A stretch of DNA of 64,000 nucleotides. It comes from Psammoneis japonica (Eukaryota). The position numbers and the translations under genes were made by a program. The notes under the pieces are model-generated. The model made no database searches. It had not been told where the DNA came from and saw only the letters and a program-made list of their open reading frames with translations. Shown piece by piece: positions 1 through 64,000 of this stretch; within the stretch, counting starts at the first letter, position 1, and every line of letters begins with the position of its first letter. The stretch covers positions 176,388 to 240,387 of the forward strand of contig QPGO01000100.1 of the NCBI GenBank assembly GCA_008632985.1, given 5' to 3'.

Positions 1-1103
1 CAGCAATTTGCAAAGGTCCCTGCCATGGCGGGAGTCGAATGGCCTCTGGATATAGCTGTAGATAGGACCTGTTGGTGTGACTCGCTGTCTTCAATAGCTG
101 CGTTTGTCGCCTTGTGGACCAACACGTCGGCGTTGGCCGCCAAGGTTGCAATTTGCCGAGAATCACAGGTATCGCCCAGAAGAACAAGTTTTCGCCCCGG
201 GGAGCTGCAAGTCATGTAATCCTTTGGCTCGAGTGTACGCAGTCGTTGGTTGGATTCCATGATTGTAACCGTCTCACCTCGCTGCAAGTTACCCAGTAGC
301 TGGATTGGATTGTGTATCCCACGAGTGTTCAATTGATAGTCACGGTTTTCTTGTGTCATGAGTTCGTCCTTGATGGATGAAATCAGTGATGGATCCAGCT
401 TTCCTTGGTGTGGATGTTCATGAAAGACGTATCCGACCGATTCAATGGTGTGCCTTAGTGGAGCTGCTGACATGGTCCAGGAGTTCGCAACAGGTCCTCC
501 TCCAGGGTGAGACGGGATGCTCCAAGTTCCATCTAGTTTTGCGTTAATGTCCTCTCCTGGTATTTCGCATGAATGCGCAGGCACTTGCAAGACGCCAGAA
601 AAATGGGAAAAGGTTGTCGTAGGAACATTGCAGTTTTGAGCATTCACAAGCTCGTCAATTCGAATTCGAAAGGAAAACCTCGTGGAACTCAAGCCCAGAG
701 CAGCTCGAAGCATGTTTCGCAACCCCTTGGGACCAACAATGTGCACAATCTTTGTAACTTCCGGGTCATCATTATCGCACGGGGAGAGGTGGCTGTTGTT
801 ATCAATGAGACACAAGAGCCCAGGAAGGCCAAAGCAGTGGTCTCCGTGTAAGTGTGTAATGAAAATGCGACTAATGCTGCCCGGAGACAATCGGATCCCT
901 CCTTTTTGCTTTCCACTATTCACAATCTGATGTTGTGTACCTTCGCCACAATCGACTATGATCCATTCAGAACCGATACGAATAGCATTCCCCGAAACGT
1001 TCCGAGTAAGCGACGGTCGCATGGATGCCGTACCCAAAAAGAGAAGCATCACATCCAGTGGCTTGCAAGGCGGTCGATCGTCTTCTCCACCAGCGTGATC
1101 CAT
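1..1103 (-). CDS. rnz: tRNase Z / ribonuclease Z (short form, metallo-beta-lactamase fold); 3' end runs off the window
   Basis: Manual translation from ATG 1103 (MDHAGGEDD...) gives FLGTASMRPSLTRNVSG, IVDCGEGTQ, IFITHLHGDHCFGLPG (HxHxDH), GRKLVLLGDT, DVLVHKAT and RGHST. The start and the C-terminal motifs are in the same frame. It is absent from the ORF track, presumably because there is no stop in the window. Confidence 0.9.
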   Translation of the reverse strand, partial: MDHAGGEDDRPPCKPLDVMLLFLGTASMRPSLTRNVSGNAIRIGSEWIIVDCGEGTQHQIVNSGKQKGGIRLSPGSISRIFITHLHGDHCFGLPGLLCLIDNNSHLSPCDNDDPEVTKIVHIVGPKGLRNMLRAALGLSSTRFSFRIRIDELVNAQNCNVPTTTFSHFSGVLQVPAHSCEIPGEDINAKLDGTWSIPSHPGGGPVANSWTMSAAPLRHTIESVGYVFHEHPHQGKLDPSLISSIKDELMTQENRDYQLNTRGIHNPIQLLGNLQRGETVTIMESNQRLRTLEPKDYMTCSSPGRKLVLLGDTCDSRQIATLAANADVLVHKATNAAIEDSESHQQVLSTAISRGHSTPAMAGTFANC

Positions 1104-1607
1104 TTTTTCTTTCAAACTTGTCTCTTACACTTTTATTGTTGCTTTAAAGTTTGCGCACACTAAAATGCAATTGAATCGACTGAAGGCTCGCGAGATAATG
1201 CTTGGAGTGCCAACAGAACTGCACTGGAACGACGATGTAGGCATGGATGCTTGTAAGAATGAATCTCGTCATGGCCTCTGGCCTTCGGGGTCGGCGGCAG
1301 TTTTGGGACCAATTCAGTGGTACCGGTACAAAAGTAACGTGAAAATTACGTAGAAAAGTGGCGCGAATCACGCAGTCAGTCGGTCGTCGGTTTCCTGCCA
1401 GCCAGGAGCATAGCAGATCTGGATCCAAGACCGGCGGATGGAGTAGAACTATGAATAGAGGTAACCTTACGGCAAGTCGAGCATTTCCTTCAACGATATA
1501 AATGGTAAACGCACTCTGGTTTCATACTGGTAGTGTAACAATCGAGAGCGATAAGGGATTGTGAAGCTTCTGTCGTTTAGTGCAGCAGCTACATCGTAAT
1601 ACTAGAG

Positions 1608-2599
1608 TTATACTGCCATGATTTTATCTTGTTTCGCCTCCACAAGTTGGTTCAACTCTGCAATGACTTGATCGGTAACGGCATTGATCTGCTTGTCAAC
1701 GCGAAAGGCGTCGTCCTTGGAAATGCCCTCCAACAAGCCCTTTTCACCCTTTTTCTTGACAATGCTGAGCGCCCCACGTCGAATGCCACGAATGCGTGTT
1801 CTGGCCACTTCGGCTTGTTTTGACAGTTGCTTGACTGTCTTTTGTCGATTTTCCATGGATGGTCGGGGTATAGGGACACGGAGCGTGCCGTCCTCTTCTA
1901 TTTGTGGATTAAGCTCGAGCATGAGCATGATTGCGTTCTTAACGGGAGTAGCATTGTCCGGGTCAAAGCAAGTGATTGTGGCAAGGGTTGGACTGGTAAT
2001 GACAACTTGTGCGACAGAGCTAAGAGGTGTTTGTTCCCCATAGGCCAGTACGGAAATGGAATCAAAGAGCTCTGGTGTCGGTTCACCACCACGAATCGAT
2101 TTGAAGGATTCCTCCACGGATTTCACCACTCTCATCATGCGTTTCTTCACTTCTTCTGGATCCGGTAGTGTAGGGGTTTCGTCTGCATCTTCTTGTTCAA
2201 AATTATCTTCAGACTCGAACTCTTCCAACGGAGCAAGCTCCTCTGGTTCTGATTGAGAAACAGCAGCAGGAGCTTCGTCCTCGTGATGGGCATGCTTTCC
2301 CTTTTTGCGCTCCTTCTTCTTACGATGGCGCTCTTGTGCTTGACGATGTGATTCTTCGTGGGCCATTTCTTTCAGATTTTCCAATCGCCTACCCATTTTT
2401 CCACCCTTGCGTCCAAACCAGCAACGTTGCTGACGTTGGAACGGCTGCTGCTGCAACAAAGATGAGGCACGCGTCGATGAATCACGAAGGTTATGGAAGT
2501 CTGAATCGCAGAGCCAGATGCTACGGCCTCATTCATCGTTGAAGAAGCTCCACATATGGGACGTAATACTGTCCTATGGACCAACAATCGAGACGCCAT
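1608..2599 (-). CDS. MRRF: Mitochondrial-type ribosome recycling factor (frameshift near 2460 between presequence and body)
   Basis: ORF 1608-2459 has RRF motifs (IRGGEPTPELFDSI, PLSSVAQV, LRVPIPRPSMENR, ARTRIRGIRR). Upstream ORF from 2599 (MASRLLVHRTVLRP) looks like a mitochondrial presequence in another frame. Confidence 0.8.
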
Positions 2600-3089
2600 G
2601 GTGGAAACAAACGAAAGGGCTTGTAACAGTGATGAAAAGTGAGGGGTGATGTCTCACTTGTCGTGGAGCCCGGTACAATTTCTACGTGGTCTCACGTTCT
2701 CACCAATCTTTCGTCTGTCAGCCTTGATGATTCGCGACCCATCCGACCAAAACCGGCGGGGGCAACTCTACACAGTATCGCTATTTCAATTTAGATTCTC
2801 TACTTCTACTCTCTCTAATGTAGTAATTAATAGCTACTACTACTCTACACTAGCTAGTAGCTAGCTACTCTCTACTCTAGGGAGCTAGCTCTAGAGAGCA
2901 CTGGTGCAAAGTTGTAAGGACTTATCTCTATACTGTAGAGATTGAGTATACTATCCATTAGTTCTGTACTTTGCAACGAAGCCGCGTTGACACGGAGAAT
3001 TCAAAAGGTTCGGCGATGGTCGTGCATACTTGATTCCAGCAGCTGGCAAACGTCTACAGAAGGACGAGCCAGAACCAAGTAAGTGTCGT

Positions 3090-5733
3090 TTAGAGAAAGT
3101 TGGTCCACGCGCTTTGTGCTGAACTTGGAGCATCGCCCCGAGCATTCGTCGTGTTTTCTTGGATGAAACGGACCATGTCCTCACTTTGTTCAGCTTGTGT
3201 GGTTGACAAAAACGGTGTCATGGCCCAAACCTCGATGTTGGATACCTCAAATCTGCCGTCTTCTGAAGCTACCAAAGAGGGATTGTCATAAGTCAAACAT
3301 GGACTAGATGTTCCCTTGGACAGACCATCTTCAACAATAAAGCCAAAGCCATCACGAGAAATGCCAACGCCACTGACAATTCCACTGCCAGCGGCAATCC
3401 TTTCGTCCGACAAGAGCTGACACTCATCACTTTCTCCCGTCCACCAAAAAATCTCGACATCCCCCTCCTTCCGAGCAACCTCATCTAGTACCTCCTTGTC
3501 AAGTGCTGAATCTCCGTTGGCGGGCGTGCTACGTTGTTCCTTCATTCGCCAGAGAAATGATTCACCGCTCATCTCGTACGTGTTTGTCTTTTTCCACGGA
3601 TTATTCATAAAGCATCCAAACACATCGCCCTCTAGTGTCTCAATGGCAAGAACTGTATTCTTGGAAAACATTATTCTCGGCTCCAATGCTGCAATGGAAG
3701 CGCCATCCCGTACAAGGCTGTATTTCATCCAAAAGTTGTATTCCCGGCACGACATGGGCAAGTGCTGATGTAGCGCTTCCATGAGTGGCGGCGTCAAAAC
3801 GTGTGGCAAGCATGACTTGTCGTGCTTGTTGGTTCCCAAAATGACAAAGTCCACCGTATCCACGTCCACACCGGGTTGAAGCATGTGGTCCACCCAAGAT
3901 TTGCGCTTGGGGATTTCGTATTGCTCGTCTTGTTCAACAGCTGCTGATGCTGCGCCCACGCTTTCAGGTCGATCCGGTTTAGACTTCGTGACGCGGTTGA
4001 ATGCAATTGCCTTGCGGGCCAGCCTTCTCCACTTGGCGCCTATAGTTGTGGAACCTCGCTCGTAGTGCACCTCCCATAGTTTCACAAACACATGTGACCT
4101 CTGTCGATTGTCCAGATACATGCTTTGCCGTTTGCTTCTGAGACTTTGCGTATTCTTCCCGTCCGACGGACACCGCAGTAAAAAGGTCCAGACCGCGGCA
4201 CCCAAACCAAACGCGAGTCCAATGACGGACCATAACGCAATGGCATCCGCGCCATTGTTGGACCCCCAAGAGGCCGTCATAAAGGTTGAGACTAGTACTC
4301 CAGCGACTGCAGGTGCTACCGCTCGGGCACAGAGCGCTCCAAGCGTCATGATGCGAGCCACATGGTCCCGATGACAGGGTGGAACAGTCCTACCAGTGGC
4401 CACTCCCACAAGAGCAAAATACATGGAACAAAAGATTCGAAGGCAACCAATCAAGACTGCCAAAAACAAAAAGGAACTCCAGTTCAAGTCTCCGGGCGGT
4501 GAATTCAATACGTCTTCTGTTGTTGTTATTGTAGCTCCAGAAGACGAAAACATTTCAGTATTGTTGTCATGTTTATCCTTTGTGTGCAAATAAAAATACG
4601 TCCCACCATTGAGTGCCAGCATGACGGGAACAAACACACTCGGTACGTTGCCCAGGACGGATGCCACTTTGAGACTGGGATACAGTCCAAAGGACGAGTT
4701 GTCCGACGATGAAATAATATTATGTTCCAAAGACAAGCTTTGACTTGCAACCACCATGAGTCCCGCTGTGGACAAGATCCAACCAATCTGTTTGGGTACA
4801 AGTCCGGGTCCCGACAATTGGGCAATCAAGAATAGTGGCAGAGCTTCATCCACGCAAACCACAACAAAGGAAAAGGACCAGTAGGCAATCAAGTGTAATC
4901 TTGTGTTGGCGCTTTTCCACACGTTTTGCATTATTGCGTGATCATCAGTAATGGCATGTGTTGTTGTTGGTTTGTGACAAGAGTGGACGTTTCTCTTCTG
5001 ACGAGGCAGATGCTCTTGTTGCGTTGATGTTGTTGAATACCGGTTCGCTTCTGTCGTCTTGCACAAACGCAGCAACCGCCACCATGGATAAAAGACAAAG
5101 CATTGCACCAACGATATTGGGTAATAGAAATGGATAGGGTATCTCGATTGCGTTTGGCATCCATGAATCTTTTGAAAGCGCCCCAGAGTTGGAGAGCATT
5201 CCACCTACGCATGGACCCAATACCGATCCCCACCACATGACTGCCAATATCCGAGACGGTGCCAATTCCTCTTCATGTGATGTAGCAGCTTCGTCAAGAT
5301 CTTTCCTACTCGATCTCTTGGTGGCAGCAACCTTTTGTATGTTAATAGCGATTCGCTTGAGACACCCCGACAAGCTGTTGGAGAGCCCTAGACAAAACCG
5401 AGCCAGAACTGCCGACGAAAACGTTGTCGACATGCCAAACCACACAGAGCACACGGCCGACAAGAAGAGACTCAATAGAAGCGAATTCTTATCACCACAC
5501 ACTTGCCAGTGTCGAAGCTTTTTCCACGGGACAAACCCCAGACACCGACCCGTGGTAAAGGCCGTGCCCAACAAACCCGCATACCAACCCACGTTATCGA
5601 CCGTCACGTCGTCATGGTGCTTTACCATCAAGGACATATATCCCAAGTAGGGAAAACAATGAAAAAGAAGAAATGAGTGGGTAATGGCTGACAGGCATAG
5701 CGCTGCTGTTGAAGCGCTGCTATGAAACGTCAT
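3090..5733 (-). CDS. MFS transporter (ZIF1/ZIFL-like) fused to a C-terminal TLDc domain; frameshift near 4950-4980
   Basis: ORF 4945-5733 has the N-half TMs (VGWYAGLLGTAFTTGR, ARFCLGL, YPFLLPN). ORF 3090-5204 has the C-half TMs, then TLDc motifs (KYSLVRDGAS, GDVFGCF, GESFLW, CLTYDNPSL, FEVSNIEVW). Confidence 0.8.
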
Positions 5734-6147
5734 TGCGTTTGACTTTTTGTTTTGCGATTCTGGATATTTTTTTGGGTTGCGGGTTCTGGATCTTTCTGGC
5801 GACGTGGAATCAGATATGGCCTCGTGTGCTTTAAAATCTCGCGTGATGAGCGCCGATGAGCGCAGCGCGCGCAGCGAGCAAGGCGCCGTCCGTCTGTCTA
5901 CCGGTATCGTCCAAGCGTGGGATGCGAGCGCGGGAAAAAAGATCGCGCATCACCAGCACGACTGGACGACCATGATCATTCATCATTGTTCTCGAGCGCA
6001 CTCTCGACGACACGCCATTCTCCTGAAAACAACAAAACACTCATCAGCAGCCACATTGTGCATCCCTTTTCTACAAGTGTGTGCCGGACAGAGTGATTCC
6101 GCCATCCTCTTTTTTTGGTTCTGCCGATAGATTCAAAAACAGCAAAC

Positions 6148-7986
6148 ATGACATCTGAGGAAAACAATGACGTGAACGACCATCAGCCTACAGCGTCGCC
6201 AGATCTTGTATGCGAAGAGCCGCAAAAGACAAACTCCATGGTGAACATGAATGACACAACCCAGGAGGGTTCTCTGTGTGTGGAAACAACAGAAAGCGAA
6301 TGTCAAGAATCTGCATCTGCAACGTTTCTTTCCAATGCTGAAAGCAGCTGTGTGTGCTCTTCCGAAGAAGAAGAAGAAGAAGAAGAAGAAGAAGAAGAAG
6401 AAGAATACGATGACCGGAAAAGTCTCAAAGGCTCAACACAAAGTATGCCTGTTGCTCTAGAAATCACGATAGGCAGAGAGCGAGAAGAATCTTCTCAAGA
6501 TTCTGATGCTTCTTCCATCATTTCTGATGGTGGGCATCGATTTTGGAGCAAGCAGAAGGCACAACGGTGCATGCACGATTCCATTCAGGAAATGTCGAAT
6601 CTTTTGTGTTTTCCGCCCGAAGTCGCAATTGTGCTCTTGAAAAAGTACAAGTGGGATGGGAAACGACTCATGGACGAGTACTATTTTGATACCAGTCAAC
6701 AAGACAAGATTCAGGCCGACTGCGGTGTACTGAACCGCTGTTGTCGCGTGGTACTGGCTTGATACAAGACGCAGACACGGCACCAACAAGTTCGACGAAA
6801 GGACAGTGTTGCGCTATCTGCTATAATGATGAGCTAGATGCAGACGAATTGTTTGATATGGCATGTGGTCATGAATTCTGCAAAATCTGTTGGAAAGAAT
6901 ACATTACCGAGGCGATTCGTTCGGGACAATCGTGCGTCTCGATGCGGTGTCCACAGCATCCAAGCTGCAACGAGATTGTTACTCGAATCGAGGTTGCGAA
7001 ACTGGCTCCAGAGGTCCTGAAAGACTATGACGAATACCAGTTTTGCTCCTTTGTAGACACCAACTGGCTCATGCGGTGGTGTCCGGGACCGTCCTGCAAT
7101 CGTGTGGTGGTTGGGTCGCCGTCTGCTGGATTAATCGGTCAAGGACAATGCTGCGAATGTGGAACGCGTTGTTGCCTGGAGTGCGGTGAGACACGCCATG
7201 ATCCCGCCACGTGTGACATGATGCAATCGTGGAACCAAAGCGACGACATGCAAACCGCTGACTTGCTCCTGCTATCCACCAAGAAATGTCCCAATTGCAA
7301 TGTCAAAATTACAAAGAATGGAGGCTGTAGTCACGTGAGTATTACGTACCGGCGCATTCGGTTGTCGCCACAATGCTGTCATCCTTTGCTTCTCTGAATC
7401 ATTCTAATCTTGTTTGTCATTGATCGTGCGTATCCTACAGATGACGTGTTCTCAGTGTCAATTTCATTTCTGTTGGTTGTGCATGCAAGACTGGAACGTT
7501 CACGCATACCAACGAGCTTGTAATAAGTTTGAATTGGATCAAGCCAAAACGATGGAGGACCCGAAACGACAAGACGCGGAACGTCGCGCACATTGTCTCG
7601 AACGCTTTCAAAACCATGCTCAGGCTCAGAAGTTTGCCGAGGGAGAGCTGGAGAAATTCAGACAGATTCAAGAAGAAAAGGAGAAGGATGACTCATCTTT
7701 TGACTGGAATACACTGAACAAGGCACTCGGCCAACTTGTGGAGTGCCGTAGAGTCCTCAAGTACACCTATGTTGTCACGTATTGTCTCGGTGATCGACCC
7801 GTCCAACGGGAACTCGTGGAAGACCATCAGGCTCTCCTTGAGCGCTTCACGGAGAGGCTGAGCGAGATTAGTGAGAAAGACTATCGTAAAATCGATCGTA
7901 GCGAGCTTGTCAACTTGACGGAAACCGTTACTCGGTATGCAAAGAATGTGATGGATTGCGAGATCGATGAATACAACATGGAGTAG
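6148..7986 (+). CDS. Ariadne-type RBR E3 ubiquitin ligase; intron 7335-7440, frameshift near 6750
   Basis: Acidic N-terminus, RING1 (CAIC...CGHEFCKICW), IBR (WCPGPSC) and RING2 (TKKCPNC...KNGGCSH|MTCSQCQFHFCWLC, joined across a GTGAGT...CTACAG intron). Ariadne domain ECRRVLKYTY follows. Confidence 0.9.
6364..6405 (+). repeat. (GAA)14 microsatellite encoding poly-Glu in the Ariadne gene
   Basis: Perfect GAA run read directly. Confidence 0.95.
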
Positions 7987-9022
7987 CTGTTAGGAGGAAG
8001 TTTATCGTGTAAGGGAACAGCTGACTGTATTGATGAAAGCCTCCCAGGCGTGCTCCGTATAGCACGAGCCGACAATGTACTTGCAGGCCAGGTTAGCTGT
8101 GCTACTAGAGTACGTAAATGACTTCAAACTGTTGTTCTAGAGAATCAATTGCAAGTGTAAGAAGCTATGAGGGTTTGTGTCGACCCCAAATTAGGATTTA
8201 TAGAATTCATAGCCAAATTAAGGGTGTATAGAATCCATAGCATATATTCTTGAACGTCTCTTTGCTGTAGTTGTATGTAGGATTCTCTAGCATGGCCATT
8301 GATGCAAGTCAAGCTGCGCCGAGAGTCTTCTAAAAACCAGCCAGCTATGGAGAGGAGGTAGAGAAATCTGACTGAATGACAAGCTGCGAAAATCGGCATG
8401 GGACCGTTTCGCAGCTTTGTTGCGAGCCAACACGTAGTCTCGCTAGACTGATCGCTTCCTACTGTAGGAGTCATGAAAGTTAGCTGGGAAGAAACGAAAA
8501 GTACGACCGACAGACAAGCTCTAGCTCTAGAGAGCGAGAGGGAGTGACGGTGCTGACGGTTGAAGCTTTGATGATTTTGAAACGTACCTGCTGACCTCTG
8601 TACAGTATCATGAACTTGTTGTATCGACGCCGCATGCAGTTAGCAGAGGGCAAAGCAACTAGTAGTAGTACCTGATCCCTATCATGTGATAGACCCACTG
8701 AAGGATGAGTCATGCCTTCTTTATGCTGGACGGTCTGCACAGTACAGTGGGAAGAGCCAAAGGTTCATGGGCGTTATGAAACTCAAGTATTGCTGATACA
8801 GTCTGTATGGTACAAAGAGTGTTGATGTGATAAGTTCTTATGTATTATAGAGAGGGGCTGTTATGAGTACTCCAACAACATCAGAGTTGGTAAGTGCCCG
8901 TTCAAAAGATGGCCCAATGAATCTGACCAATAATACAATGCGTGTAGCTAGGAAGCCCATGAATCAAGTGAATTGCGAAATGATTCAATCAATGTGAAGT
9001 CAATGTTTGAAGAGTGCACAAC

Positions 9023-10030
9023 TCATGGATTGCCTCGCAAATTTCTGTTACCGGGCCCCAGTGTCAGTTCCGGTGGCGAGTCACTCCAAAGGCTCACAGA
9101 ACTGGTTTTGGCACAGCTCGGGTTACGACATGTTCCAATAAAGTCGTACGCGGCTAGCTTCCTCCCTTGCCCGTCTGCAACCTGGAAGCATTTTCCGCTC
9201 AAGTAGTCCAGGCCTCGCGACACCTTGCCACATTGGCCACGGGCAAAGTCGCACTTCCTGGGGGTCTTGTACTCGTTGCATACCTTGCATGCCGAGTCGC
9301 GACAGTGAGCCCGCACAAACTCGACCTTGTCTTGCCCAAACCGGTCCTTGCCACAAGTGGCAATGTAGTATCCAATGTTGTTTAGGCCGCGGCTTCTTTC
9401 GCATTTACCAGTGACTTTGATCTCAACATTGCTTCCAAAGTTTCTCATAGGTCTGCATACATTGTTCTGTCGGGTACGCATCTGCCACTTGCATTCCTCA
9501 CGTCCCAGCCCCACAGGCCTTGAGGCACATTGAGAACCGACTCTTCCGACTACTCCATAAGCGGCAGCAGACTTGCCGCTCCCTGGAACACGCTGCTGTT
9601 GGCAGGTGTTGGTTGTCTGCTTTTGAAGAGCTGGGACGAAACCGCACTCGCCACTAGAAATATCACACTCGGGAGCGTAGGGTTTGCAGTTCAGGCATCG
9701 ACTGTCGGAGCAGTGAGAACGTTCAAAGGTGACTCCGTCGTTCCCGGAGCGTACGGCAACGTAGTACCAGCCCTGATTGCTTCGATTGCACCGTCCGTTG
9801 ACGAGAATGTTACTGACCTGGCCTCCGTTACGAAAGAGGGTCTGGCAATCCGCATTGACCTGGTAACGAAGCTGCACCGTGCAAGAATTAGCATTGAGCT
9901 CGCGCTGTTCAGGAGTGAGGCTCTCGTCGACCGGAAACGGAAACGACTCTTGCTCGGCACGAACACTGCACAAGCAGAGAGCCCATACGGCAAGTACAAG
10001 AGTCTGGAGAGAAACGGACTTGTTCATCAT
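9023..10030 (-). CDS. Secreted cysteine-rich protein with two tandem ~120-aa domains, function unknown
   Basis: Signal peptide (LVLAVWALCLCSVRA). Two copies of a Cys pattern (HCSDSRCLNC...CDISSGECG / HCRDSACKVC...CDFARGQCG). Single ORF with normal Tyr use. Confidence 0.75.
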   Translation of the reverse strand: MMNKSVSLQTLVLAVWALCLCSVRAEQESFPFPVDESLTPEQRELNANSCTVQLRYQVNADCQTLFRNGGQVSNILVNGRCNRSNQGWYYVAVRSGNDGVTFERSHCSDSRCLNCKPYAPECDISSGECGFVPALQKQTTNTCQQQRVPGSGKSAAAYGVVGRVGSQCASRPVGLGREECKWQMRTRQNNVCRPMRNFGSNVEIKVTGKCERSRGLNNIGYYIATCGKDRFGQDKVEFVRAHCRDSACKVCNEYKTPRKCDFARGQCGKVSRGLDYLSGKCFQVADGQGRKLAAYDFIGTCRNPSCAKTSSVSLWSDSPPELTLGPGNRNLRGNP

Positions 10031-10619
10031 CGTCTTCTTCTTCTTCTCTTATCAAACTGACTTGCTGTTGGAATTGTGAGAGTCGAGTCTCTGGGTTTTA
10101 GTGCGAGTGTTGGTGCAGGAAGTTTTGCATGTGCGTGGCCGAAAAATGATCATCGGAGTGGCGATCGGAGTCGAACGGCCAAAATTGTGTTTATGCCGAA
10201 ATTGCTGTTGCGAATCTTGTAGACGAAAATAGCTCGATCGAAAATGCCAATTCCCGCCATTTTAATTAACAAAAATTGGCGGTTACACACGAATGGCGGG
10301 CTGAGTATGGTGAAAATAGAGCTAATCCACACGTAAGATCTAAAAATGCCGTTGGAATGTCATAATTCTGTTGGAACAACGGAAAATGCGGAATGTTAAT
10401 TGATGCCGATGTTGTCCAATGCTTTTGTATGTGCAAAATGAATGATATATTCATTTTGTTTATTAGATATATGTGTTCAAAGATCCGACGATCGCGACGT
10501 CATACGAACGTCTACGTGGCCTGCTACGTGGTTTTGAAATTTCGTCGAAAATCCGAACCTTCACCAAATTTTTCGAAATGAATTACTATGTATGCAATCA
10601 TTGTTATCTAATAAAAATT

Positions 10620-12420
10620 GAACAGATGTTTTTCGTCCGTCCTTGGTGTGAGAAAGATCGCGAGAACCGCCAAACGTCAACAGCCAACAATCAAACCACT
10701 GGCAGCATGCACGACACCACTCGTTGCGTGTTGCGTGCCTGTTGCATTCGCGGCGTCCGTGCGTCAGGTAAACGCGTCATCGATCGCCTCGGGAATTTCT
10801 GGTCTCGAGTTTCCTCTCTGCTCACAACTTTGCCGCAGTGGAGCAACACTCTTTGCTGGTGCCAAGACCATGCTTGCACCATTGCCTTTGCCACCCAGAA
10901 GAACAGAGTGCACAGTGACTTCACGCTGTGCTGCTCTGGCTGCATCCAAACAAGTGCGCCCCAAAAACATGCCCTCAGCGGATGCCATGTTTTGCACTTG
11001 CTTGCACATGGCACAGGTTTTTGAGAACAGCTAGCAGCCAGTGGTGCAATGCCCCTCCTTGTCCAGCAGGTGGTGGCGGGGGGCAGTGGACCTGGCTGCT
11101 GCACTTTGCATGAGGTTTCAGCTCACACGACCCAGCTGGCACCCGCCAGCGGTTGGTGTCACACGTTGCTCAATGCCTGAAAAGAAAAAAACACCTGGGA
11201 AAATTAGAGTCAACTTGTGGCTGCACTTCAAGTCATGAGCTGGAGGAGTCCCCAAGCATTCACACAAGTTTGTCTCTTTTGCTGTTGATGACAACTGCTG
11301 GCGTGTTCATCACCTGACAGCTTTGCTCCAGAGCTGGCATGCAGATTTCTGTGGGCCCAACATTGTCACACAAAATCTTGTCCAGCACTGGAATGCATCC
11401 TCCACTGACATCAATCAGGTGCTGCTGTGCATGCTGCCATCATTCATCATTGCCAGCCCTTCCTTGGCCCCAAAAAACTTGGGCTTCAACCCTGGCAACA
11501 TCCCAGCTCAATGTCTTCAGACATCTGGCACTGGCAATGTGGCACTCTTTTATGCCCAAGTTGACCAACATTGTCTGGCTTTTGAGATGGTGAACCCTGG
11601 TGCGGCACAGACCTCTGCCAGAGTTTTGGGCCCACCCCACCCTCTCCCCAAACACTGCTTGGCCTTTTTGTTTTGCTCTTCCCGCGCATCACATGGGTGG
11701 TGCTGGAAGGCTGCCCCCTTGCACTGCCTAGCTTGGATGCTGGGAGAAGGCATTTTTGGTGCCAGCAGAGTCATCTCCACTCCAGCTCTGGATTTTGCAC
11801 GCTCAGCTCAGTGTGAAGAAACTGCCACATCATTTGTGTGCTGCACAAGCACACTTTTTTGTTGGCCATGCCTGACTTTGCGAGAGTTGCCAGTGATGAC
11901 AAACAAGGAGAAGGTGGTGCCTGTTGCTGGCCTCAAAAGAAGTCAAAGCATCGACTCAGGCACCACTGCTCATCACCTGCCGTGTTGTTTGCTTGCGCGC
12001 ATCGACGAAGGGGGGAGCTGATGTTGGCTGCTGCGCATGGTTGCCAGCCCGCCCCATGTTTGTTTCTTCATCCTTTTTTCTGAGGAGCTGAGAGGAGAAA
12101 CAAGAGACAACTTTGGCGGCTTGCCATTGGCCCCCACTTCTCCCACCTTCCACCAGCCCTGCCATCACGTGCTCGTCTGAGCCTGTCCAGCACTCGCCAG
12201 CAGCAGCTTGGCTGTTGTTGGGAGAAGGCACATTTGGTGCTGGTGCTGTTGGAGCCCATCTCTGTGGCACTCCAGCAGGTTTTAGATTTGCATGTTTTTA
12301 GGATGGGCCTGTCGCGAGGAAACTGCCATTTGACGCAGATGGTCCTGGTGGAGAGTGGCAATGCAGTGACACTGCTCACCGCTCTCACCGCACCGACCGC
12401 ACCCACACACACCTTGGGAT
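10620..12420. repeat. TpA/CpG-eroded repeat-like domain 1 (probable transposon relic)
   Basis: TA is nearly absent and TG/CA dominate. Only Tyr-poor, Cys/His-rich spurious ORFs. No recognisable domain. Confidence 0.55.
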
Positions 12421-12620
12421 AGCAAGCGGGGCGACTCGTACGTGGGTTCCACGTGGGATTAGTCGGCGCGATAGAGCGCGTGAGCGGTGTCTTTCTTGGG
12501 CCGAAACATGACGGCTTCGACTTTCAACTTCGTGTTTCGTGTTGATTCAGCGTTTCATTCGAGAAGGCTAACATTACTACTTTGTGTGTGTGTTGTATCT
12601 GAAATTTGGTGAGCACAATC

Positions 12621-13983
12621 ATGGTTGTAGCAGACAATGATGCTTCAAAATCAGGCACAAAGCTCAAAATGCAGCGCCGATCGATTGGAGGTGATTTGAG
12701 CGGTTTGTGTCGCCTTTCCACAGACGCTGTGGACTTGACAACACAACTAGTCGAAGCACAACACTGTCGATTGGATTGGTTCACCAATGTATTGTTCAAG
12801 AAACCAAGACGAGACAATCATAGCAACAACAACAAGACGAGAAATCCGATTGCGGCTCTTGTTTACAATTCGATTTATGCAATCAATTCCGTGGTTGGCA
12901 CGAGTGTGGAACGGTCATTGAAATTGATGGAACCGTTCTTGGGCGAGACGGAACCATCGAAACAAAAACAAGTCGCATTGGCCATTTTGAATGGTGTCGT
13001 GGGTGATTATTTACATGAAACGAATAATCCATTGGCGATTTCTATGCAGTTCTGTAAAGCGACTTTTGCCGTGGAAAGAGAAGAAGGCGGAGGAGAAGTT
13101 GTCATCCAAGACGAGAGTCGCAGTCATCGTAACCGCTATTTTTTGTTGCTTATTCACGGATCTTGCAATGGTCCGCAGGATTGGTGGCAAAAGGGGCACA
13201 ATCATGGTATTGCTCTTGCCAAGGAACTTGGCCATTGTTACACACCACTCTTTTTGCAGTACAACACGGGACTGCACATTTCCGAAAATGGCAAACTACT
13301 TGCTCAAACCATTCATGACTTGGCGACAGAGTTTCATCCTTCTGCTCGCTTTTCCATTGTGGCGCATTCGATGGGAGGGCTTGGTTGCTCGGAGTGCTTG
13401 TCATTATGTGGCGACCAATGAACTGGAACCTTCTGTCGCATCGGCGTCATGGCTTGCTCGACTGGATCATTTAATCACGTTGGGATCACCCCATCACGGT
13501 GCCATTTTGGAGCGCGGTGGTAAATTGGTGGATGCCGTCTTGGGAGCGCATCACTTTACCGAACCACTCTCGTGGTTGACCCAGATTCGAAGCAAGGGCG
13601 TCACCGATTTGGGCCACGGCAGTGTTCAACAAGCCGACTGGAAGGATTATAACGGAATACGTGACAATCGGAAACCCACGCCGCTACCCGCCAATTTAAA
13701 GACATTTGCCATTGCGGCGGTGCTGGGTGAAGAGAAGAATGCTCCGACCACTAATGGATTGTGGGGTAATTGTATGAAGATTCGCACAGATGGATTAGTC
13801 ACGGAAGACAGTGCTTTGGGGAGAGGACAATCCAATAAGCCGGAAATGAATTTGGAATTCAACAAGAGCTTGACTGTTTACAATACCAGTCACGTGGGGC
13901 TCCTGAGCAGTCCAGAGGTATTCCAAGCCATGCTGGAGTTCCTGTCGCAAGACCGCAATAATGAGCCGCCAGTAGTACTTTGA
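12621..13983 (+). CDS. PGAP1-like alpha/beta hydrolase (lipase/esterase); one extra base near 13378
   Basis: AILNGVVGDYL...NPLAISM, LIHG, YNTGLHISENG and nucleophile elbow AHSMGG in ORF 12606-13421. LVARSA, LITLGSPHHGA, DGLV and SHVGLL in ORF 12991-13983. Confidence 0.8.
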
Positions 13984-14219
13984 TGGTAGAAAATACGGGC
14001 GACTGACTCATGAAGACTACGCAGTGATTGATCATGCCGACCGTGAAGAGACGAAAAACATTCAGGATACCAAACCGAGCCAAGCAGTGGCATAGACTTT
14101 CGATTCTCATCTTTATATAAAACTAAGTTAATGTTTTCGCTCTATCCGTTTCTCTTCATGTGCTGTTGGGTTGCAGTAGGGCTTGATTGAGCCTAGAGTA
14201 GAAATCTCTCGATACAAGC

Positions 14220-15725
14220 GTGAATGCCGGATCACTTCGACTGCTCGAGTGCCTCTCCTGTGCAACAAGACACGAGAGGAGCTGTTTGATCACGAAGTCA
14301 ACATGCCAGAGTCGCTGCAATGTTGCTCCAGAGAAATTGGATTTGGCAATGAAGTGCACCATGCCCATGAACCGCCATGAGAGCATTGGGCTCTCCCAAA
14401 CAAGCAAAGTTGGCAGTGCCAAAGACAGCAACTGCTGCAGCAACAGCAACTTGAGTGGTTTTCCACTTGGAGCTGAGCAGCAACCATGCCAACCAAGATG
14501 ACTTTCCTTTCAAAGGCAGCCCTTTTGATGATCCAACCAACATGGCATGCTGCCTCAATGGGCTTCAAACTGTTCTGAGCAGGAGACAAAATGCAAGTGA
14601 ACCCAGCTTGACACCTTTCAAACTCCTCAGATGGCAAGACAGCTGCCCAAAAGTGGAGGCAGCCCTCAGAGTGAGACAGCCACCTCAGAGTTGTCAAATG
14701 TTGGAGCAGCTGCTTTGGACTGAGATGGCCACCTCCAAGCAGCGCAGCTCCCTGGAGCAGCTTTGCCTTGAAGCAGCAGAGTCTCAGAGTGGCTGCTCCT
14801 GACCTGAGTGTCACAAAACTTCAACTCTTGATGGCTGCCTTGCTTTTTTCCTTGCAAAGCATGCATCAGAGTCTTTGTGAACAAGCTGACTTTGCTTTCT
14901 CCAGATGAGCTCAACCTCACCCATTGGGGTGGCTGGCCAAGGAGAGCTTTTTGTTGATGAGCACCACATCCGGCGGCATGCGAGGCATTGACAATGGCCA
15001 CTTTGGACATCCAAATGTGAGGGAAACCCAAGTGAGAGTCTGTCACTGCAGAATGAATTGTGGCAAGCTTGCCACTGTGACTCATGTTTTCAGCTGGGGT
15101 GTGGAAGGTCATGTCGCACACTCTGCCCACCCTCTTTGCACCAACACTCTTCTTCTTCTTGTTCTTTTGCAGCAGCCCCCGTCTGCCCCCTTGCTGCTGG
15201 TTCCTGCAGTGACTGGAGACAAGAACTGCACAACTCACAAGCCAGCCAATGAAATTCTCTTGTTGTTTGGCTTGGAGTCTTGCCAGCTTCTGAGCCTGCA
15301 ACATTGAAGCCACACAAATGTGTGATGGCCGAGGAGAGAAAACTGCACAGCAAGTTGGTGCTTGCTGTGTTCTTGTTGTCAATGTTTCCATCTGCGGCTG
15401 TGATGGGCAGGAATTTTTTAAGTGTTGTTGACCCATTTCGGGTTGCTGCAACTGATGATCCCATTGCTGCCAATCATCTGCCAAGAACAATGAGGTGAAG
15501 TGGGGACTTTGGCGGCCTCCGCCTGCAATTTTTGTCCATTCGTCCGTCCGTCCGCCTTCTCCTGCGCTGTCTGTCTGTCGCTCGGTCGCCACTTCCGTCC
15601 TGAAGAAAGATCGGAAAGATCGCGCGATCGACGAACATCAAGAACCGGATCCTGGTCATCCTGGTCCCGTGACAGCAGGTGTGTGACGCTTCGCATCTGG
15701 CTTCGCATCAACCAAATCATCGATC
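14220..15725. repeat. TpA/CpG-eroded repeat-like domain 2
   Basis: Near-absence of TA. CG is lost in the core but retained at 15500-15720. Confidence 0.55.
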
Positions 15726-15822
15726 TTTCTACTTTCTACCCTCTACTCTCGCTACTCTAGCTTGGAGGGACACCTACATTTCAACCCACTCGACAGCAAA
15801 GTCTCTTTCCTACTTCCGCAAA

Positions 15823-17070
15823 ATGCTTCTTGCTTCCACTGCTGCAATCCGTTTTGCTCGACACTCGCGTGTTTTGACTCGAAAATCGTTCGTCCAACGA
15901 CCCATTCTTGAGCACTGCTGGAAAAGCCAACGATGCCTTTCCACCATTGATTCGTCGTCCAAAGAAAAGGTTTGCATCGTTGGGAGTGGTAACTTTGGAT
16001 CCGCCATGGCTACTATTATTGGAAAAAACGCATCCCGTCTACCCTTTGTTGACGACACGGTCAACATGTTTGTTTACGAAGAAGAGGTGTTAACAAAAGA
16101 CGGAACAAAACAAAAGCTGACGGATGTTATCAATACACAACACGAAAATGTAAAGTATCTAAAGGGATATACACTTCCCGAAAATATCGTGGCGGTACCC
16201 GACGTGGCACAAGCCGTCGATGGCGCCACACTCTTGGTGTTTGTCTTGCCCCACGAGTTTTTACCCGACATTGTTCCAACGATTCGAAACGTCACATCCG
16301 ACAGGAATTGCCGCGGAGTCAGCATGATTAAGAGTTTGGATTTTGACAGCGTCACCAAAACACCGGTGCGCGTGTCGGAAACGATTCAACAATCCATGGG
16401 ACCCAACTTTGAGTGTGGTGTCATGATGGGTGCCAATGTTGCCGTGGAGGTTGCCGCCGGACAAATGTGTGAGTCGACATTGGCGTCTAGGTTTGGTTCC
16501 GGCTTGGATGAAAAGACGAGACAAATTTTGCATTTAGAAGAGAGTTTTCGTGTCCAACACATTTCCGATGTGGCGGGAGCCGAAGTGTGTGGTGCGCTCA
16601 AGAATGTCTTTGCGCTTGGATCTGGTTTTGTCGATGGCATTGGGTTGGGTGGAAACACAAAGGCGGCGCTGTTGCGGGTCGCTTTGTATGAGATGCAAAA
16701 GTTTTGTAGACTCTTTTTTGAGGGGGTCGAAGACTCGACCTTTACGGCGAGTTGCGGCGTGGCGGATTTAATCACCACATGCTATGGAGGTCGGAACCGA
16801 AAGTGTGCCGAAGCCTTTGCCAAGCAGGTTCAAACACTCAAAGGGGGCATGATGACACCCGAAGAATGCCTCAAGCAATGGGAACAAATCGAGGCGGAGC
16901 TACTCAAGGGACAAAAACTGCAAGGCACCTTTACAACCAGGGAAGTCTTTGCCGCGCTTGAAACCAAGGGCGCAATCGATAGCTTTCCACTTATACGAAC
17001 CATTCATGAACTCGCGTTCGAAGGCAAGCCGATGGAAAGCATTGTCGATGGGATTCGGCACATTCATTGA
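15823..17070 (+). CDS. GPD1: NAD-dependent glycerol-3-phosphate dehydrogenase with N-terminal presequence
   Basis: [51 protein letters not shown] and GQKLQG. First ATG at 15823. Confidence 0.95.
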
Positions 17071-17652
17071 AACATGCGAGGATGGGTGGAGTCAAAAAAG
17101 CATTTTTTGCTGCAATAGCATTGTAGGCCTTGTGAGTCTCAAATATAAAAGACATCTGAAATTTCCTGCATTTTTCTCCGTCTCTCATGCTACTCTCCCA
17201 AGACAAAGTTTCATACCAGGACCGTAGGGCCCTATGTTTGCTTCACTTTTCACAGCGACGACGTAGCTTCATCAACGGATTATAGGTCAAGCGATACGGT
17301 AGTCCATAGCCCGTTTCCTGGTGATCACCAGTCTAGACAGCTGCAAAATGGCGACGAGAGGGTCTTGCAAGACTCGCGGCTTTCAGTAGTGCGCCAGCGG
17401 CGGGTATCAATAGCTCCGACTAGAGAGTAGACTTCAAAACGATTTTTGCCACGAGGTGGGAAATGGGCGACAGATTTACAGTGATCCCAATGGCCAGTAG
17501 CAGGTAGTGCTAATATATTAACGCAACGTCTACAGTACGTGCAATTTCGACCAATCAGAAACACTGGCTCGGGTTCTGAAGGTTTTGTCCGTGGTGTTTG
17601 CCGTCCGAAGTAGCAGCTTGCAGCACTATGACCAAGCCCTTCTTCTGGAAGA

Positions 17653-20600
17653 TCATTGGGGAGTAGAGCGCTTTTTGCAGAATGCACAACGAGGGTTGTC
17701 ACTGTAATATGCTTTTCTGATGATTTCTGCAAGCTGCTCCTCGCTCGTTATTGGTGAAACGACTTGACGACTACCTCCCTGTAGCTGTCCATCTTGTGTG
17801 AGACAACTTCGTTCTTGGAACGAGTGAACTTCTTCTCAATCAGCGATGGGTTCACTCGGATAGAGCCTACTCTGTCAAAGATGTTCTCTCGGCCGACATG
17901 ACGAAAACCCAACCGAGCTGGAGGCATGGCTGTAATAACGTCGCCATCATTTACGATTCTCTGTGTGTTTGGCATTAGTTTGTTGTAGGCCGCTTTGAAC
18001 GAGTGACATCCGACTCTCGGACTTCCATAGCTGTAGCAAGCAATCCTAAGTTTTTCCGCCTGACTGTTTCCTTCGAGCTGCTTTTTAATGGTGGGGAGTA
18101 CATACCGACACATGTCGTAGGCACAAAGGGTGGCCTGAGCCCCTCCAAGGCTATGTCCAGTTAGGAGCAAGCGTCCTGGGCTCGACAGAAGTTCATCTCG
18201 AATAATTGTGTGAAGCTGTCGCCTCACTCGATTATAACTGCTCCAAAACCCAAAGTGAATCTGACCTACGCCTTCAATCCCATCAGAGACCTTGGTTGCC
18301 GATTCTAGATAGTCCGGGACTCCGCCCTGGCCATGTTTTGGAAGAAGATCAATAAGGCGGACCTTCTGAATTTCGCCACTACGAATCTTTGCTTCAATAA
18401 CATCTGGAGAAATGTATTCAATATCGCCAGTGAGATTCTTGCCGATGCAGCATCGTTTGGTTTCAGACGCAGTTAGAAAGTATCCAAGTCGACCAATATC
18501 CTGCTCGACATGAGTCGGTCTGTACTTGCTTCTTTGTCATGGTCCACGAAAGAAACAATGAGGTCGTTTGTCTCCGTGTGTCGCAAAATGAGGACCCGAG
18601 TGTTGTGCATATCAATTCCTTCGGGCTCGGAAACATGAGCGACAACAGTGCAACCCATCTTAAGAGTACTCTCCCAACCAAGGTAGCCAGGAGCACTCCC
18701 GTCGCCGCCTGCGAACCTCATCTGGGTGTATCGGAGGATTTGGAGGTTTCGATTGGATTTGTGTTGTCCGGCATCAACGAGGAGTCCCCTGTGGTACGGA
18801 AATCTGCGCATTCCTGGTCCATCGTCATCGGGAAGTGATCCTTCTGATTCAGTTTGCAAACCACAACGTCCTGCTTCGATACTCGAATTTTCCCCCTTAT
18901 CTTCCTCTTTTTTCCCCAAACTTCCTTTAACAATTTTCACGGCTTTTTCAACACTCGTCACGGCTATAGACTTGGTCTCGGAGCCATTCGCCGGTGCCGG
19001 TTCAGGAATCTGACAATCTGATTCAAACGGAAGGTAAACTTCTTTGGAACAAACCATGAGAAGACGTGCCAATTCTAGAACCATGAGATTTCTTTTTGAG
19101 CCTTGTGTTGCATCGCGATCCTGCTCTTTTTCCGAAACATAGTGAGTCTTTGCCTTTACGATAGACCCACCAAGGCATTCCGGCGGGAGGAACATTCGTT
19201 GAAAGATGACAAAGAACACCAGCCCGAACATCTCGTGGTAGATGCTCGTATACTCACCGTCCAAAAAATGCATCCGGTCAAGTGCAACAACGTAGCTACT
19301 GAGACTATCCATGTGGTCAAAATACTTATCTTCATCGCCGAGGGCGCCAAACATTGAAACCAACATCAAAATGAAAGTTATAAGAATCCAAAGACTAGTT
19401 GCGAAGAAAAAGAACCGCGAGGACAGCTGCATAGGACGAGATAACGCGTACGGAAGAGAGTTGAGCACCCTGCGACTCCGGTTATTGGCCCAAGCATAGT
19501 AGCAAAAACCAAACACCATCAAGAACATCAGAACAGTCATTAAAATCGAGTAGTTTCTCTGCTCTCGATGATGCCAATTCTCTGCAGACGTAACATAACC
19601 CCGACCACCGAGCGAGATGGATGTACCCGGTTCGTCCCACCCCGACACTCGTGCAAAGCGACTACCTTGAGCCAAGCCAAATGTGATGAAGAAAATTATG
19701 CAAAATGCGGCTTTCAATCCGTAGAAGCTCCATCTCGAGCTTACGTATCTCCGTGGCGCGTCCGAAAAGCATGCTCCGTAGAAGAGAGATAAGAGTAGTT
19801 AGCAAGAATAATATGCTGTAATTCCGCCTCTTTCACACACATCATACAGTACATGCTTACCAAGAATGAACATGTTCATTGAGGTTCCGAAACCACCAAA
19901 GATCAGAGAGGCACACCACCATTCTTCGTTGAAAGAGAATTCATCGTTTGCGACCATACTTAGTTGAAGTACAACCGAGATGGGGTTCACGCTGATGATA
20001 AAACCAACTGAGGAAATGAGAAGCCATTTGTTCTCTCTTACCCAATTAGAAACGCTGCCGCAGCTCTTTTGTAGTGTATAAATCCACCACGCAACAAAGA
20101 AAACATATATTGTCAGCACAACTGTGTCTACAATAGCAACGACAAGGGGGCGTGCCTCATCTCCTGATACGACAAATCTCGCTAGGACATCCACGCCCGC
20201 TTCATTCGCCATCAGCGCTTCAGAAACTGCTCCTCCAGGATCTCCCAAAACGGAGAATCTCCAACCTATTGAATCGACAGCCTCTTCACCTGAGAATAAC
20301 AAGAAGCACATACAGTTAGTATCCGAGGCAGTTGCCGAAGAGCAAGTCTCCCAATCTGAGAACTGGAGGAGACCAAGTCTATAGCGAAAGATGCCGCGGC
20401 TGGCGCTTACCTAGGAAATGGGCGTAGAGAGTTACTGTGGCACAAGAGGAGTAAAAGAAATAGATAAGATCAAGCTCGATAGCAATCATGCATATGATCG
20501 AGAAAGCATGGAAAACTTACTTCGAGCTTTGTACAAATTCCCGCGGACGTTCCGCACAGGATAGTGGCTGATTTCATCGTCTAACGCCATCAATCTCCAT

Positions 20601-21580
20601 TGACCAATATCATCGCAGTTCGCTCCACGGAGACATGCATATCCTTCTAATCGAACAGGAAATGGCTCGTCGATCATGCTTTCCGGCCAGTCCGTTCTGT
20701 CGACGCGCTCAAACTCGAAATCGAGGTAAACAACTCGGAACACCCCTCCACTCCCTCCGCGGTAGCCAACCCAAATCGTTGCGACTAAATCATCCCAGTG
20801 CGGATGCAGCTGTGGGTTAGCATGATAGTCCAGGATGGATTTGTCGGTCATAATGAAGGGTGAAGTGTATACTTGATGAGCTAAAAAACTATGGGTGCCA
20901 GGTTTCGCCCCGGTGCCCTCCCAGTCGGAAATATTAATACCTTTTGAAACAACTCCAGTGTTCGCCAGCAATTTAGCTTCATTTGTTGTAACGGCTTCAT
21001 ACGGATCACAAGTAGTTCCATCCGGACGAGGTAAGCAGAGAGGACCGTTCGTGGCATTTGCAGGAAGAATCGCTATCGGAGTATTTCTCGCGGTATTCGC
21101 AATTTCTGAGTTGAGAAGCTCAAGGATCGTTGTGAGGAAGAACATAAAATAAATGAGAAGTATGGCAATGCGGATTCTCTGATTTGACGCAACCTCGAGG
21201 TAAAAGATGTTTCGGGTGAGGAGGTGCGACCCTATGGCTTGGTTCGATGACGCTGGGTTGCTTTCGTCTGGCATAGAATTCTCTTCTTCAGCTTCGCCGA
21301 CATTATCGACCAAAGCTTCTTCGGCGTCCATAGCAAGAACATGACCATCGTCTCGTTCATCATCACCCGCTTCCTCGAAGTCAGCCATGGCACCAATGTC
21401 AATTACTTCATCCTCGGGTGACGCAAAAATTGAAGATCGACGATTTCCTCTGCGGTATTCAGCTATCTTTTGCCTGCGCGCTGAGGACAATTTCTGAGTT
21501 AAAGTGCCTCGCAAAGATTGGTTTCGACGCACATCACCCCGCTCCACTGCACTATTTGAATCATCCGCAGCGGTCGCCAT
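17653..21580 (-). CDS. Multi-pass membrane protein with C-terminal class-3 lipase domain, paralog A (several introns and indels)
   Basis: ORFs 20486-21586, 19799-20311, 18473-19717 and 17748-18227 are collinear with paralog B. Lipase motifs TGHSLGGAQATL, YSYGSPRVG, RIVNDGDVIT and HKMDSY. Confidence 0.75.
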
Positions 21581-22603
21581 TTTCACTCGCTACTACATAG
21601 AGTTCAAGGATGAGAAAAAAAGAGAAGTTGAGAAGTTTGAGAAGCACGGGCGCTTGAGCACGCACAACTCACAACGCGAAATTCAACTTCAAAGCCGAAG
21701 GGGGGGAGAAAAATGAATCCCCGGCTATAGTGACGTCATCTTGAGGCATGTCACCATCTAGCGATAGGAAGATTGAGCGCAATGGTCGGGGACATGATCG
21801 GGGAGGCCCTCTTTCGTGTGCCCTTTGTGTTCAGGACATGTCGAAAGTCGAAAGTGACGGACTCGCGCACACATTCCGTGCGATCTCCGTGGATTCTCGT
21901 TTCCTGTGCGATGTTTTTTGTTTTCAGCCCAGCTCAACTCAACCCCAAAATCGGCTGCCTGCCCACGACGACGAGCAGTTGACAGTGCCTGGTGCGCCAC
22001 TCAGCCCCCACAACCATGGACAGGGTCGGGCAGTGTGCACAACACAAATCGTGCGCAGCTGTGTGGGTGGAGATGCAGCAACAAGCTGGCACTCCTTGCA
22101 AGAGCATCAGCAAGCATGTTGAGTGAAGCAACAGAGCTGTTTTTGCCACTGGCACTGCTTCTGGCCGATGTTGTTTACAGCCCTGATGATCTTCTTCCAC
22201 CAAGACTGCCCCTCCACCAGCCTGGCGAACAACAGTCTGGCATGATGGCGGTGTGAGGTGGGTCAGCTGCAAAACACTCCATGCTTTGCATTTCTTTAAT
22301 GTGCCCACCCAAAGTGCCATGAGCTTGCAGAAGGTTTTCAGCTGATTTGTCAGTGTGCATGGTGATGCCACATGTCCAACGCAACTCTCTGCGGATGGGC
22401 TCTGTCAAACCTGACACCCCAACGCAGCTCAGCTCTCTGATGATCCAAGAGCTTGCATTGCTCTCGTTTCACAAGTGTGCACTCTAACAGAAAGCCATGG
22501 GCAAGCAAGTGCTCTCTAGCCATTTGATCATGTGCCATGAAGGCTTCTTCAACTTGGCTGCACTCTGACCTTGGAAGCACCAAAGAAGTCTCCACATGCC
22601 ATG

Positions 22604-22772
22604 TGACAGACAACCGAGATGGGGAGTGCACTCCCTTGTGTCGGACAGACCAGCACAGACAGCATGGAGAGATCCGATGATCTCTCCTTTGCTCACTTTC
22701 TTTTTCATCTAGCACATGATTGTCAACTGTCCCAGACATCCGTCAGATTGTCCCGATGCCGCTAGTCCACAA
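22604..22772 (+). repeat. 5' LTR
   Basis: TGACAGACAACC...GTCCACAA, with 10 mismatches to the 3' copy by manual alignment. Confidence 0.9.
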
Positions 22773-25284
22773 GGTCATGAGCAGCAGCACGCTGTTCCTC
22801 TTCCTCTGTGCTCCTCCATTGCAGCGCCCACTGTGTGGTTTGGCGACTTTTTCTTCATTGAAATCATCATCATTGTCACAGCCATTTTTTCACCTCTCAA
22901 TTTGTGATCAAACGACCACCGTAGAACACATGCCAGAGCTCTGCACAGAAATTTGATTTTTTCCCACGCAACCATGGTGAACAAAACTCCAAACGCCGTC
23001 GATTTGACCATGATCAAGTCAACGCGGGTTGAATTCAGCCCACACAATTGCTTGCCCGATGCTCACACTTTCCTGAACACCCTTCATTTGGATGCGATCC
23101 CTGCTCCTGAAGATCTTTTGGATGGATTTGCCCCTCAAGGCCCAAAGAACGATGCTGTTGCCATTCTCCGTCACAAGATCGTTCAGAACCTCATCATCCC
23201 TCAAGCTGCACTGACTGCAGATCTTGCACGAATCGGGCCGATCTTTGACAAGGCTCCTCTCTTTGTGGCTGCTCCTCAAGGTTCTCCGGTTTGTCTGAAC
23301 CTCAGCACTCTTCAGAAGGCTGTGATCAAAGCGATCTCGGAAGGTCATGACACCATGACGACACATGCAGGGACTGTTCGTCTCCATTTTCATCCTGGTT
23401 TTCAATCTTGTGATTGTTGGGATGACATGTCTGATGCTCCTTTCCCAGATTCCTCTTCTGCTCCAAGTTCTTCACCTCAGCTGGCTGCCACTTCAGGTGC
23501 CACTCCTGAAGACCTTGCCAAGGCCTCAGCTGCTCATTCACCTGGTCCAAAACAGTTTGAGCAAGCCATGACTAACGCACTGAAGAGTGTTTGTCCTCCT
23601 GCTGAAGATTCAAACATGACTCTGCCTCTGACTGGTGTTCCACACAATGCCCATCCCAAAGGACTTCTTGAGGATGTGCCAGCTTGTGGCCAACAGGATG
23701 CTTCCCCTTCCAGCGACACTCACGGATGCGGGAAAGCTGTTGTGCTTCCCACTGCATCTGTGACCTGTCCTTCGCATTCTCATGGATTTAAGGCATCCAA
23801 GCTGGGCCCAGTTGCTGGGTCTGCTGCATGTGACACTGATGCTGCTGTTGCATCTCATGTTGCAGGCGCACTCGCCATGGACACTTGGATGGATCCTGTG
23901 GATGCTAATTCCTTGACTGTCAAGTCTGCTGTGTCTGTTGTGGAATCCATTGGCAAGCCATCTACAGTTGTTGACACTGGATCCCTTGAACTTCCTGCCG
24001 AATCGACGGCACTTCCTGCCGACGTCCGCTCCTGCCTGCCCAAGACCCCGAAGTTTTTTGTTTCTGGCTGTTCTGCTGTTCCACACAAAGATGGTCACAT
24101 TCACCTCAAGGATGGACTGCCCTCTCTTACCAAGGTTACACCCAAGCTGCTTGCCACCCACATGCCGCTGTCATCTGATGCTTGCGGATGCTGCCAGCAC
24201 TCTGTTGGTTGTCAAGTTGATTCGCACTCGGATTTTTGGTTCGGCCGTTGTCAATTTTGGATGTGCGATGCTGCCATTCCTTCCATCATCCAAACAAGAC
24301 CAATGGAAGCAGGGCAGTTATGAAAGAGGGTCACGGCGTCTTACTGCCTTCTGCCACTCCGTCTCTTTCCTCCGTTGTCAGGATCGTTGTCGTGTCTAAA
24401 AGTGCTTTTCATGGCACTCTGGACCTGTCCACCATCACTGATGATGATCCTTCATTTTCTGATCAAGGGAGGGAGCAACATTGTGCAGAGGAAGTGTGTA
24501 AGTTTGACAATCACACCAACTCTTCCAGCACATCACCTCTTTCCTTCGCTGTCAAGACCGTTGTTGTGTCGAACAGCATTTTTCCTGGTGCTCCCAACCC
24601 ATCGACCATCCCCGATGATGACCCCACATTTGTTGATCAGGGGAGGGATTCCTGTGATGCAGAGGAAACATGTCAGGCTGTTGAGAATTCTGCTTTCCAC
24701 CAAGATGCCTTGCTTGACGACCACGTTTTGAATGCCGTGCGATGCTCACCTGCGATGCGTCACTGTTCTTCCGACGTTGAGCGACTTCATGATGTGCTTT
24801 GTTTCTCCAACATGTTTTTCAAGGGCGACACAAAGTGTGGCAGAAGCATTGGTTTGCCAGGTGGGATGCCATTGCTTCATTTTCAATGTGTCACTCGCCA
24901 TGGTGGATTTCCAATTTTTGGCCCCATCTCTTCCGATGATTTTTGGCGACAGGATGACTCACCAGAATGTCTCTTTGCGGTCGATTGTTTGTGGATTGAC
25001 GAAATTGTTCTTTGGTGCACGACTCAATTTATCCAAAAGATTTGTTGGGAACTGCCTTTGACATTTTTTGTCGAAGACCGATGCGTTGATCGCGGGATGG
25101 ATGTTTCATTCCCAACATGCTCCTCGCTTGATGGGATGTTGTCGTTGATTGTTGTCGTGTTTGTGGACCAAGTCTTGGCCATTTCTTTTGGTGCTCTTCT
25201 TTGTTCTGCTATTCTGGTCCTCTCTTTTTATTCGGATCGTCTCTTTCTTTCTTGTTGAGCATTGCATTGCTCATCAGGGGAGGG

Positions 25285-25453
25285 TGACAGACAACCGAGA
25301 TGGGGAGTGCACTCCCTTGTGTCGGACAGACTGGCACAGACAGCATGGAGAGATCCGATGATCTCTCCTTTGCTCACTTTCTTTCTCATCTAGCACACGA
25401 TTGTCATCTGTCCTGGACATCCATTAGATTGTCCCGATGCCGCTGGTCCACAA
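25285..25453 (+). repeat. 3' LTR
   Basis: Direct copy of 22604-22772, preceded by a PPT and followed by the TSD. Confidence 0.9.
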
Positions 25454-27212
25454 CCATGTGCTCAGTGGTTGAAGCATGCCTGACTTGACATCTGGTGAGT
25501 GCCTGTGTGCTGCTTGGTGAGCCAGTCTTCAAGTCCTTTTGGTTTGTTTGACTGCAGCTTTTGAGCCACAAAGGATCTGCGGTGCAGAACATGACATGTG
25601 TCAGCTTCTGTCTTGCCACAGCAGGGGCATGCTGGGCTCTCAATTTTCCCCTGTGGAGCCAAGTTCTTTTTTGATGCTGTGAAACCAGCTGACCACTTTG
25701 GCTGCCACAGGCAGCGGAATGCAGGACATCTCTGCATTGCCTTTCCAAACGGGTTTTTGTTCAAAAAGTCCATTGTTGAAACGTGCAACGCACCCAAAGA
25801 AGAGCATGTGGAACACATTGACAAACATGGGGATGCAGAATGGAGAGAATGCATTGGGTGGAACAGTGCAATCCTGGTGGAATGGCAAATTTGCGTGGGT
25901 GCCAACCAGTCATTGCCAGCAATGTTCCCAGTGCTGCGCTGCAAATAAAGAGAAGGGTGCGGGTGTGGCATGGCAAATGTGTTGTCTGTGGCTTGCCTTG
26001 AATGGGTGGCAAAGGCATGAGATTGAGACACTTTAGCACGTTCCGCAGAGATGCTTCCCCAAGTCAATCACACTGGTCTTTGTTCATTCTGGGTGGTCAT
26101 CAATGATTTCCTTTCCGCCATTGGGATTCGCTTCACCCCAAGAAGACATGTGTGCACCATGAGAGCCATGTTGTCTGCTGTTTCTTTGCATTTCTCAACA
26201 GCATCCAGGTGTCTGTCAAGGTCGTCAGGATCAACAAGCAGTGTTGCACAAACCATGAGCTTGTCCACCTTGAACAAGGGGTCCTCAGCACTCTTGAATC
26301 CCAAAAATTCCTGAACGCGGAGTGGAGTCTTTGTGCATCTGGTTGTTTCCCACCACCCTTGGTTCACACTGCTTGTCTTTGTCCCATGTCACTCTTGAGG
26401 GCCATGCCACAGACTTGTGTCACTTTGTCCCAATGGTCCAACAAGTGCTTGATGCAAGCATGGCCCTTTTCTGCAGTTCCTCAAGCTCTTGCAGCGCGGC
26501 TGCATGAGGCATGGTTGCAGCGACAAGAAAGGACTGCATCTTGGAAAAAGTCCTTCAGCGAATTTGACAAGGTGTGTTGGGACCAGCCACAAGCTGCGTC
26601 CGCAAGGAAAACCATGATTCCCAACAATGTTGTCAATGCAGCAAGGAAACAAAGGATGCCATTTCACACTGTGTCGCGATCTCTTCCTTTCTCAGCCGGC
26701 CGCACTGGAAGAAGCTCTGCGATGATGCTACGAAGCGTTCGTCTCGTTGCTCATGGCCAGATTGAAGACAGGAAATGGATGTCCGATGTAACCTCACCGG
26801 TGTGTCAGAACTTCAGAACTGAGTCAGAAAGGAGAGATGGACAGACGCTGTCGGAGAGAGATTTCGCTCGCTTTTGGCACGACTCACTGACAGCATCGCT
26901 TATTGCTCTCTACAGTATGTACATGATAGAAGTAGTAGCGCAAGCAGTATTATATATCAAACACGGAACAAGGAGCCAAGCGCTTTTGAGAGAAAGACAT
27001 TCCAATTGGTGACGAAGTGTGGGATGTCTGGGCGATTCTGGCAGTGAAAGCAAGAGAGACGAGTTTCAGTCGTGGATTGCCATTTTGAATTGAAAAAAAG
27101 GAATTCCATTGTGGTCGCGACTGACTCAGTCTATCGCGAAGAATTACACCTGGCACTTCTGTCATCATATTGATTTGAGATTTAGCTCACAATTTCATAA
27201 AATCAAAAAATC

Positions 27213-28169
27213 ATGAAGCAGACAGCATTTGTCACCTTCCTGTCTCTTGGCAATATTGTCAATGGCTTTTCGCCAAGGCCACCTGCCACCAGACTGATAT
27301 CCGCAACGACAATGCCAAGGCGGTCGCTAGTGCTGCCAATATCACACGCAGACACAATGAATACATGGAGGCTTCGAGCCTCCACACTTGAAGCTCAAGA
27401 CGTGGAAGGAACTACATCTGAGCTCCCTTTTTACGCAAAGGAAATTGAAGAAACCACCGCGGAAGACATTTCAGCGCTAGAGAAATCCTTTAACTTGCCT
27501 AGTCTACCAAGTGATGACTTCCAAGAACCTCACCAAGAATCGTCAGCACTCCCTGCGCCCAAAAAGGAGGAGGGCGACTTTGTTGAGTTTGCTGCACTAG
27601 GTTCTTGGATTTCCGGTCTGTCTGGCTTCTTGTTGGTGAATAATTTTGTCGGTCCATGGCCCGCCGCGTTGCTAAAAGCAATTCCAGTGAAATACTTTGG
27701 GCTAGCCCACGCTCTGTCGGCTATGCTGTTTGGAGGTGGCATTGTCCTAACGACACTGATCGAATGGTTGGCGACAGACTCAAAGAACTCTTCTGTTTTG
27801 AACTTTTACTTCGACAAAGTTCCGGCCCTCGATTCATTGGTGGTGTTGCCTGCCTTGACAGTTTCGATCCTATCTGGTGTTGGCCTAAGCGTGGATCACT
27901 ATGACAGTCTTGGTCAAGCTCCGTTTCACGTGGTTGGAGCCATATCGACCTTGCTGGCGTTTGCCGTTTGGTGGGCATCGACCGATCTAACGACTCAAGG
28001 TGCAGCAATGGAAGCGATTCAAGAGTGGACACAAGGAGATACGGAGAACACAGATGTTCCAGGGATTGTGCACTTTAGAAAGTTCAGCAACGTGGTGTCG
28101 TGCATCTTTGTGGCTGCAATATATGGATTCATGGTTCTCAAGCCTGGATTTACACCACCGCTTGTGTAA
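27213..28169 (+). CDS. Plastid-targeted 4-TM membrane protein (DUF2269-like)
   Basis: Signal peptide ending IVNG-FSP (ASAFAP-like) plus transit peptide. TM helices with HALSAMLFGGG and a terminal FMVLKP motif. Confidence 0.7.
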   Translation: MKQTAFVTFLSLGNIVNGFSPRPPATRLISATTMPRRSLVLPISHADTMNTWRLRASTLEAQDVEGTTSELPFYAKEIEETTAEDISALEKSFNLPSLPSDDFQEPHQESSALPAPKKEEGDFVEFAALGSWISGLSGFLLVNNFVGPWPAALLKAIPVKYFGLAHALSAMLFGGGIVLTTLIEWLATDSKNSSVLNFYFDKVPALDSLVVLPALTVSILSGVGLSVDHYDSLGQAPFHVVGAISTLLAFAVWWASTDLTTQGAAMEAIQEWTQGDTENTDVPGIVHFRKFSNVVSCIFVAAIYGFMVLKPGFTPPLV

Positions 28170-28239
28170 GCACTCCAATAATGGCCTCAGCAACCGTGTC
28201 TGCCCACTAAAATAACAAGAATTTACTCCTTCATCTGTC

Positions 28240-29252
28240 GCTTCCTTTTGTTTTGTAAACTTCATTTTCGCAGCCCACAAATTCCGTCCATCGGTGTAAG
28301 GACTGTGGCCCAAACTATCCCAAAGAGATGCGGTGTTTGTCCAATCGAGAAAAGATTAAGATCATTGTACTTGTAGGGCGCCGTTGGATCCACAAAAGTT
28401 GGGTAAACAATCGAAGACACATTTTTGAGTAGGACCGGGAGTAGATTGTTTTGGGAATAAAACTCTTGTGGGTCACTCCAGTCAATGAGGTTGTCGCTCG
28501 ATGCAAAATAAAACGTGCGACTCTTGTCTCCCCCCATACAACCCAATGTCGCGACAAGCTTTCCAAATAGGCGCTCCAGACCAGACCAGAGCAGCGCAGT
28601 TTGTAGGAAGATTGACTACGGCACAAACGTGCTGCCTATTATCACTTATCGTGTGATAGGGCGACCCGTACAGAATGGCATCAAACGAAGTTCCGTCCCG
28701 GCCACGAAAGCTTGAAGGATCAAGCGACGTACGAGGATGATCGAACGATACAGTTTCCAGGCGGCTGTGATCCAATTTTTGTGCGATTCCACATTGCAAA
28801 GTAATAATACCCCTTCCAGAAGAAAATGTTGCTAGGATCGCCCCATCCCCCATCTATATGCCAGATTGCTTTGATTGTAACGATAGGGAACGGTTGCCAC
28901 TAAATGATGCGGTGGTTCCTTCACGTGCTGCCAAGTACGCCCAAAGTTGTGAGAAACTCCCATCTCAATCGTCACTGTCCAGCGTTGAAGATCGAGGTTC
29001 CATTCATATACCTATAGGTGGTTGATCCGTCCACCATGTGAATTCGGTGTCGGGAATCCATAAAGACACGCACCACGCACGGGAATATCCGGCACATCAA
29101 TAATGCCATTGCACTTGTGAAAGGTTTCAACCGAGTTCCAGACATTGATTGTCCCCAATCGGAGTAACCTTTACGTCATAAGAATCAGCAACGGCAGCCT
29201 CGTAGCTTGTGCTAAAGTGGGATAACGACAGCAACGTCGAGAACGATATCAT
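28240..29252 (-). pseudogene. Disrupted secreted protein with Asp-box-like motif (possible beta-propeller)
   Basis: Fragments in several frames: MISFSTLLSL..., DVPDIPVR, GVSHNFGRTWQH, DPSNIFFWKGYYY, FASSDNLIDWSDP and YPTFVDP. Multiple frameshifts or stops and an apparent internal gap near 28985. Confidence 0.5.
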
Positions 29253-29419
29253 GGTTGAAAGTTGAAATGATGATGTTGCTTGCGTCGTGCACGTGCGTCG
29301 CGACGTCGAAGCAACGAGATCTCGAGCTCTCGCATGCGGGAGCTCGAACACTGCTTGACTGTTTGACTGCTTGAGGTACCCCGGAAACCAGACGACGCCG
29401 ATGGAGGGAACCATTAAAA

Positions 29420-31130
29420 ACTCCAGGTGATTGCAAGGGTCCGTCTTGACCATTCATTGTCGTGTTCATTCATGCCAGCAATGAGCAGCCTGTCTTCGAT
29501 TGACCATGTCGCGCTGCACCGCACCAGCTTCTTCACTTCACAGCCAAAAGTTTTCGCGCAGTGTGGCAGCACGAGCAAGATCCAAAAGCACTTTCAGCTT
29601 TGTCCCATGTTTGCCTCTTTCCTCTTGGGAACACACAAACTCAAAGCCATCACTGGACACTGTGTTTGGCAATGTGGCCTGCGTTGACGTGTTCCAGCCG
29701 CACATGAACCAAAACGTGCAAAAAAACATTCGTGCGATTTTTGCGCCCAGTCTCTGACTTGCGAATGAGAGCTTTTGCCACCAAAAGCACAGATTCATCC
29801 AAATGCAAATGTTTTGCAACACCAACAAGACTCGTGTCAGTGTTGCAATGTCATTGTTTTTTTGCTCTCAATGTTTTCTCACAATGCGACAAACGAGTTG
29901 TGCAACACGACGGATGATTTTCGCCACAAAATTTTTGAAGATTCATGTGCTGTTGCTGTTTGAAGGCTGACACAAAACATTTGTGTGTGTGTGCATTTTG
30001 CAGTGTCAATCTGCTTGCACAAAAATTTCTGCAGTGTGAGTGTGCACTGATGCACAGTCAGTGTTGTTTCCACATGAAAATTTTGTGAAATGCGTGTCAT
30101 GAGCCACAAAGATGACTTGAACACCGATGAAAAAATCATTTAAATGTTCATGCTCCAATTGATGTAAAACCCAGAGTGTGCAAGCATTTTGACAAACAGC
30201 CTCAATGCATGAAGCTCACACAAATTGTGCTTGAAACGGATTGTCATTTTGAGTGTCACCTGGGTCTGGAGCACGTCTGTTGCAGAAAAACAAGCACTTA
30301 AAAAGAGAGCCTTGTCTCCTGCAGCTTGACCCAAGTTCACAAGAACCCCGCTCTCCTCCATGCTGGCAGACCCTTTTTCCACTTTGTGTTTGAAACTCAA
30401 AACAACTTGTGCAACTTTGGGCTACAACAGACCATGTTGTTTGTGCCAACTCACACTTTGTGTCATTTAGAACCATCATTGGGGAAATGGAGTGCACTGG
30501 GCCCTGACTTGCTCTGGCTGGGGTCATCAAAGCAGCAGCACAGAAGTTTCTCCCTTGTGCTGCCTCCAGAGTGTTGAGCTTGCAGAGCACAGACAATGTC
30601 AAGGAGTCATTGTGCTGGGTCAGACAGTTGTGCCAAGAGACTTGCCTTCTTCTGGATGGACTGTGGTCAAAGGCATTTTGTTGTGCCAGTGCTTCATGTT
30701 GGATGCATGATCAGCATGCTCCAGGACAGCAAAGATTGGTTTCAATGCACACTTCCATGCTCCATTGCACTGCTTGAATCATCCGCGGTGGCAGCCATTT
30801 TCACTTGCTTGTTTTGCCAGTGTCATCCATCCAACACCATCCATCCAACCTTCGCAACCAAGTTGTGAGTTCAAGGACAGCAGGCAGTGCGCAGTTTGGT
30901 TTCACGCATTTCACGATTCAAAGCCGAAGGGGGGCAGCATGATGACTGATGATCGAGAGTGAGGAACTCCAACTGCTGTGCTGTGACATGGGGGGAGTTT
31001 TGTTGGCCTCCCCCACAACCTTGCCGCCGTCGGTCACACGAGACACAGAGCTTCATTCATTCCACAGATGATTCGGATTTGTCCACTGCGATGATGATGT
31101 CACGGACAAATGGAGGCAGACATGACATGC
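29420..31130. repeat. TpA/CpG-eroded domain 4, containing a captured copy of a host gene 5' end
   Basis: TA depletion. 30729-30934 matches 21511-21706 in blocks. Confidence 0.6.
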
Positions 31131-31325
31131 TTTCTACTCTACTCTTCTCTAGTCGCTAGAGTAACTAGCTAGCAGAACTGGGGGGGACACGCAATTTTCT
31201 GCCTCGGAGGGCAGTCGTAAGCTATGGCACGTAGGGCCCCATCAGCACTCTCTCTCTAGTAGAGAGAGGATGAGGCCGCGACAAGTATTTACAAAACCTT
31301 ATATTAACAAAAGGGTTGCTAGCTA

Positions 31326-33436
31326 TCATACACTATCGTCTGAATTCTGTTCTTCTTCGTCTTCAATGTCAACCTCTTGTGATGTGTTGCTTTGACGTTC
31401 ATGCTCAGATACAGCTAAAGTATCCAGTTCATTGAGGCACCACTCGACAGCATCGTGTGATCTGACAAAGATGTGTTCCTCTCCAACTGCTTCTGCCAAC
31501 CCGCTCGATCGAAACCTTTGCATTACCATGACGTTGGGATTACAAAAGCAGAGCTGGATGGATTGCTCCTTGTAGGATTGGAGCATGTCCATTAGTATAT
31601 GCAAGCCACTGGTGTCAACATGTGGCACTGGACTAAGGTCGAGAATGAGGAACTTGACACTTTCCGTGTTGCCCTCTTCTGCCATCATTTTCTCCGCGGC
31701 AAGTTCGTATTTCGCCAACTTTTCTCTGATATTTTGAGTATTCAAAAAGTGGATCGAGGCGTCAATACGAACCATGAGAATTCCCTCGTATCGTTCTGCC
31801 TCTGGGTACTGCTTGACGTTGCGATAAACAGTGGTGCCTGGAAGTCGTCCCAGCACTGCAGTATGCGGATACGCAGACTCGTAAATCACCAACAAGAGCG
31901 AAACAATCACGGCAATCGCCAACCCAATCTCCACTCCCAAAAACATGGTGCCAATACAGGCAACAAGCCAGACAAGGAAATCAAACTTGTGTACCTTCCA
32001 CAAGTAAATGGCTTCGGGATAGTCCAAAAGACCAATGACTCCCGAAATCACAATGGCGGCCAACACACAGAGTGGCAAGTGTTCGAAAATGGGAGTCAAA
32101 AACAACAACACTAGTCCCACAAGGCATGCTGTCACAATGCCGCTAAAGCCACTCTGGGCGTTGCTTTCATTGTTGACGGCACTTCGACTGAAACTCCCCG
32201 TGACGGGGTACGCTTGGAACATGGCTCCACAAAAGTTAGCCATCCCGAGTCCAATCAACTCGAGTGAGCTGTCCAACTCGTACTTGTGCTTGGCGGCCAG
32301 TTGCTTCGCAATTGCAATGCTTTCCATAAAACCAACAATAGTAATGGTGACTACGACCACCATGAGTGATCCAAGGTCTTCAATCGGTGTCCAGAGGTTT
32401 GCGGTAAAGTTGGGTAGTCCAGATGGAATGGCTCCGACAATAGGAATGCCCTTGTTCTCCAAATCACCAGCCCATGTAACGATAATCGAGAGAACTGTGA
32501 CGGTCAATGGTCCAAGCGCGCGGAGGAACTTGAATCTCGCATAAGTCTTTCCAACATGCTTCATGAGTATCAGCAAGAAAATACTCGCCATACCCATCAA
32601 GAAGGTTTTGTAGTTGAACTGATCGATATCCTTGAAAAGGTTGTACAACAATTCGTGAAGGACCTTGCTGCTCTCGATCGGGTACCCAAAAATGTATTTG
32701 AGTTGAGACATGCCAATAATCACGGCCGCGCCTGTTGTAAATCCACTCACAACCGCATGCGATAGGAAAGCTGTGACAAATCCCAATCGCAGCAAACCCA
32801 TGGCAATGTACATGACTCCCACCAAGAAGGACGTTTGAATGGCAAGTGTCGTGTACCGAGTTGTGTAATCCTCGTCTTCCGGCGACCTGCCAGCGTCCGA
32901 CAGTAGCCTTGTTAGCTCTGTCTGGAGCATGAGCGAAATGAGAGCGACAGGTCCCACCGCGAGTTGCCGGGAACTTCCAAAGAACGCATACGCAAAGACG
33001 GGAACAAATGCACTGTAGAGACCAAACTCGACAGGCAGCCCAGCAAGCTTTGCATAAGACATGCTCTGTGGAATCACCATTACTCCCACCGTCAATCCGG
33101 CAGAATGTCTGTAAGTAAATTTTCTTTCCATTTGTAAGGTTTGAGCCATTTCCACATGGGCAGAAAGGTACTAATCCATTCGTCACGAGTGCGACTGTCT
33201 ATTGTGTCCTTGCCTGATTTGTAAGCCTTCTTTTGCCAAGACATGGCTCTCTTTTGTATCGGCGGTACTCGATGTCGGACGTTCTGCATGCCATCTTTTG
33301 TAATGTGCAGCAGATTCTTTCGATGAGATGACATGAAACTAGGCTCATCGTCGAAAGAAGAAGAGTCGCTGGAACTCCGCGTGCTACCTGTATCGTCGGT
33401 CATGATCTTCTCATCGTCCAAGTCCAGTCGATTCAT
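31326..33436 (-). CDS. SulP/SLC26 sulfate (anion) transporter with STAS domain; frameshift near 33100
   Basis: AGLTVGVMVIPQSMSYAKLAGLP, GSSRQLAVGP, YPVTGSFSRSAVN and STAS (LDLSPVPHVDTSG). N-terminus in ORF 33092-33436. Confidence 0.92.
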
Positions 33437-34402
33437 CTTTGGAGAGTTTGTAATGAAGATTGGGAGAGGGACAAATTATTATGAAAAAAAGTCGAGGTAC
33501 TCGCTGGGCACTCGACAGAAAAATAATCCCCAAGCTGTTGTCCGTCAACAGTTGTTCTCTACTCTAATTGTTCTACGAGGAAATGTGATGGAGGCTGTAC
33601 CTTGGCGGTACTGGTAAAAAAAGCGTTTCGTTGTCTTTCCCCTCGGGTTCAATCTGCGTTTGGATTTGACAAACGTCAACCGATTTTGTGACCCACGCAC
33701 CGTGTGTGTCTTTTTGGTGATGACGTTATTCTTTCATCCTATCATTTGCTTCCACGTGTAGTATCTTTTGGCCTCAAAATGCCAGGGGACACGAAACGAT
33801 CAATCCGATTCCATTTGGTGTTCGCTCGCTTCCGTTGAGGATCATAAAGTTTATACGTGCTGTATATTTTGATGGCAGATTGAAATTTTGAAAAGCCAAA
33901 AATCGAAGAGGGAAGAGGCGATGATCATGATGGCAGCAACGCACCCCAAAATCAACGTCATACACCTATCACTCTAGCATGACAGTCTTTCATAAGAAGC
34001 GACATGGCACATGAGACATTCTAGTGGCAAGACGAGAATCGGAGCGCGTTGGACGCCAGAATGCCGCCTTGGCGTGCTCCACTGTGGCGGCCCTTCTTGC
34101 CAAATAATGGTAGTACGGTATGGTGCTCAACAAGAGGGAGCACTGAAACAGTTGCGTTTCAAGTAATCGTACAGTACTCTTTTCAAATGGGAGTGAATGT
34201 GTCGAGACCTTGGCATAAAGAGTATCGGCATCACTGAAGGGGCGTTCTTCTGGGTATGCACAGGTCGAGGTTCATCGAGTATTCTCTGGATGAGCTTGAC
34301 ACGAGTTAGCTTTGCTATATAAGGTTTGGCGCCTCTTATGCTCTAGCAATGCTTCCAAGCTGTAAAAAACATTCAGGTACTCTAAATAATATGCACGGCA
34401 CT

Positions 34403-36779
34403 TTACTCGCTCGAAGCCCCAGATCTTGAATACCGCCAGGCATTGAAGATGAGACAGCTAGTCACACCCACGAAACCCATCATACAAGCGACTGCCATGG
34501 ATGTAAGTCCAGTGAAACAGAAATAAATCCATTGTACCCGCTTCCATTGGAAACGCCAAAAGATGGTAGAAACGAAAAACAAGTAGGCACCGGAAGAAGG
34601 CCCTATCGCAAAGCTGACCCACCACCAGTCGTAATTTCTTGAACGCAGTTGCCGGTACCATAGGAGCAGAGACACCATTGCTGTAAGAAATACGTAGAGG
34701 AGCCAATCAATCAAAATAAAAGACGTGAAGTAGTATTGCCCTTGGAACATGGAAGAAAGGAAGAAAAACAACTCGAGGTAAATAGACGACAAAGGAAGCA
34801 ATCCGCCGATCAGCATCCTGACAGGGAGAGTGTCTATACGGCTCTTTGTTTTGGTAGTCGCACATGCTTCATCGCTGCTGCGGTGGAGAGTCGGGAGTAT
34901 CTTGGTAATGCCTCGACGAAATCCAAGGAGTGCAGACGGGATCGAAATTGAAGTCATCACTCCGAGCATTCCCAACAGGAAGAGTGAAGTGGAGCGTCCC
35001 TCGAGCCTATACGTACTACCTTCATGCGACTTCAAGTACTCTTCTATACCTAGCCATGCGGCAAGCACCAATCCTGGGAAACCAAGTGCAACAGCTGAAG
35101 CTGCAAGGATTGCACCCTTGAGGTGCCCACTGAATGCTCTGTAGAAACTACCAGCGACAAAGCCACCAACGGAGCCCATCATCGTAAAGACAACAATGGT
35201 TAAAAGTATGACCCCACCACGGATTGGTGCTGCCACAAGACCGCATCCAAATATTGTAACGCACAGGAGCATGGTGCAAAATATATGCGCTCCGGTTCCA
35301 CAAAGAACCGATAGGAGCCATGGTGCATGTTTTGGAACCGAGAACACTTGTTCTGTCAATGGCCACAAGCGACGCTGCTGCTCAGTAACCGCTGCATCAC
35401 CTTCATCATTGTTGTCTTCCATGAGCAAAGGTTGGTACCGTAAGTCCCGAGCAACAAGAAAGCACAGCAGTCCGCACAGAAGTATGTGCGCCACAACGTC
35501 GAGCACTGCAAAGATCGTTACTGTGGCAGCCGATAATGAAAGCAAAGAAAAAGAAGAAGCCAGCGGAACAAATATGCTAAAGGCAAGGGCAAGGAGGCTG
35601 ATGAATCCGCATAAGACCAAGAATATGAAGAGCCCCTTGATGAGGCGCTCGCAGAGACGCTGATTCCACCAGTGCTGCGGAGCGCCACTTTCTTCATCAT
35701 CTTGGTTCAATTGCTCTGCGACATATCGAAGATCTCGGATGAATAGACTGAGAAAGAGAGAACTGATAATCAATGCTGTAGCCAAACTGTAGAGAACGGG
35801 CGACAATCTCATTCCAGAAGGAATGGCATGATCCATTGTCAAGTAAATGTCCCAACGATTTGCCCATAGTAAGTCCCGATTCTCAATCCAAGTGACATCG
35901 TACGTGAAGAGAACCTTGCCTGTGGCCAACTGCGCCTCTCGACCGGCAGCTGTGATCATATCATAATTGGTGTGTTCTGGGTCATTCTTGGAAGGTAAAC
36001 AGGAAGAAATTGGGTTTTCAATGTTGACATCATTTGCACTCGTGCTGTTGTTGATTTCCTGATGGATGGAGAAATGTTGCACCGTGAAACGTACAATGTG
36101 AAACCGATTAGAGTGTCGGTTGATGGGATGATAATGAATGTAAAAATTGAAGTGATTGTGGATATAAGTTTTGTTTTCCAGGGGATCAATGTAGCCAATC
36201 GGTATTCCTCCCCAACATCTTGTTGTAATGGTCCTATCGTCTTCTACCCTCGAAGCCGACGGTAAGTTGTCCAGGATAAAATTATGATGATAATCTTGGC
36301 GAACGGCCCTATCGAAAGCAGCAGATCCGTTTTTCCCAAGGTCTAGAACGCAAACGTGTTGACAATACATATCTTTTTTCATCACGAGATGGAATGGTGA
36401 GGTCTGCATGTAATCTCCTGCAAGTTTCTGCCCGAGATTCTGTTTGAACAGGTTAGGCCCGCCCTCGGGTTTACAGAACGGAAGGCGGTAATAATGTAAA
36501 GGCACAGGATTCTCAAGAGATGTCAATTTATTAACGGCCATGTTGATCCTGCATTATTCAACACGAAGTCAATGCAACGAGGAGTTATGGATTTGAGAAT
36601 GCCACAGAACAAATACGACTCAAAAGATTCGCTCTTCCTTTTATCAATCCGATGACTCACCATTCGCCTTCCGCAAATGCGATCGGTTTAACTCCTGGAC
36701 GATAAAATGCATCAACCTCTTCTGTTAGGAGAAAACATAAGAGCGCCATCACCAGCGCCAAACATCCCGGATACGTCAT
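34403..36779 (-). CDS. TM9SF/EMP70 nonaspanin family protein; intron 36549-36660
   Basis: Exon 1 MTYPGCLALVMALLCFLLTEEVDAFYRPGVKP spliced (GTGAG...GCAG) to INMAVNKLTS. YYRLPFC, ILDNLP, FTYDVTW, RWDIYL, GGLLP and YDWWWVSF follow. Confidence 0.88.
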
Positions 36780-37119
36780 GGTCGATACAAGGCAGAGTGT
36801 CAAAGCAGGCAAGAAGTGCGACGCTTGACGCGACGAAAACGTGAGACGCGAATACGCGAAATCTTGGTCGTGCTCGACAGATTGTACGTCAAGCGGAAAT
36901 TGGGCAGAATTTCTTCTTGCAACTCCTCCCTGCGGACATCAGACCGCGCCCCGTAGCTTCTGGTACTTTTCCAACGACGAGAGCACAAATTCAAAAATCA
37001 CCAACAGTGAAAATGGCGTTCGTCTCTGCGACGCTCATTTCGAAGACGATTGGCTCCACACCGCCGACAACCCCCATCCTATGACTGTTGTGTACACATT
37101 ATGATATTATGGTGAGAAA

Positions 37120-39400
37120 ATTCATTGCATTCAGCAGTGTTTGTGCATCACATCGTGCCATGTCGTGTCGTGCCATGTCGTGTTTTGATGTTTTGGGGTT
37201 GTTGCATCTGCCCTTGTCTTGCTCACAGTCGTTTGTGTCGCATCATGTTGTAGAGCAAGGTGTTGACATTCTATTGTTTGAAGCATTGTTTCTTTTGTCA
37301 GTGATGTGGATTGAGTCGTGGATTGTGATTTGTTCTCATGTCCATTGTGCACGATGCCTTGACTTTGATCTCAACAAAAACAGTTTGAATGGCTTTCATG
37401 TGAACCGTTCCATGCATTTGAAGGGCAAACTAGATTCAATGCAATGTTCTCAGTGTTGTTTTAGCATTTTTCTTGCTCAGCTTTCGTCGCCTGAGCTTTC
37501 CACGCCCAAGCCTTCCTTGCCCGAGCCGTCACCATTCAGACACGCTTGACGCAGACTGTGATGGATTGAACATTGTTCACAGAAGGAGAGCTTTACAATG
37601 TCACAACATTTATTTCTGTAACCCTGGCAGATCCGAATCAGCATCCAGAATTCACAAAGATCCCGCAGTTGCGCGCCAAAATCCCAGTGCGTTTTGCTCA
37701 AGTGGGCACTGCTTTAGAAGAACTTGGAGTTGTGGCACAAGCTGTGGCAATGACATCATCTGGAGAACAAGAGCTTTCAAATGATGTTCTTTTTATTTGT
37801 GACCCTGGCAGATCCGAATCGGCACCCAGATGTTGCGACAATCCCGCAGCTGCGCGCCAAAATCCCAGTGCATTTTGCTCAAGTGGGCGTTGCTTTAGAA
37901 GAACTTGGAGTTGTGGCACAAGCTGTGGCAATGACATCATCTGGAGAACAAGAGCTTTCCAATGATGTTGCTTTTGTTTCCATGCCCCCAACAGATCCAA
38001 ACATTCATCCAGACACCTGCCAACCCCGCAGTTGCGTGCCAGAATCCCAGAGTGAGTTTTGCTCAAGCAGGCATTGCTTCAGAAAGATTTGAAATTATGA
38101 CACAATCAACAGCTAGAACATCATCTACAGAATGAGAGCTTTTTGATGATGTTGCTTTCATTTCCACACCCCTGGAGACAGCAGCGGGTTTGGGAGTGGA
38201 TCGCCCGACGCCCCAATGATGACACTCTGAGTCCACATTGCAACGGCTTTGTGACAGCATGGGCCGCATCCTGCTTGACATGCCACATTGCCCACCAAGC
38301 AATTCAACAAAGCCACCGCAAAATCCTCTGTTGTCAAGCTTTCACATCCACCATCAGGTCCAATGCCACACATTCCACTCCAATTCTCCGTCACTGTCAC
38401 AGCCCATCACGGCGGCCCACCAGTGCACGACAATTGCGCCATGTCGCTTCATCATGGCACAAAGTGGACAGTTGGTTGCCACATCATCTGTGAGCAGTGT
38501 GTCCATGTCAATGAACCTGAGGTCCTCCATCCCCAGCTGTCTGCAACAAGAATCTTCCTTGCGCTGCACCCAACATGATCCGAGTCACGGCACATCAGAA
38601 CCGCTGACTTGGTTTTCCGACCAGCTTGCATGTCAGCTTCCACGGGTGCGACCAAAAAAGGAATGTAGCAGCATTCACATGCTTTGGCACACATTGCAAT
38701 GAACAGAGCTGGAATTCTGGGTGCTGCACTCCCATTCTCCCAAGAATGCCGACGTGCGTGCTCTGCTTCCTTCTCTTTCTGCGGAGCCCCATCGAAACCA
38801 GCTCAATGTCCCACTTGGGCACAGAGTGCAAAAAAACCACCGACTTGTGAAACTCCTGTAGGGAAGGAGTAAAATTCCCATCGCAAAATTGCTCATGATG
38901 CCAAACGGTGCAAACAAATGCAAGTGTGCCGGTGTGAACCGGGGTCTGCCGGTTGCTGAGGTTGGTGAAGGACGAGAATTTCGCTTTTTTGTCATGTTCT
39001 CCAGGGAGCTGATTCAGCAGCTCTTTGATTTCCATTCTAAGTGGCCATTCTTGCTTGTGCGTCCGTGTGTGGCATCTTGTGTGATAAGAACAACATGGTG
39101 AATGCTGTCGCTGCGATGACTGCTGCAGAGAAAAAATCGAAATGCTTTTCAGCTCAAATGCGCTTGACGTACAGTCTGTCCGTCGAACTTGAAATGAATA
39201 AAGGTCTATTCTGTTTTCCTCACTATCATTTGAGTCTTGTCGCATGACTCATCCACCACCCACCCCGCCACGCACTTCTTTTTCGAACTTGTCGCACTCG
39301 CACTTCGCACTTTTGCTTCCTATCCTCATGTCCATGTCCATCACGCCCCTCTGTCCATGGAGTGAACTTGTGGTCAACATTGCAAGAGCAACTTTCACAT
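37120..39400. repeat. TpA-eroded domain 5
   Basis: Strong TA depletion with partial CG retention. Contains the 180-bp tandem array. Confidence 0.55.
37615..38165 (+). repeat. Three tandem ~180-bp units encoding ~60-aa repeats
   Basis: Units start near 37620, 37801 and 37981 (ACCCTGGCAGATCCGAATC...GAGCTTTC.AATGATGTT). The third unit is more diverged. Confidence 0.85.
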
Positions 39401-39439
39401 CAGAGGTTTAGATCCCATCGGCAATACTGAAAAGCTCAT

Positions 39440-40330
39440 ATGCAAACAGCAAGCAAGTTCAACGCCGTCCTTCTCGTTCTGCTGTGGTCTGTTTCGTCTC
39501 GCGCGTTCTTAGTCGGATCACCTTCTAGAACTCATGGAATTCCGCCAAAGACCGCCCTGTCTCCAAGAAAGTCCTCTAGTGCGCTTGCAGTTTCCGAGCT
39601 GCATGTTCCGGGATATGCACAGTCCAAGCTTCCGTTCATCTTGAAAGACGAACATTTGGAAGAAATTGGCGTCGATGGCACAATCACCTTGCGAAGGGTT
39701 CAACCCATGTTGTATGACGTTGCAAGGTCGAGCGAAGTTCGTATTCCATACCAAGATGGGTTCTTAGTGCACAAAACAAAAGGCCCTATATTGACAAAAG
39801 AAGAGTGCCAGAACATCATTGATGAAGCAGAAGCGGTCGCCTCGCAGATTGAGTGGACCAAGAATCGCCATGGAAACTACCCAACTACCGATCTGCCGCT
39901 GGTTGAGTTGCCCGAAACTTTAAGGTTTCTTCGTTTTGCCTTGGTGGAACGTATCTATCCGATGCTACAAGCTCAATATGGAATGTTCTTGCCCGACCCG
40001 ACCAAGCTCCGATTGGCTGACGGCTTCGTCGTCAAGTATGATGCCGAAGGAGGTCAGCGAGAGCTAAAGCCGCATCGTGACGGATCGGTTCTTTCCTTCA
40101 ATATTGCCTTGAATCCGGCGTCCGAGTTTGAAGGAGGTGGTACGTGGTTTGCTTCCTTGGATGAACCAGTCAAGATTGAACAAGGCGAAATCGTATCCCA
40201 CTCCTCGGCACTCTTGCATGGTGGTCACGGCATCACCGTGGGTAAGCGTTACATTATGGTCGGCTTTGTTATCCTTGAAGAATACGATTCGTGGTCCATG
40301 CGTTTTTACAACCAAGTTCGAAATCTGTGA
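39440..40330 (+). CDS. 2-oxoglutarate/Fe(II) dioxygenase (PLOD/lysyl-hydroxylase-like), probably plastid-targeted
   Basis: RHGNYPTTDLP, FVVKYD...LKPHRDGS (HxD), NIALN...FEGGGT and LHGG...GKRYIMVGF. Signal peptide ending SRA-FLV. Confidence 0.88.
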   Translation: MQTASKFNAVLLVLLWSVSSRAFLVGSPSRTHGIPPKTALSPRKSSSALAVSELHVPGYAQSKLPFILKDEHLEEIGVDGTITLRRVQPMLYDVARSSEVRIPYQDGFLVHKTKGPILTKEECQNIIDEAEAVASQIEWTKNRHGNYPTTDLPLVELPETLRFLRFALVERIYPMLQAQYGMFLPDPTKLRLADGFVVKYDAEGGQRELKPHRDGSVLSFNIALNPASEFEGGGTWFASLDEPVKIEQGEIVSHSSALLHGGHGITVGKRYIMVGFVILEEYDSWSMRFYNQVRNL

Positions 40331-41069
40331 TTGGCCGTGAGTAGTATTCTCTTCTACTGAAAAGAAGTAGCTACCAGTCTCAAGAGCCTCGTTTGGACGT
40401 AACCTTAGTGCATGTTCTTTTTCAGTACCAACGTGTCTGATTCCTGCACTGACCTCTACTGCCATCTTCTTCGTTGTCGTCTTTGTGATCTGCGTTGCAA
40501 GCTGAGAATACCGGTACCTCGGTCAGCGAGTCATGGGCAGCAAGAACAAGTGAAACGCCACGAGTGTATGCCATCAAGGCCGTCATTGACAAAGATTCGG
40601 AAGCCAAAGAATTTGTCTACACAAGTGAGATGCAAGGGGAGGCACGCATTGATAACAAGCAGCCTGCGTCGGTAGAACGATATCTTCGGACAAGGAGATC
40701 TGACGACGAAGGTATTATGGACATGTCAGATAACTCGTCCATGGTCCAGAGGACTCTGACAGTGATGAATTAACGGAGATGCTCTTCCATTGCACGCTTG
40801 GAATGCCAATGCCGTAATAATCATCACGAAGGCGGACACCAAGACGTCTATGCTTTGTCAGGGCGTTTGCATGCTATATCATGTGGATCAACAAGACGGT
40901 AGCAGTTGGAGATTGCTTGGTCAACCGACGCGCAAAGGATATCTTCCCGGTTGCTCACGGTGTATGCTTCAACAAATAAAAGAAAGGATGTTCGTTATAC
41001 GTTTCAACCTTAACTTGTGTCTTACTCGGGTTATTATAAAACAACTCTTCAGCAGCGGTTTCCGCCGTC

Positions 41070-41712
41070 TCAGGCTTTGACGCCTCCTTGTTCCCGTTCG
41101 CGGCGTTTCTTCATTTCAGCCTCCCACTGTTGGCTAACTTGAGTGGCGACTACCGACGCGCTTGCAGCCGCTGATTTCCATAATGACGACACAGTTTCGA
41201 CGGCGGTTGCCCCTGCCTCTTTCATTGCGGCACATGTTTCAGAAGATGCGCACCCGGAAACGGCTGTTTCTTTGGCGATAATCGCATTGCTAACGAAAGG
41301 CAAGCTGGCATCGAAGGTGCGCCCCATGGCAGAATCTGGATCCGTCTCGTCCACAAACGCACAAAATTCTTTCAAATACCGTGACCCCACTGCGCCTCCA
41401 ACCATTGCACCTGTGATGGTCGCTCCTCCACCGACACCTGGCCCCTTTAGCAACCAGGGGCATTGTCGATTGCCGCCAGGCAGCAAAACTACCACCGGCA
41501 ATACCTGTAGCACAAAAACCTGCACTACAAAGTGTCAAGGGTGTGATCGCGTATGCAGCACCCGCACCAAGTACAGTCCCGGCTGACAACAGAACAGCGG
41601 CGCATTTCGCAGACACTTGAACATCGTCATCATCGGGTTCAGTGGCGTCCTTGGATTGGAACTCCAGGAGACCGCAGGCCAGGATGCACAGCAACAGCGT
41701 GTTGATTTGCAT
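41070..41712 (-). CDS. IFI6/IFI27 (ISG12)-like small membrane protein, frame-disrupted near 41440
   Basis: Signal peptide, then GFCATGIAGGSFAAWRQSTMPLVAKG. The next frame continues with GGGATITGAMVGGAVG. The expected SLFAxLQS segment is missing. Confidence 0.6.
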
Positions 41713-41849
41713 TGTAGATTAGAGCTCGGCAATGTGAAACACAATAGTGGCAGTTGCGTGAGATTACCACGAAAATTGGAGTTTTCATGTGAACCGACCA
41801 GACTTTCGTTTTGGCCCACCAGGGCTTGCCAGCTTGTTGACACTCGTGC

Positions 41850-44800
41850 GTTGAAGGGACAACGGCGATAACCCACTCAACTTGAGAGATTTTGCGCCAA
41901 ACCCTGAATGCAAATATTTTGTGCGGACCAACACATCTCAAATTTGGCAACCCAAACCACACCAGTCACCCAACACAAGAAACTCATGCTCCTGGCCACC
42001 AAAGGGAGGCTCCTTCTTTTGGGAAGGTTGGAGTCCCCCTGCACCCAGGGCCTGGACTTGCAGTGCAAGCCAGTTGTTCAGAAAACACAGCCACTGCATC
42101 TTTGGTGACAATGACAAGCACCCTTGTTCTTCTGAGAAAAGGCTTTCTACTTGGCCATCAGCCATGCTGCCCATTTGCTGACCCTTGCTGAGCTTGCTGC
42201 AGCACTTGAATTGCTCATGAGACAATCATGATGAGAATCCAGAAGAAAAAACTCATCCATGGTCTGGCAATTTTAGTGTTGGCATCCTCCAGGGAACAGA
42301 TGGAGAAGCTTGCAGGGCCAGACATGGGTGCTAGAGAGAATCAGGGGTCAGCTCCTCTGACTTGCAACCCACACAACTGGCCTCTTGTGCATTGTTGTGT
42401 GAGCTTTTTTTCAATGAAAGTGTGCATGAGTTGTTCCTGCTCAGTGTCAAATGCTTTGTTGGTGGTGGCACCATCTGCAAAAGTTGCTCCTTTGTGAACT
42501 GAAAAGTGCAATTTGTTGTTTTTTTGTGTGTGTGGTGTGCTGGCAGCAGCAGCCATGGCTTCAAAAAAGCTGACATCAGAAAACCTTCAGTTGGGTGCAG
42601 TGACTTGGTGCAAATGTTTTTGAATGTGCTGCAAGCGGCAATGCAAGAGCAAGCACCAACAGCAACAACAGAGGCAAGCTGGGTGCAAAAAACTCCCTGA
42701 GCACTGGGGCTGTGATGATGACACAAGAACCGGCAGAAGAGAATGAGAGGCAGATCTCAGAGACATCCACTCAGCTGCTCTGTCAATCACATCCAGCACA
42801 GAGTCAGCACGCTGACAACTTTCCCTGATTTGCAGCATTTGTCTGAAAGCAAAAATGGTGCAGGTCAAGGGAAAAAGAAGATTTGCAGCTGCAAACTGTG
42901 TGATGCACAAAGCAGCCAGCCCCTGCACAAAACAACCACAAACAAGGGTAACAGCATCTCCAAAAAAGTCTTTGATGGCAGCATGGCACAGGATGCCAAA
43001 GCACCTTGAACAAAAATTGTTGACAAAAACTGCCAACAGCAGGGGGGCTGGTTTCCAACAAACAATCTTGGTGAGCAACCAAGTCTTGGACCACCCACAA
43101 AGAGCCACAGCAACAAAAACAGTCAAAGCCAAAATGCTGAAGTTTTGCCATGTGAGCTGAGGCAAAGGGGTGTCACCAAGGCAGACAATGCATTAGACAT
43201 GGAGCAAAACAGCAGCCCACCAGATAAATCAGTGCCTTTGCCACACCATTTTTTGCCCCTGAAAAGCACACTCTGTGCAAAGGAAATTCATTGAATGACT
43301 CAATGTTGGAAAAACCTGTTGGGTGTGTGGCAGGTGAGCATTGAGTGATCTCTGCAATGTGGTCACCAAACAAAGCACAGTTGCAGATCCTTGCTCACTC
43401 ACTGAGCTTGCATGCTTTTTCTTTGCTGCACCACTCTCCATTCTTGCCAGGGACCACAGGGTTGTCATTGGCAAAGGGTGGATGGGCCGGGCATGCCACA
43501 AAAAGCACAGCTGGGTGTGACAATGGCTGTGCCAGTGGAGGAAAGAGATTGGACAATGGAGGGCAGTGAGACTTTGTGTGGCCCTTTCTCAGAGTTGCCC
43601 CACTTCTGTCAGTCTTGTTTGGACAAACAAAGCAAGAATGGCAGAGCATCATGCATGTAAATTTGATTGTGGCCAAGCCAAAAATCAGAGTGCACATCAA
43701 CTTGGCAACAAACAAAGCAGTGGCTGCATCTGTGTTTGCCACACAATGGTGCTAAAAGAGGTGGCAAGCAGCACAGTCTCAATCTTGGAGATGGAGGGCA
43801 ATCTGTCCATCTGGTGCATGTTGCACAATGGGTTGACCACGGGCAGCAAAAGTCTTTGGAGAATGGACTGGGCTTTTTGCCTTGACACAAGAGAAATGTG
43901 CCACCAAGCACTGGGCTGGTGGACAATGACAGCAAGCCAGTGTCAATCACTGCAGACAGTGGTGCTCAGTTGCTGCAAGAGACACACAGCAGACTTCTTC
44001 TTGGCACTCATTTGAAAACCACTGACAACATCCAACTGGGAAAACTGACATCCAACACACCTGCAGCTTGAGATGTGTTGTCAGCAGAGCACAGCTGGCA
44101 AGTGTGGGAACCAGATCCAACTTGGAATCTGCAGGCACGTTGGAGCTCAAACAAGAGGTCGCAGATGGGGGAGAATGACAAGTGGACATTGCTGTCAGCA
44201 AACCAAGCTTGATGGCATTCAGCACATGTGGGCATCAAAAGTGGAGGGGAACTCTTCTGGCATGTTGGCACCACCAGCAGCAGGAGTCACAGCTGCAGAG
44301 ACAGGTGCTTGTTTGGCTGGTTTGCACAGATTCTTAGATGCAAAAGGTTTTGCACAAGCACCTCCAGAATGTGCACTGGTGGCCACAATGGGCAATGCAG
44401 TTCCCAAGGAGCAACCATGAACAACTGCATTGCCACAACCACAACTGAGCTGTGCAGCCATGCTGTGCAGCTGCATCCTTTGCAGACATCATGAGGTGAA
44501 GTGTGGTCCAATTGAGTGAACACTTGGACACAGCAGGCATTGCAGCACTTCTTGAAGAGCTGCGAGCAGCAGCCAGGCAAAGGAGATGGTGCCTTGCTGG
44601 GCATTGTGCAGAGCCTCAACAATGTCATCTGCACCATGTGGTGTGAGTTCTTTTTGTCAAATGTCAGAGAAGAAGGTGCACTGATGAGTGTTTTGTCTTG
44701 CAGCATGTGAGAACAAACTTGCTCCAATTCTTGCAATTTGGATGGACTTCAGGGTTGACATGCACATGGTGCACAGAGATTGCAATGACTGCACTTTCTT

Positions 44801-47500
44801 TGTCATGCTCAAGAAATCTTGCTTGACTGCAGTTCTTTGCAGACTTGCAGCACTGAGTCACATTGTCGCACACTTCTCTCCTGGCATCATCAATGCCTTG
44901 AGAGCAGCTTCTTCTGTGATCTTAAAAATGGCAAGTTTGTCAGTGTGGAGTTGCTTGCACACGGCAGAATGCCAGCACTGTCCAGAACAACACAGTCATG
45001 GAAGAGCTTGAGAAATTCATGCTTGGGTTTGGGTTTGGTGCAGCTTGAATCTTACAAGGAAAATTAAGAGCTAAGCTGGGGTTGGCAGGAATCAGGCTCA
45101 GCTTCTCACATCAAGGTGAGAGAGGCATGTTGGAACATTGTTGAAAAGCAAGGTGAATCTCCACACAATGACACAATGGTCAGCCTGGAGCCATCTTGTT
45201 TGTCATTTTGTTTGGTGCCATGGTGGTGTTGGTTGTCAAGAAAAGAGTTGGTTTGCCAACCATCAGAAGGTCAGTGCTGTCCTGTGGCCCAAAAAATGTC
45301 ATGATTCTGAAAAAATCTTGCCAGGAACAGTGCTGAGGCAGACTCAATCAGCCACAACCTGGTCAGAGATGAAAATGGAAACCACAATGTAGAAGAGTTG
45401 GTGCTGTGACACAAAGCAAGGCCACAACCTGTCAGAGTGCCGATGACAGCAACAAGTCCAAAAAGGCAAGCCAGATGCAAAAGACTCCCCAAGCACCAGG
45501 GCTGTGACAACACAAGTGCCAGCAGAAAAGAATGAGCAGTGGACTCATCTCAGAGAATTCTGTCACTGTGTGTGGATCCATTCATCATTCACAGAGTTGG
45601 CACACTGGCACATGACAGAAGCATCCCCAAAGCAGCAAAACACAAGCAGCGCTTGTGCATCACACATTGCTTGCTTTTGTCCCACATGAAAAGGAAACAA
45701 AGAGGCAACAGAGGCAAAGCAACCATCATGAAATGACCAAGCTGCCCAAAAAGAAAAATGGCAATGACAACTGCAAACAGCTGAGGAACTGAACATGACT
45801 GTGACTTCCAACTCCTCAAAGAAAAACAAGTGGCAGTTGCAGAGGCACAGAGCTGCAACTTTTTGAACAGAAGAGACTGTCATTTGGCAAGGAGTGTTCT
45901 GTTCACAGAAAGAGAAAACAGCAGCCATTTGATGACAACAACAACAAACACAGGACAAGCAAGGCTTCTGAGTTCAAGCTCTTGTTGTCAAGTGCAGTGC
46001 TGGTGTGTGCTGCATGCTGTGCTGAACAGAGAGACTCTTGTGAAAGTCATGCATTTGTGGCACATGCAACTCCATGCATCAATGATGGTGTGCAGCTCAC
46101 CTGCACATGTGTCAAAGTTTTCACAATGTGTTGTCTTCGGCCACAGTGCCAAAAAAGTTTCATTGTGCAGACACTTGCCAGTGTGGCTTTTTGTGTTTTT
46201 GCATGCAACACAAGGCTGCAAAACCTGTCAAAGTGCCAACCAATGGCAACACACAGGGGCAAGCTGGTGCAAAAGACTCCCCAAGCACCAGGGCTACAAC
46301 AACATGAGTGCCAGCACAAAAGAGTGAGAGGCAGACTCATTTCACAGTGATCTGCTTGGCTGTCTGGGTTTCTCCATCATTCACAGAGTTTTGGCACACT
46401 GCCATTTGACAGAAGCACCCAAAGCAGCAAAATGCAAACAGCACTTGTGCACCAGTGCACACTGCTGTTGTCTCTGGAAAAGGAAAAACAAAAAGCGGCA
46501 ATGGAAGCAAAATGGCCATGATGAAATTCTCAAGAAAAACAGCAATGACAGTGACAAACAGCTGAGGAACTGAACATTTTGACTTCCACCTCCTCAGAAC
46601 AAAACAGCCAGCAGTTGCAGAGGCACAGAAAGCTGCAACTCTTTGAGCAGAACAGATGCTGTCATTTGGCAGAGGAAGTGTTCTTCTGTTCACAGCAAGA
46701 GAAAACACCATTTGACAACAAACAACAACAACAACAACAACAACACAGCAGCAGCAACAACAACAACAACAACAACAACAAACACAAGATGAGTGAGGCT
46801 GAGCTCAACTTCTTGTCATTGAGTGCACTGCTGTGTGCTGGTGCATGTTGCAAGCATGGAGACTCCTGTTGTGCATGGCTGTTTCAGCTGTGTTGTTGAC
46901 AGAATTTTGCACTTGTGACATGTGCAACTCTTTGCTTCAATGACGGTGTGAGTGCAACCCACCTGTGTGTCAAACTTTCATGATGTGCCATCTGCATCTG
47001 CAGTGCCAAAGAAAGTGTTCATTGTGTGGGAGCACTCTTGCTGCACAGCATGGCTTGTCATGTTTTTGTGCATCTGGCCCATGGCATGGTGCTGTGCAGT
47101 GCATCATCTCCCCTTCTCTTGTTCTTTTGCTTGCCCATCTCTGCTTGATCTGATGTGTTTCAAGGAGCACACACATCCAGAGCTCCCACCAGCTGCATGC
47201 TCACCGTTTTGGTTTTGTTTTTCCAAAAAAGGGAGAGCTGGCTGGTCTTCTCCTCACTCCTGCTCCCCCCCCCCCCCCCCCCCCCTTTGGTTGTGAGAGG
47301 GGTTCTCGCTCTCTCGTTGTTTGCTTGCCACAATGACCTCACCTTTCAGATGCTTCCTTGGGAGACAGCCCCCACAGCCACCACCCGTGGTGTCTTGCTT
47401 TTTTTGGTCAAACTTGTCCTCTCCCCCATCCCACTGCTGAGCTTCACAGTTCTGCCAATGTTTTGCTTTTCAGCTCAAAGGCCGGTGCGAACAGAGAATG
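41850..47500. mobile_element. TpA/CpG-eroded domain 6, including a minus-strand relative of the LTR element's internal ORF
   Basis: Reverse complement of 43640-43735 (CQVDVHSDFWLG) aligns to 24185-24285 (CQVDSHSDFWFG). Near-complete loss of TA and CG. Confidence 0.6.
45420..47030 (+). repeat. Diverged tandem duplication, ~800-bp unit
   Basis: TGCAAAAGACTCCCCAAGCACCAGGGCT near 45476 and 46268. CAGTTGCAGAGGCACAGA near 45834 and 46611. (CAA)n tract at 46717-46780. Confidence 0.8.
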
Positions 47501-47630
47501 AGCAATAAAAAGTGCAAAAAAGTCAAAAAGGAGATAACGGATGACGGTAGGACGGCATCTTTCTCATTTTTTTTCTGCCGCAAGACCATGGCGTGAGTCG
47601 TCACCGCCCGGGAGCGCAGGCAGCGGAAGC

Positions 47631-49555
47631 ATGAAGCATAGAGAGCAATCTAATTGCAACGCCTTGTCGTCATGGACACCCCAAACAACCCGATTGCTAA
47701 AACATGGCGGATCCACAGCTTGGGACGTACTCGATCACGCCATGACGAACAGCTCGGACTCTGATGCAACTTTTACGAATGCATTACGATCTGAATTGGA
47801 AGAATCGGGTCTCCTCGACACCTTGAAAGCTGCACGAACCATGGGAGAAATCAACAATGTGGGCTCTCCTCGGGTTCGTGGTGATTTTAGTACCTTTGTA
47901 TCACGACAAGATCGGCAAACCGCAGACTTTGCACGCAAACATGTTTACTTGTCGCGTCTGATTCAATCCATCGAGACTACTGCTGAACGAGAGCTCGGTA
48001 AGGTCATTACCATTGATCGAAACTACACGTCTGTTCAAGTAGCAAGGTATCCCGGTGATGGCAAGAGTGGGTATAGGCGTCACTGTGATCGAGGCGGTGA
48101 TAACGATAATGAATGTCGTGAAGAAATTCGTAGGGGAGACGCATCGGATAGCAATAACGCACCACAACGGGTTGTAACAGCCGTGTATTATGTGACGCCG
48201 TCCGACTGGAGTGAAACCATGGATGGTGGGTGTTTGAGATTATACGATCGGGATGGGCATTATGATGTTGTTCCTTACTCGAATCGATTGGTAGTGTTCC
48301 GATCCGACCGTGTTTCTCACGAGGTTCTTCCAAGTTTGCGTCGGGATCGCATGGCAATCACGGTTTGGCTGTATGGATGGATCAAAAAGACGCCACAGAA
48401 TCCCTTCTTGTTAGCCCCTGCTGTGGCAGCTGATGCAGAGTCGTCCAACGAAATTTCTACAGACCAACCCGGTGGACCACCACCGCTACCTATCCGCAAA
48501 GCTACCACCAACGCGGATGACAAGAAGAAGACAATCTTTGTGTCTATTGCATCCTACTGCGATTCGGAGTTATTACCCACGTTGATTTCTCTCTTTGAAT
48601 CAGCTAGGTACCCCGAACGTATCTACGTGGGTGTCGTTTGGCAGGTGGACGCGGCCGTAGAGGATTTCAATGCCTGTTGTTCCAACAGGCTTTACAAGAA
48701 GCAATGGTTTTCTCCCTCACAGATTCGAGTCTTGACCATGCATGCTCAACACGCACAAGGACCGTGTTATGCTCGATACTTGTGCCAATCCTTGTGGAGA
48801 GATGAACAGTACGTCTTGCAAATTGATTCGCACATGAGATTTCGAAACAACTGGGATTCCTATCTGGTTGAGCAATTGGAATCGTTACCCGAAGAGAAGT
48901 GTATGCTTACTTCGTATCCTGTTGGATACAGTTTGCCTAATGAGATCCCCAATGAAACACGTGGAACACTGTTGGTACCTTGGAAGTTTGACGAGAATGG
49001 CATGCTGCGACAGCGTGGACGATTGATGAAGGAACGACAGACTTGCACTCCGTGCCACCTGTACGCTGCCGGATTCAATTTTGCTCGTTCCCAGGTGCTA
49101 TGGGATGTTCCCTATGACAATCGTTTGAATTACTTGTTTTTCGGGGAAGAACTTTACATGGCCGTGCGGCTCTATACGTTTGGGTACAACTTGTACGCCC
49201 CTCCAGAATCCGTGTGCTACCATTTGTGGAGTCGTCGTCATCGACCGACTTGTCGAGTTGAATCGCCACGAGAAGCAGAGCTGAAACGGACGAGTCTAGA
49301 GTATGTCAAGGATGTAATGCGTGGAAAGCATGAGATTGGAAGTCACCGAACTGTGCTACAATTTCAACAAGTCCTGGGCGTCGATTTCGAAGCGCAAACA
49401 ATCGAGCAAGATGCAGAAAATGGTGCGCTGGACTCCATCGATTTTGCGGCAAACGCCAACGGATTGTTTGCATCGATAGAGCACGAAAAAGAAGAAGGCG
49501 CAGCAGCGCTAGACCCAAGGCTCAGGCTCTGATTGCTTCATTCCTAGGTTTATAA
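47631..49555 (+). CDS. Fusion of PhyA/EGLN-type prolyl 4-hydroxylase and Gnt1-type (GT60) Skp1-hydroxyproline GlcNAc transferase
   Basis: N-half: RVRGD, VARYPGDGKSGYRRHCD, VTAVYY, GGCLRLY, NRLVVFRSD, HEVLP and RMAITVWLY. C-half: TIFVSIASYCDSE, GPCYAR, LQIDSHMRF, AAGFNF, LFFGEE and YHLWSR. Continuous ORF 47541-49532, with a probable terminal indel extending it to TAA 49555. Confidence 0.88.
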
Positions 49556-49735
49556 GTTGTGAATCGATGCTTCTCTGGGGGTCAGATTTTGAAGAAAGTG
49601 AAATGCTTTTACAACGCTCGTTCAGATTTGTTCGAATTCGAGGAGCGGCCAGCTCGAAGCACATATTGAAAGTAATGCTATGCGCCGCTTTGCCATGTCG
49701 CATATGACTACAAGCCTCGAAACCATTCGTGGTCA

Positions 49736-52700
49736 TCATCCATAGTAACCCTTTCTGATGGTATCCAAAAGCTGCGTCTCGTCAGTAACTGGATCAAATG
49801 ACTTCACAATCACATCTCTGTAGCTGTCCATCTTGTGTGGCGTAACTTCATTTTTTGACCGCAAGAACTTTCTCTCAATTAGCGATGGTTTCACACGGAC
49901 AGAGCCAACTCGATCAAAAATATTCTCACGGCCGACATGGCGAAAGCCCATGCGAAGCGGAGGCATTGCTGTGACTACGTCCCCATCGTTCACGACCCTC
50001 TGAGTGTTTGGCATCATTTTGTTGTACGCCGCTCTAAATGCACCGCATCCAACCCGTGGGCTTCCATAGGTGTAGCAAGCAATCTTGATACTCTCCTTTC
50101 GGTTACTTTCCTCAAGCTGATCCGAACTGTGGGAGTACATACCGACACATGTCGTAGGCACAAAGTGTGGCCTGAGCCCCACCAAGGCTGTGTCCCGTGA
50201 TGAGTAGTCGTCCCGGACTTGCAAGGAGCTCCTCTCGAACTATTGTGTGCACCTGCCGCCGGACACGGTTATAGCTACTCCAAAAACCAAAGTGTATCTG
50301 ACCAGCCCCTTCGATCTCATCTGACCTTTGGTGGCTGATTCGAGATAGTCCGGAACCCCACCCTTGCCATGTTTGGGAAGAAGATCAACCAGACGTATCT
50401 TCTTAATTTCGCCCCTACGAATCTTTGCCTCAACAACATCTGGAGAAATGTATTCAATGTTGGCAGTGCGTGTCTTCCATGTTCCGCATCTTCTGGAGCC
50501 GAAGTCGTGAGAAACGTGTCTAAATCCACCAAGACCTTGGACGACATCACATCAGTTTGCACCTGTTTCTTGGTAAGGGTTCCGCGAAAAGCGATGATAA
50601 GATCGTTCGTTTCCGTGTGCCTTAAAATGATTGCTCTGGTGTTATGCATATCTGTTCCTTCGGGTTCAGCCACATGGGCCACAACGGTGCATCCCATTTC
50701 CAAAGTGCTTTCCCAAGGGAGATAGCCTGGAGCGCTACCAGAACCACCTGCGAACCTTGTTTCACGTTCCTGGTCTTGTGTCCCTTGCGACGAACTATCG
50801 ATGTCCTTAGACTTGTTCTCTTGGGCAGAAGAATTTGTCGGCGTCGTCTCAATATCTTTACCGAGAAACTCCTGATTTGTAATTTCTGACGAATCACGCG
50901 AGACTTCTTCAAAAACTGGTCTCTTCCTTCTGAGCTGCCATTCCTTGAAATTACAGCAGTGACGGGTTTCTTCTCCACACCTGGCTTCTCTTTTGCTTTC
51001 ACGTCTGGGCTTTCACAATCTATTTCAAATGGTAAATAAACCTCTTTTGAACAAACCATCAATAGCCGTGTCAACTCGAGAATCATGAGAGATTCGCTGA
51101 ATCTCCGTCTTTCTCTGCCTCTTCTTCAGAAACATAATGTGTCTTTGCCTTCTCACTTGACCTACCTAATGATTCCGGCGGGAGGAAGAATAATTGGAAA
51201 GTAACGAAGAACACGAGCCCAAAAACCTTCTGGTAGAAACTTGTAAAACCACCATTCAAAAAATACATTCGATCCAATGAAGATACGTATTTACCGAGAG
51301 TGTCGAGGTGCGCGTAGTAAACTCTCTCATCCACAATGACGTCAATCACATTCACAATGATCATAATGAACTCCACAAGAACCCAGAGACCAGTTACCCA
51401 GAAAAAGAAACGTGATGACAGCTGAATGGGACGACTCAAGGCGTATGGTAGGTAGTTGAGCACCCTTTGACTCCTTCTGTTTGCCCAAACGTAGTAACCA
51501 AATGCAAAAACATTAAGAGCCAAGAGGAGTGTCAGAAACACAGATATAATCACTTGATCCCTGCGAATCCAATCTTCAGGAGCTGTAACATAACCCTGAC
51601 CACCGAGCTCGCTTGCAGTACCCGGTTCGTCCCAACCCGATATGCTGGGAAATCGATAAACATGTGCTAGAGCATATGTCACGAATAAACAGATACAGAA
51701 CAAACTTTTGCACCCGTAGAAGCTCCACTTTGAAACCACGAATCGCCTAGGCGCGTCGCAGAAGCAACCAAATACAAAGTAGAGCAAAGCCTGTCCAAAC
51801 GCCCCGACAACAAAAGCGGCAACCCAAGCCCCCTCGGCCAAAACTGCGTCTTCGTTACGTTGTCTGCGAAATTGCAATCCAACAATGATCGGGTTCACGC
51901 TCAAAATGAATCCGACGGAGGATACGATGAGCCATTTATTTTCTGTTGCCCACTCTTTGCATCTACCGCATATCTTGTAGATACTGTAAAACCACCACAG
52001 AACAAAAACGATGTATGCAGCCAGCACAATGGTGGTAACAATAGAGTCGGCAATCGGGTATTTCGCCTCTCCGGATATAACTAGGCTTGTCAGTATAACG
52101 CTGTCGGTATTGTTTGCCAATAAGGCTGTAGAAACTGCGCCACCAGGATCCCCCAAAAGTGCAATCCTCCATGCAAGAGAGTCTATTACCTCCTCACCCA
52201 GCAAATACACATACACAACGACTAGAGGGAGTAAAAGAGAAGCAAGTACACATTGGAAATTAGACGCTTTCTGATGAATAACAAGTGACGATACAAAGAG
52301 TAACAGTCTCGCTTACCTCGTGCTTTAAACGATCTCCCACTGACTTGCCGCTTGGGAGAGCGAATATTTTCATTGTCAATGACCATCACTCTCCAGTTGC
52401 CAATATTGTCGCAATCCTCTCCACGGAGGCACCCATATCCCTCAAGACGAACAGAAAACGGTTCATCTGCAACACTTGCGGGCCAGTCCTGCTCGGCAAA
52501 AAACTCTAAATCAACGTAAACCACATGGAATTCATCCCTCGCATCCCTCCCTTTTTGATAGCCAAACCAAGCCATGGCGACAATATCATCCCAGACAGGA
52601 TGTAGCTGTGGGTTTGCACCATAGTCAAGAATAGAGTGGTCAGCCAAAAAGACTCCAGAGTCAATCTGGTGAGATGTAAACGGTGGAGTACCCTGTATGG

Positions 52701-53442
52701 CCCCATATCCTTTCCAGTCGGACACATTGATTCCCGTCGAGACAACTCCAGTGTTTGCCAGTAGCACTGCTTCACTTGAATTAACGGTATCATAAGCAGT
52801 GCATGTTCCATTTGGAAGGAGCAAACAGAGTGGACCAGACGTGTCATTTACGGGAACAATCGCACTTGGACGGAATTCCGAGCGATTTCCATAGACACTG
52901 AGAACCTCAAAGATAATCGAGGCGAAGAATACCGCATGGACAGCGTAAAGAGCCCTCCGAATCACGTGATTTGGAGCAACCTCGAGATAGAATATGTTGC
53001 TTGTGAGGAGATGCGACCCCACAGCTTGATTTCCAGCCTTTCCTCTACCCTCAGTCAGTTTGGGAAGTTCTGCTTCTTCCACATCATCAGCTCGTACAGG
53101 GATTTCAGGCTTTTGTTCCGAAACAGAGAGCTGTTCCACGTCATCAACATCAGCCCCTCCAGATACTTCTTGATCTTCTTGCGAAACAGGAGACAGCACC
53201 CCAGCGTTATCATCCCGTTCCTCTGCATCTGCTTCTTCGAAATTAGCCATACTACCAATATCGAGCACTATTTCTTCACTAACCAGTCGCTGTGATGACA
53301 CAAAGCGTCCTTTTGATTCGATATCCTCTGCTGCTGTCTCACGTCTTCGTCGTGAGGTCCATGCTCGTGAAATGCTCCCTCGTAGACTAAAATTTGTACT
53401 CTCCATCTCATCAGGTTCCATATCTGACAACTTGCTACTCAT
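49736..53442 (-). CDS. Multi-pass membrane protein with C-terminal class-3 lipase domain, paralog B (intron near 52222-52316, indels)
   Basis: Shares NQAVGSHLLT.NIFYLEVA, ANPQLHP.WDD, SGWDEPGT and LPYALSRP.QLSSRFFF with paralog A. Lipase motifs AFRGT, TGHSLGG (near 50180, off-track frame) and YTYGSPRVG. Confidence 0.78.
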
Positions 53443-53819
53443 CTTGCATACAGCTAGAGCTAAGAGGAAACAATCTAATGCAGTACATACAGTAATGAGA
53501 TGCGAACGCCATGTTGGCAACGTTGATGTTGTTGTGTCTTGTTGCTTCGTTCGATCTTTTTTTTTCTGCGAAGTACATCGGACGGTTAAATGACGTCATC
53601 GCTTCTTCAAAAGTTCCCTCCGACAGGCGTCAGTCGCCTTTTTGACCACGCGAGAACCCAATGTTTGTGTGAAAGTGCCGACCAACGCCACTGCAGACGA
53701 CAGCTGCTGTGGTTACCGCACTTGATTGAACGACATCACCACCGTGTCGTCGTCGCAATTGCATATTTTTTTGTCGGACTTGGCGGTTCAACAACAACTT
53801 TCTCAGCATTCAAAAAATC

Positions 53820-54746
53820 ATGCCGGAAGGCAAATCGATAGCGAAAACGTTGGAGCCGTTTGTATGCGGCGGCTCGGCTGCAACATTTGCATCCATTTGC
53901 ATCCACCCCATGGACCTGGCCAAGGTGCACATGCAGTTGTTTGGGCAGATGAATCCAGGCAAGCCCGTTCCTGGGTTTCCTTCCATCATTGGGGGAATCA
54001 TCAAGAAGGAGGGTCCGTTGGCGGTTTACAGAGGCGTCGATGCTGCAATTGGTCGCCAACTCGTCTACGGTACGGCAAGGATCGGACTGCATCGAACCTT
54101 TTCAGACAAATTGGTAGAAATCAACGAGGGAAAGCCCATCAGTTTTGTGCAGAAGGCTCTTTCGGGAATGGCTAGTGGAAGTATTGCTGTATGCATTGGA
54201 ACTCCATTTGATATCGCGTTAGTGCGCCTTCAGAGTGACGGAATGGCTGATCCCAAGGATCGAAGAAATTACAAGAATGTCTTTGATGCTCTCATCCGAA
54301 CTGCTTCAGAAGAAGGTGTCGGAGCACTTTATGCCGGCTTGGCTCCCAATGTTCTGCGTGGAATGGCAATGAATGTGGGAATGTTGGCATGTTATGATCA
54401 AGCCAAGGAAGTTGTTGCAAGTCTCTTGGGCGATCCCATGACCAATGGTCCATCGCTTCCTACTCGACTAGGGTCGTCTGCCACGGCTGGCTTTACAGCT
54501 GCGCTTTTTAGCTTGCCCTTTGATCTCATCAAGAGTCGTTTAATGGCACAGAAGCCTGACCCAATGACCAAGGAGTTGCCATACAAGGGCGTGCTTGACT
54601 GTGCAATGAAAATTGCAAAGGCGGAAGGACCGGCGGGCTTCTTTGCTGGTTTTTCTGCCTACTATGGACGCTGTGCTCCACATGCCATGATTATTCTTCT
54701 CTCGATTGAATCCATTACAAACTGGTATCGTAAGGCGTTCAACTGA
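53820..54746 (+). CDS. SLC25A11: Mitochondrial 2-oxoglutarate/malate (dicarboxylate) carrier, SLC25 family
   Basis: Three Px[DE]xx[KR] signatures (PMDLAK, PFDIALVR, PFDLIKSR), RQLVYGTARIG and RRNYKNVFDAL. Confidence 0.9.
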   Translation: MPEGKSIAKTLEPFVCGGSAATFASICIHPMDLAKVHMQLFGQMNPGKPVPGFPSIIGGIIKKEGPLAVYRGVDAAIGRQLVYGTARIGLHRTFSDKLVEINEGKPISFVQKALSGMASGSIAVCIGTPFDIALVRLQSDGMADPKDRRNYKNVFDALIRTASEEGVGALYAGLAPNVLRGMAMNVGMLACYDQAKEVVASLLGDPMTNGPSLPTRLGSSATAGFTAALFSLPFDLIKSRLMAQKPDPMTKELPYKGVLDCAMKIAKAEGPAGFFAGFSAYYGRCAPHAMIILLSIESITNWYRKAFN

Positions 54747-54929
54747 TATTTCGACTTTACTTTTGCAAACTGAATGCGATGGATGGTAGACCTTCTAGAT
54801 GAAGTCTGAAATAAACGCTTTCTCTCCATGTGTATATTGTACTCGCTGTTGCAGTACTACCACTAGAGGTACAAATTCGAAATGCAGTAGTCTTAACTTG
54901 GGATATCGGTTGTCATATACCGTACGCAA

Positions 54930-57900
54930 TCCGACTGACTTCTTGTTTATCCCCAACCCGCGCGGAGGGAAAGCGAAATGTCCCGGAATTCGCAGCGGTC
55001 GTGGTGGACACGAAACTCGGACCCTCAGAGCATCCAGAGTTGAATGCAAGATGCACGGCATTGGCCATGCATTGGCAGCCTTAACACAACGTTGCAACGT
55101 CTCAACGACACATCCTTACATCTTGTGCACTCGTGGCTGACACTACAGAGGAAGTTGTTCATCCAGAAGCAGTTGATGCAAGTTTTCAGTGCCAGGTGAC
55201 TGGCTTGTTGCTTTTGCTCCTGCTGATGACAGAAAAGTGGCAATGTCAATGAGCACCTCTTTTCAGTGGACAATGCTCAAGCACAAAAGGAGCACTTTGA
55301 GAGGGAGGGTTAAAGCTGGTGAAACTGTGATGTGGAAACTGGAGAAGAAAGGCAAATTTTGCAGCAGCCAAACACAGAGGTGAGCAGAGCCAGCCATGAT
55401 TTCCTCAAGTCATGTGAGAGAATGTTGTGCTGCCTGCCCTTGGCAGATGCTGACAGCTCAGTGGCACAATGGGAGACAACAACATGAAGCACAGTGATTT
55501 CCTGAACCTTGGGTTCAACTGAGACCTTTTTGCACATGTTCTCAGTGAATGGCACTGGAGCTGATGCCATTCAAGAGATTGAAGCAGTTGAGAGTTGAGA
55601 CAAGTTTTCAGTGCCAGATGATGGCTGGCTTGTTGCTTTTGCTCCTGCTGATGACAGTAAAGTGAGAACATCAATGAGCCCCTCTTTTCAGTGGACAATG
55701 ATCAAGCACAAAAGGGGCACTTTGAGAGAGGGGTTGAAGCTGGCAAAACTGTGATGTGGAAACTGGAGAAAAGAGAGGCAAATTTTTCAGCAGTCAAACA
55801 GAGGGCAGGTGAGCAGAGCCAGCCATGGTTTGCTCCTCAAGTCATGTGAGAGAATGTTGTGCTGCCCACCCTTCTTGGTAGATGCTGATGGCTCAGTGGC
55901 ATGATGGGTGACAACAACATGAAGCATGGTGATTTCCTGACACCTCAGTTTCAACTGAGACTTTTTTTGCATGGTGTTGCAGCCAAGATTTTGTCAATGG
56001 ACAAACTGTTGCACACCACACAACCAAGCCATCAGGCATGAAATCTTGGAATTGACTTGGGCACTCAAGCTTCAAACAATGTGTGGCAAAACTGCAAACA
56101 CTCCTCTTTTTGGTCAGACCAAATGGTGCTCAACAATGAAATTTTTGAAGATTGGCTGCAACCAGTGCAAGATTTTCTGCAAGTGGCAGGCACAAACAAA
56201 TCTTGCAACTCACAATGCACTCACCACCAGGTTGGGAGTTTGAGTGGGGGGGGGGGACTTCTGTCAGCAAACAGTTTTCTTCCAAAGCCAGCAAAAAGAT
56301 TTGGAGAGGCTGGATGAAAATTCATGTTTGAGGGTGCCACAAAATGTGCAACAGATGACACAACAAGTGGCTGTGACACAGCAGTGGACTTTTCTGCTGC
56401 TCTTTTGAGTCCACAAATTGCAGAACATGGAGAGAGCAAGACCAGCTCTGTGATGGCTGGCACAGAAGTTTGTGAGATGACTGCTGTGACATTGATGTTC
56501 TTTTTTCCACCATGACAGACCCTTGAGCACAGTGGAGGCATTGTTGAGAAACTGTGGGGGTGTCGGGCAAAGCCGTGTGCATCACCCTCTGACAACAACA
56601 AAAGCAAACACATGAGCACTGACCAAGGCTGCACCATGGAGCCTGCAAATGTGCTCTTCTCCAATGAACAAGTTTGACATTTTGGGGCTCATTTTGCTGG
56701 CAGCTGGCCATTGTCCATCCAGCAAAAGAAACAAATGAGAGTCAGGTTTTTTGCTGCCCAAAGATGGGGCAAAACATGCTGCTCTGGCAGCTTGTAAAGT
56801 GAAAGGTTTGCAAACACATGCCATCTTCTGCCAAAATGGCAACCCATGTGTTTTTTGGAAACACTTGCTTTGGTGATGCATCATTGTTTTGAGCATGGGG
56901 CATGGTGGAGCAGATGGGTGGTTTTTGTTTTGGGATCAAAACAAAGGATGTTGGTGAGCAAGTGCATTTGTTGAATGGCAGCATGGTGGAAAGCCACTTG
57001 TTTTGCAGCTGGGAGAGCAAGGTTTTGCTGAGCCAACAAAGGAGCTGGCCACCAAGCTTTGGTTTCATTTTCTTGTGGGTTGTTTGGCAGGGCCGGGTTG
57101 CACCTGAAAATGCGGCTTCAGCTGTGAAGTTCAGCATCATTGTCAATGACCCTGATTTTGGCTCTGTGTGCTGTGTGCTGTCAGCCAAGCCATTCAATGT
57201 TCCATGTGAAAAGGCCAAGCAATGCTGAGAGTGCTCAGAATGTTTGAAAGAGACTCACCCCAAGCTCAGGGCATGCAACAACAACCAGTGCAAGAAATGT
57301 AAAAAATGCAGTGCATGGCATTGCATGAGCAAGGAAACTGTGCACTGCTGAATGAGAGCAAGCTGCCCCCTGTCAAGACAAAGAGGAGCAAGGTTGTGAG
57401 CAAGGCACTCAGAACTGGAAAACTTGCTGACGGCAAAATTGACCAGCTGCTTTGTGCCACACCGCACAAAGTTGCAGTTGCCAACCTTGTTGAAGCCACT
57501 GAAAAGCTTTTCAACAGGATTGCTTCAGAACAATGCACACCAACTGGCAGCTGTGTCTCCAGAACAAATGGTTGCTGTCAGCCCAGTTGCACAAATCTCA
57601 TTAGAAGATTCTTTGCAGTGGCTGCCACAGAAGCAGCTGACACAGGAAAGATTTTTTTGACTTGTTTGAATGATGGCTGAGAGTGGCATCTTTCTGAGAG
57701 AGATGGGGATGAGTGTGTTCCTTGTTGACAGTGCTGGCAAGTGAAGCCACAAAGCTGCCAGACAAATTGCCATGTTGGTTGTCAAAGCAACCATGATGAA
57801 CACATTCATGAACAGAAGAACACTGACCATGCTCAATTTGGGAGTGGACAAAGAGGAAGACATCAAATTATTTCACTGGGTGGGCAGCTCCAGGTGCTGA

Positions 57901-60900
57901 CTGCTGCAATCAGGCATTGCACAAGACAACAGCCTGCAATGTGTGAGCAAAAATGCACTTGTTCTGAAATGAAAAACTGGTCACTCTTCTTGTGCCAAAC
58001 AGATTTTGATGAAGTTGACACCAAGTTGAAAGCACTCCAAAGCATGATGGAATTTCTCCATGCTGGGAACATGCCAATGACAGAGACCCCATTGCCATGC
58101 TCTTGCAAATTGTGAAAAGCCTTTGCAAACTGCAACAAACCTTTGTTTTCCACTTTTGTCATGTGGCAAACTGTTGCCATCAATTGCAAAATGGCAGAAG
58201 TTCCACATCAAAGGCCCCGTTAATAAAATGACTGAGATGCTTGCTTTCACTGCATTCTCTCCCAAGTTTGAGGCATGTTGTTCCAGCAGCAGCAGCAGCT
58301 GTGCTGCAAGTTGTGAGCACTGCACTGCTGCATGGTTCATGGCATGGGGCCAGGGGCTTGGCCAGGTTGGGGGCCACCTGATGCTCAATGCTTGCAGCAG
58401 CATCACTCACTTTCCAACTGACTTCTTGTTTGTCCCCAACCCGCACAGAGGGGAAGCAAAATGTCCCTGCCAAATCCGGAATTTGCAGCAGTCGTGGTGG
58501 ACACGAAACTTGCACCCTCAGAGCATCCAGAGTTGAGTGCACGGTGCATGGCATTGGCCATGCATTGGCAGCTTCAAGACAACATTGCAACGTCTCAATG
58601 ACACATCCTTGCATCTTGTGCACTCATGGCTGACACAAAGTGGAAGAAGTTGTTCATCCAGAAGCAGTTGAGGTGAGTTTTCAGTTCTCTCACATGACTT
58701 GAGGAAATCATGCACAACAACATTCTCTCACACAACTTGAGGAAATCATGGCTGGCTCTGCCCACCCGTCTGTTTGACTGCTGCAAAATTTGTCTTTCTT
58801 CTCCAGTTTCCACATTGCAGTTTCACCTGCTTCAACTCCCTCTCAAAGTGCTCCTTTTGTGCTTGAGCATTGTCTGCTGAAAAGAGGGGCTCATTGACCT
58901 TGTCACTTTCCTGTCATCAGCAGGAGCAAAAGCAACAAGTGGTCATTGCTGACAGCTCAGCGGCACAATGGGTGACAAAAACATGAAGCATGGTGATTTC
59001 CTGAACTTCAGGTTCAAAGCTGAAACCTTTTTGCATGGTGTTGCAGCCAAGATTTTGTCAATGGGTGAATTGTTGCACTGTGCAACCAAGCTGTCACGCA
59101 TGAAATCTTGGAATTGACTTGGGCACATCTCAAGCTTCAAATGACATGTGGCAAAACTGCAAACACTCTCTTTGGCTGGATCAAATGGTGCTTGACAGTG
59201 AACTTTTTTGAAAATTGGCTGCAACCAGAGCAAGATTTTGCTGTGAGCAGCAGGGGCAAACAAAGAACCTCATGACTCACAATGCGCTCACCAGGTCAGG
59301 AGTTTGCATGGGGAAAACTTCCATCAGCAAACAGTTTTCTTGCAAAAAAGTTTTGGAGAGGCTGGATTGCAGAAATTTGTCCACAAAGCTTGCAACAGAT
59401 GACAATGACCAGCTGCAACACAGCAGCAGACTTTTCTGCTCTCAAGTTCACAAATTGCAGGACACACAGAGAGAGCAAGATCAGCCCTGCGATGGCTCGC
59501 ACAGAAGTTTGTGAGGCAGGTGTTGTGACATTGACACACCATTTTGCATCATGACAGACCCCCTTGAGCACAGCAAAGTTGTTGTTGAGAAACTGTGGGG
59601 TTGTGGGGCTAAGCTGCATGCATCAGCACTCTCTGACAACAACAAAAAAGCAAACATGAGTGCTGGCCAAGGCTGCAACATTAAGCCTGCAAATGTGCTC
59701 ATGTGCAATGCACAAGCAGGACATTTCGGAGCTCATTTTGTTGGCAGCTGGAAATTGGCCATTCTCATCACATCCAGCAAAAGAAACAAGTGGGAGTCAG
59801 GTTTGTGATGCCCAAAGATGGGGCAAAACATGCTGCTCTCACAGCTTGGAAAGTGCAAGGTCAGCAAACACATGTCATCTTCTGTCAAAATGGCAGCCCA
59901 GGCATTGGCAACACTTGCTTTGGTGATGCATCATTGTTTCAAGCAAGGAGCATGGGGCATGGCAGAGCAGATGGGTGGTTTTTGTTTTGGGCTCAAAACA
60001 AATGATGTTGGTGAGCAAGTGTGTTTGGATGGGAGCATGGGAAGCCACTTGTTTTGCAGCTGGGAGAGCAAGGTTGCTGGGCTGACAAAGGAGCAGGCCA
60101 CCAAGCTTTGGTTTCATGTTTCATCATTTTCATGTGGGTTGCTCACCAGGGGTTGCACCTGAAAATGCAGCTTCAGCTGTGAAGTTCAGCATCATTGTTG
60201 ATGATCCTGATTTTGGCTCTGAGTGCCATGTGTTGAGCCAAGCCATTCAATGTTTTCTCAGAAGATGAGCCCAAAATGTCTGAAAAAGACTTGCTCCAAG
60301 CTCAGAGCATGCAACAACAACCACAACCAGTGTAAGAAATGAAAAAAAGCAAGCAGTGCATGGCACCATGAGGAAACCATGCCCTGCTGAGTGAAAACAA
60401 GCTGGTCTTTGAAAAGACAGTCAAGCCATGTTTCATGCCCCCTGTCAAGACAAAGAGCAAGGTTGTGAGCAAAGCACTCAAAATGGGGAAATGGGAAAAC
60501 TTTTTTGAAGGCAATGTTGGCCAGCTGTCTCTGTGCCACATTTCACAAAGTTGCAATTGCCAAACCTCTTTGAAGCTGCTGAAAAGCTTTTCAACAGGGT
60601 TGCTTTAGAACAATGCACACCCACTGGCAGCTGTGTCTCTGGATCAAATGGTTGCCATCAGTCATTGCAAAAATCTTTCAGAAGATTCTTTGCAGTGGCT
60701 GTCACAGAAGCAGCTGTCACACAAAAGATTTTTGACTTTTTTGAATGACTGGAAGTGGCATCTTTCTGAGAGAGATTGGAACAAGTGTGTTTGTTGACAG
60801 CACTGGCAAGTGCAGCCACAGAGACAAAAGAGTTCCCACGTTGGTTGCCAAAGCAACCATGATGAACACACTGAACAGCACAAGAACACTGGCCATGCTC

Positions 60901-61480
60901 AATTGGGGAGTGGAGGAGGAGGAGGAGGACAACAAAACATTTTACAAGGCAGGCAGCTCCAGGTGCTGACTGCAGCAACCAGCTTTTGCACAAGACAACA
61001 GGTGCCAGCCTGCAATGTGTGAGCAAAAATGCACTTGTTCTGAAGAGAAACACTTGCCACCATTGTGCCAAAGAAATTTTGATGAAGTTGACACCAAGTT
61101 GAAAGCACTCCAAAGCATGATGGAATTTCTCCATGCTGGGAACATGCCAAGAACAGAGACCCAGTTGCCGGGCATTTGCAAATTGTGGAAAGCCATTGCA
61201 AACTGTGACAGACCTTTGTTTCCACTTTCACCATGTGGCAAACTGTTGCTGTCAATTGCAAAATGGCAGCACCACCACAAAGGCCCTGCTGGTGAAATGA
61301 TGACTGAGGTGCTTGCTCTCACTGCCTTCTTCTCTTCCAAGTTTGGGCCCATGTGGCTCCAGCGGCACCAGCAGCTGGCTGCACTGCAAGTTGTGAGCAC
61401 TGCACTGCACCGCTCATGGCACAGGGCCAAGAACTCAGCCAGGTTGAGGAGCACCTGATGCCCAGTGCTTGCAGCATGAC
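54930..61480 (+). repeat. Tandem ~3.1-3.5-kb duplication (54930-58400 / 58410-61480) with internal sub-duplication and inversion
   Basis: 54931-55180 matches 58413-58680. 55880-58400 matches 58945-61480 (TTTTGATGAAGTTGACACCAAGTTGAAAGCACTCCAAAGCATGATGG near 58004 and 61077). 55180-55460 matches 55600-55900. 58740-58940 is the reverse complement of 55200-55405. Confidence 0.85.
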
Positions 61481-64000
61481 TTGATTGAAATGTCCTCACA
61501 AAAGGCACAGGCAGTGCCAGTGAGGCAGCGGTTCTTGCAAGTCCTTTTCCTGAAATGCGTGCCTGAGGAGACAATGCCACCAGCTGCCTCAAGTCATTGA
61601 GGCACAGCTCACAAGCCACCCAACACAAGATTTCAGCCATGCAGCAGTGGGGAGATTGGTCAATGCCAGCCATGGCACAAAAAAGAGTTGTGGAATGTCA
61701 GCATGCTCAAAGACTGTTGGTTGTCAAGTTTGCATCTGCACACAACCCCAGCCCACACTGGACACATTGGTGCCATTGACTCAATTTTTAACAGGAGCAA
61801 GAGTGGCTGCACCCTCACTGCTGTTTTTGCTTGCACTTCAACAGGAAGCAATCCAAGGCACCAGATGTCAAGATGCCTGCCAGTCATCTCTCATGTTTCT
61901 TTGCAGGCAAAACTCCAAAAAAATTCATGCACTTTGTTGTGTGGGTGCCACGTGCCCCCGCAAAACAAACACAATGCCTGCGAGCACCAGAAAATGTGTG
62001 TGGTTGGCATGCCACCACGGCCTCCACACACAGTTGCACCTCCCCTTCCAACAGGCCAGACAACAAAATGAAACCTGATTTCTGTGTTTAAAGTGCTGCT
62101 GCACTTCTGCCCTGCAACTCTGGCAACAAGCTGACCCACACCTCCAGCGCATCATTTGCTCTGGCAGGGATGTGCAACAGTTGGTCAAGATTGATGCCAC
62201 AAGGCTGTGGCACCCACCAGAAACAGCTGGCAGCAACAAAAACAGGGCCAGCAAATGAGACTTCAAAAGAAGCAAAGCACTTGACACTGCAGTTGGGCCT
62301 TTTTCTTGGGATTGGATCTGGCGGCAAAGGCAAAACAGGCAGTCTGGAAAAGTTTTAACATGAGGTGGAGCAGGACATGACAAATTAACCACAACCTCAT
62401 GCTGAGCTGGTCTCAAATTCAGACTGGTGGGAGCAGCAATGATGGAGGATTGTTTGCCACATGGAGTCCTCAAGAACTTAAACAGACAATGGGCAGAAGG
62501 GGAGTTGTTGATGCCGGAGAGGCATGGACCAAGAGCAGTTGACAGTTCGGCAAGTTGATCATCTGAAATGACCTTTGAGACATGCAGAAAATGTGCTGAA
62601 ACTTGTGCAAACTTGTCGGCACACAGAAGCAGACAGGCCAATGCACGCTGAGTTGGACCCAACTTCAAACTCCTGAAAACAGCCACATGAACCAGGGGAC
62701 TTCAATTGACAACAGGTGGAAGGGGGGTTGTTGACACTTGAGAGGTGTGGAGAGAGAGCAGTTGACAGTTTTGCAAGTTTTCCATCTAAAATGACTTGCA
62801 CGACACGCAGAATTTGCACTGAAACTTGCATGAAAACTTTGCACACAAGAAGAAAAAATGCTGAAAGAACACCACCGAGCAAATGAACCACATCAACAAA
62901 GAATTGGCGGTCTGAACAGGCAGGCAGGAACCATCATCACACCATCAGAGAAAGGTGACATCTGTGCCAGAGCTTGTTGCATGGAAAAATGCACAGAGGG
63001 TGCAGCAGCCGCAAAACTGAGGCAGAATTGTCCAACAGGCCAGACAGTCATGGCACTGGTGTGAACCACATGATGACAGCAAATGTCATGCCAGATTTCA
63101 CAGAGCAAGCAAGCAGAGAGAGCAGCCACAGACGCTTTGCCCACATTTCAAGTGCAACTCAAACAATGAAGCTTTCTGCTGCCTCAAAAAACACCCACCT
63201 TGCTTTTTGCTGTTGAAGCAACCAGAGTGCTCCCAGCCAGATGTGATGCACCAAGTTTTGTCTCCTTGTCAAGCTCTTCTCACAGTCCCTTCCATGTTGT
63301 GCCAAGCTGCCATCCACAACAAATGGCTTTTGCACATCAGAGCAGAAAGCTTTTTTCACAAACAATGGGCTCCAGAACAGAGTGTTGCAAATGGCAGACT
63401 TGTGACAAGGTGAAAGCCGCATCACACACTGACAACCACTTGCTCTTCTCTGTTTGTTGGCACCCATCTCTCTTGCTCTTTTTTTTCTCCTCTTTAAACA
63501 CAGCTTCAAGCCAAATCTGGAACAGCATGAAACATCTGCTGGAGCTCAAAAAAGGGTCTGTTGTTTGATTCTGGCATCCAGATTTCTCAGAATGACAAAG
63601 CGACAGGTGAGCTGTTTTGGTCTCATCCTCGAGGCACCTGTCAAAAGCTTTCCTTTGCAAAGACAGGTTCCACCCCCCCCCTTTAAGTGGCTTGTTCTCT
63701 TGCACCATCATGTGCAACCAAAGAGATGGTTTGAAGTTTGCAGCAGTTGCAGCACACTGATTGCAAGTGCACCAGTCATTGCTTCTTTGCAGTGGTCTGG
63801 CACTCCTGTCGAAACAATCATGTTTCTTCTTGAGCTGTTGCTGTGATGCCAGCAAATGATGGGTGGACACTTCTGCACCTGGCATGTGCAAATCAGAAAC
63901 TGACAGAGGTGGTGAAAACAATGCTGGACTTGCCAGACAACAAAGAACTGGATGATGAGTGCCCGCATTGCCAACAACTGACAATCTAAATTGGGTGGCA
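61480..64000. repeat. Continuation of TpA/CpG-eroded domain 7, with a ~225-bp tandem pair at 62495-62845
   Basis: AGAGCAGTTGACAGTT near 62532 and 62755. TA and CG nearly absent. Confidence 0.6.

Follow-up and report, generated by a model that had tools for sequence, protein, structure and literature searches.

The window, i.e., the complete 64-kb stretch of DNA analyzed here, harbours at 22604–25453 an LTR retrotransposon on the + strand, flanked by the 5-bp target-site duplication (TSD) CCATG (22599–22603 and 25454–25458, delimited by TSD comparison). Its two LTRs of 169 nt (22604–22772 and 25285–25453) have TG...AA ends, and only two TA steps survive in the 5' LTR, both in CTAG. The 5' LTR is followed by a putative primer-binding site (PBS; 22773–22783), assigned by position and carrying a TA→CA change at 22776–22777, an open frame of 471 codons in gag position (22908–24323), a second open frame of 345 codons (24221–25258) and a polypurine tract (25276–25284) that is also found before the 3' LTRs of other family copies. 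Neither open frame has a Pfam match; the second encodes a single tyrosine and the first none, as compared to 8–29 tyrosines in five host frames of 367–716 codons. No tRNA genes were found within the window.

The element represents a 2.85-kb form devoid of the integrase/RT region (pol) present in the 6.9–7.2 kb copies of its family. At least one further copy of this form aligns end to end with it at 87 %, and at least 40 LTR matches are contained in the 91.4-Mb eukaryotic assembly (40 scored of 132 candidates). Where named, the relatives of a gene from the window belong to diatoms. Full-length copies display matches to the integrase region and RVT_2 in copia order, though below curated cut-offs, e.g., L031, in which the integrase precedes RVT_2 within the region missing from the window copy. 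L037 is a tandem element with three LTRs within one TSD. The Ty1/copia hallmarks LTRs, TSD, PBS and polypurine tract are all present in the window element, except for the TG...CA termini, as LTRs of the window family end with TG...AA when judged by TSD position; a TA at this LTR end (22770–22772) resolves to CA or TG in the family. The CoDi Ty1/copia elements of diatoms (PMC2806351) share the integrase-before-RT order and the RVT_2 match of the full-length family copies as well as the 5-bp TSD, and TG/CA ends are also missing in some CoDi families. In contrast to these elements, the window copy lacks pol, and the likeness is drawn at the level of Ty1/copia rather than of a group.

Ungapped alignment of the window LTRs yields 10 mismatched bases. 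Realignment agrees with the original prediction that eight of them are transitions in pyrimidine–purine (YR) steps, and all sequence contexts quoted therein are correct: two CA/TG mismatches (22651–2 and 22733–4) and single-base TG/CG (22717), CG/CA (22742), CA/TA (22744) and TA/TG (22764) mismatches. The other two are a non-YR T/C transition (22704) and a transversion-type A/T mismatch (22726). This single pair is weak evidence, since 80 of the 169 positions lie in YR steps (probability that 8 or more of 9 transitions fall in YR, 0.013). Comparison with family copies resolves the eight YR mismatches into six bases derived from four TA sites and two derived from CG decay: among 32 LTR copies, four mismatch columns show TA, CA and TG side by side but no CG, and CG predominates at two. 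Where these three dinucleotides share a column, the simplest explanation is a TA, originally present, that could be resolved in either direction. The proposed TA→CA change in the PBS (GGTCATG) was confirmed as well, with GGTTATG kept in 1 of 16 elements, GGTCATG present in 6 and GGTTGTG in 9; thus, the PBS TA was also resolved both ways.

The anticipated enrichment of YR-type and TA-involving mismatches among LTR pairs of this diatom genome is present, the sample being picked by LTR or RT similarity rather than comprising every pair: 489 of 553 mismatches in 49 pairs are YR-type. The window family contributes 176 of 192 mismatched bases in YR columns (15 pairs, two of which are one insertion, after removal of a pair whose 3' LTR is interrupted), and other copia families contribute 313 of 361 (34 pairs, after removal of 3 whose TSDs do not match); in 226 of these, TA is directly opposed to CA or TG. 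By comparison, YR-type differences amount to only 154 of 777 between host paralogues in the window and to 19 of 91 at the duplicated dCMP-deaminase locus. The reading of a YR enrichment thus survives, with the refinement that the YR class mixes a fast TA-specific process with an approximately tenfold slower CG decay, which the original prediction did not separate. As only 64 of the 553 mismatches lie outside YR steps, the suspected inflation of LTR ages is supported, LTR divergence exaggerating the background change by a factor of about 4 to 9 (the lower figure takes the YR share, 47 %, from the window LTR alone). LTR ages should moreover level off once TA runs out, rendering LTR dating in such genomes non-linear as well as inflated.

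The direction of change is fixed as TA→TG/CA by the young family A, which served as polarity reference with three nearly unedited copies, two of them with identical LTRs. At the 262 TA columns common to these three, 12 TSD-matched copies carry TA 1626, TG 840, CA 651, CG 8 and other dinucleotides 19 times. Within the hit zone, defined by at least half of TA being hit so that the TA rate is conditioned on TA hits, transitions per base amount to 1306/3235 for TA (0.404), 204/4747 for CG (0.043), 70/4614 for AA (0.015), 63/5601 for CA (0.011) and 36/5749 for GA (0.006). TA is lost first and CG decays afterwards: young copies drop TA while their CG counts stay unchanged, and the same older insertion on two contigs differs by 68 CG-type versus 10 TA-type bases in 6.5 kb.

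The base 3' of the edited A modulates the rate, with C (657/1213, 0.54) ahead of T (394/923, 0.43), G (216/784, 0.28) and A (131/714, 0.18), i.e., TAC > TAT > TAG > TAA. At asymmetric TAY/TAR columns, the TAY strand is mostly the edited one in 75 of 91 cases, and the minor non-TA A>G changes also lean toward 3' C/T. The 59 TA surviving in three window islands fit this polarised code, as none resides in ATAT, GTAC or ATAC/GTAT and TTAA, CTAA/TTAG and GTAA/TTAC are commonest. ADAR prefers a 3' G, and the motif of polymerase eta is WA, both TA and AA being mutated. Both fit the context code worse than TadA. Hit rates and survivors display the 5' T and 3' pyrimidine preference expected of TadA/ADAT2-type DNA deamination: for TadA editors, a T 5' of the A and a C 3' of it are favourable and a 3' A is unfavourable (PMC8989541), and one engineered TadA variant prefers YAY over YAR (PMC12528748). 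The code may serve as a yardstick for candidate enzymes.

That the process acts after integration and on both strands, as originally proposed, is borne out by an edited TSD, by stripped low-copy flanks and by copies that were hit largely independently. Among 15 pairs of 5-bp TSDs, 13 are identical, one reads CTTAA/CTTGA and one differs by a transversion. At shared hit sites most copy pairs agree on direction at only about 50–65 %, which indicates largely independent editing, and palindromic contexts yield 164 TG versus 178 CA. Same-strand runs of edits above the null were not found (879 of 1678 adjacent pairs versus 869 ± 17, in 15 copies of which three were later dropped); hence, no processive single-strand burst is seen. 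Family-A elements with unmatched TSDs (L083, L084, L094) were dropped. L085 and L088 had been considered as alleles, one with about 150 extra edits, until L085 was recognized as a chimera of two loci and dropped; all four chimeric or TSD-mismatched elements (L085, L083, L084, L094) are either recombinants or assembly chimeras.

In the window, genes have a TA o/e of about 0.4–0.9, and several islands have 0.01–0.1 with CA/TG raised to 1.5–2.1. The element lies in a TA-stripped domain (21801–26800) with 26 TA in 5,000 nt, as compared to about 40 TA per kb in neighbouring genes; the domain extends into the flanks by about 0.8 kb and 1.3 kb, the 3' flank being low-copy (4 matches). Two older islands, at 42001–47000 (o/e 0.01–0.06 for TA and 0.03–0.08 for CG) and, in repeats, at 55001–64000, are stripped of both TA and CG. 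TA-poor DNA also contains a 181-nt tandem repeat (37609–38172) and a tandem duplication of ~3.05 kb with internal inverted repeats (54983–61221). A lipase-containing gene block duplicated 32 kb apart (17757–21589 and 49796–53595) is old (71–82 % identical) and not TA-stripped, and a single frame at 47538–49532 combines a 2OG-Fe(II) oxygenase with a GlcNAc-transferase domain.

Family A is hit hardest just 3' of the 5' LTR (0.70–0.79 at 0.5–2.5 kb, 0.19–0.20 in the last kb). Copy by copy, the hit rate is higher in the 5' part than in the 3' part in 10 of 12 cases (one marginally) and lower in two; RT score, a criterion biased toward copies with an intact 3' half, was used to choose four of the 12, and the other eight comprise five clear cases, one tie and two reversals. 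In three copies the upstream flank is TA-rich and the 5' LTR spared while the interior is largely edited, and in one copy a TA-poor downstream flank adjoins an untouched 3' half, indicating that tracts can start inside the element. In family C, 5' LTR and leader are retained longest. A universal 5'-to-3' polarity was rejected because family A is hit 5' first whereas family C keeps its 5' end longest, and spread from neighbouring old repeats fails to account for family A; the starting point of tracts depends on the family. In the coding region of family C (L072–L075, L095–L098), TA columns are scarce even in the copy edited least (TA o/e 0.48 versus 0.69 in family A), perhaps due to inherited erosion or avoidance.

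Overall, TA is removed after insertion, on the chromosome, on both strands, copy by copy, close to saturation, before CG decay and preferentially with a 3' pyrimidine. As explanation, a targeted process on integrated transposon DNA converting TA to TG/CA via TadA/ADAT2-fold deamination is proposed, to which about an even chance is assigned. A host process would act on domains several kb long, mutating transposon DNA that has integrated; there, a TadA/ADAT2-fold enzyme recruited to silenced chromatin may deaminate the A in T-A-Y to inosine, which would be fixed as G at replication. A slower CG decay, attributable to deamination of 5-methylcytosine, then acts in the same domains. Elements would be disabled by missense changes (Tyr to Cys/His) and PBS damage with no stop codons being made and frames staying open.

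The assembly encodes an ADAT2-like and an organelle-type TadA gene, two ADAR/ADAT1-type domains and dCMP, guanine-type and RibD-type deaminases (the last two labelled by motif reading). The two ADAR/ADAT1-type domains belong to two genes rather than one (L199, L201). P0121 (L055:313–1785, − strand) combines a domain resembling guanine deaminases with a 2OG-Fe(II) dioxygenase, the best solved relatives of which include thymine dioxygenase, probably pointing to free-base salvage. Several C5-methyltransferase genes are present; those in L189, L190 and L191 lie in TA-stripped DNA, some with stops, and are possibly mobile-element cargo. ADAT2 is a housekeeping tRNA editor. Among at least nine, five and four matches of three deaminase families, no extra or chromatin-fused deaminase paralogue was found; judged by sequence, the candidates appear to be housekeeping-type ADAT2 and TadA, with none standing out as dedicated. 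The deaminase model is thus adopted because of chemistry and context.

Sequence alone cannot separate a modified A from a modified paired T, and the motif reads equally well as R-T-A on the T strand. A post-integration base modification at TA by an unknown writer, i.e., an oxidised thymine mispairing with G (as does 5-formyluracil) or N6-methyladenine later deaminated, is a somewhat unlikely alternative; the missing strand bias and processivity suit a mark on duplex DNA. However, it leaves the likeness to the TadA context unaccounted for, the sole thymine-dioxygenase-like protein seen resembles free-base enzymes, and a search for TET/JBP gave no match, but its controls were blank as well. Error-prone repair, in which polymerase eta would resynthesize a patch after deamination of 5-methylcytosine and thereby mutate A in WA, could explain why the hit zones also show more CG decay (private changes in six copies: 28/1732 for the 5' part, 2/564 for the 3' part) and why AA and CA changes are slightly raised, too. 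This route is improbable, since TA exceeds AA 27-fold and CG about 9-fold, whereas polymerase eta mutates both TA and AA; moreover, TA is gone while CG is still intact, and strand clustering is absent.

Editing prior to integration, either ADAR-like on element RNA or APOBEC-like on cDNA, would agree with the two ADAR/ADAT1-type deaminase genes and with the overall excess of TG (840) over CA (651). This sense-strand bias is accounted for by context, as it is gone in palindromic contexts, and both outcomes are interleaved within single copies. RNA editing leaves both LTRs alike and thus predicts matching LTRs; furthermore, host-derived DNA was edited (one TSD and flanks), which already contradicts pre-integration editing and makes it highly improbable. 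Ordinary drift, in which CpG decay is joined by GC-biased conversion or by selection disfavouring TA, or else faulty base calling at modified TA might be suspected because TA is mildly under-represented in genes as well (o/e about 0.4–0.9). This explanation can hardly be credited, being already contradicted by the context-specific rates, by host paralogues with only 154 of 777 YR-type differences and by the destruction of conserved tyrosines. Two contigs that share an insertion are 98.2 % identical, hence edits are inherited, and contigs of run X1 carry the TA-poor 3' flank (25454–26120) with 8 differences in 667 nt, which argues against a base-calling artefact even though run X1, used as check, may be the window's own sample, with the sequencing technology not on record. 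Among the matches listed (40 of 214 rows), 12 of 17 stripped-flank differences versus run X1 are YR-type, and the comparison suggests that the process ran after the split of two haplotypes or strains.

Conversion of TA to TG or CA cannot make a stop codon, which fits the long open frames among 150 RT matches. Edited copies carry a damaged PBS and conserved tyrosines replaced by Cys/His. Dead elements retain long open frames that appear intact, and the recoding of tyrosines may mark the process elsewhere at the protein level. Among 175 relatives of copia pol, Cys/His replaces 8–11 of 14–17 conserved tyrosines in four proteins, which form three clusters, as compared to 0–2 in 167 and 3–4 in four others. 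Further substitutions in the four proteins, V>A, I>V, T>A and L>P among them, match the expectation. P0132 and P0137, the two checked, are not encoded in the window's assembly (best matches 64–72 % and at most 63 %); the third cluster consists of P0170 and P0245. Three copia protein clusters thus carry the same recoding, at the protein level only. None of 80 metagenome loci contained a 600-nt stretch with TA o/e <0.2, and at most 3 of 17 conserved tyrosines were changed in any of them; this carries little weight, as the search patterns contained tyrosines and copies are prone to collapse in metagenome assemblies.

One may tentatively speculate, at rather less than even probability, that diatoms and probably other SAR protists possess a natural TadA/ADAT2-fold adenine base editor as genome defence, which would nucleate in newly silenced retrotransposons, spread over kb, act on T-A-Y on both strands and kill by missense as a mirror image of RIP, beyond this genome. 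A natural DNA adenine deaminase would, if true, matter for base editing. TadA-derived adenine base editors share A→G conversion in DNA, the favoured 5' T and 3' C and the disfavoured 3' A. Unlike the diatom process, they are engineered and Cas9-targeted, the YAY match concerns engineered variants, and their T preference is much weaker than the 27- to 60-fold preference found here.

RIP of fungi resembles the diatom process in dinucleotide-specific transitions on both strands of repeats, post-insertion action and graded edges. RIP converts C to T, makes TA from CA/TG and creates stops, is triggered by pairing of duplicates and needs RID/DNMT4 and a sexual cycle. The chemistry is opposite: in the diatom, TA is not raised by C>T but is the substrate and lost, and no stops are created. 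Unlike in RIP, nearly identical multicopy elements can be untouched, as are almost entirely three multicopy young family-A elements (which may simply be new), and low-copy flanks are hit. Diatoms do possess DNMT4 enzymes related to RID (PMC9998398).

The closest counterpart was described in Bigelowiella natans, where NCLDV and virophage DNA integrated in the genome undergoes A>G/T>C hypermutation at TA only (Mettrop et al., bioRxiv 10.64898/2026.01.13.699255). There, two viral regions were followed in mutation-accumulation lines, with TA partly depleted (rho 0.45), a rate about 1000 times the genome baseline and transposon domains enriched among TA-poor coding sequences; ADAT2 was proposed, not shown. 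Both systems convert TA to TG/CA in either direction, in silent or foreign DNA and patchily between lines or copies. As in Bigelowiella, A>G/T>C transitions are confined to TA, giving TG and CA; foreign or mobile DNA is hit and host genes are spared, low-copy flanks being hit here, too; and integrated DNA is affected unevenly among copies. They differ in that Bigelowiella is a rhizarian with viral inserts, whereas the diatom process strips LTR retrotransposons to TA o/e of 0.01–0.1, is followed by CG decay and prefers TAY; in the preprint's main text, the words diatom, LTR, CpG, context and flank are absent. In the literature searched, which excluded most subscription journals, the Bigelowiella preprint was the sole relevant match, and no account of TA hypermutation in diatoms was found. 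The diatom process thus works like that of Bigelowiella and as a mirror image of RIP, failing the defining chemistry of the latter, and extends to the transposons of a diatom, near saturation, a signature that a single preprint reports for one rhizarian alga.

Follow-up and report, generated by a model that had tools for sequence, protein, structure and literature searches.

The window, the whole 64,000-nt stretch of DNA analysed here, is nuclear DNA of a raphid pennate diatom in which gene-bearing DNA of ordinary dinucleotide content alternates with seven domains where CG and TA steps are almost absent and TG and CA steps are doubled. Across the window, CG occurs at 48-61/kb in gene-bearing DNA versus 3-23/kb in the stripped domains, and TA at 28-39/kb versus 1-7/kb; GC content is the same in both. 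The seven TA-poor domains together occupy 27,146 of the 64,000 nt, a regional confinement of the Bigelowiella natans type (see below). Non-ORF DNA outside them (9,855 nt) has 53 CG and 51 TA per kb, which indicates that the process is not genome-wide. The last domain (55146-64000) runs beyond the window end and contains 5.3 CG and 2.6 TA per kb, against about 55 and 36 per kb in the gene DNA used for comparison, with TG and CA odds ratios of ~1.9; the eroded domain described in the earlier note is thus real. A second fully stripped domain (41929-47477; CG 3.4/kb, TA 2.7/kb) ends 61 nt before an ORF start at 47538. The domain at 21774-26895, delimited with separate HMMs for TA and CG, is TA-poor with patchy CG loss: 22739-23384 holds 27 CG and 2 TA, and 23998-25443 holds 58 CG and 11 TA. 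All 13 domain borders lie ~50-1600 nt away from a long ORF. Because TA is part of two of the three stop codons, ORF numbers are inflated in the domains. Orphan ORFs without homologues occur inside them, and no homologues were found for the 449-aa ORF used as a query. None of the 300 ORFs scanned (150 of the 151 of at least 110 aa and 150 of the 169 domain ORFs of 62-109 aa) matches a transposon or virus Pfam family, a result to be read with the consideration that heavy mutation could hide such an origin. A high-copy element lies at about 61676-63076, with a depth of ~1000 in the contigs of the sequencing run.

The gene nearest to the last domain (53730-54746, forward strand, stop codon at 54746) encodes a mitochondrial 2-oxoglutarate/malate-type carrier (Pfam Mito_carr, E = 8e-55) that is 87% identical to a protein of Entomoneis paludosa and 82% identical to a Phaeodactylum SLC25A11-like protein. 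It is covered by spliced, RNA-like contigs (X2 record 13 corresponds to 53813-54784). Downstream of it, ordinary DNA gives way to stripped DNA at a border, 55145/55146, that is sharp to ~15 nt: CG is last found at 55132 and TA at 55143, and CA|TG discordance between the repeat copies begins at 55146-7. A contig of the public run X1 (record 3, depth ~60) spans 53813-55229, including the gene, the edge copy described below and the border, with 0 other letters, and word-based X1 contigs recover four domain pieces with 0-1 other letters. The match over 53813-55229 argues that the border is not confined to this one assembly, with the qualification that X1 is perhaps the same data as the assembly itself.

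The border lies inside a 3.5-kb tandem duplication delimited by self-BLAST. Unit 1 (54930-58412, forward strand) consists of segment A, B1 (55204-55436), a local duplicate (55171-55531, resembling 55593-55967) and C (55883-58399). Unit 2 (58413-61476, forward strand) consists of A′ (58413-58685), B′ (58709-58939, inverted relative to B1) and C′ (58947-61476). The two copies compared in the earlier note are the first 215-260 bases of this duplication, whose left end lies just outside the last domain. The edge copy, A (54930-55145, forward strand), is the first 215 nt of unit 1; it lies outside the CG-poor domain and keeps 16 CG and 4 TA, a TA density below that of other non-coding DNA. Its twin, the core copy A′ (58413-58637, forward strand), is located 3.3 kb into the domain, has lost 11 of the 16 CG and all 4 TA, and carries a 10-nt insertion relative to A. 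The earlier observation is confirmed, with one overstatement, the loss of CG from the core: 5 of the 16 edge CGs are kept there and one is new. These six CGs exceed the 1.3 expected from the surroundings (p = 0.002), as would be the case if this DNA entered the domain only with the duplication.

BLAST aligns 54930-55190 with 58413-58685 at 85% identity over 273 columns, and the 261/273-nt block contains 28 substitutions, 22 of them within 54931-55145. Half of these 22 replace an edge CG by core CA (7) or TG (4), three replace an edge TA by core TG (2) or CA (1), one is TA to AA and seven are of other kinds; none is a reverse transition with CG or TA in the core facing TG or CA at the edge. One core CG faces an edge AG, through a transversion. 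Differences are concentrated in the edge CG and TA steps (15 of 40 nucleotides, versus 7 of 175 elsewhere; Fisher odds ratio 14.4, p = 6e-8). The direction from edge CG/TA to core TG/CA is 14:0 (binomial p = 1.2e-4), the polarity of each of the 14 sites being taken only from the overall direction of change. As a historical trace, the pair gives a rough relative rate of 1.16 CG losses per site against 0.04 background differences per nucleotide. Every motif change listed in the earlier note was recovered, which accounts for 8 of the 11 CG losses and for each of the 3 TA transitions; that list does not include the changes at 55018, 55056 and 55091.

Left of the border, changes are present in the core copy only. 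Right of it, each copy has changed on its own, and CA|TG differences stand at 55146-7 and 55179-80. Such a sharp border within a duplicated unit speaks for positional targeting, in cis, over targeting through homology. The dependence on position proposed earlier is supported in this way by one natural experiment, a single 215-nt pair with 22 differences. Protection by proximity to an active gene is a correlation, made up of the RNA-like contigs on the carrier gene and the 13 borders within ~50-1600 nt of a long ORF; a fixed chromatin border would look the same.

The earlier note proposed to polarise the changes with further genomic copies. The window contains no other match to the pair, and contig depth over the repeat, which is a poor way to count copies, gives no sign of others (69-107, with unique DNA at about 60). 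Polarity was accordingly drawn from repeat pairs with both members inside domains, where TG opposite CA requires that an ancestral CG or TA was resolved separately in the two copies. One such pair is repeat C (55883-58399, forward strand) and C′ (58947-61476), both eroded, which share 83.7% identity over 2416 gap-free columns: TG|CA accounts for 52 of the 143 adjacent double differences of this 2.4-kb pair, and the next class for 6. In the second stripped domain, the repeat 45417-45947/46211-46731 shows TG|CA in 13 of 51 double differences. Over six intra-domain pairs, TG|CA is by far the commonest class (86 of 236), compared with 9 of 249 in three gene-paralogue pairs. Directional change is thereby supported, by a route other than the one first suggested. 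TG|CA discordances occur in all six pairs, which shows that CG or TA was present at each duplication and was lost afterwards, independently in each copy.

Two components, a loss of CG and a wider loss of TA, are separable. Separate TA and CG HMMs place the CG-poor DNA (20,331 nt) wholly within the TA-poor DNA (27,146 nt); 6,815 nt are TA-poor only and 0 nt CG-poor only. In the domains the odds ratios fall to 0.04 for TA and 0.08 for CG, with TA at 0.55 in normal DNA. When all CG and TA of normal DNA are converted to TG/CA in simulation, TG reaches 2.01 and CA 1.91 (observed 1.91 and 1.85), and over the 16 dinucleotides this two-rule simulation correlates with the observed values at r = 0.96. 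Misfits remain for AT (0.71 observed, 0.93 simulated) and GC (1.38 observed, 1.08 simulated), which point to either a further process or a different starting composition.

Ordinary decay of methylated CpG acting by itself, with the scarcity of TA natural or inherited rather than mutational, shares with these domains the change of CG to TG/CA in silent non-genic DNA and the sparing of neighbouring genes. CG is depleted here with a matching excess of TG and CA, this type makes up 11 of the pair's 14 directional changes, and TA is under-represented across the whole window, at 0.55 even in normal DNA. However, such decay leaves TA alone, and in these domains TA has been lost more widely and more completely than CG. 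The domain TA odds ratio lies below that of CG, all four edge TAs are altered in the core copy (three by the expected transition), 6.8 kb are TA-poor with normal CG, and CG erosion alone yields TG and CA of just 1.73 and 1.65 in simulation. How CG-only decay looks can be seen in a contig of a relative (L018, 2001-4976), where 0-4 CG per 500 nt go with 23-49 TA. We therefore consider this explanation improbable. The spontaneous mutation spectrum of Phaeodactylum tricornutum, also a diatom, likewise includes CG among its mutagenic contexts, but has an overall GC to AT bias, and the passages of that study considered here report neither TpA hypermutation nor hypermutable domains (PMC6604790).

Fungal repeat-induced point mutation (RIP; Neurospora and others) resembles the present pattern in its massive dinucleotide-context transitions in non-genic or repeated DNA and in the compositional scar that it leaves. 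RIP is triggered by homology, mutates both copies and changes CpA to TpA, so that TA rises. A mechanism of this kind, in which duplicates would be recognised and both mutated, would suit a pair located in a 3.5-kb tandem duplication, and the DNMT4 enzymes described in diatoms are related to RID, the RIP factor of fungi (PMC9998398). In the present pair, however, one duplicate is spared: 54930-55145 is unchanged although it belongs to the duplicated unit, and its twin is changed. TA is destroyed rather than gained, with CA rising to 1.85, and A:T pairs are mutated as well. For most of the domains the window contains no second copy. Along 55138-61675 the contig depth ranges from 59 to 107, where unique DNA has about 60, though depth is again a poor guide to copy number. 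Homology-triggered mutation is accordingly just as improbable.

The domains might instead be inserted transposons or viruses that already avoided CG and TA, with no change in place. Abrupt borders, orphan ORFs and the high-copy element, with its depth of about 1000, speak for this reading. Against inheritance stand the TG|CA discordances in 6 of 6 intra-domain pairs and the edge/core pair, in which ordinary border DNA too shows later loss of CG and TA; we regard it as highly improbable. Hardly more credible is a general erosion of non-coding DNA from which purifying selection has protected the edge copy as a terminator or regulatory element of the carrier gene. The edge copy does start only 184 nt past the carrier stop codon, but non-ORF DNA outside the domains is uneroded, selection would not be expected to act on the full set of 16 CG and 4 TA alone, and erosion starts abruptly, within ~15 nt. 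Modified bases are a source of systematic miscalls in some long-read data, and the platform of both the assembly and run X1 is not on record, so that CG and TA of heavily modified DNA could have been read as TG/CA in sequencing or assembly. The X1 contigs, at a depth of about 60, match the border region and the four domain pieces almost letter for letter, the repeat copies differ also by indels and transversions, and TG in one copy versus CA in the other is unlike a consistent miscall. An artefact is thus the least probable of these explanations.

The reading that we favour, and hold to be somewhat probable, is that two context-specific transition processes are confined to gene-free domains and aimed by position in cis. 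One would convert CG to TG/CA in discrete gene-free chromosome domains; the other would convert TA to TG/CA, over a wider range and at least as fast, and together they would remove nearly all CG and TA steps. The 3.5-kb tandem duplication, with its left end 215 nt outside the domain, would have put ordinary border DNA 3.3 kb inside, where 11 of its 16 CG and its 4 TA were then lost, whereas the border twin kept all of them. This suggests that the damage depends on the location of the DNA, not on its sequence. Deamination of 5-methylcytosine in CG-methylated silent DNA would be the simplest source of the CG part; in Phaeodactylum, transposable elements are reported to be CG-methylated through DNMT5a (PMC9998398). 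The TA part would be an A-to-G change at TpA and may represent enzymatic adenine deamination. The sequences show the pattern, its direction, the limits of the domains and the abrupt border within the repeat; the chemistry, the chromatin basis and any role in defence against foreign DNA are our inference.

The TA part corresponds to a TpA hypermutation described in 2026 from B. natans, where this kind of change was measured directly. In mutation-accumulation lines of that alga, integrated viral regions mutate ~1000-fold faster, at TpA to TpG or CpA; in the NCLDV region, A-to-G and T-to-C account for 210 of 211 single-nucleotide mutations, and windows poor in TpA and rich in CpA+TpG form 124 clusters in the genome (Mettrop et al., bioRxiv 10.64898/2026.01.13.699255). 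Both systems change TA to TG or CA on either strand, affect discrete regions in an otherwise normal genome, and leave a long-term trace of TpA-poor, CpA+TpG-rich clusters with unannotated ORFs. In the core copy, TG or CA stands at 3 of the 4 edge TAs, a historical trace rather than a measured rate. The differences concern first the host, a rhizarian there and a diatom here. The diatom process is also not exclusive to TpA, CG being the site of 11 of the 14 directional changes, whereas "CpG" occurs 0 times in the main text of the preprint. TpA is approximately halved in the B. natans giant-virus region and nearly gone here (odds ratio 0.04). The B. natans targets presented in the preprint are recognisably viral, in contrast to the 300 ORFs scanned here, and in the diatom a duplicated border piece indicates positional targeting. 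The literature searches found no report of TpA hypermutation in diatoms.

Hypermutation of silent DNA that is regional and context-specific is well established in fungi, as RIP, and has only recently been reported for one rhizarian alga, in a 2026 preprint. A saturated version in a diatom would mean that the TpA process is more than a one-species curiosity. In the diatom, TpA-type loss goes together with CG loss, and the borders, sharp to the nucleotide, lie a few hundred bases from genes. The duplicated border piece bears on the aiming of the process, a point that the Bigelowiella work did not settle, and indicates chromosomal place rather than homology or foreignness. Stripped domains mask the origin of transposon or viral inserts from homology searches, and transgenes landing in them would be mutated. 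More speculatively, and in our view rather unlikely, diatoms may possess a genome-defence mutator tied to chromatin domains, erasing the self-complementary CG and TA steps from silenced DNA in cis up to a barrier sharp to ~15 nt; this could be a single A+C DNA deaminase (ADAT2-like) or a TpA-specific editor coupled to CG methylation. If true, this mutator would be the stramenopile counterpart of fungal RIP and of the Bigelowiella TpA system, and targeted editing of silent or foreign DNA would be widespread in the SAR supergroup (stramenopiles, alveolates, rhizarians).

Stripped domains, in which CG and TA are nearly absent and TG and CA about doubled, are delimited in the window by a two-state model at 10836-12277, 14316-15511, 21976-26673 (patchy), 29766-31023, 37906-38561, 41929-47477 and 55146-64000 (the last domain). 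Dinucleotide odds ratios across the window accordingly divide the 1-kb bins into two classes with the same GC content: gene-bearing bins have values of ~0.9-1.1 for CG, ~0.5-0.7 for TA and ~1.1-1.3 for TG/CA, vs. 0.02-0.2, 0.01-0.1 and 1.8-2.3 in stripped bins. The borders are abrupt once the pyrimidine-purine steps are listed in order. Converting all CG and TA of normal DNA into random TG/CA in a simulation gives TG at 2.01 and CA at 1.91 (1.91 and 1.85 observed) and a correlation of r = 0.96 over the 16 dinucleotides; the fit is poorer if CG alone or TA alone is converted. Outside the domains, the 9,855 nt that belong to no ORF keep 53 CG and 51 TA per kb, so stripping is not a genome-wide bias that selection in coding DNA conceals.

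The border of the last domain is flanked by two copies of one sequence, an edge copy (54930-55145) just outside it and a core copy (58413-58637) 3.3 kb inside. As the earlier note had proposed, they derive from one repeat: BLAST and alignment match the regions 54930-55190 and 58413-58685 at 85% over 273 columns. They are not dispersed repeats, however, but the first part of a ~3.5-kb tandem duplication with units at 54930-58412 and 58413-61476 (self-BLAST), the bodies of which, C (55883-58399) and C' (58947-61476), share 83.7% identity over 2416 gap-free columns. Within 54931-55145 the two copies differ at 22 positions. Edge CG stands against core CA (7) or TG (4) at 11 of these; of the four that fall on edge TA, three read TG (2) or CA (1) in the core copy and one reads AA; the other seven are different changes, and no reverse transition (core CG/TA against edge TG/CA) occurs among the 22. 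Of the 22 differences, 15 fall on the 40 edge-copy nucleotides that belong to CG/TA steps and 7 on the remaining 175 (odds ratio 14.4, p = 6e-8), and the direction from CG/TA to TG/CA prevails 14:0 (p = 1.2e-4; one pair, 215 nt). The observation of the earlier note is confirmed: all motif changes that it listed are present in the alignment, together with three CG losses that it had missed. Its claim that TA and CG are gone from the core copy holds for TA (4/4), the loss of which is at least as complete as that of CG (11/16), but is too strong for the 5 of 16 CGs that are retained, to which one new CG is added. With 6 CGs vs. 1.3 expected from its surroundings (p = 0.002), the core copy is significantly less CG-poor than these. 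Among the rows of differing letters listed for the public sequencing run X1, a half-depth contig (30.2 vs. ~60) puts 32 other letters in the core copy at 58441-58516, which may represent another allele or an additional, diverged copy.

An artefact of sequencing or assembly is an unlikely source of the stripped composition: the border and four pieces of the domain recur in word-based X1 contigs (depth ~60) with 0-1 differences, although X1 may be the assembly's own data. Self-BLAST detects no further copy of the repeat within the window besides the edge/core pair. X1 contains 92% of the sampled words, and its contig depth, which is a poor measure, gives no sign of extra genomic copies of the pair (69 at 54671-55137, ~105 at 55138-55604 and 58407-58873, 69-107 over the pair, ~60 in unique DNA). 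Polarity was tested on repeat pairs within the domains, where independent decay of CG/TA in two copies would leave half of the sites as TG in one and CA in the other (TG|CA), a two-base difference seldom made by ordinary mutation. In the 2.4-kb bodies C/C', TG|CA accounts for 52 of 143 adjacent double differences, the next class reaching only 6, and five other intra-domain pairs give 13/51, 7/9, 3/5, 2/2 and 9/26. Duplicates of a lipase gene block in normal DNA (17714-21244 and 49752-53031) served as the negative control; the counts for three gene paralogues, 25-33% diverged, are 2/68, 1/90 and 6/91. The TG|CA excess inside the domains implies that CG/TA existed at duplication and was lost later, separately in each copy. 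This pattern excludes both an ancestral TG/CA state with gain of CG/TA by the edge copy and an origin of the domains as insertions that were always without CG and TA. A directional reading of the changes, as had been claimed, is supported in the edge/core pair as well as in the intra-domain repeats.

The border at 55145/55146 falls inside the duplicated unit, with homology continuing to 55190 and beyond. To its left, changes are found in the core copy only, whereas to its right CA opposes TG between the copies at 55146-7 and 55179-80, so both copies were eroded independently there. The dependence on position asserted in the earlier note is therefore supported, in one pair. Since the edge copy keeps its final CG at 55132 and its final TA at 55143, the switch to erosion takes place within ~15 nt. 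The duplication would have carried ordinary border DNA into the domain, erosion of that DNA beginning only then; the surplus of CG in the core copy fits such late entry. A homology-borne trans signal (RIP-like, or small RNAs) should strike both copies, because they were identical at duplication, but the edge copy left of the border is spared, which argues against trans targeting by homology. This one pair points instead to erosion that is aimed in cis and stops at a fixed barrier, the nature of which we infer.

The earlier note had also attributed the sparing of the edge copy to an adjacent active gene. The carrier gene (53730-54746, +) lies under spliced, RNA-like contigs, and all 13 domain borders, as read off the ORF map and the two-state model, are ~50-1600 nt from a long ORF; protection by gene activity is in this respect a correlation only. 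One fully stripped domain stops at 47477, only 61 nt before ORF 47538-49529 (a fused 2OG-Fe(II) oxygenase and GlcNAc-transferase), so the promoter region of this gene must sit in CG/TA-free DNA. In a contig of public run X2, 52221 is followed immediately by 52317, which indicates a 95-nt intron (52222-52316) across which ORFs 51086-52312 and 52225-53595 (- strand) would form a single gene; as its contig skips this intron, X2 is RNA-like though labelled 'DNA?'. X2 cover ends at 54784, and the blank beyond is no evidence of a silent domain.

TA-poor and CG-poor segments were called by separate models. CG-poor DNA (20,331 nt) is wholly nested in TA-poor DNA (27,146 nt): 6,815 nt are TA-poor with normal CG (~5.6 TA and ~49 CG per kb, summed over the listed segments) and 0 nt are CG-poor with normal TA. 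Processive single-strand action left no sign in C/C', where the 52 TG|CA orientations form 25 runs vs. 26.7 expected (z = -0.47). The chemistry of the CG and TA changes is likewise one that we infer; by analogy, the CG part resembles the well-known loss of CpG through methylation. Erosion of CG and TA alone fails to reproduce the low AT (0.71) and high GC (1.38) odds ratios of stripped DNA (41901-47400 and 55151-64000). When eroded copies are compared, isolated transitions occur most often after a G (45/487 vs. 91/2089 in other contexts), and of the three extra A-to-G changes in the core copy two turn GA into GG. The post-G transitions and the AT/GC deviation may constitute a third, weaker component.

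The proteins encoded by the long ORFs are of ordinary eukaryotic kinds (Pfam: ribosome recycling factor, glycerol-3-phosphate dehydrogenase, sulfate permease, EMP70, class-3 lipases, mitochondrial carrier). These and the diatom relatives of the carrier, which shares 87% identity with an Entomoneis paludosa protein and 82% with a Phaeodactylum SLC25A11-like carrier, identify the window as part of the nuclear genome of a raphid pennate diatom. The duplicated lipase block comprises 3-4 genes (class-3 lipase and unknown membrane proteins), with a DNA identity of 66-75% and both copies within normal DNA. Rfam matches and tRNAs number 0, as do tandem repeats in 54000-64000. Pfam matches occur in 16 ORFs of at least 110 aa (150 of 151 scanned, 63433-63843, +, being left out), every one outside the domains. 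Among 150 of the 169 domain ORFs of 62-109 aa there are 3 matches (E = 0.006-0.01), all below curated cut-offs, and no transposon or virus family appears among the 300 ORFs scanned. The smaller TA-poor domains each contain one long orphan ORF of 260-471 aa; orphan ORFs lie at 11239-12021, 22908-24323, 24221-25258 and 26107-27012 (all +) and at 14666-15637 (-). They have 0 internal stops vs. 4-21 per frame in the remaining five, and stay open because TA loss deletes TAA and TAG stops. Those of the smaller domains belong to no Pfam family, and two that were searched have no homologues; for ORF 22974-24320 none of 8000 candidates qualifies as a relative at E <= 0.01, and 24221-25255 has no usable match in the protein atlas. 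The orphan ORFs may be genuine genes or genes that died recently, perhaps of foreign origin. What looks like a high-copy element of ~0.9-1.4 kb lies within stripped DNA at 61676-63076, where summed contig depth is ~940-1340 vs. ~60 in unique DNA and many loose ends occur at 62081-62093 and 62976. It contains internal repeats (62476-62629 resembles 62699-852) and a 258-aa ORF without informative relatives. For 61928-62701 (-), a full HMMER search yields only 3 multi-stretch matches, to unrelated repetitive proteins.

In Phaeodactylum, transposable elements are described as CG-methylated by DNMT5a (PMC9998398), and a mutation-accumulation study reports a GC-to-AT bias, without a TpA effect in the passages covered (PMC6604790). 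For the TA part there is one precedent, described for Bigelowiella natans in a 2026 preprint (10.64898/2026.01.13.699255). In its mutation-accumulation lines two integrated viral regions mutate at ~1000x the rate seen elsewhere in the genome, and 210 of 211 single-nucleotide mutations in a giant-virus region are A-to-G or T-to-C, on TpA to TpG or CpA; windows poor in TpA and rich in CpA+TpG form 124 clusters in that genome, and the authors propose an ADAT2-like adenine deaminase (10.64898/2026.01.13.699255). In contrast to the diatom domains, which lose CG too, 'CpG' occurs 0 times in its main text. The literature searched gave no account of diatom DNA stripped of TA or of TA+CG. A metagenome contig of a relative, which encodes a carrier 60% identical, offers a useful contrast at 2001-4976: 0-4 CG but 23-49 TA per 500 nt, that is, CG-only decay with ample TA in another organism. 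Among 26 metagenome loci encoding the carrier, the 10 of at least 2.4 kb (67 kb in total) contain no TA-free domain, a sample too small to tell how widespread the trait is. The evidence supports sharp, cis-defined borders and an erosion that is directional and, in one pair, positional. The phenomenon joins methyl-CpG-like decay with Bigelowiella-like TpA hypermutation, in a diatom and at saturation.
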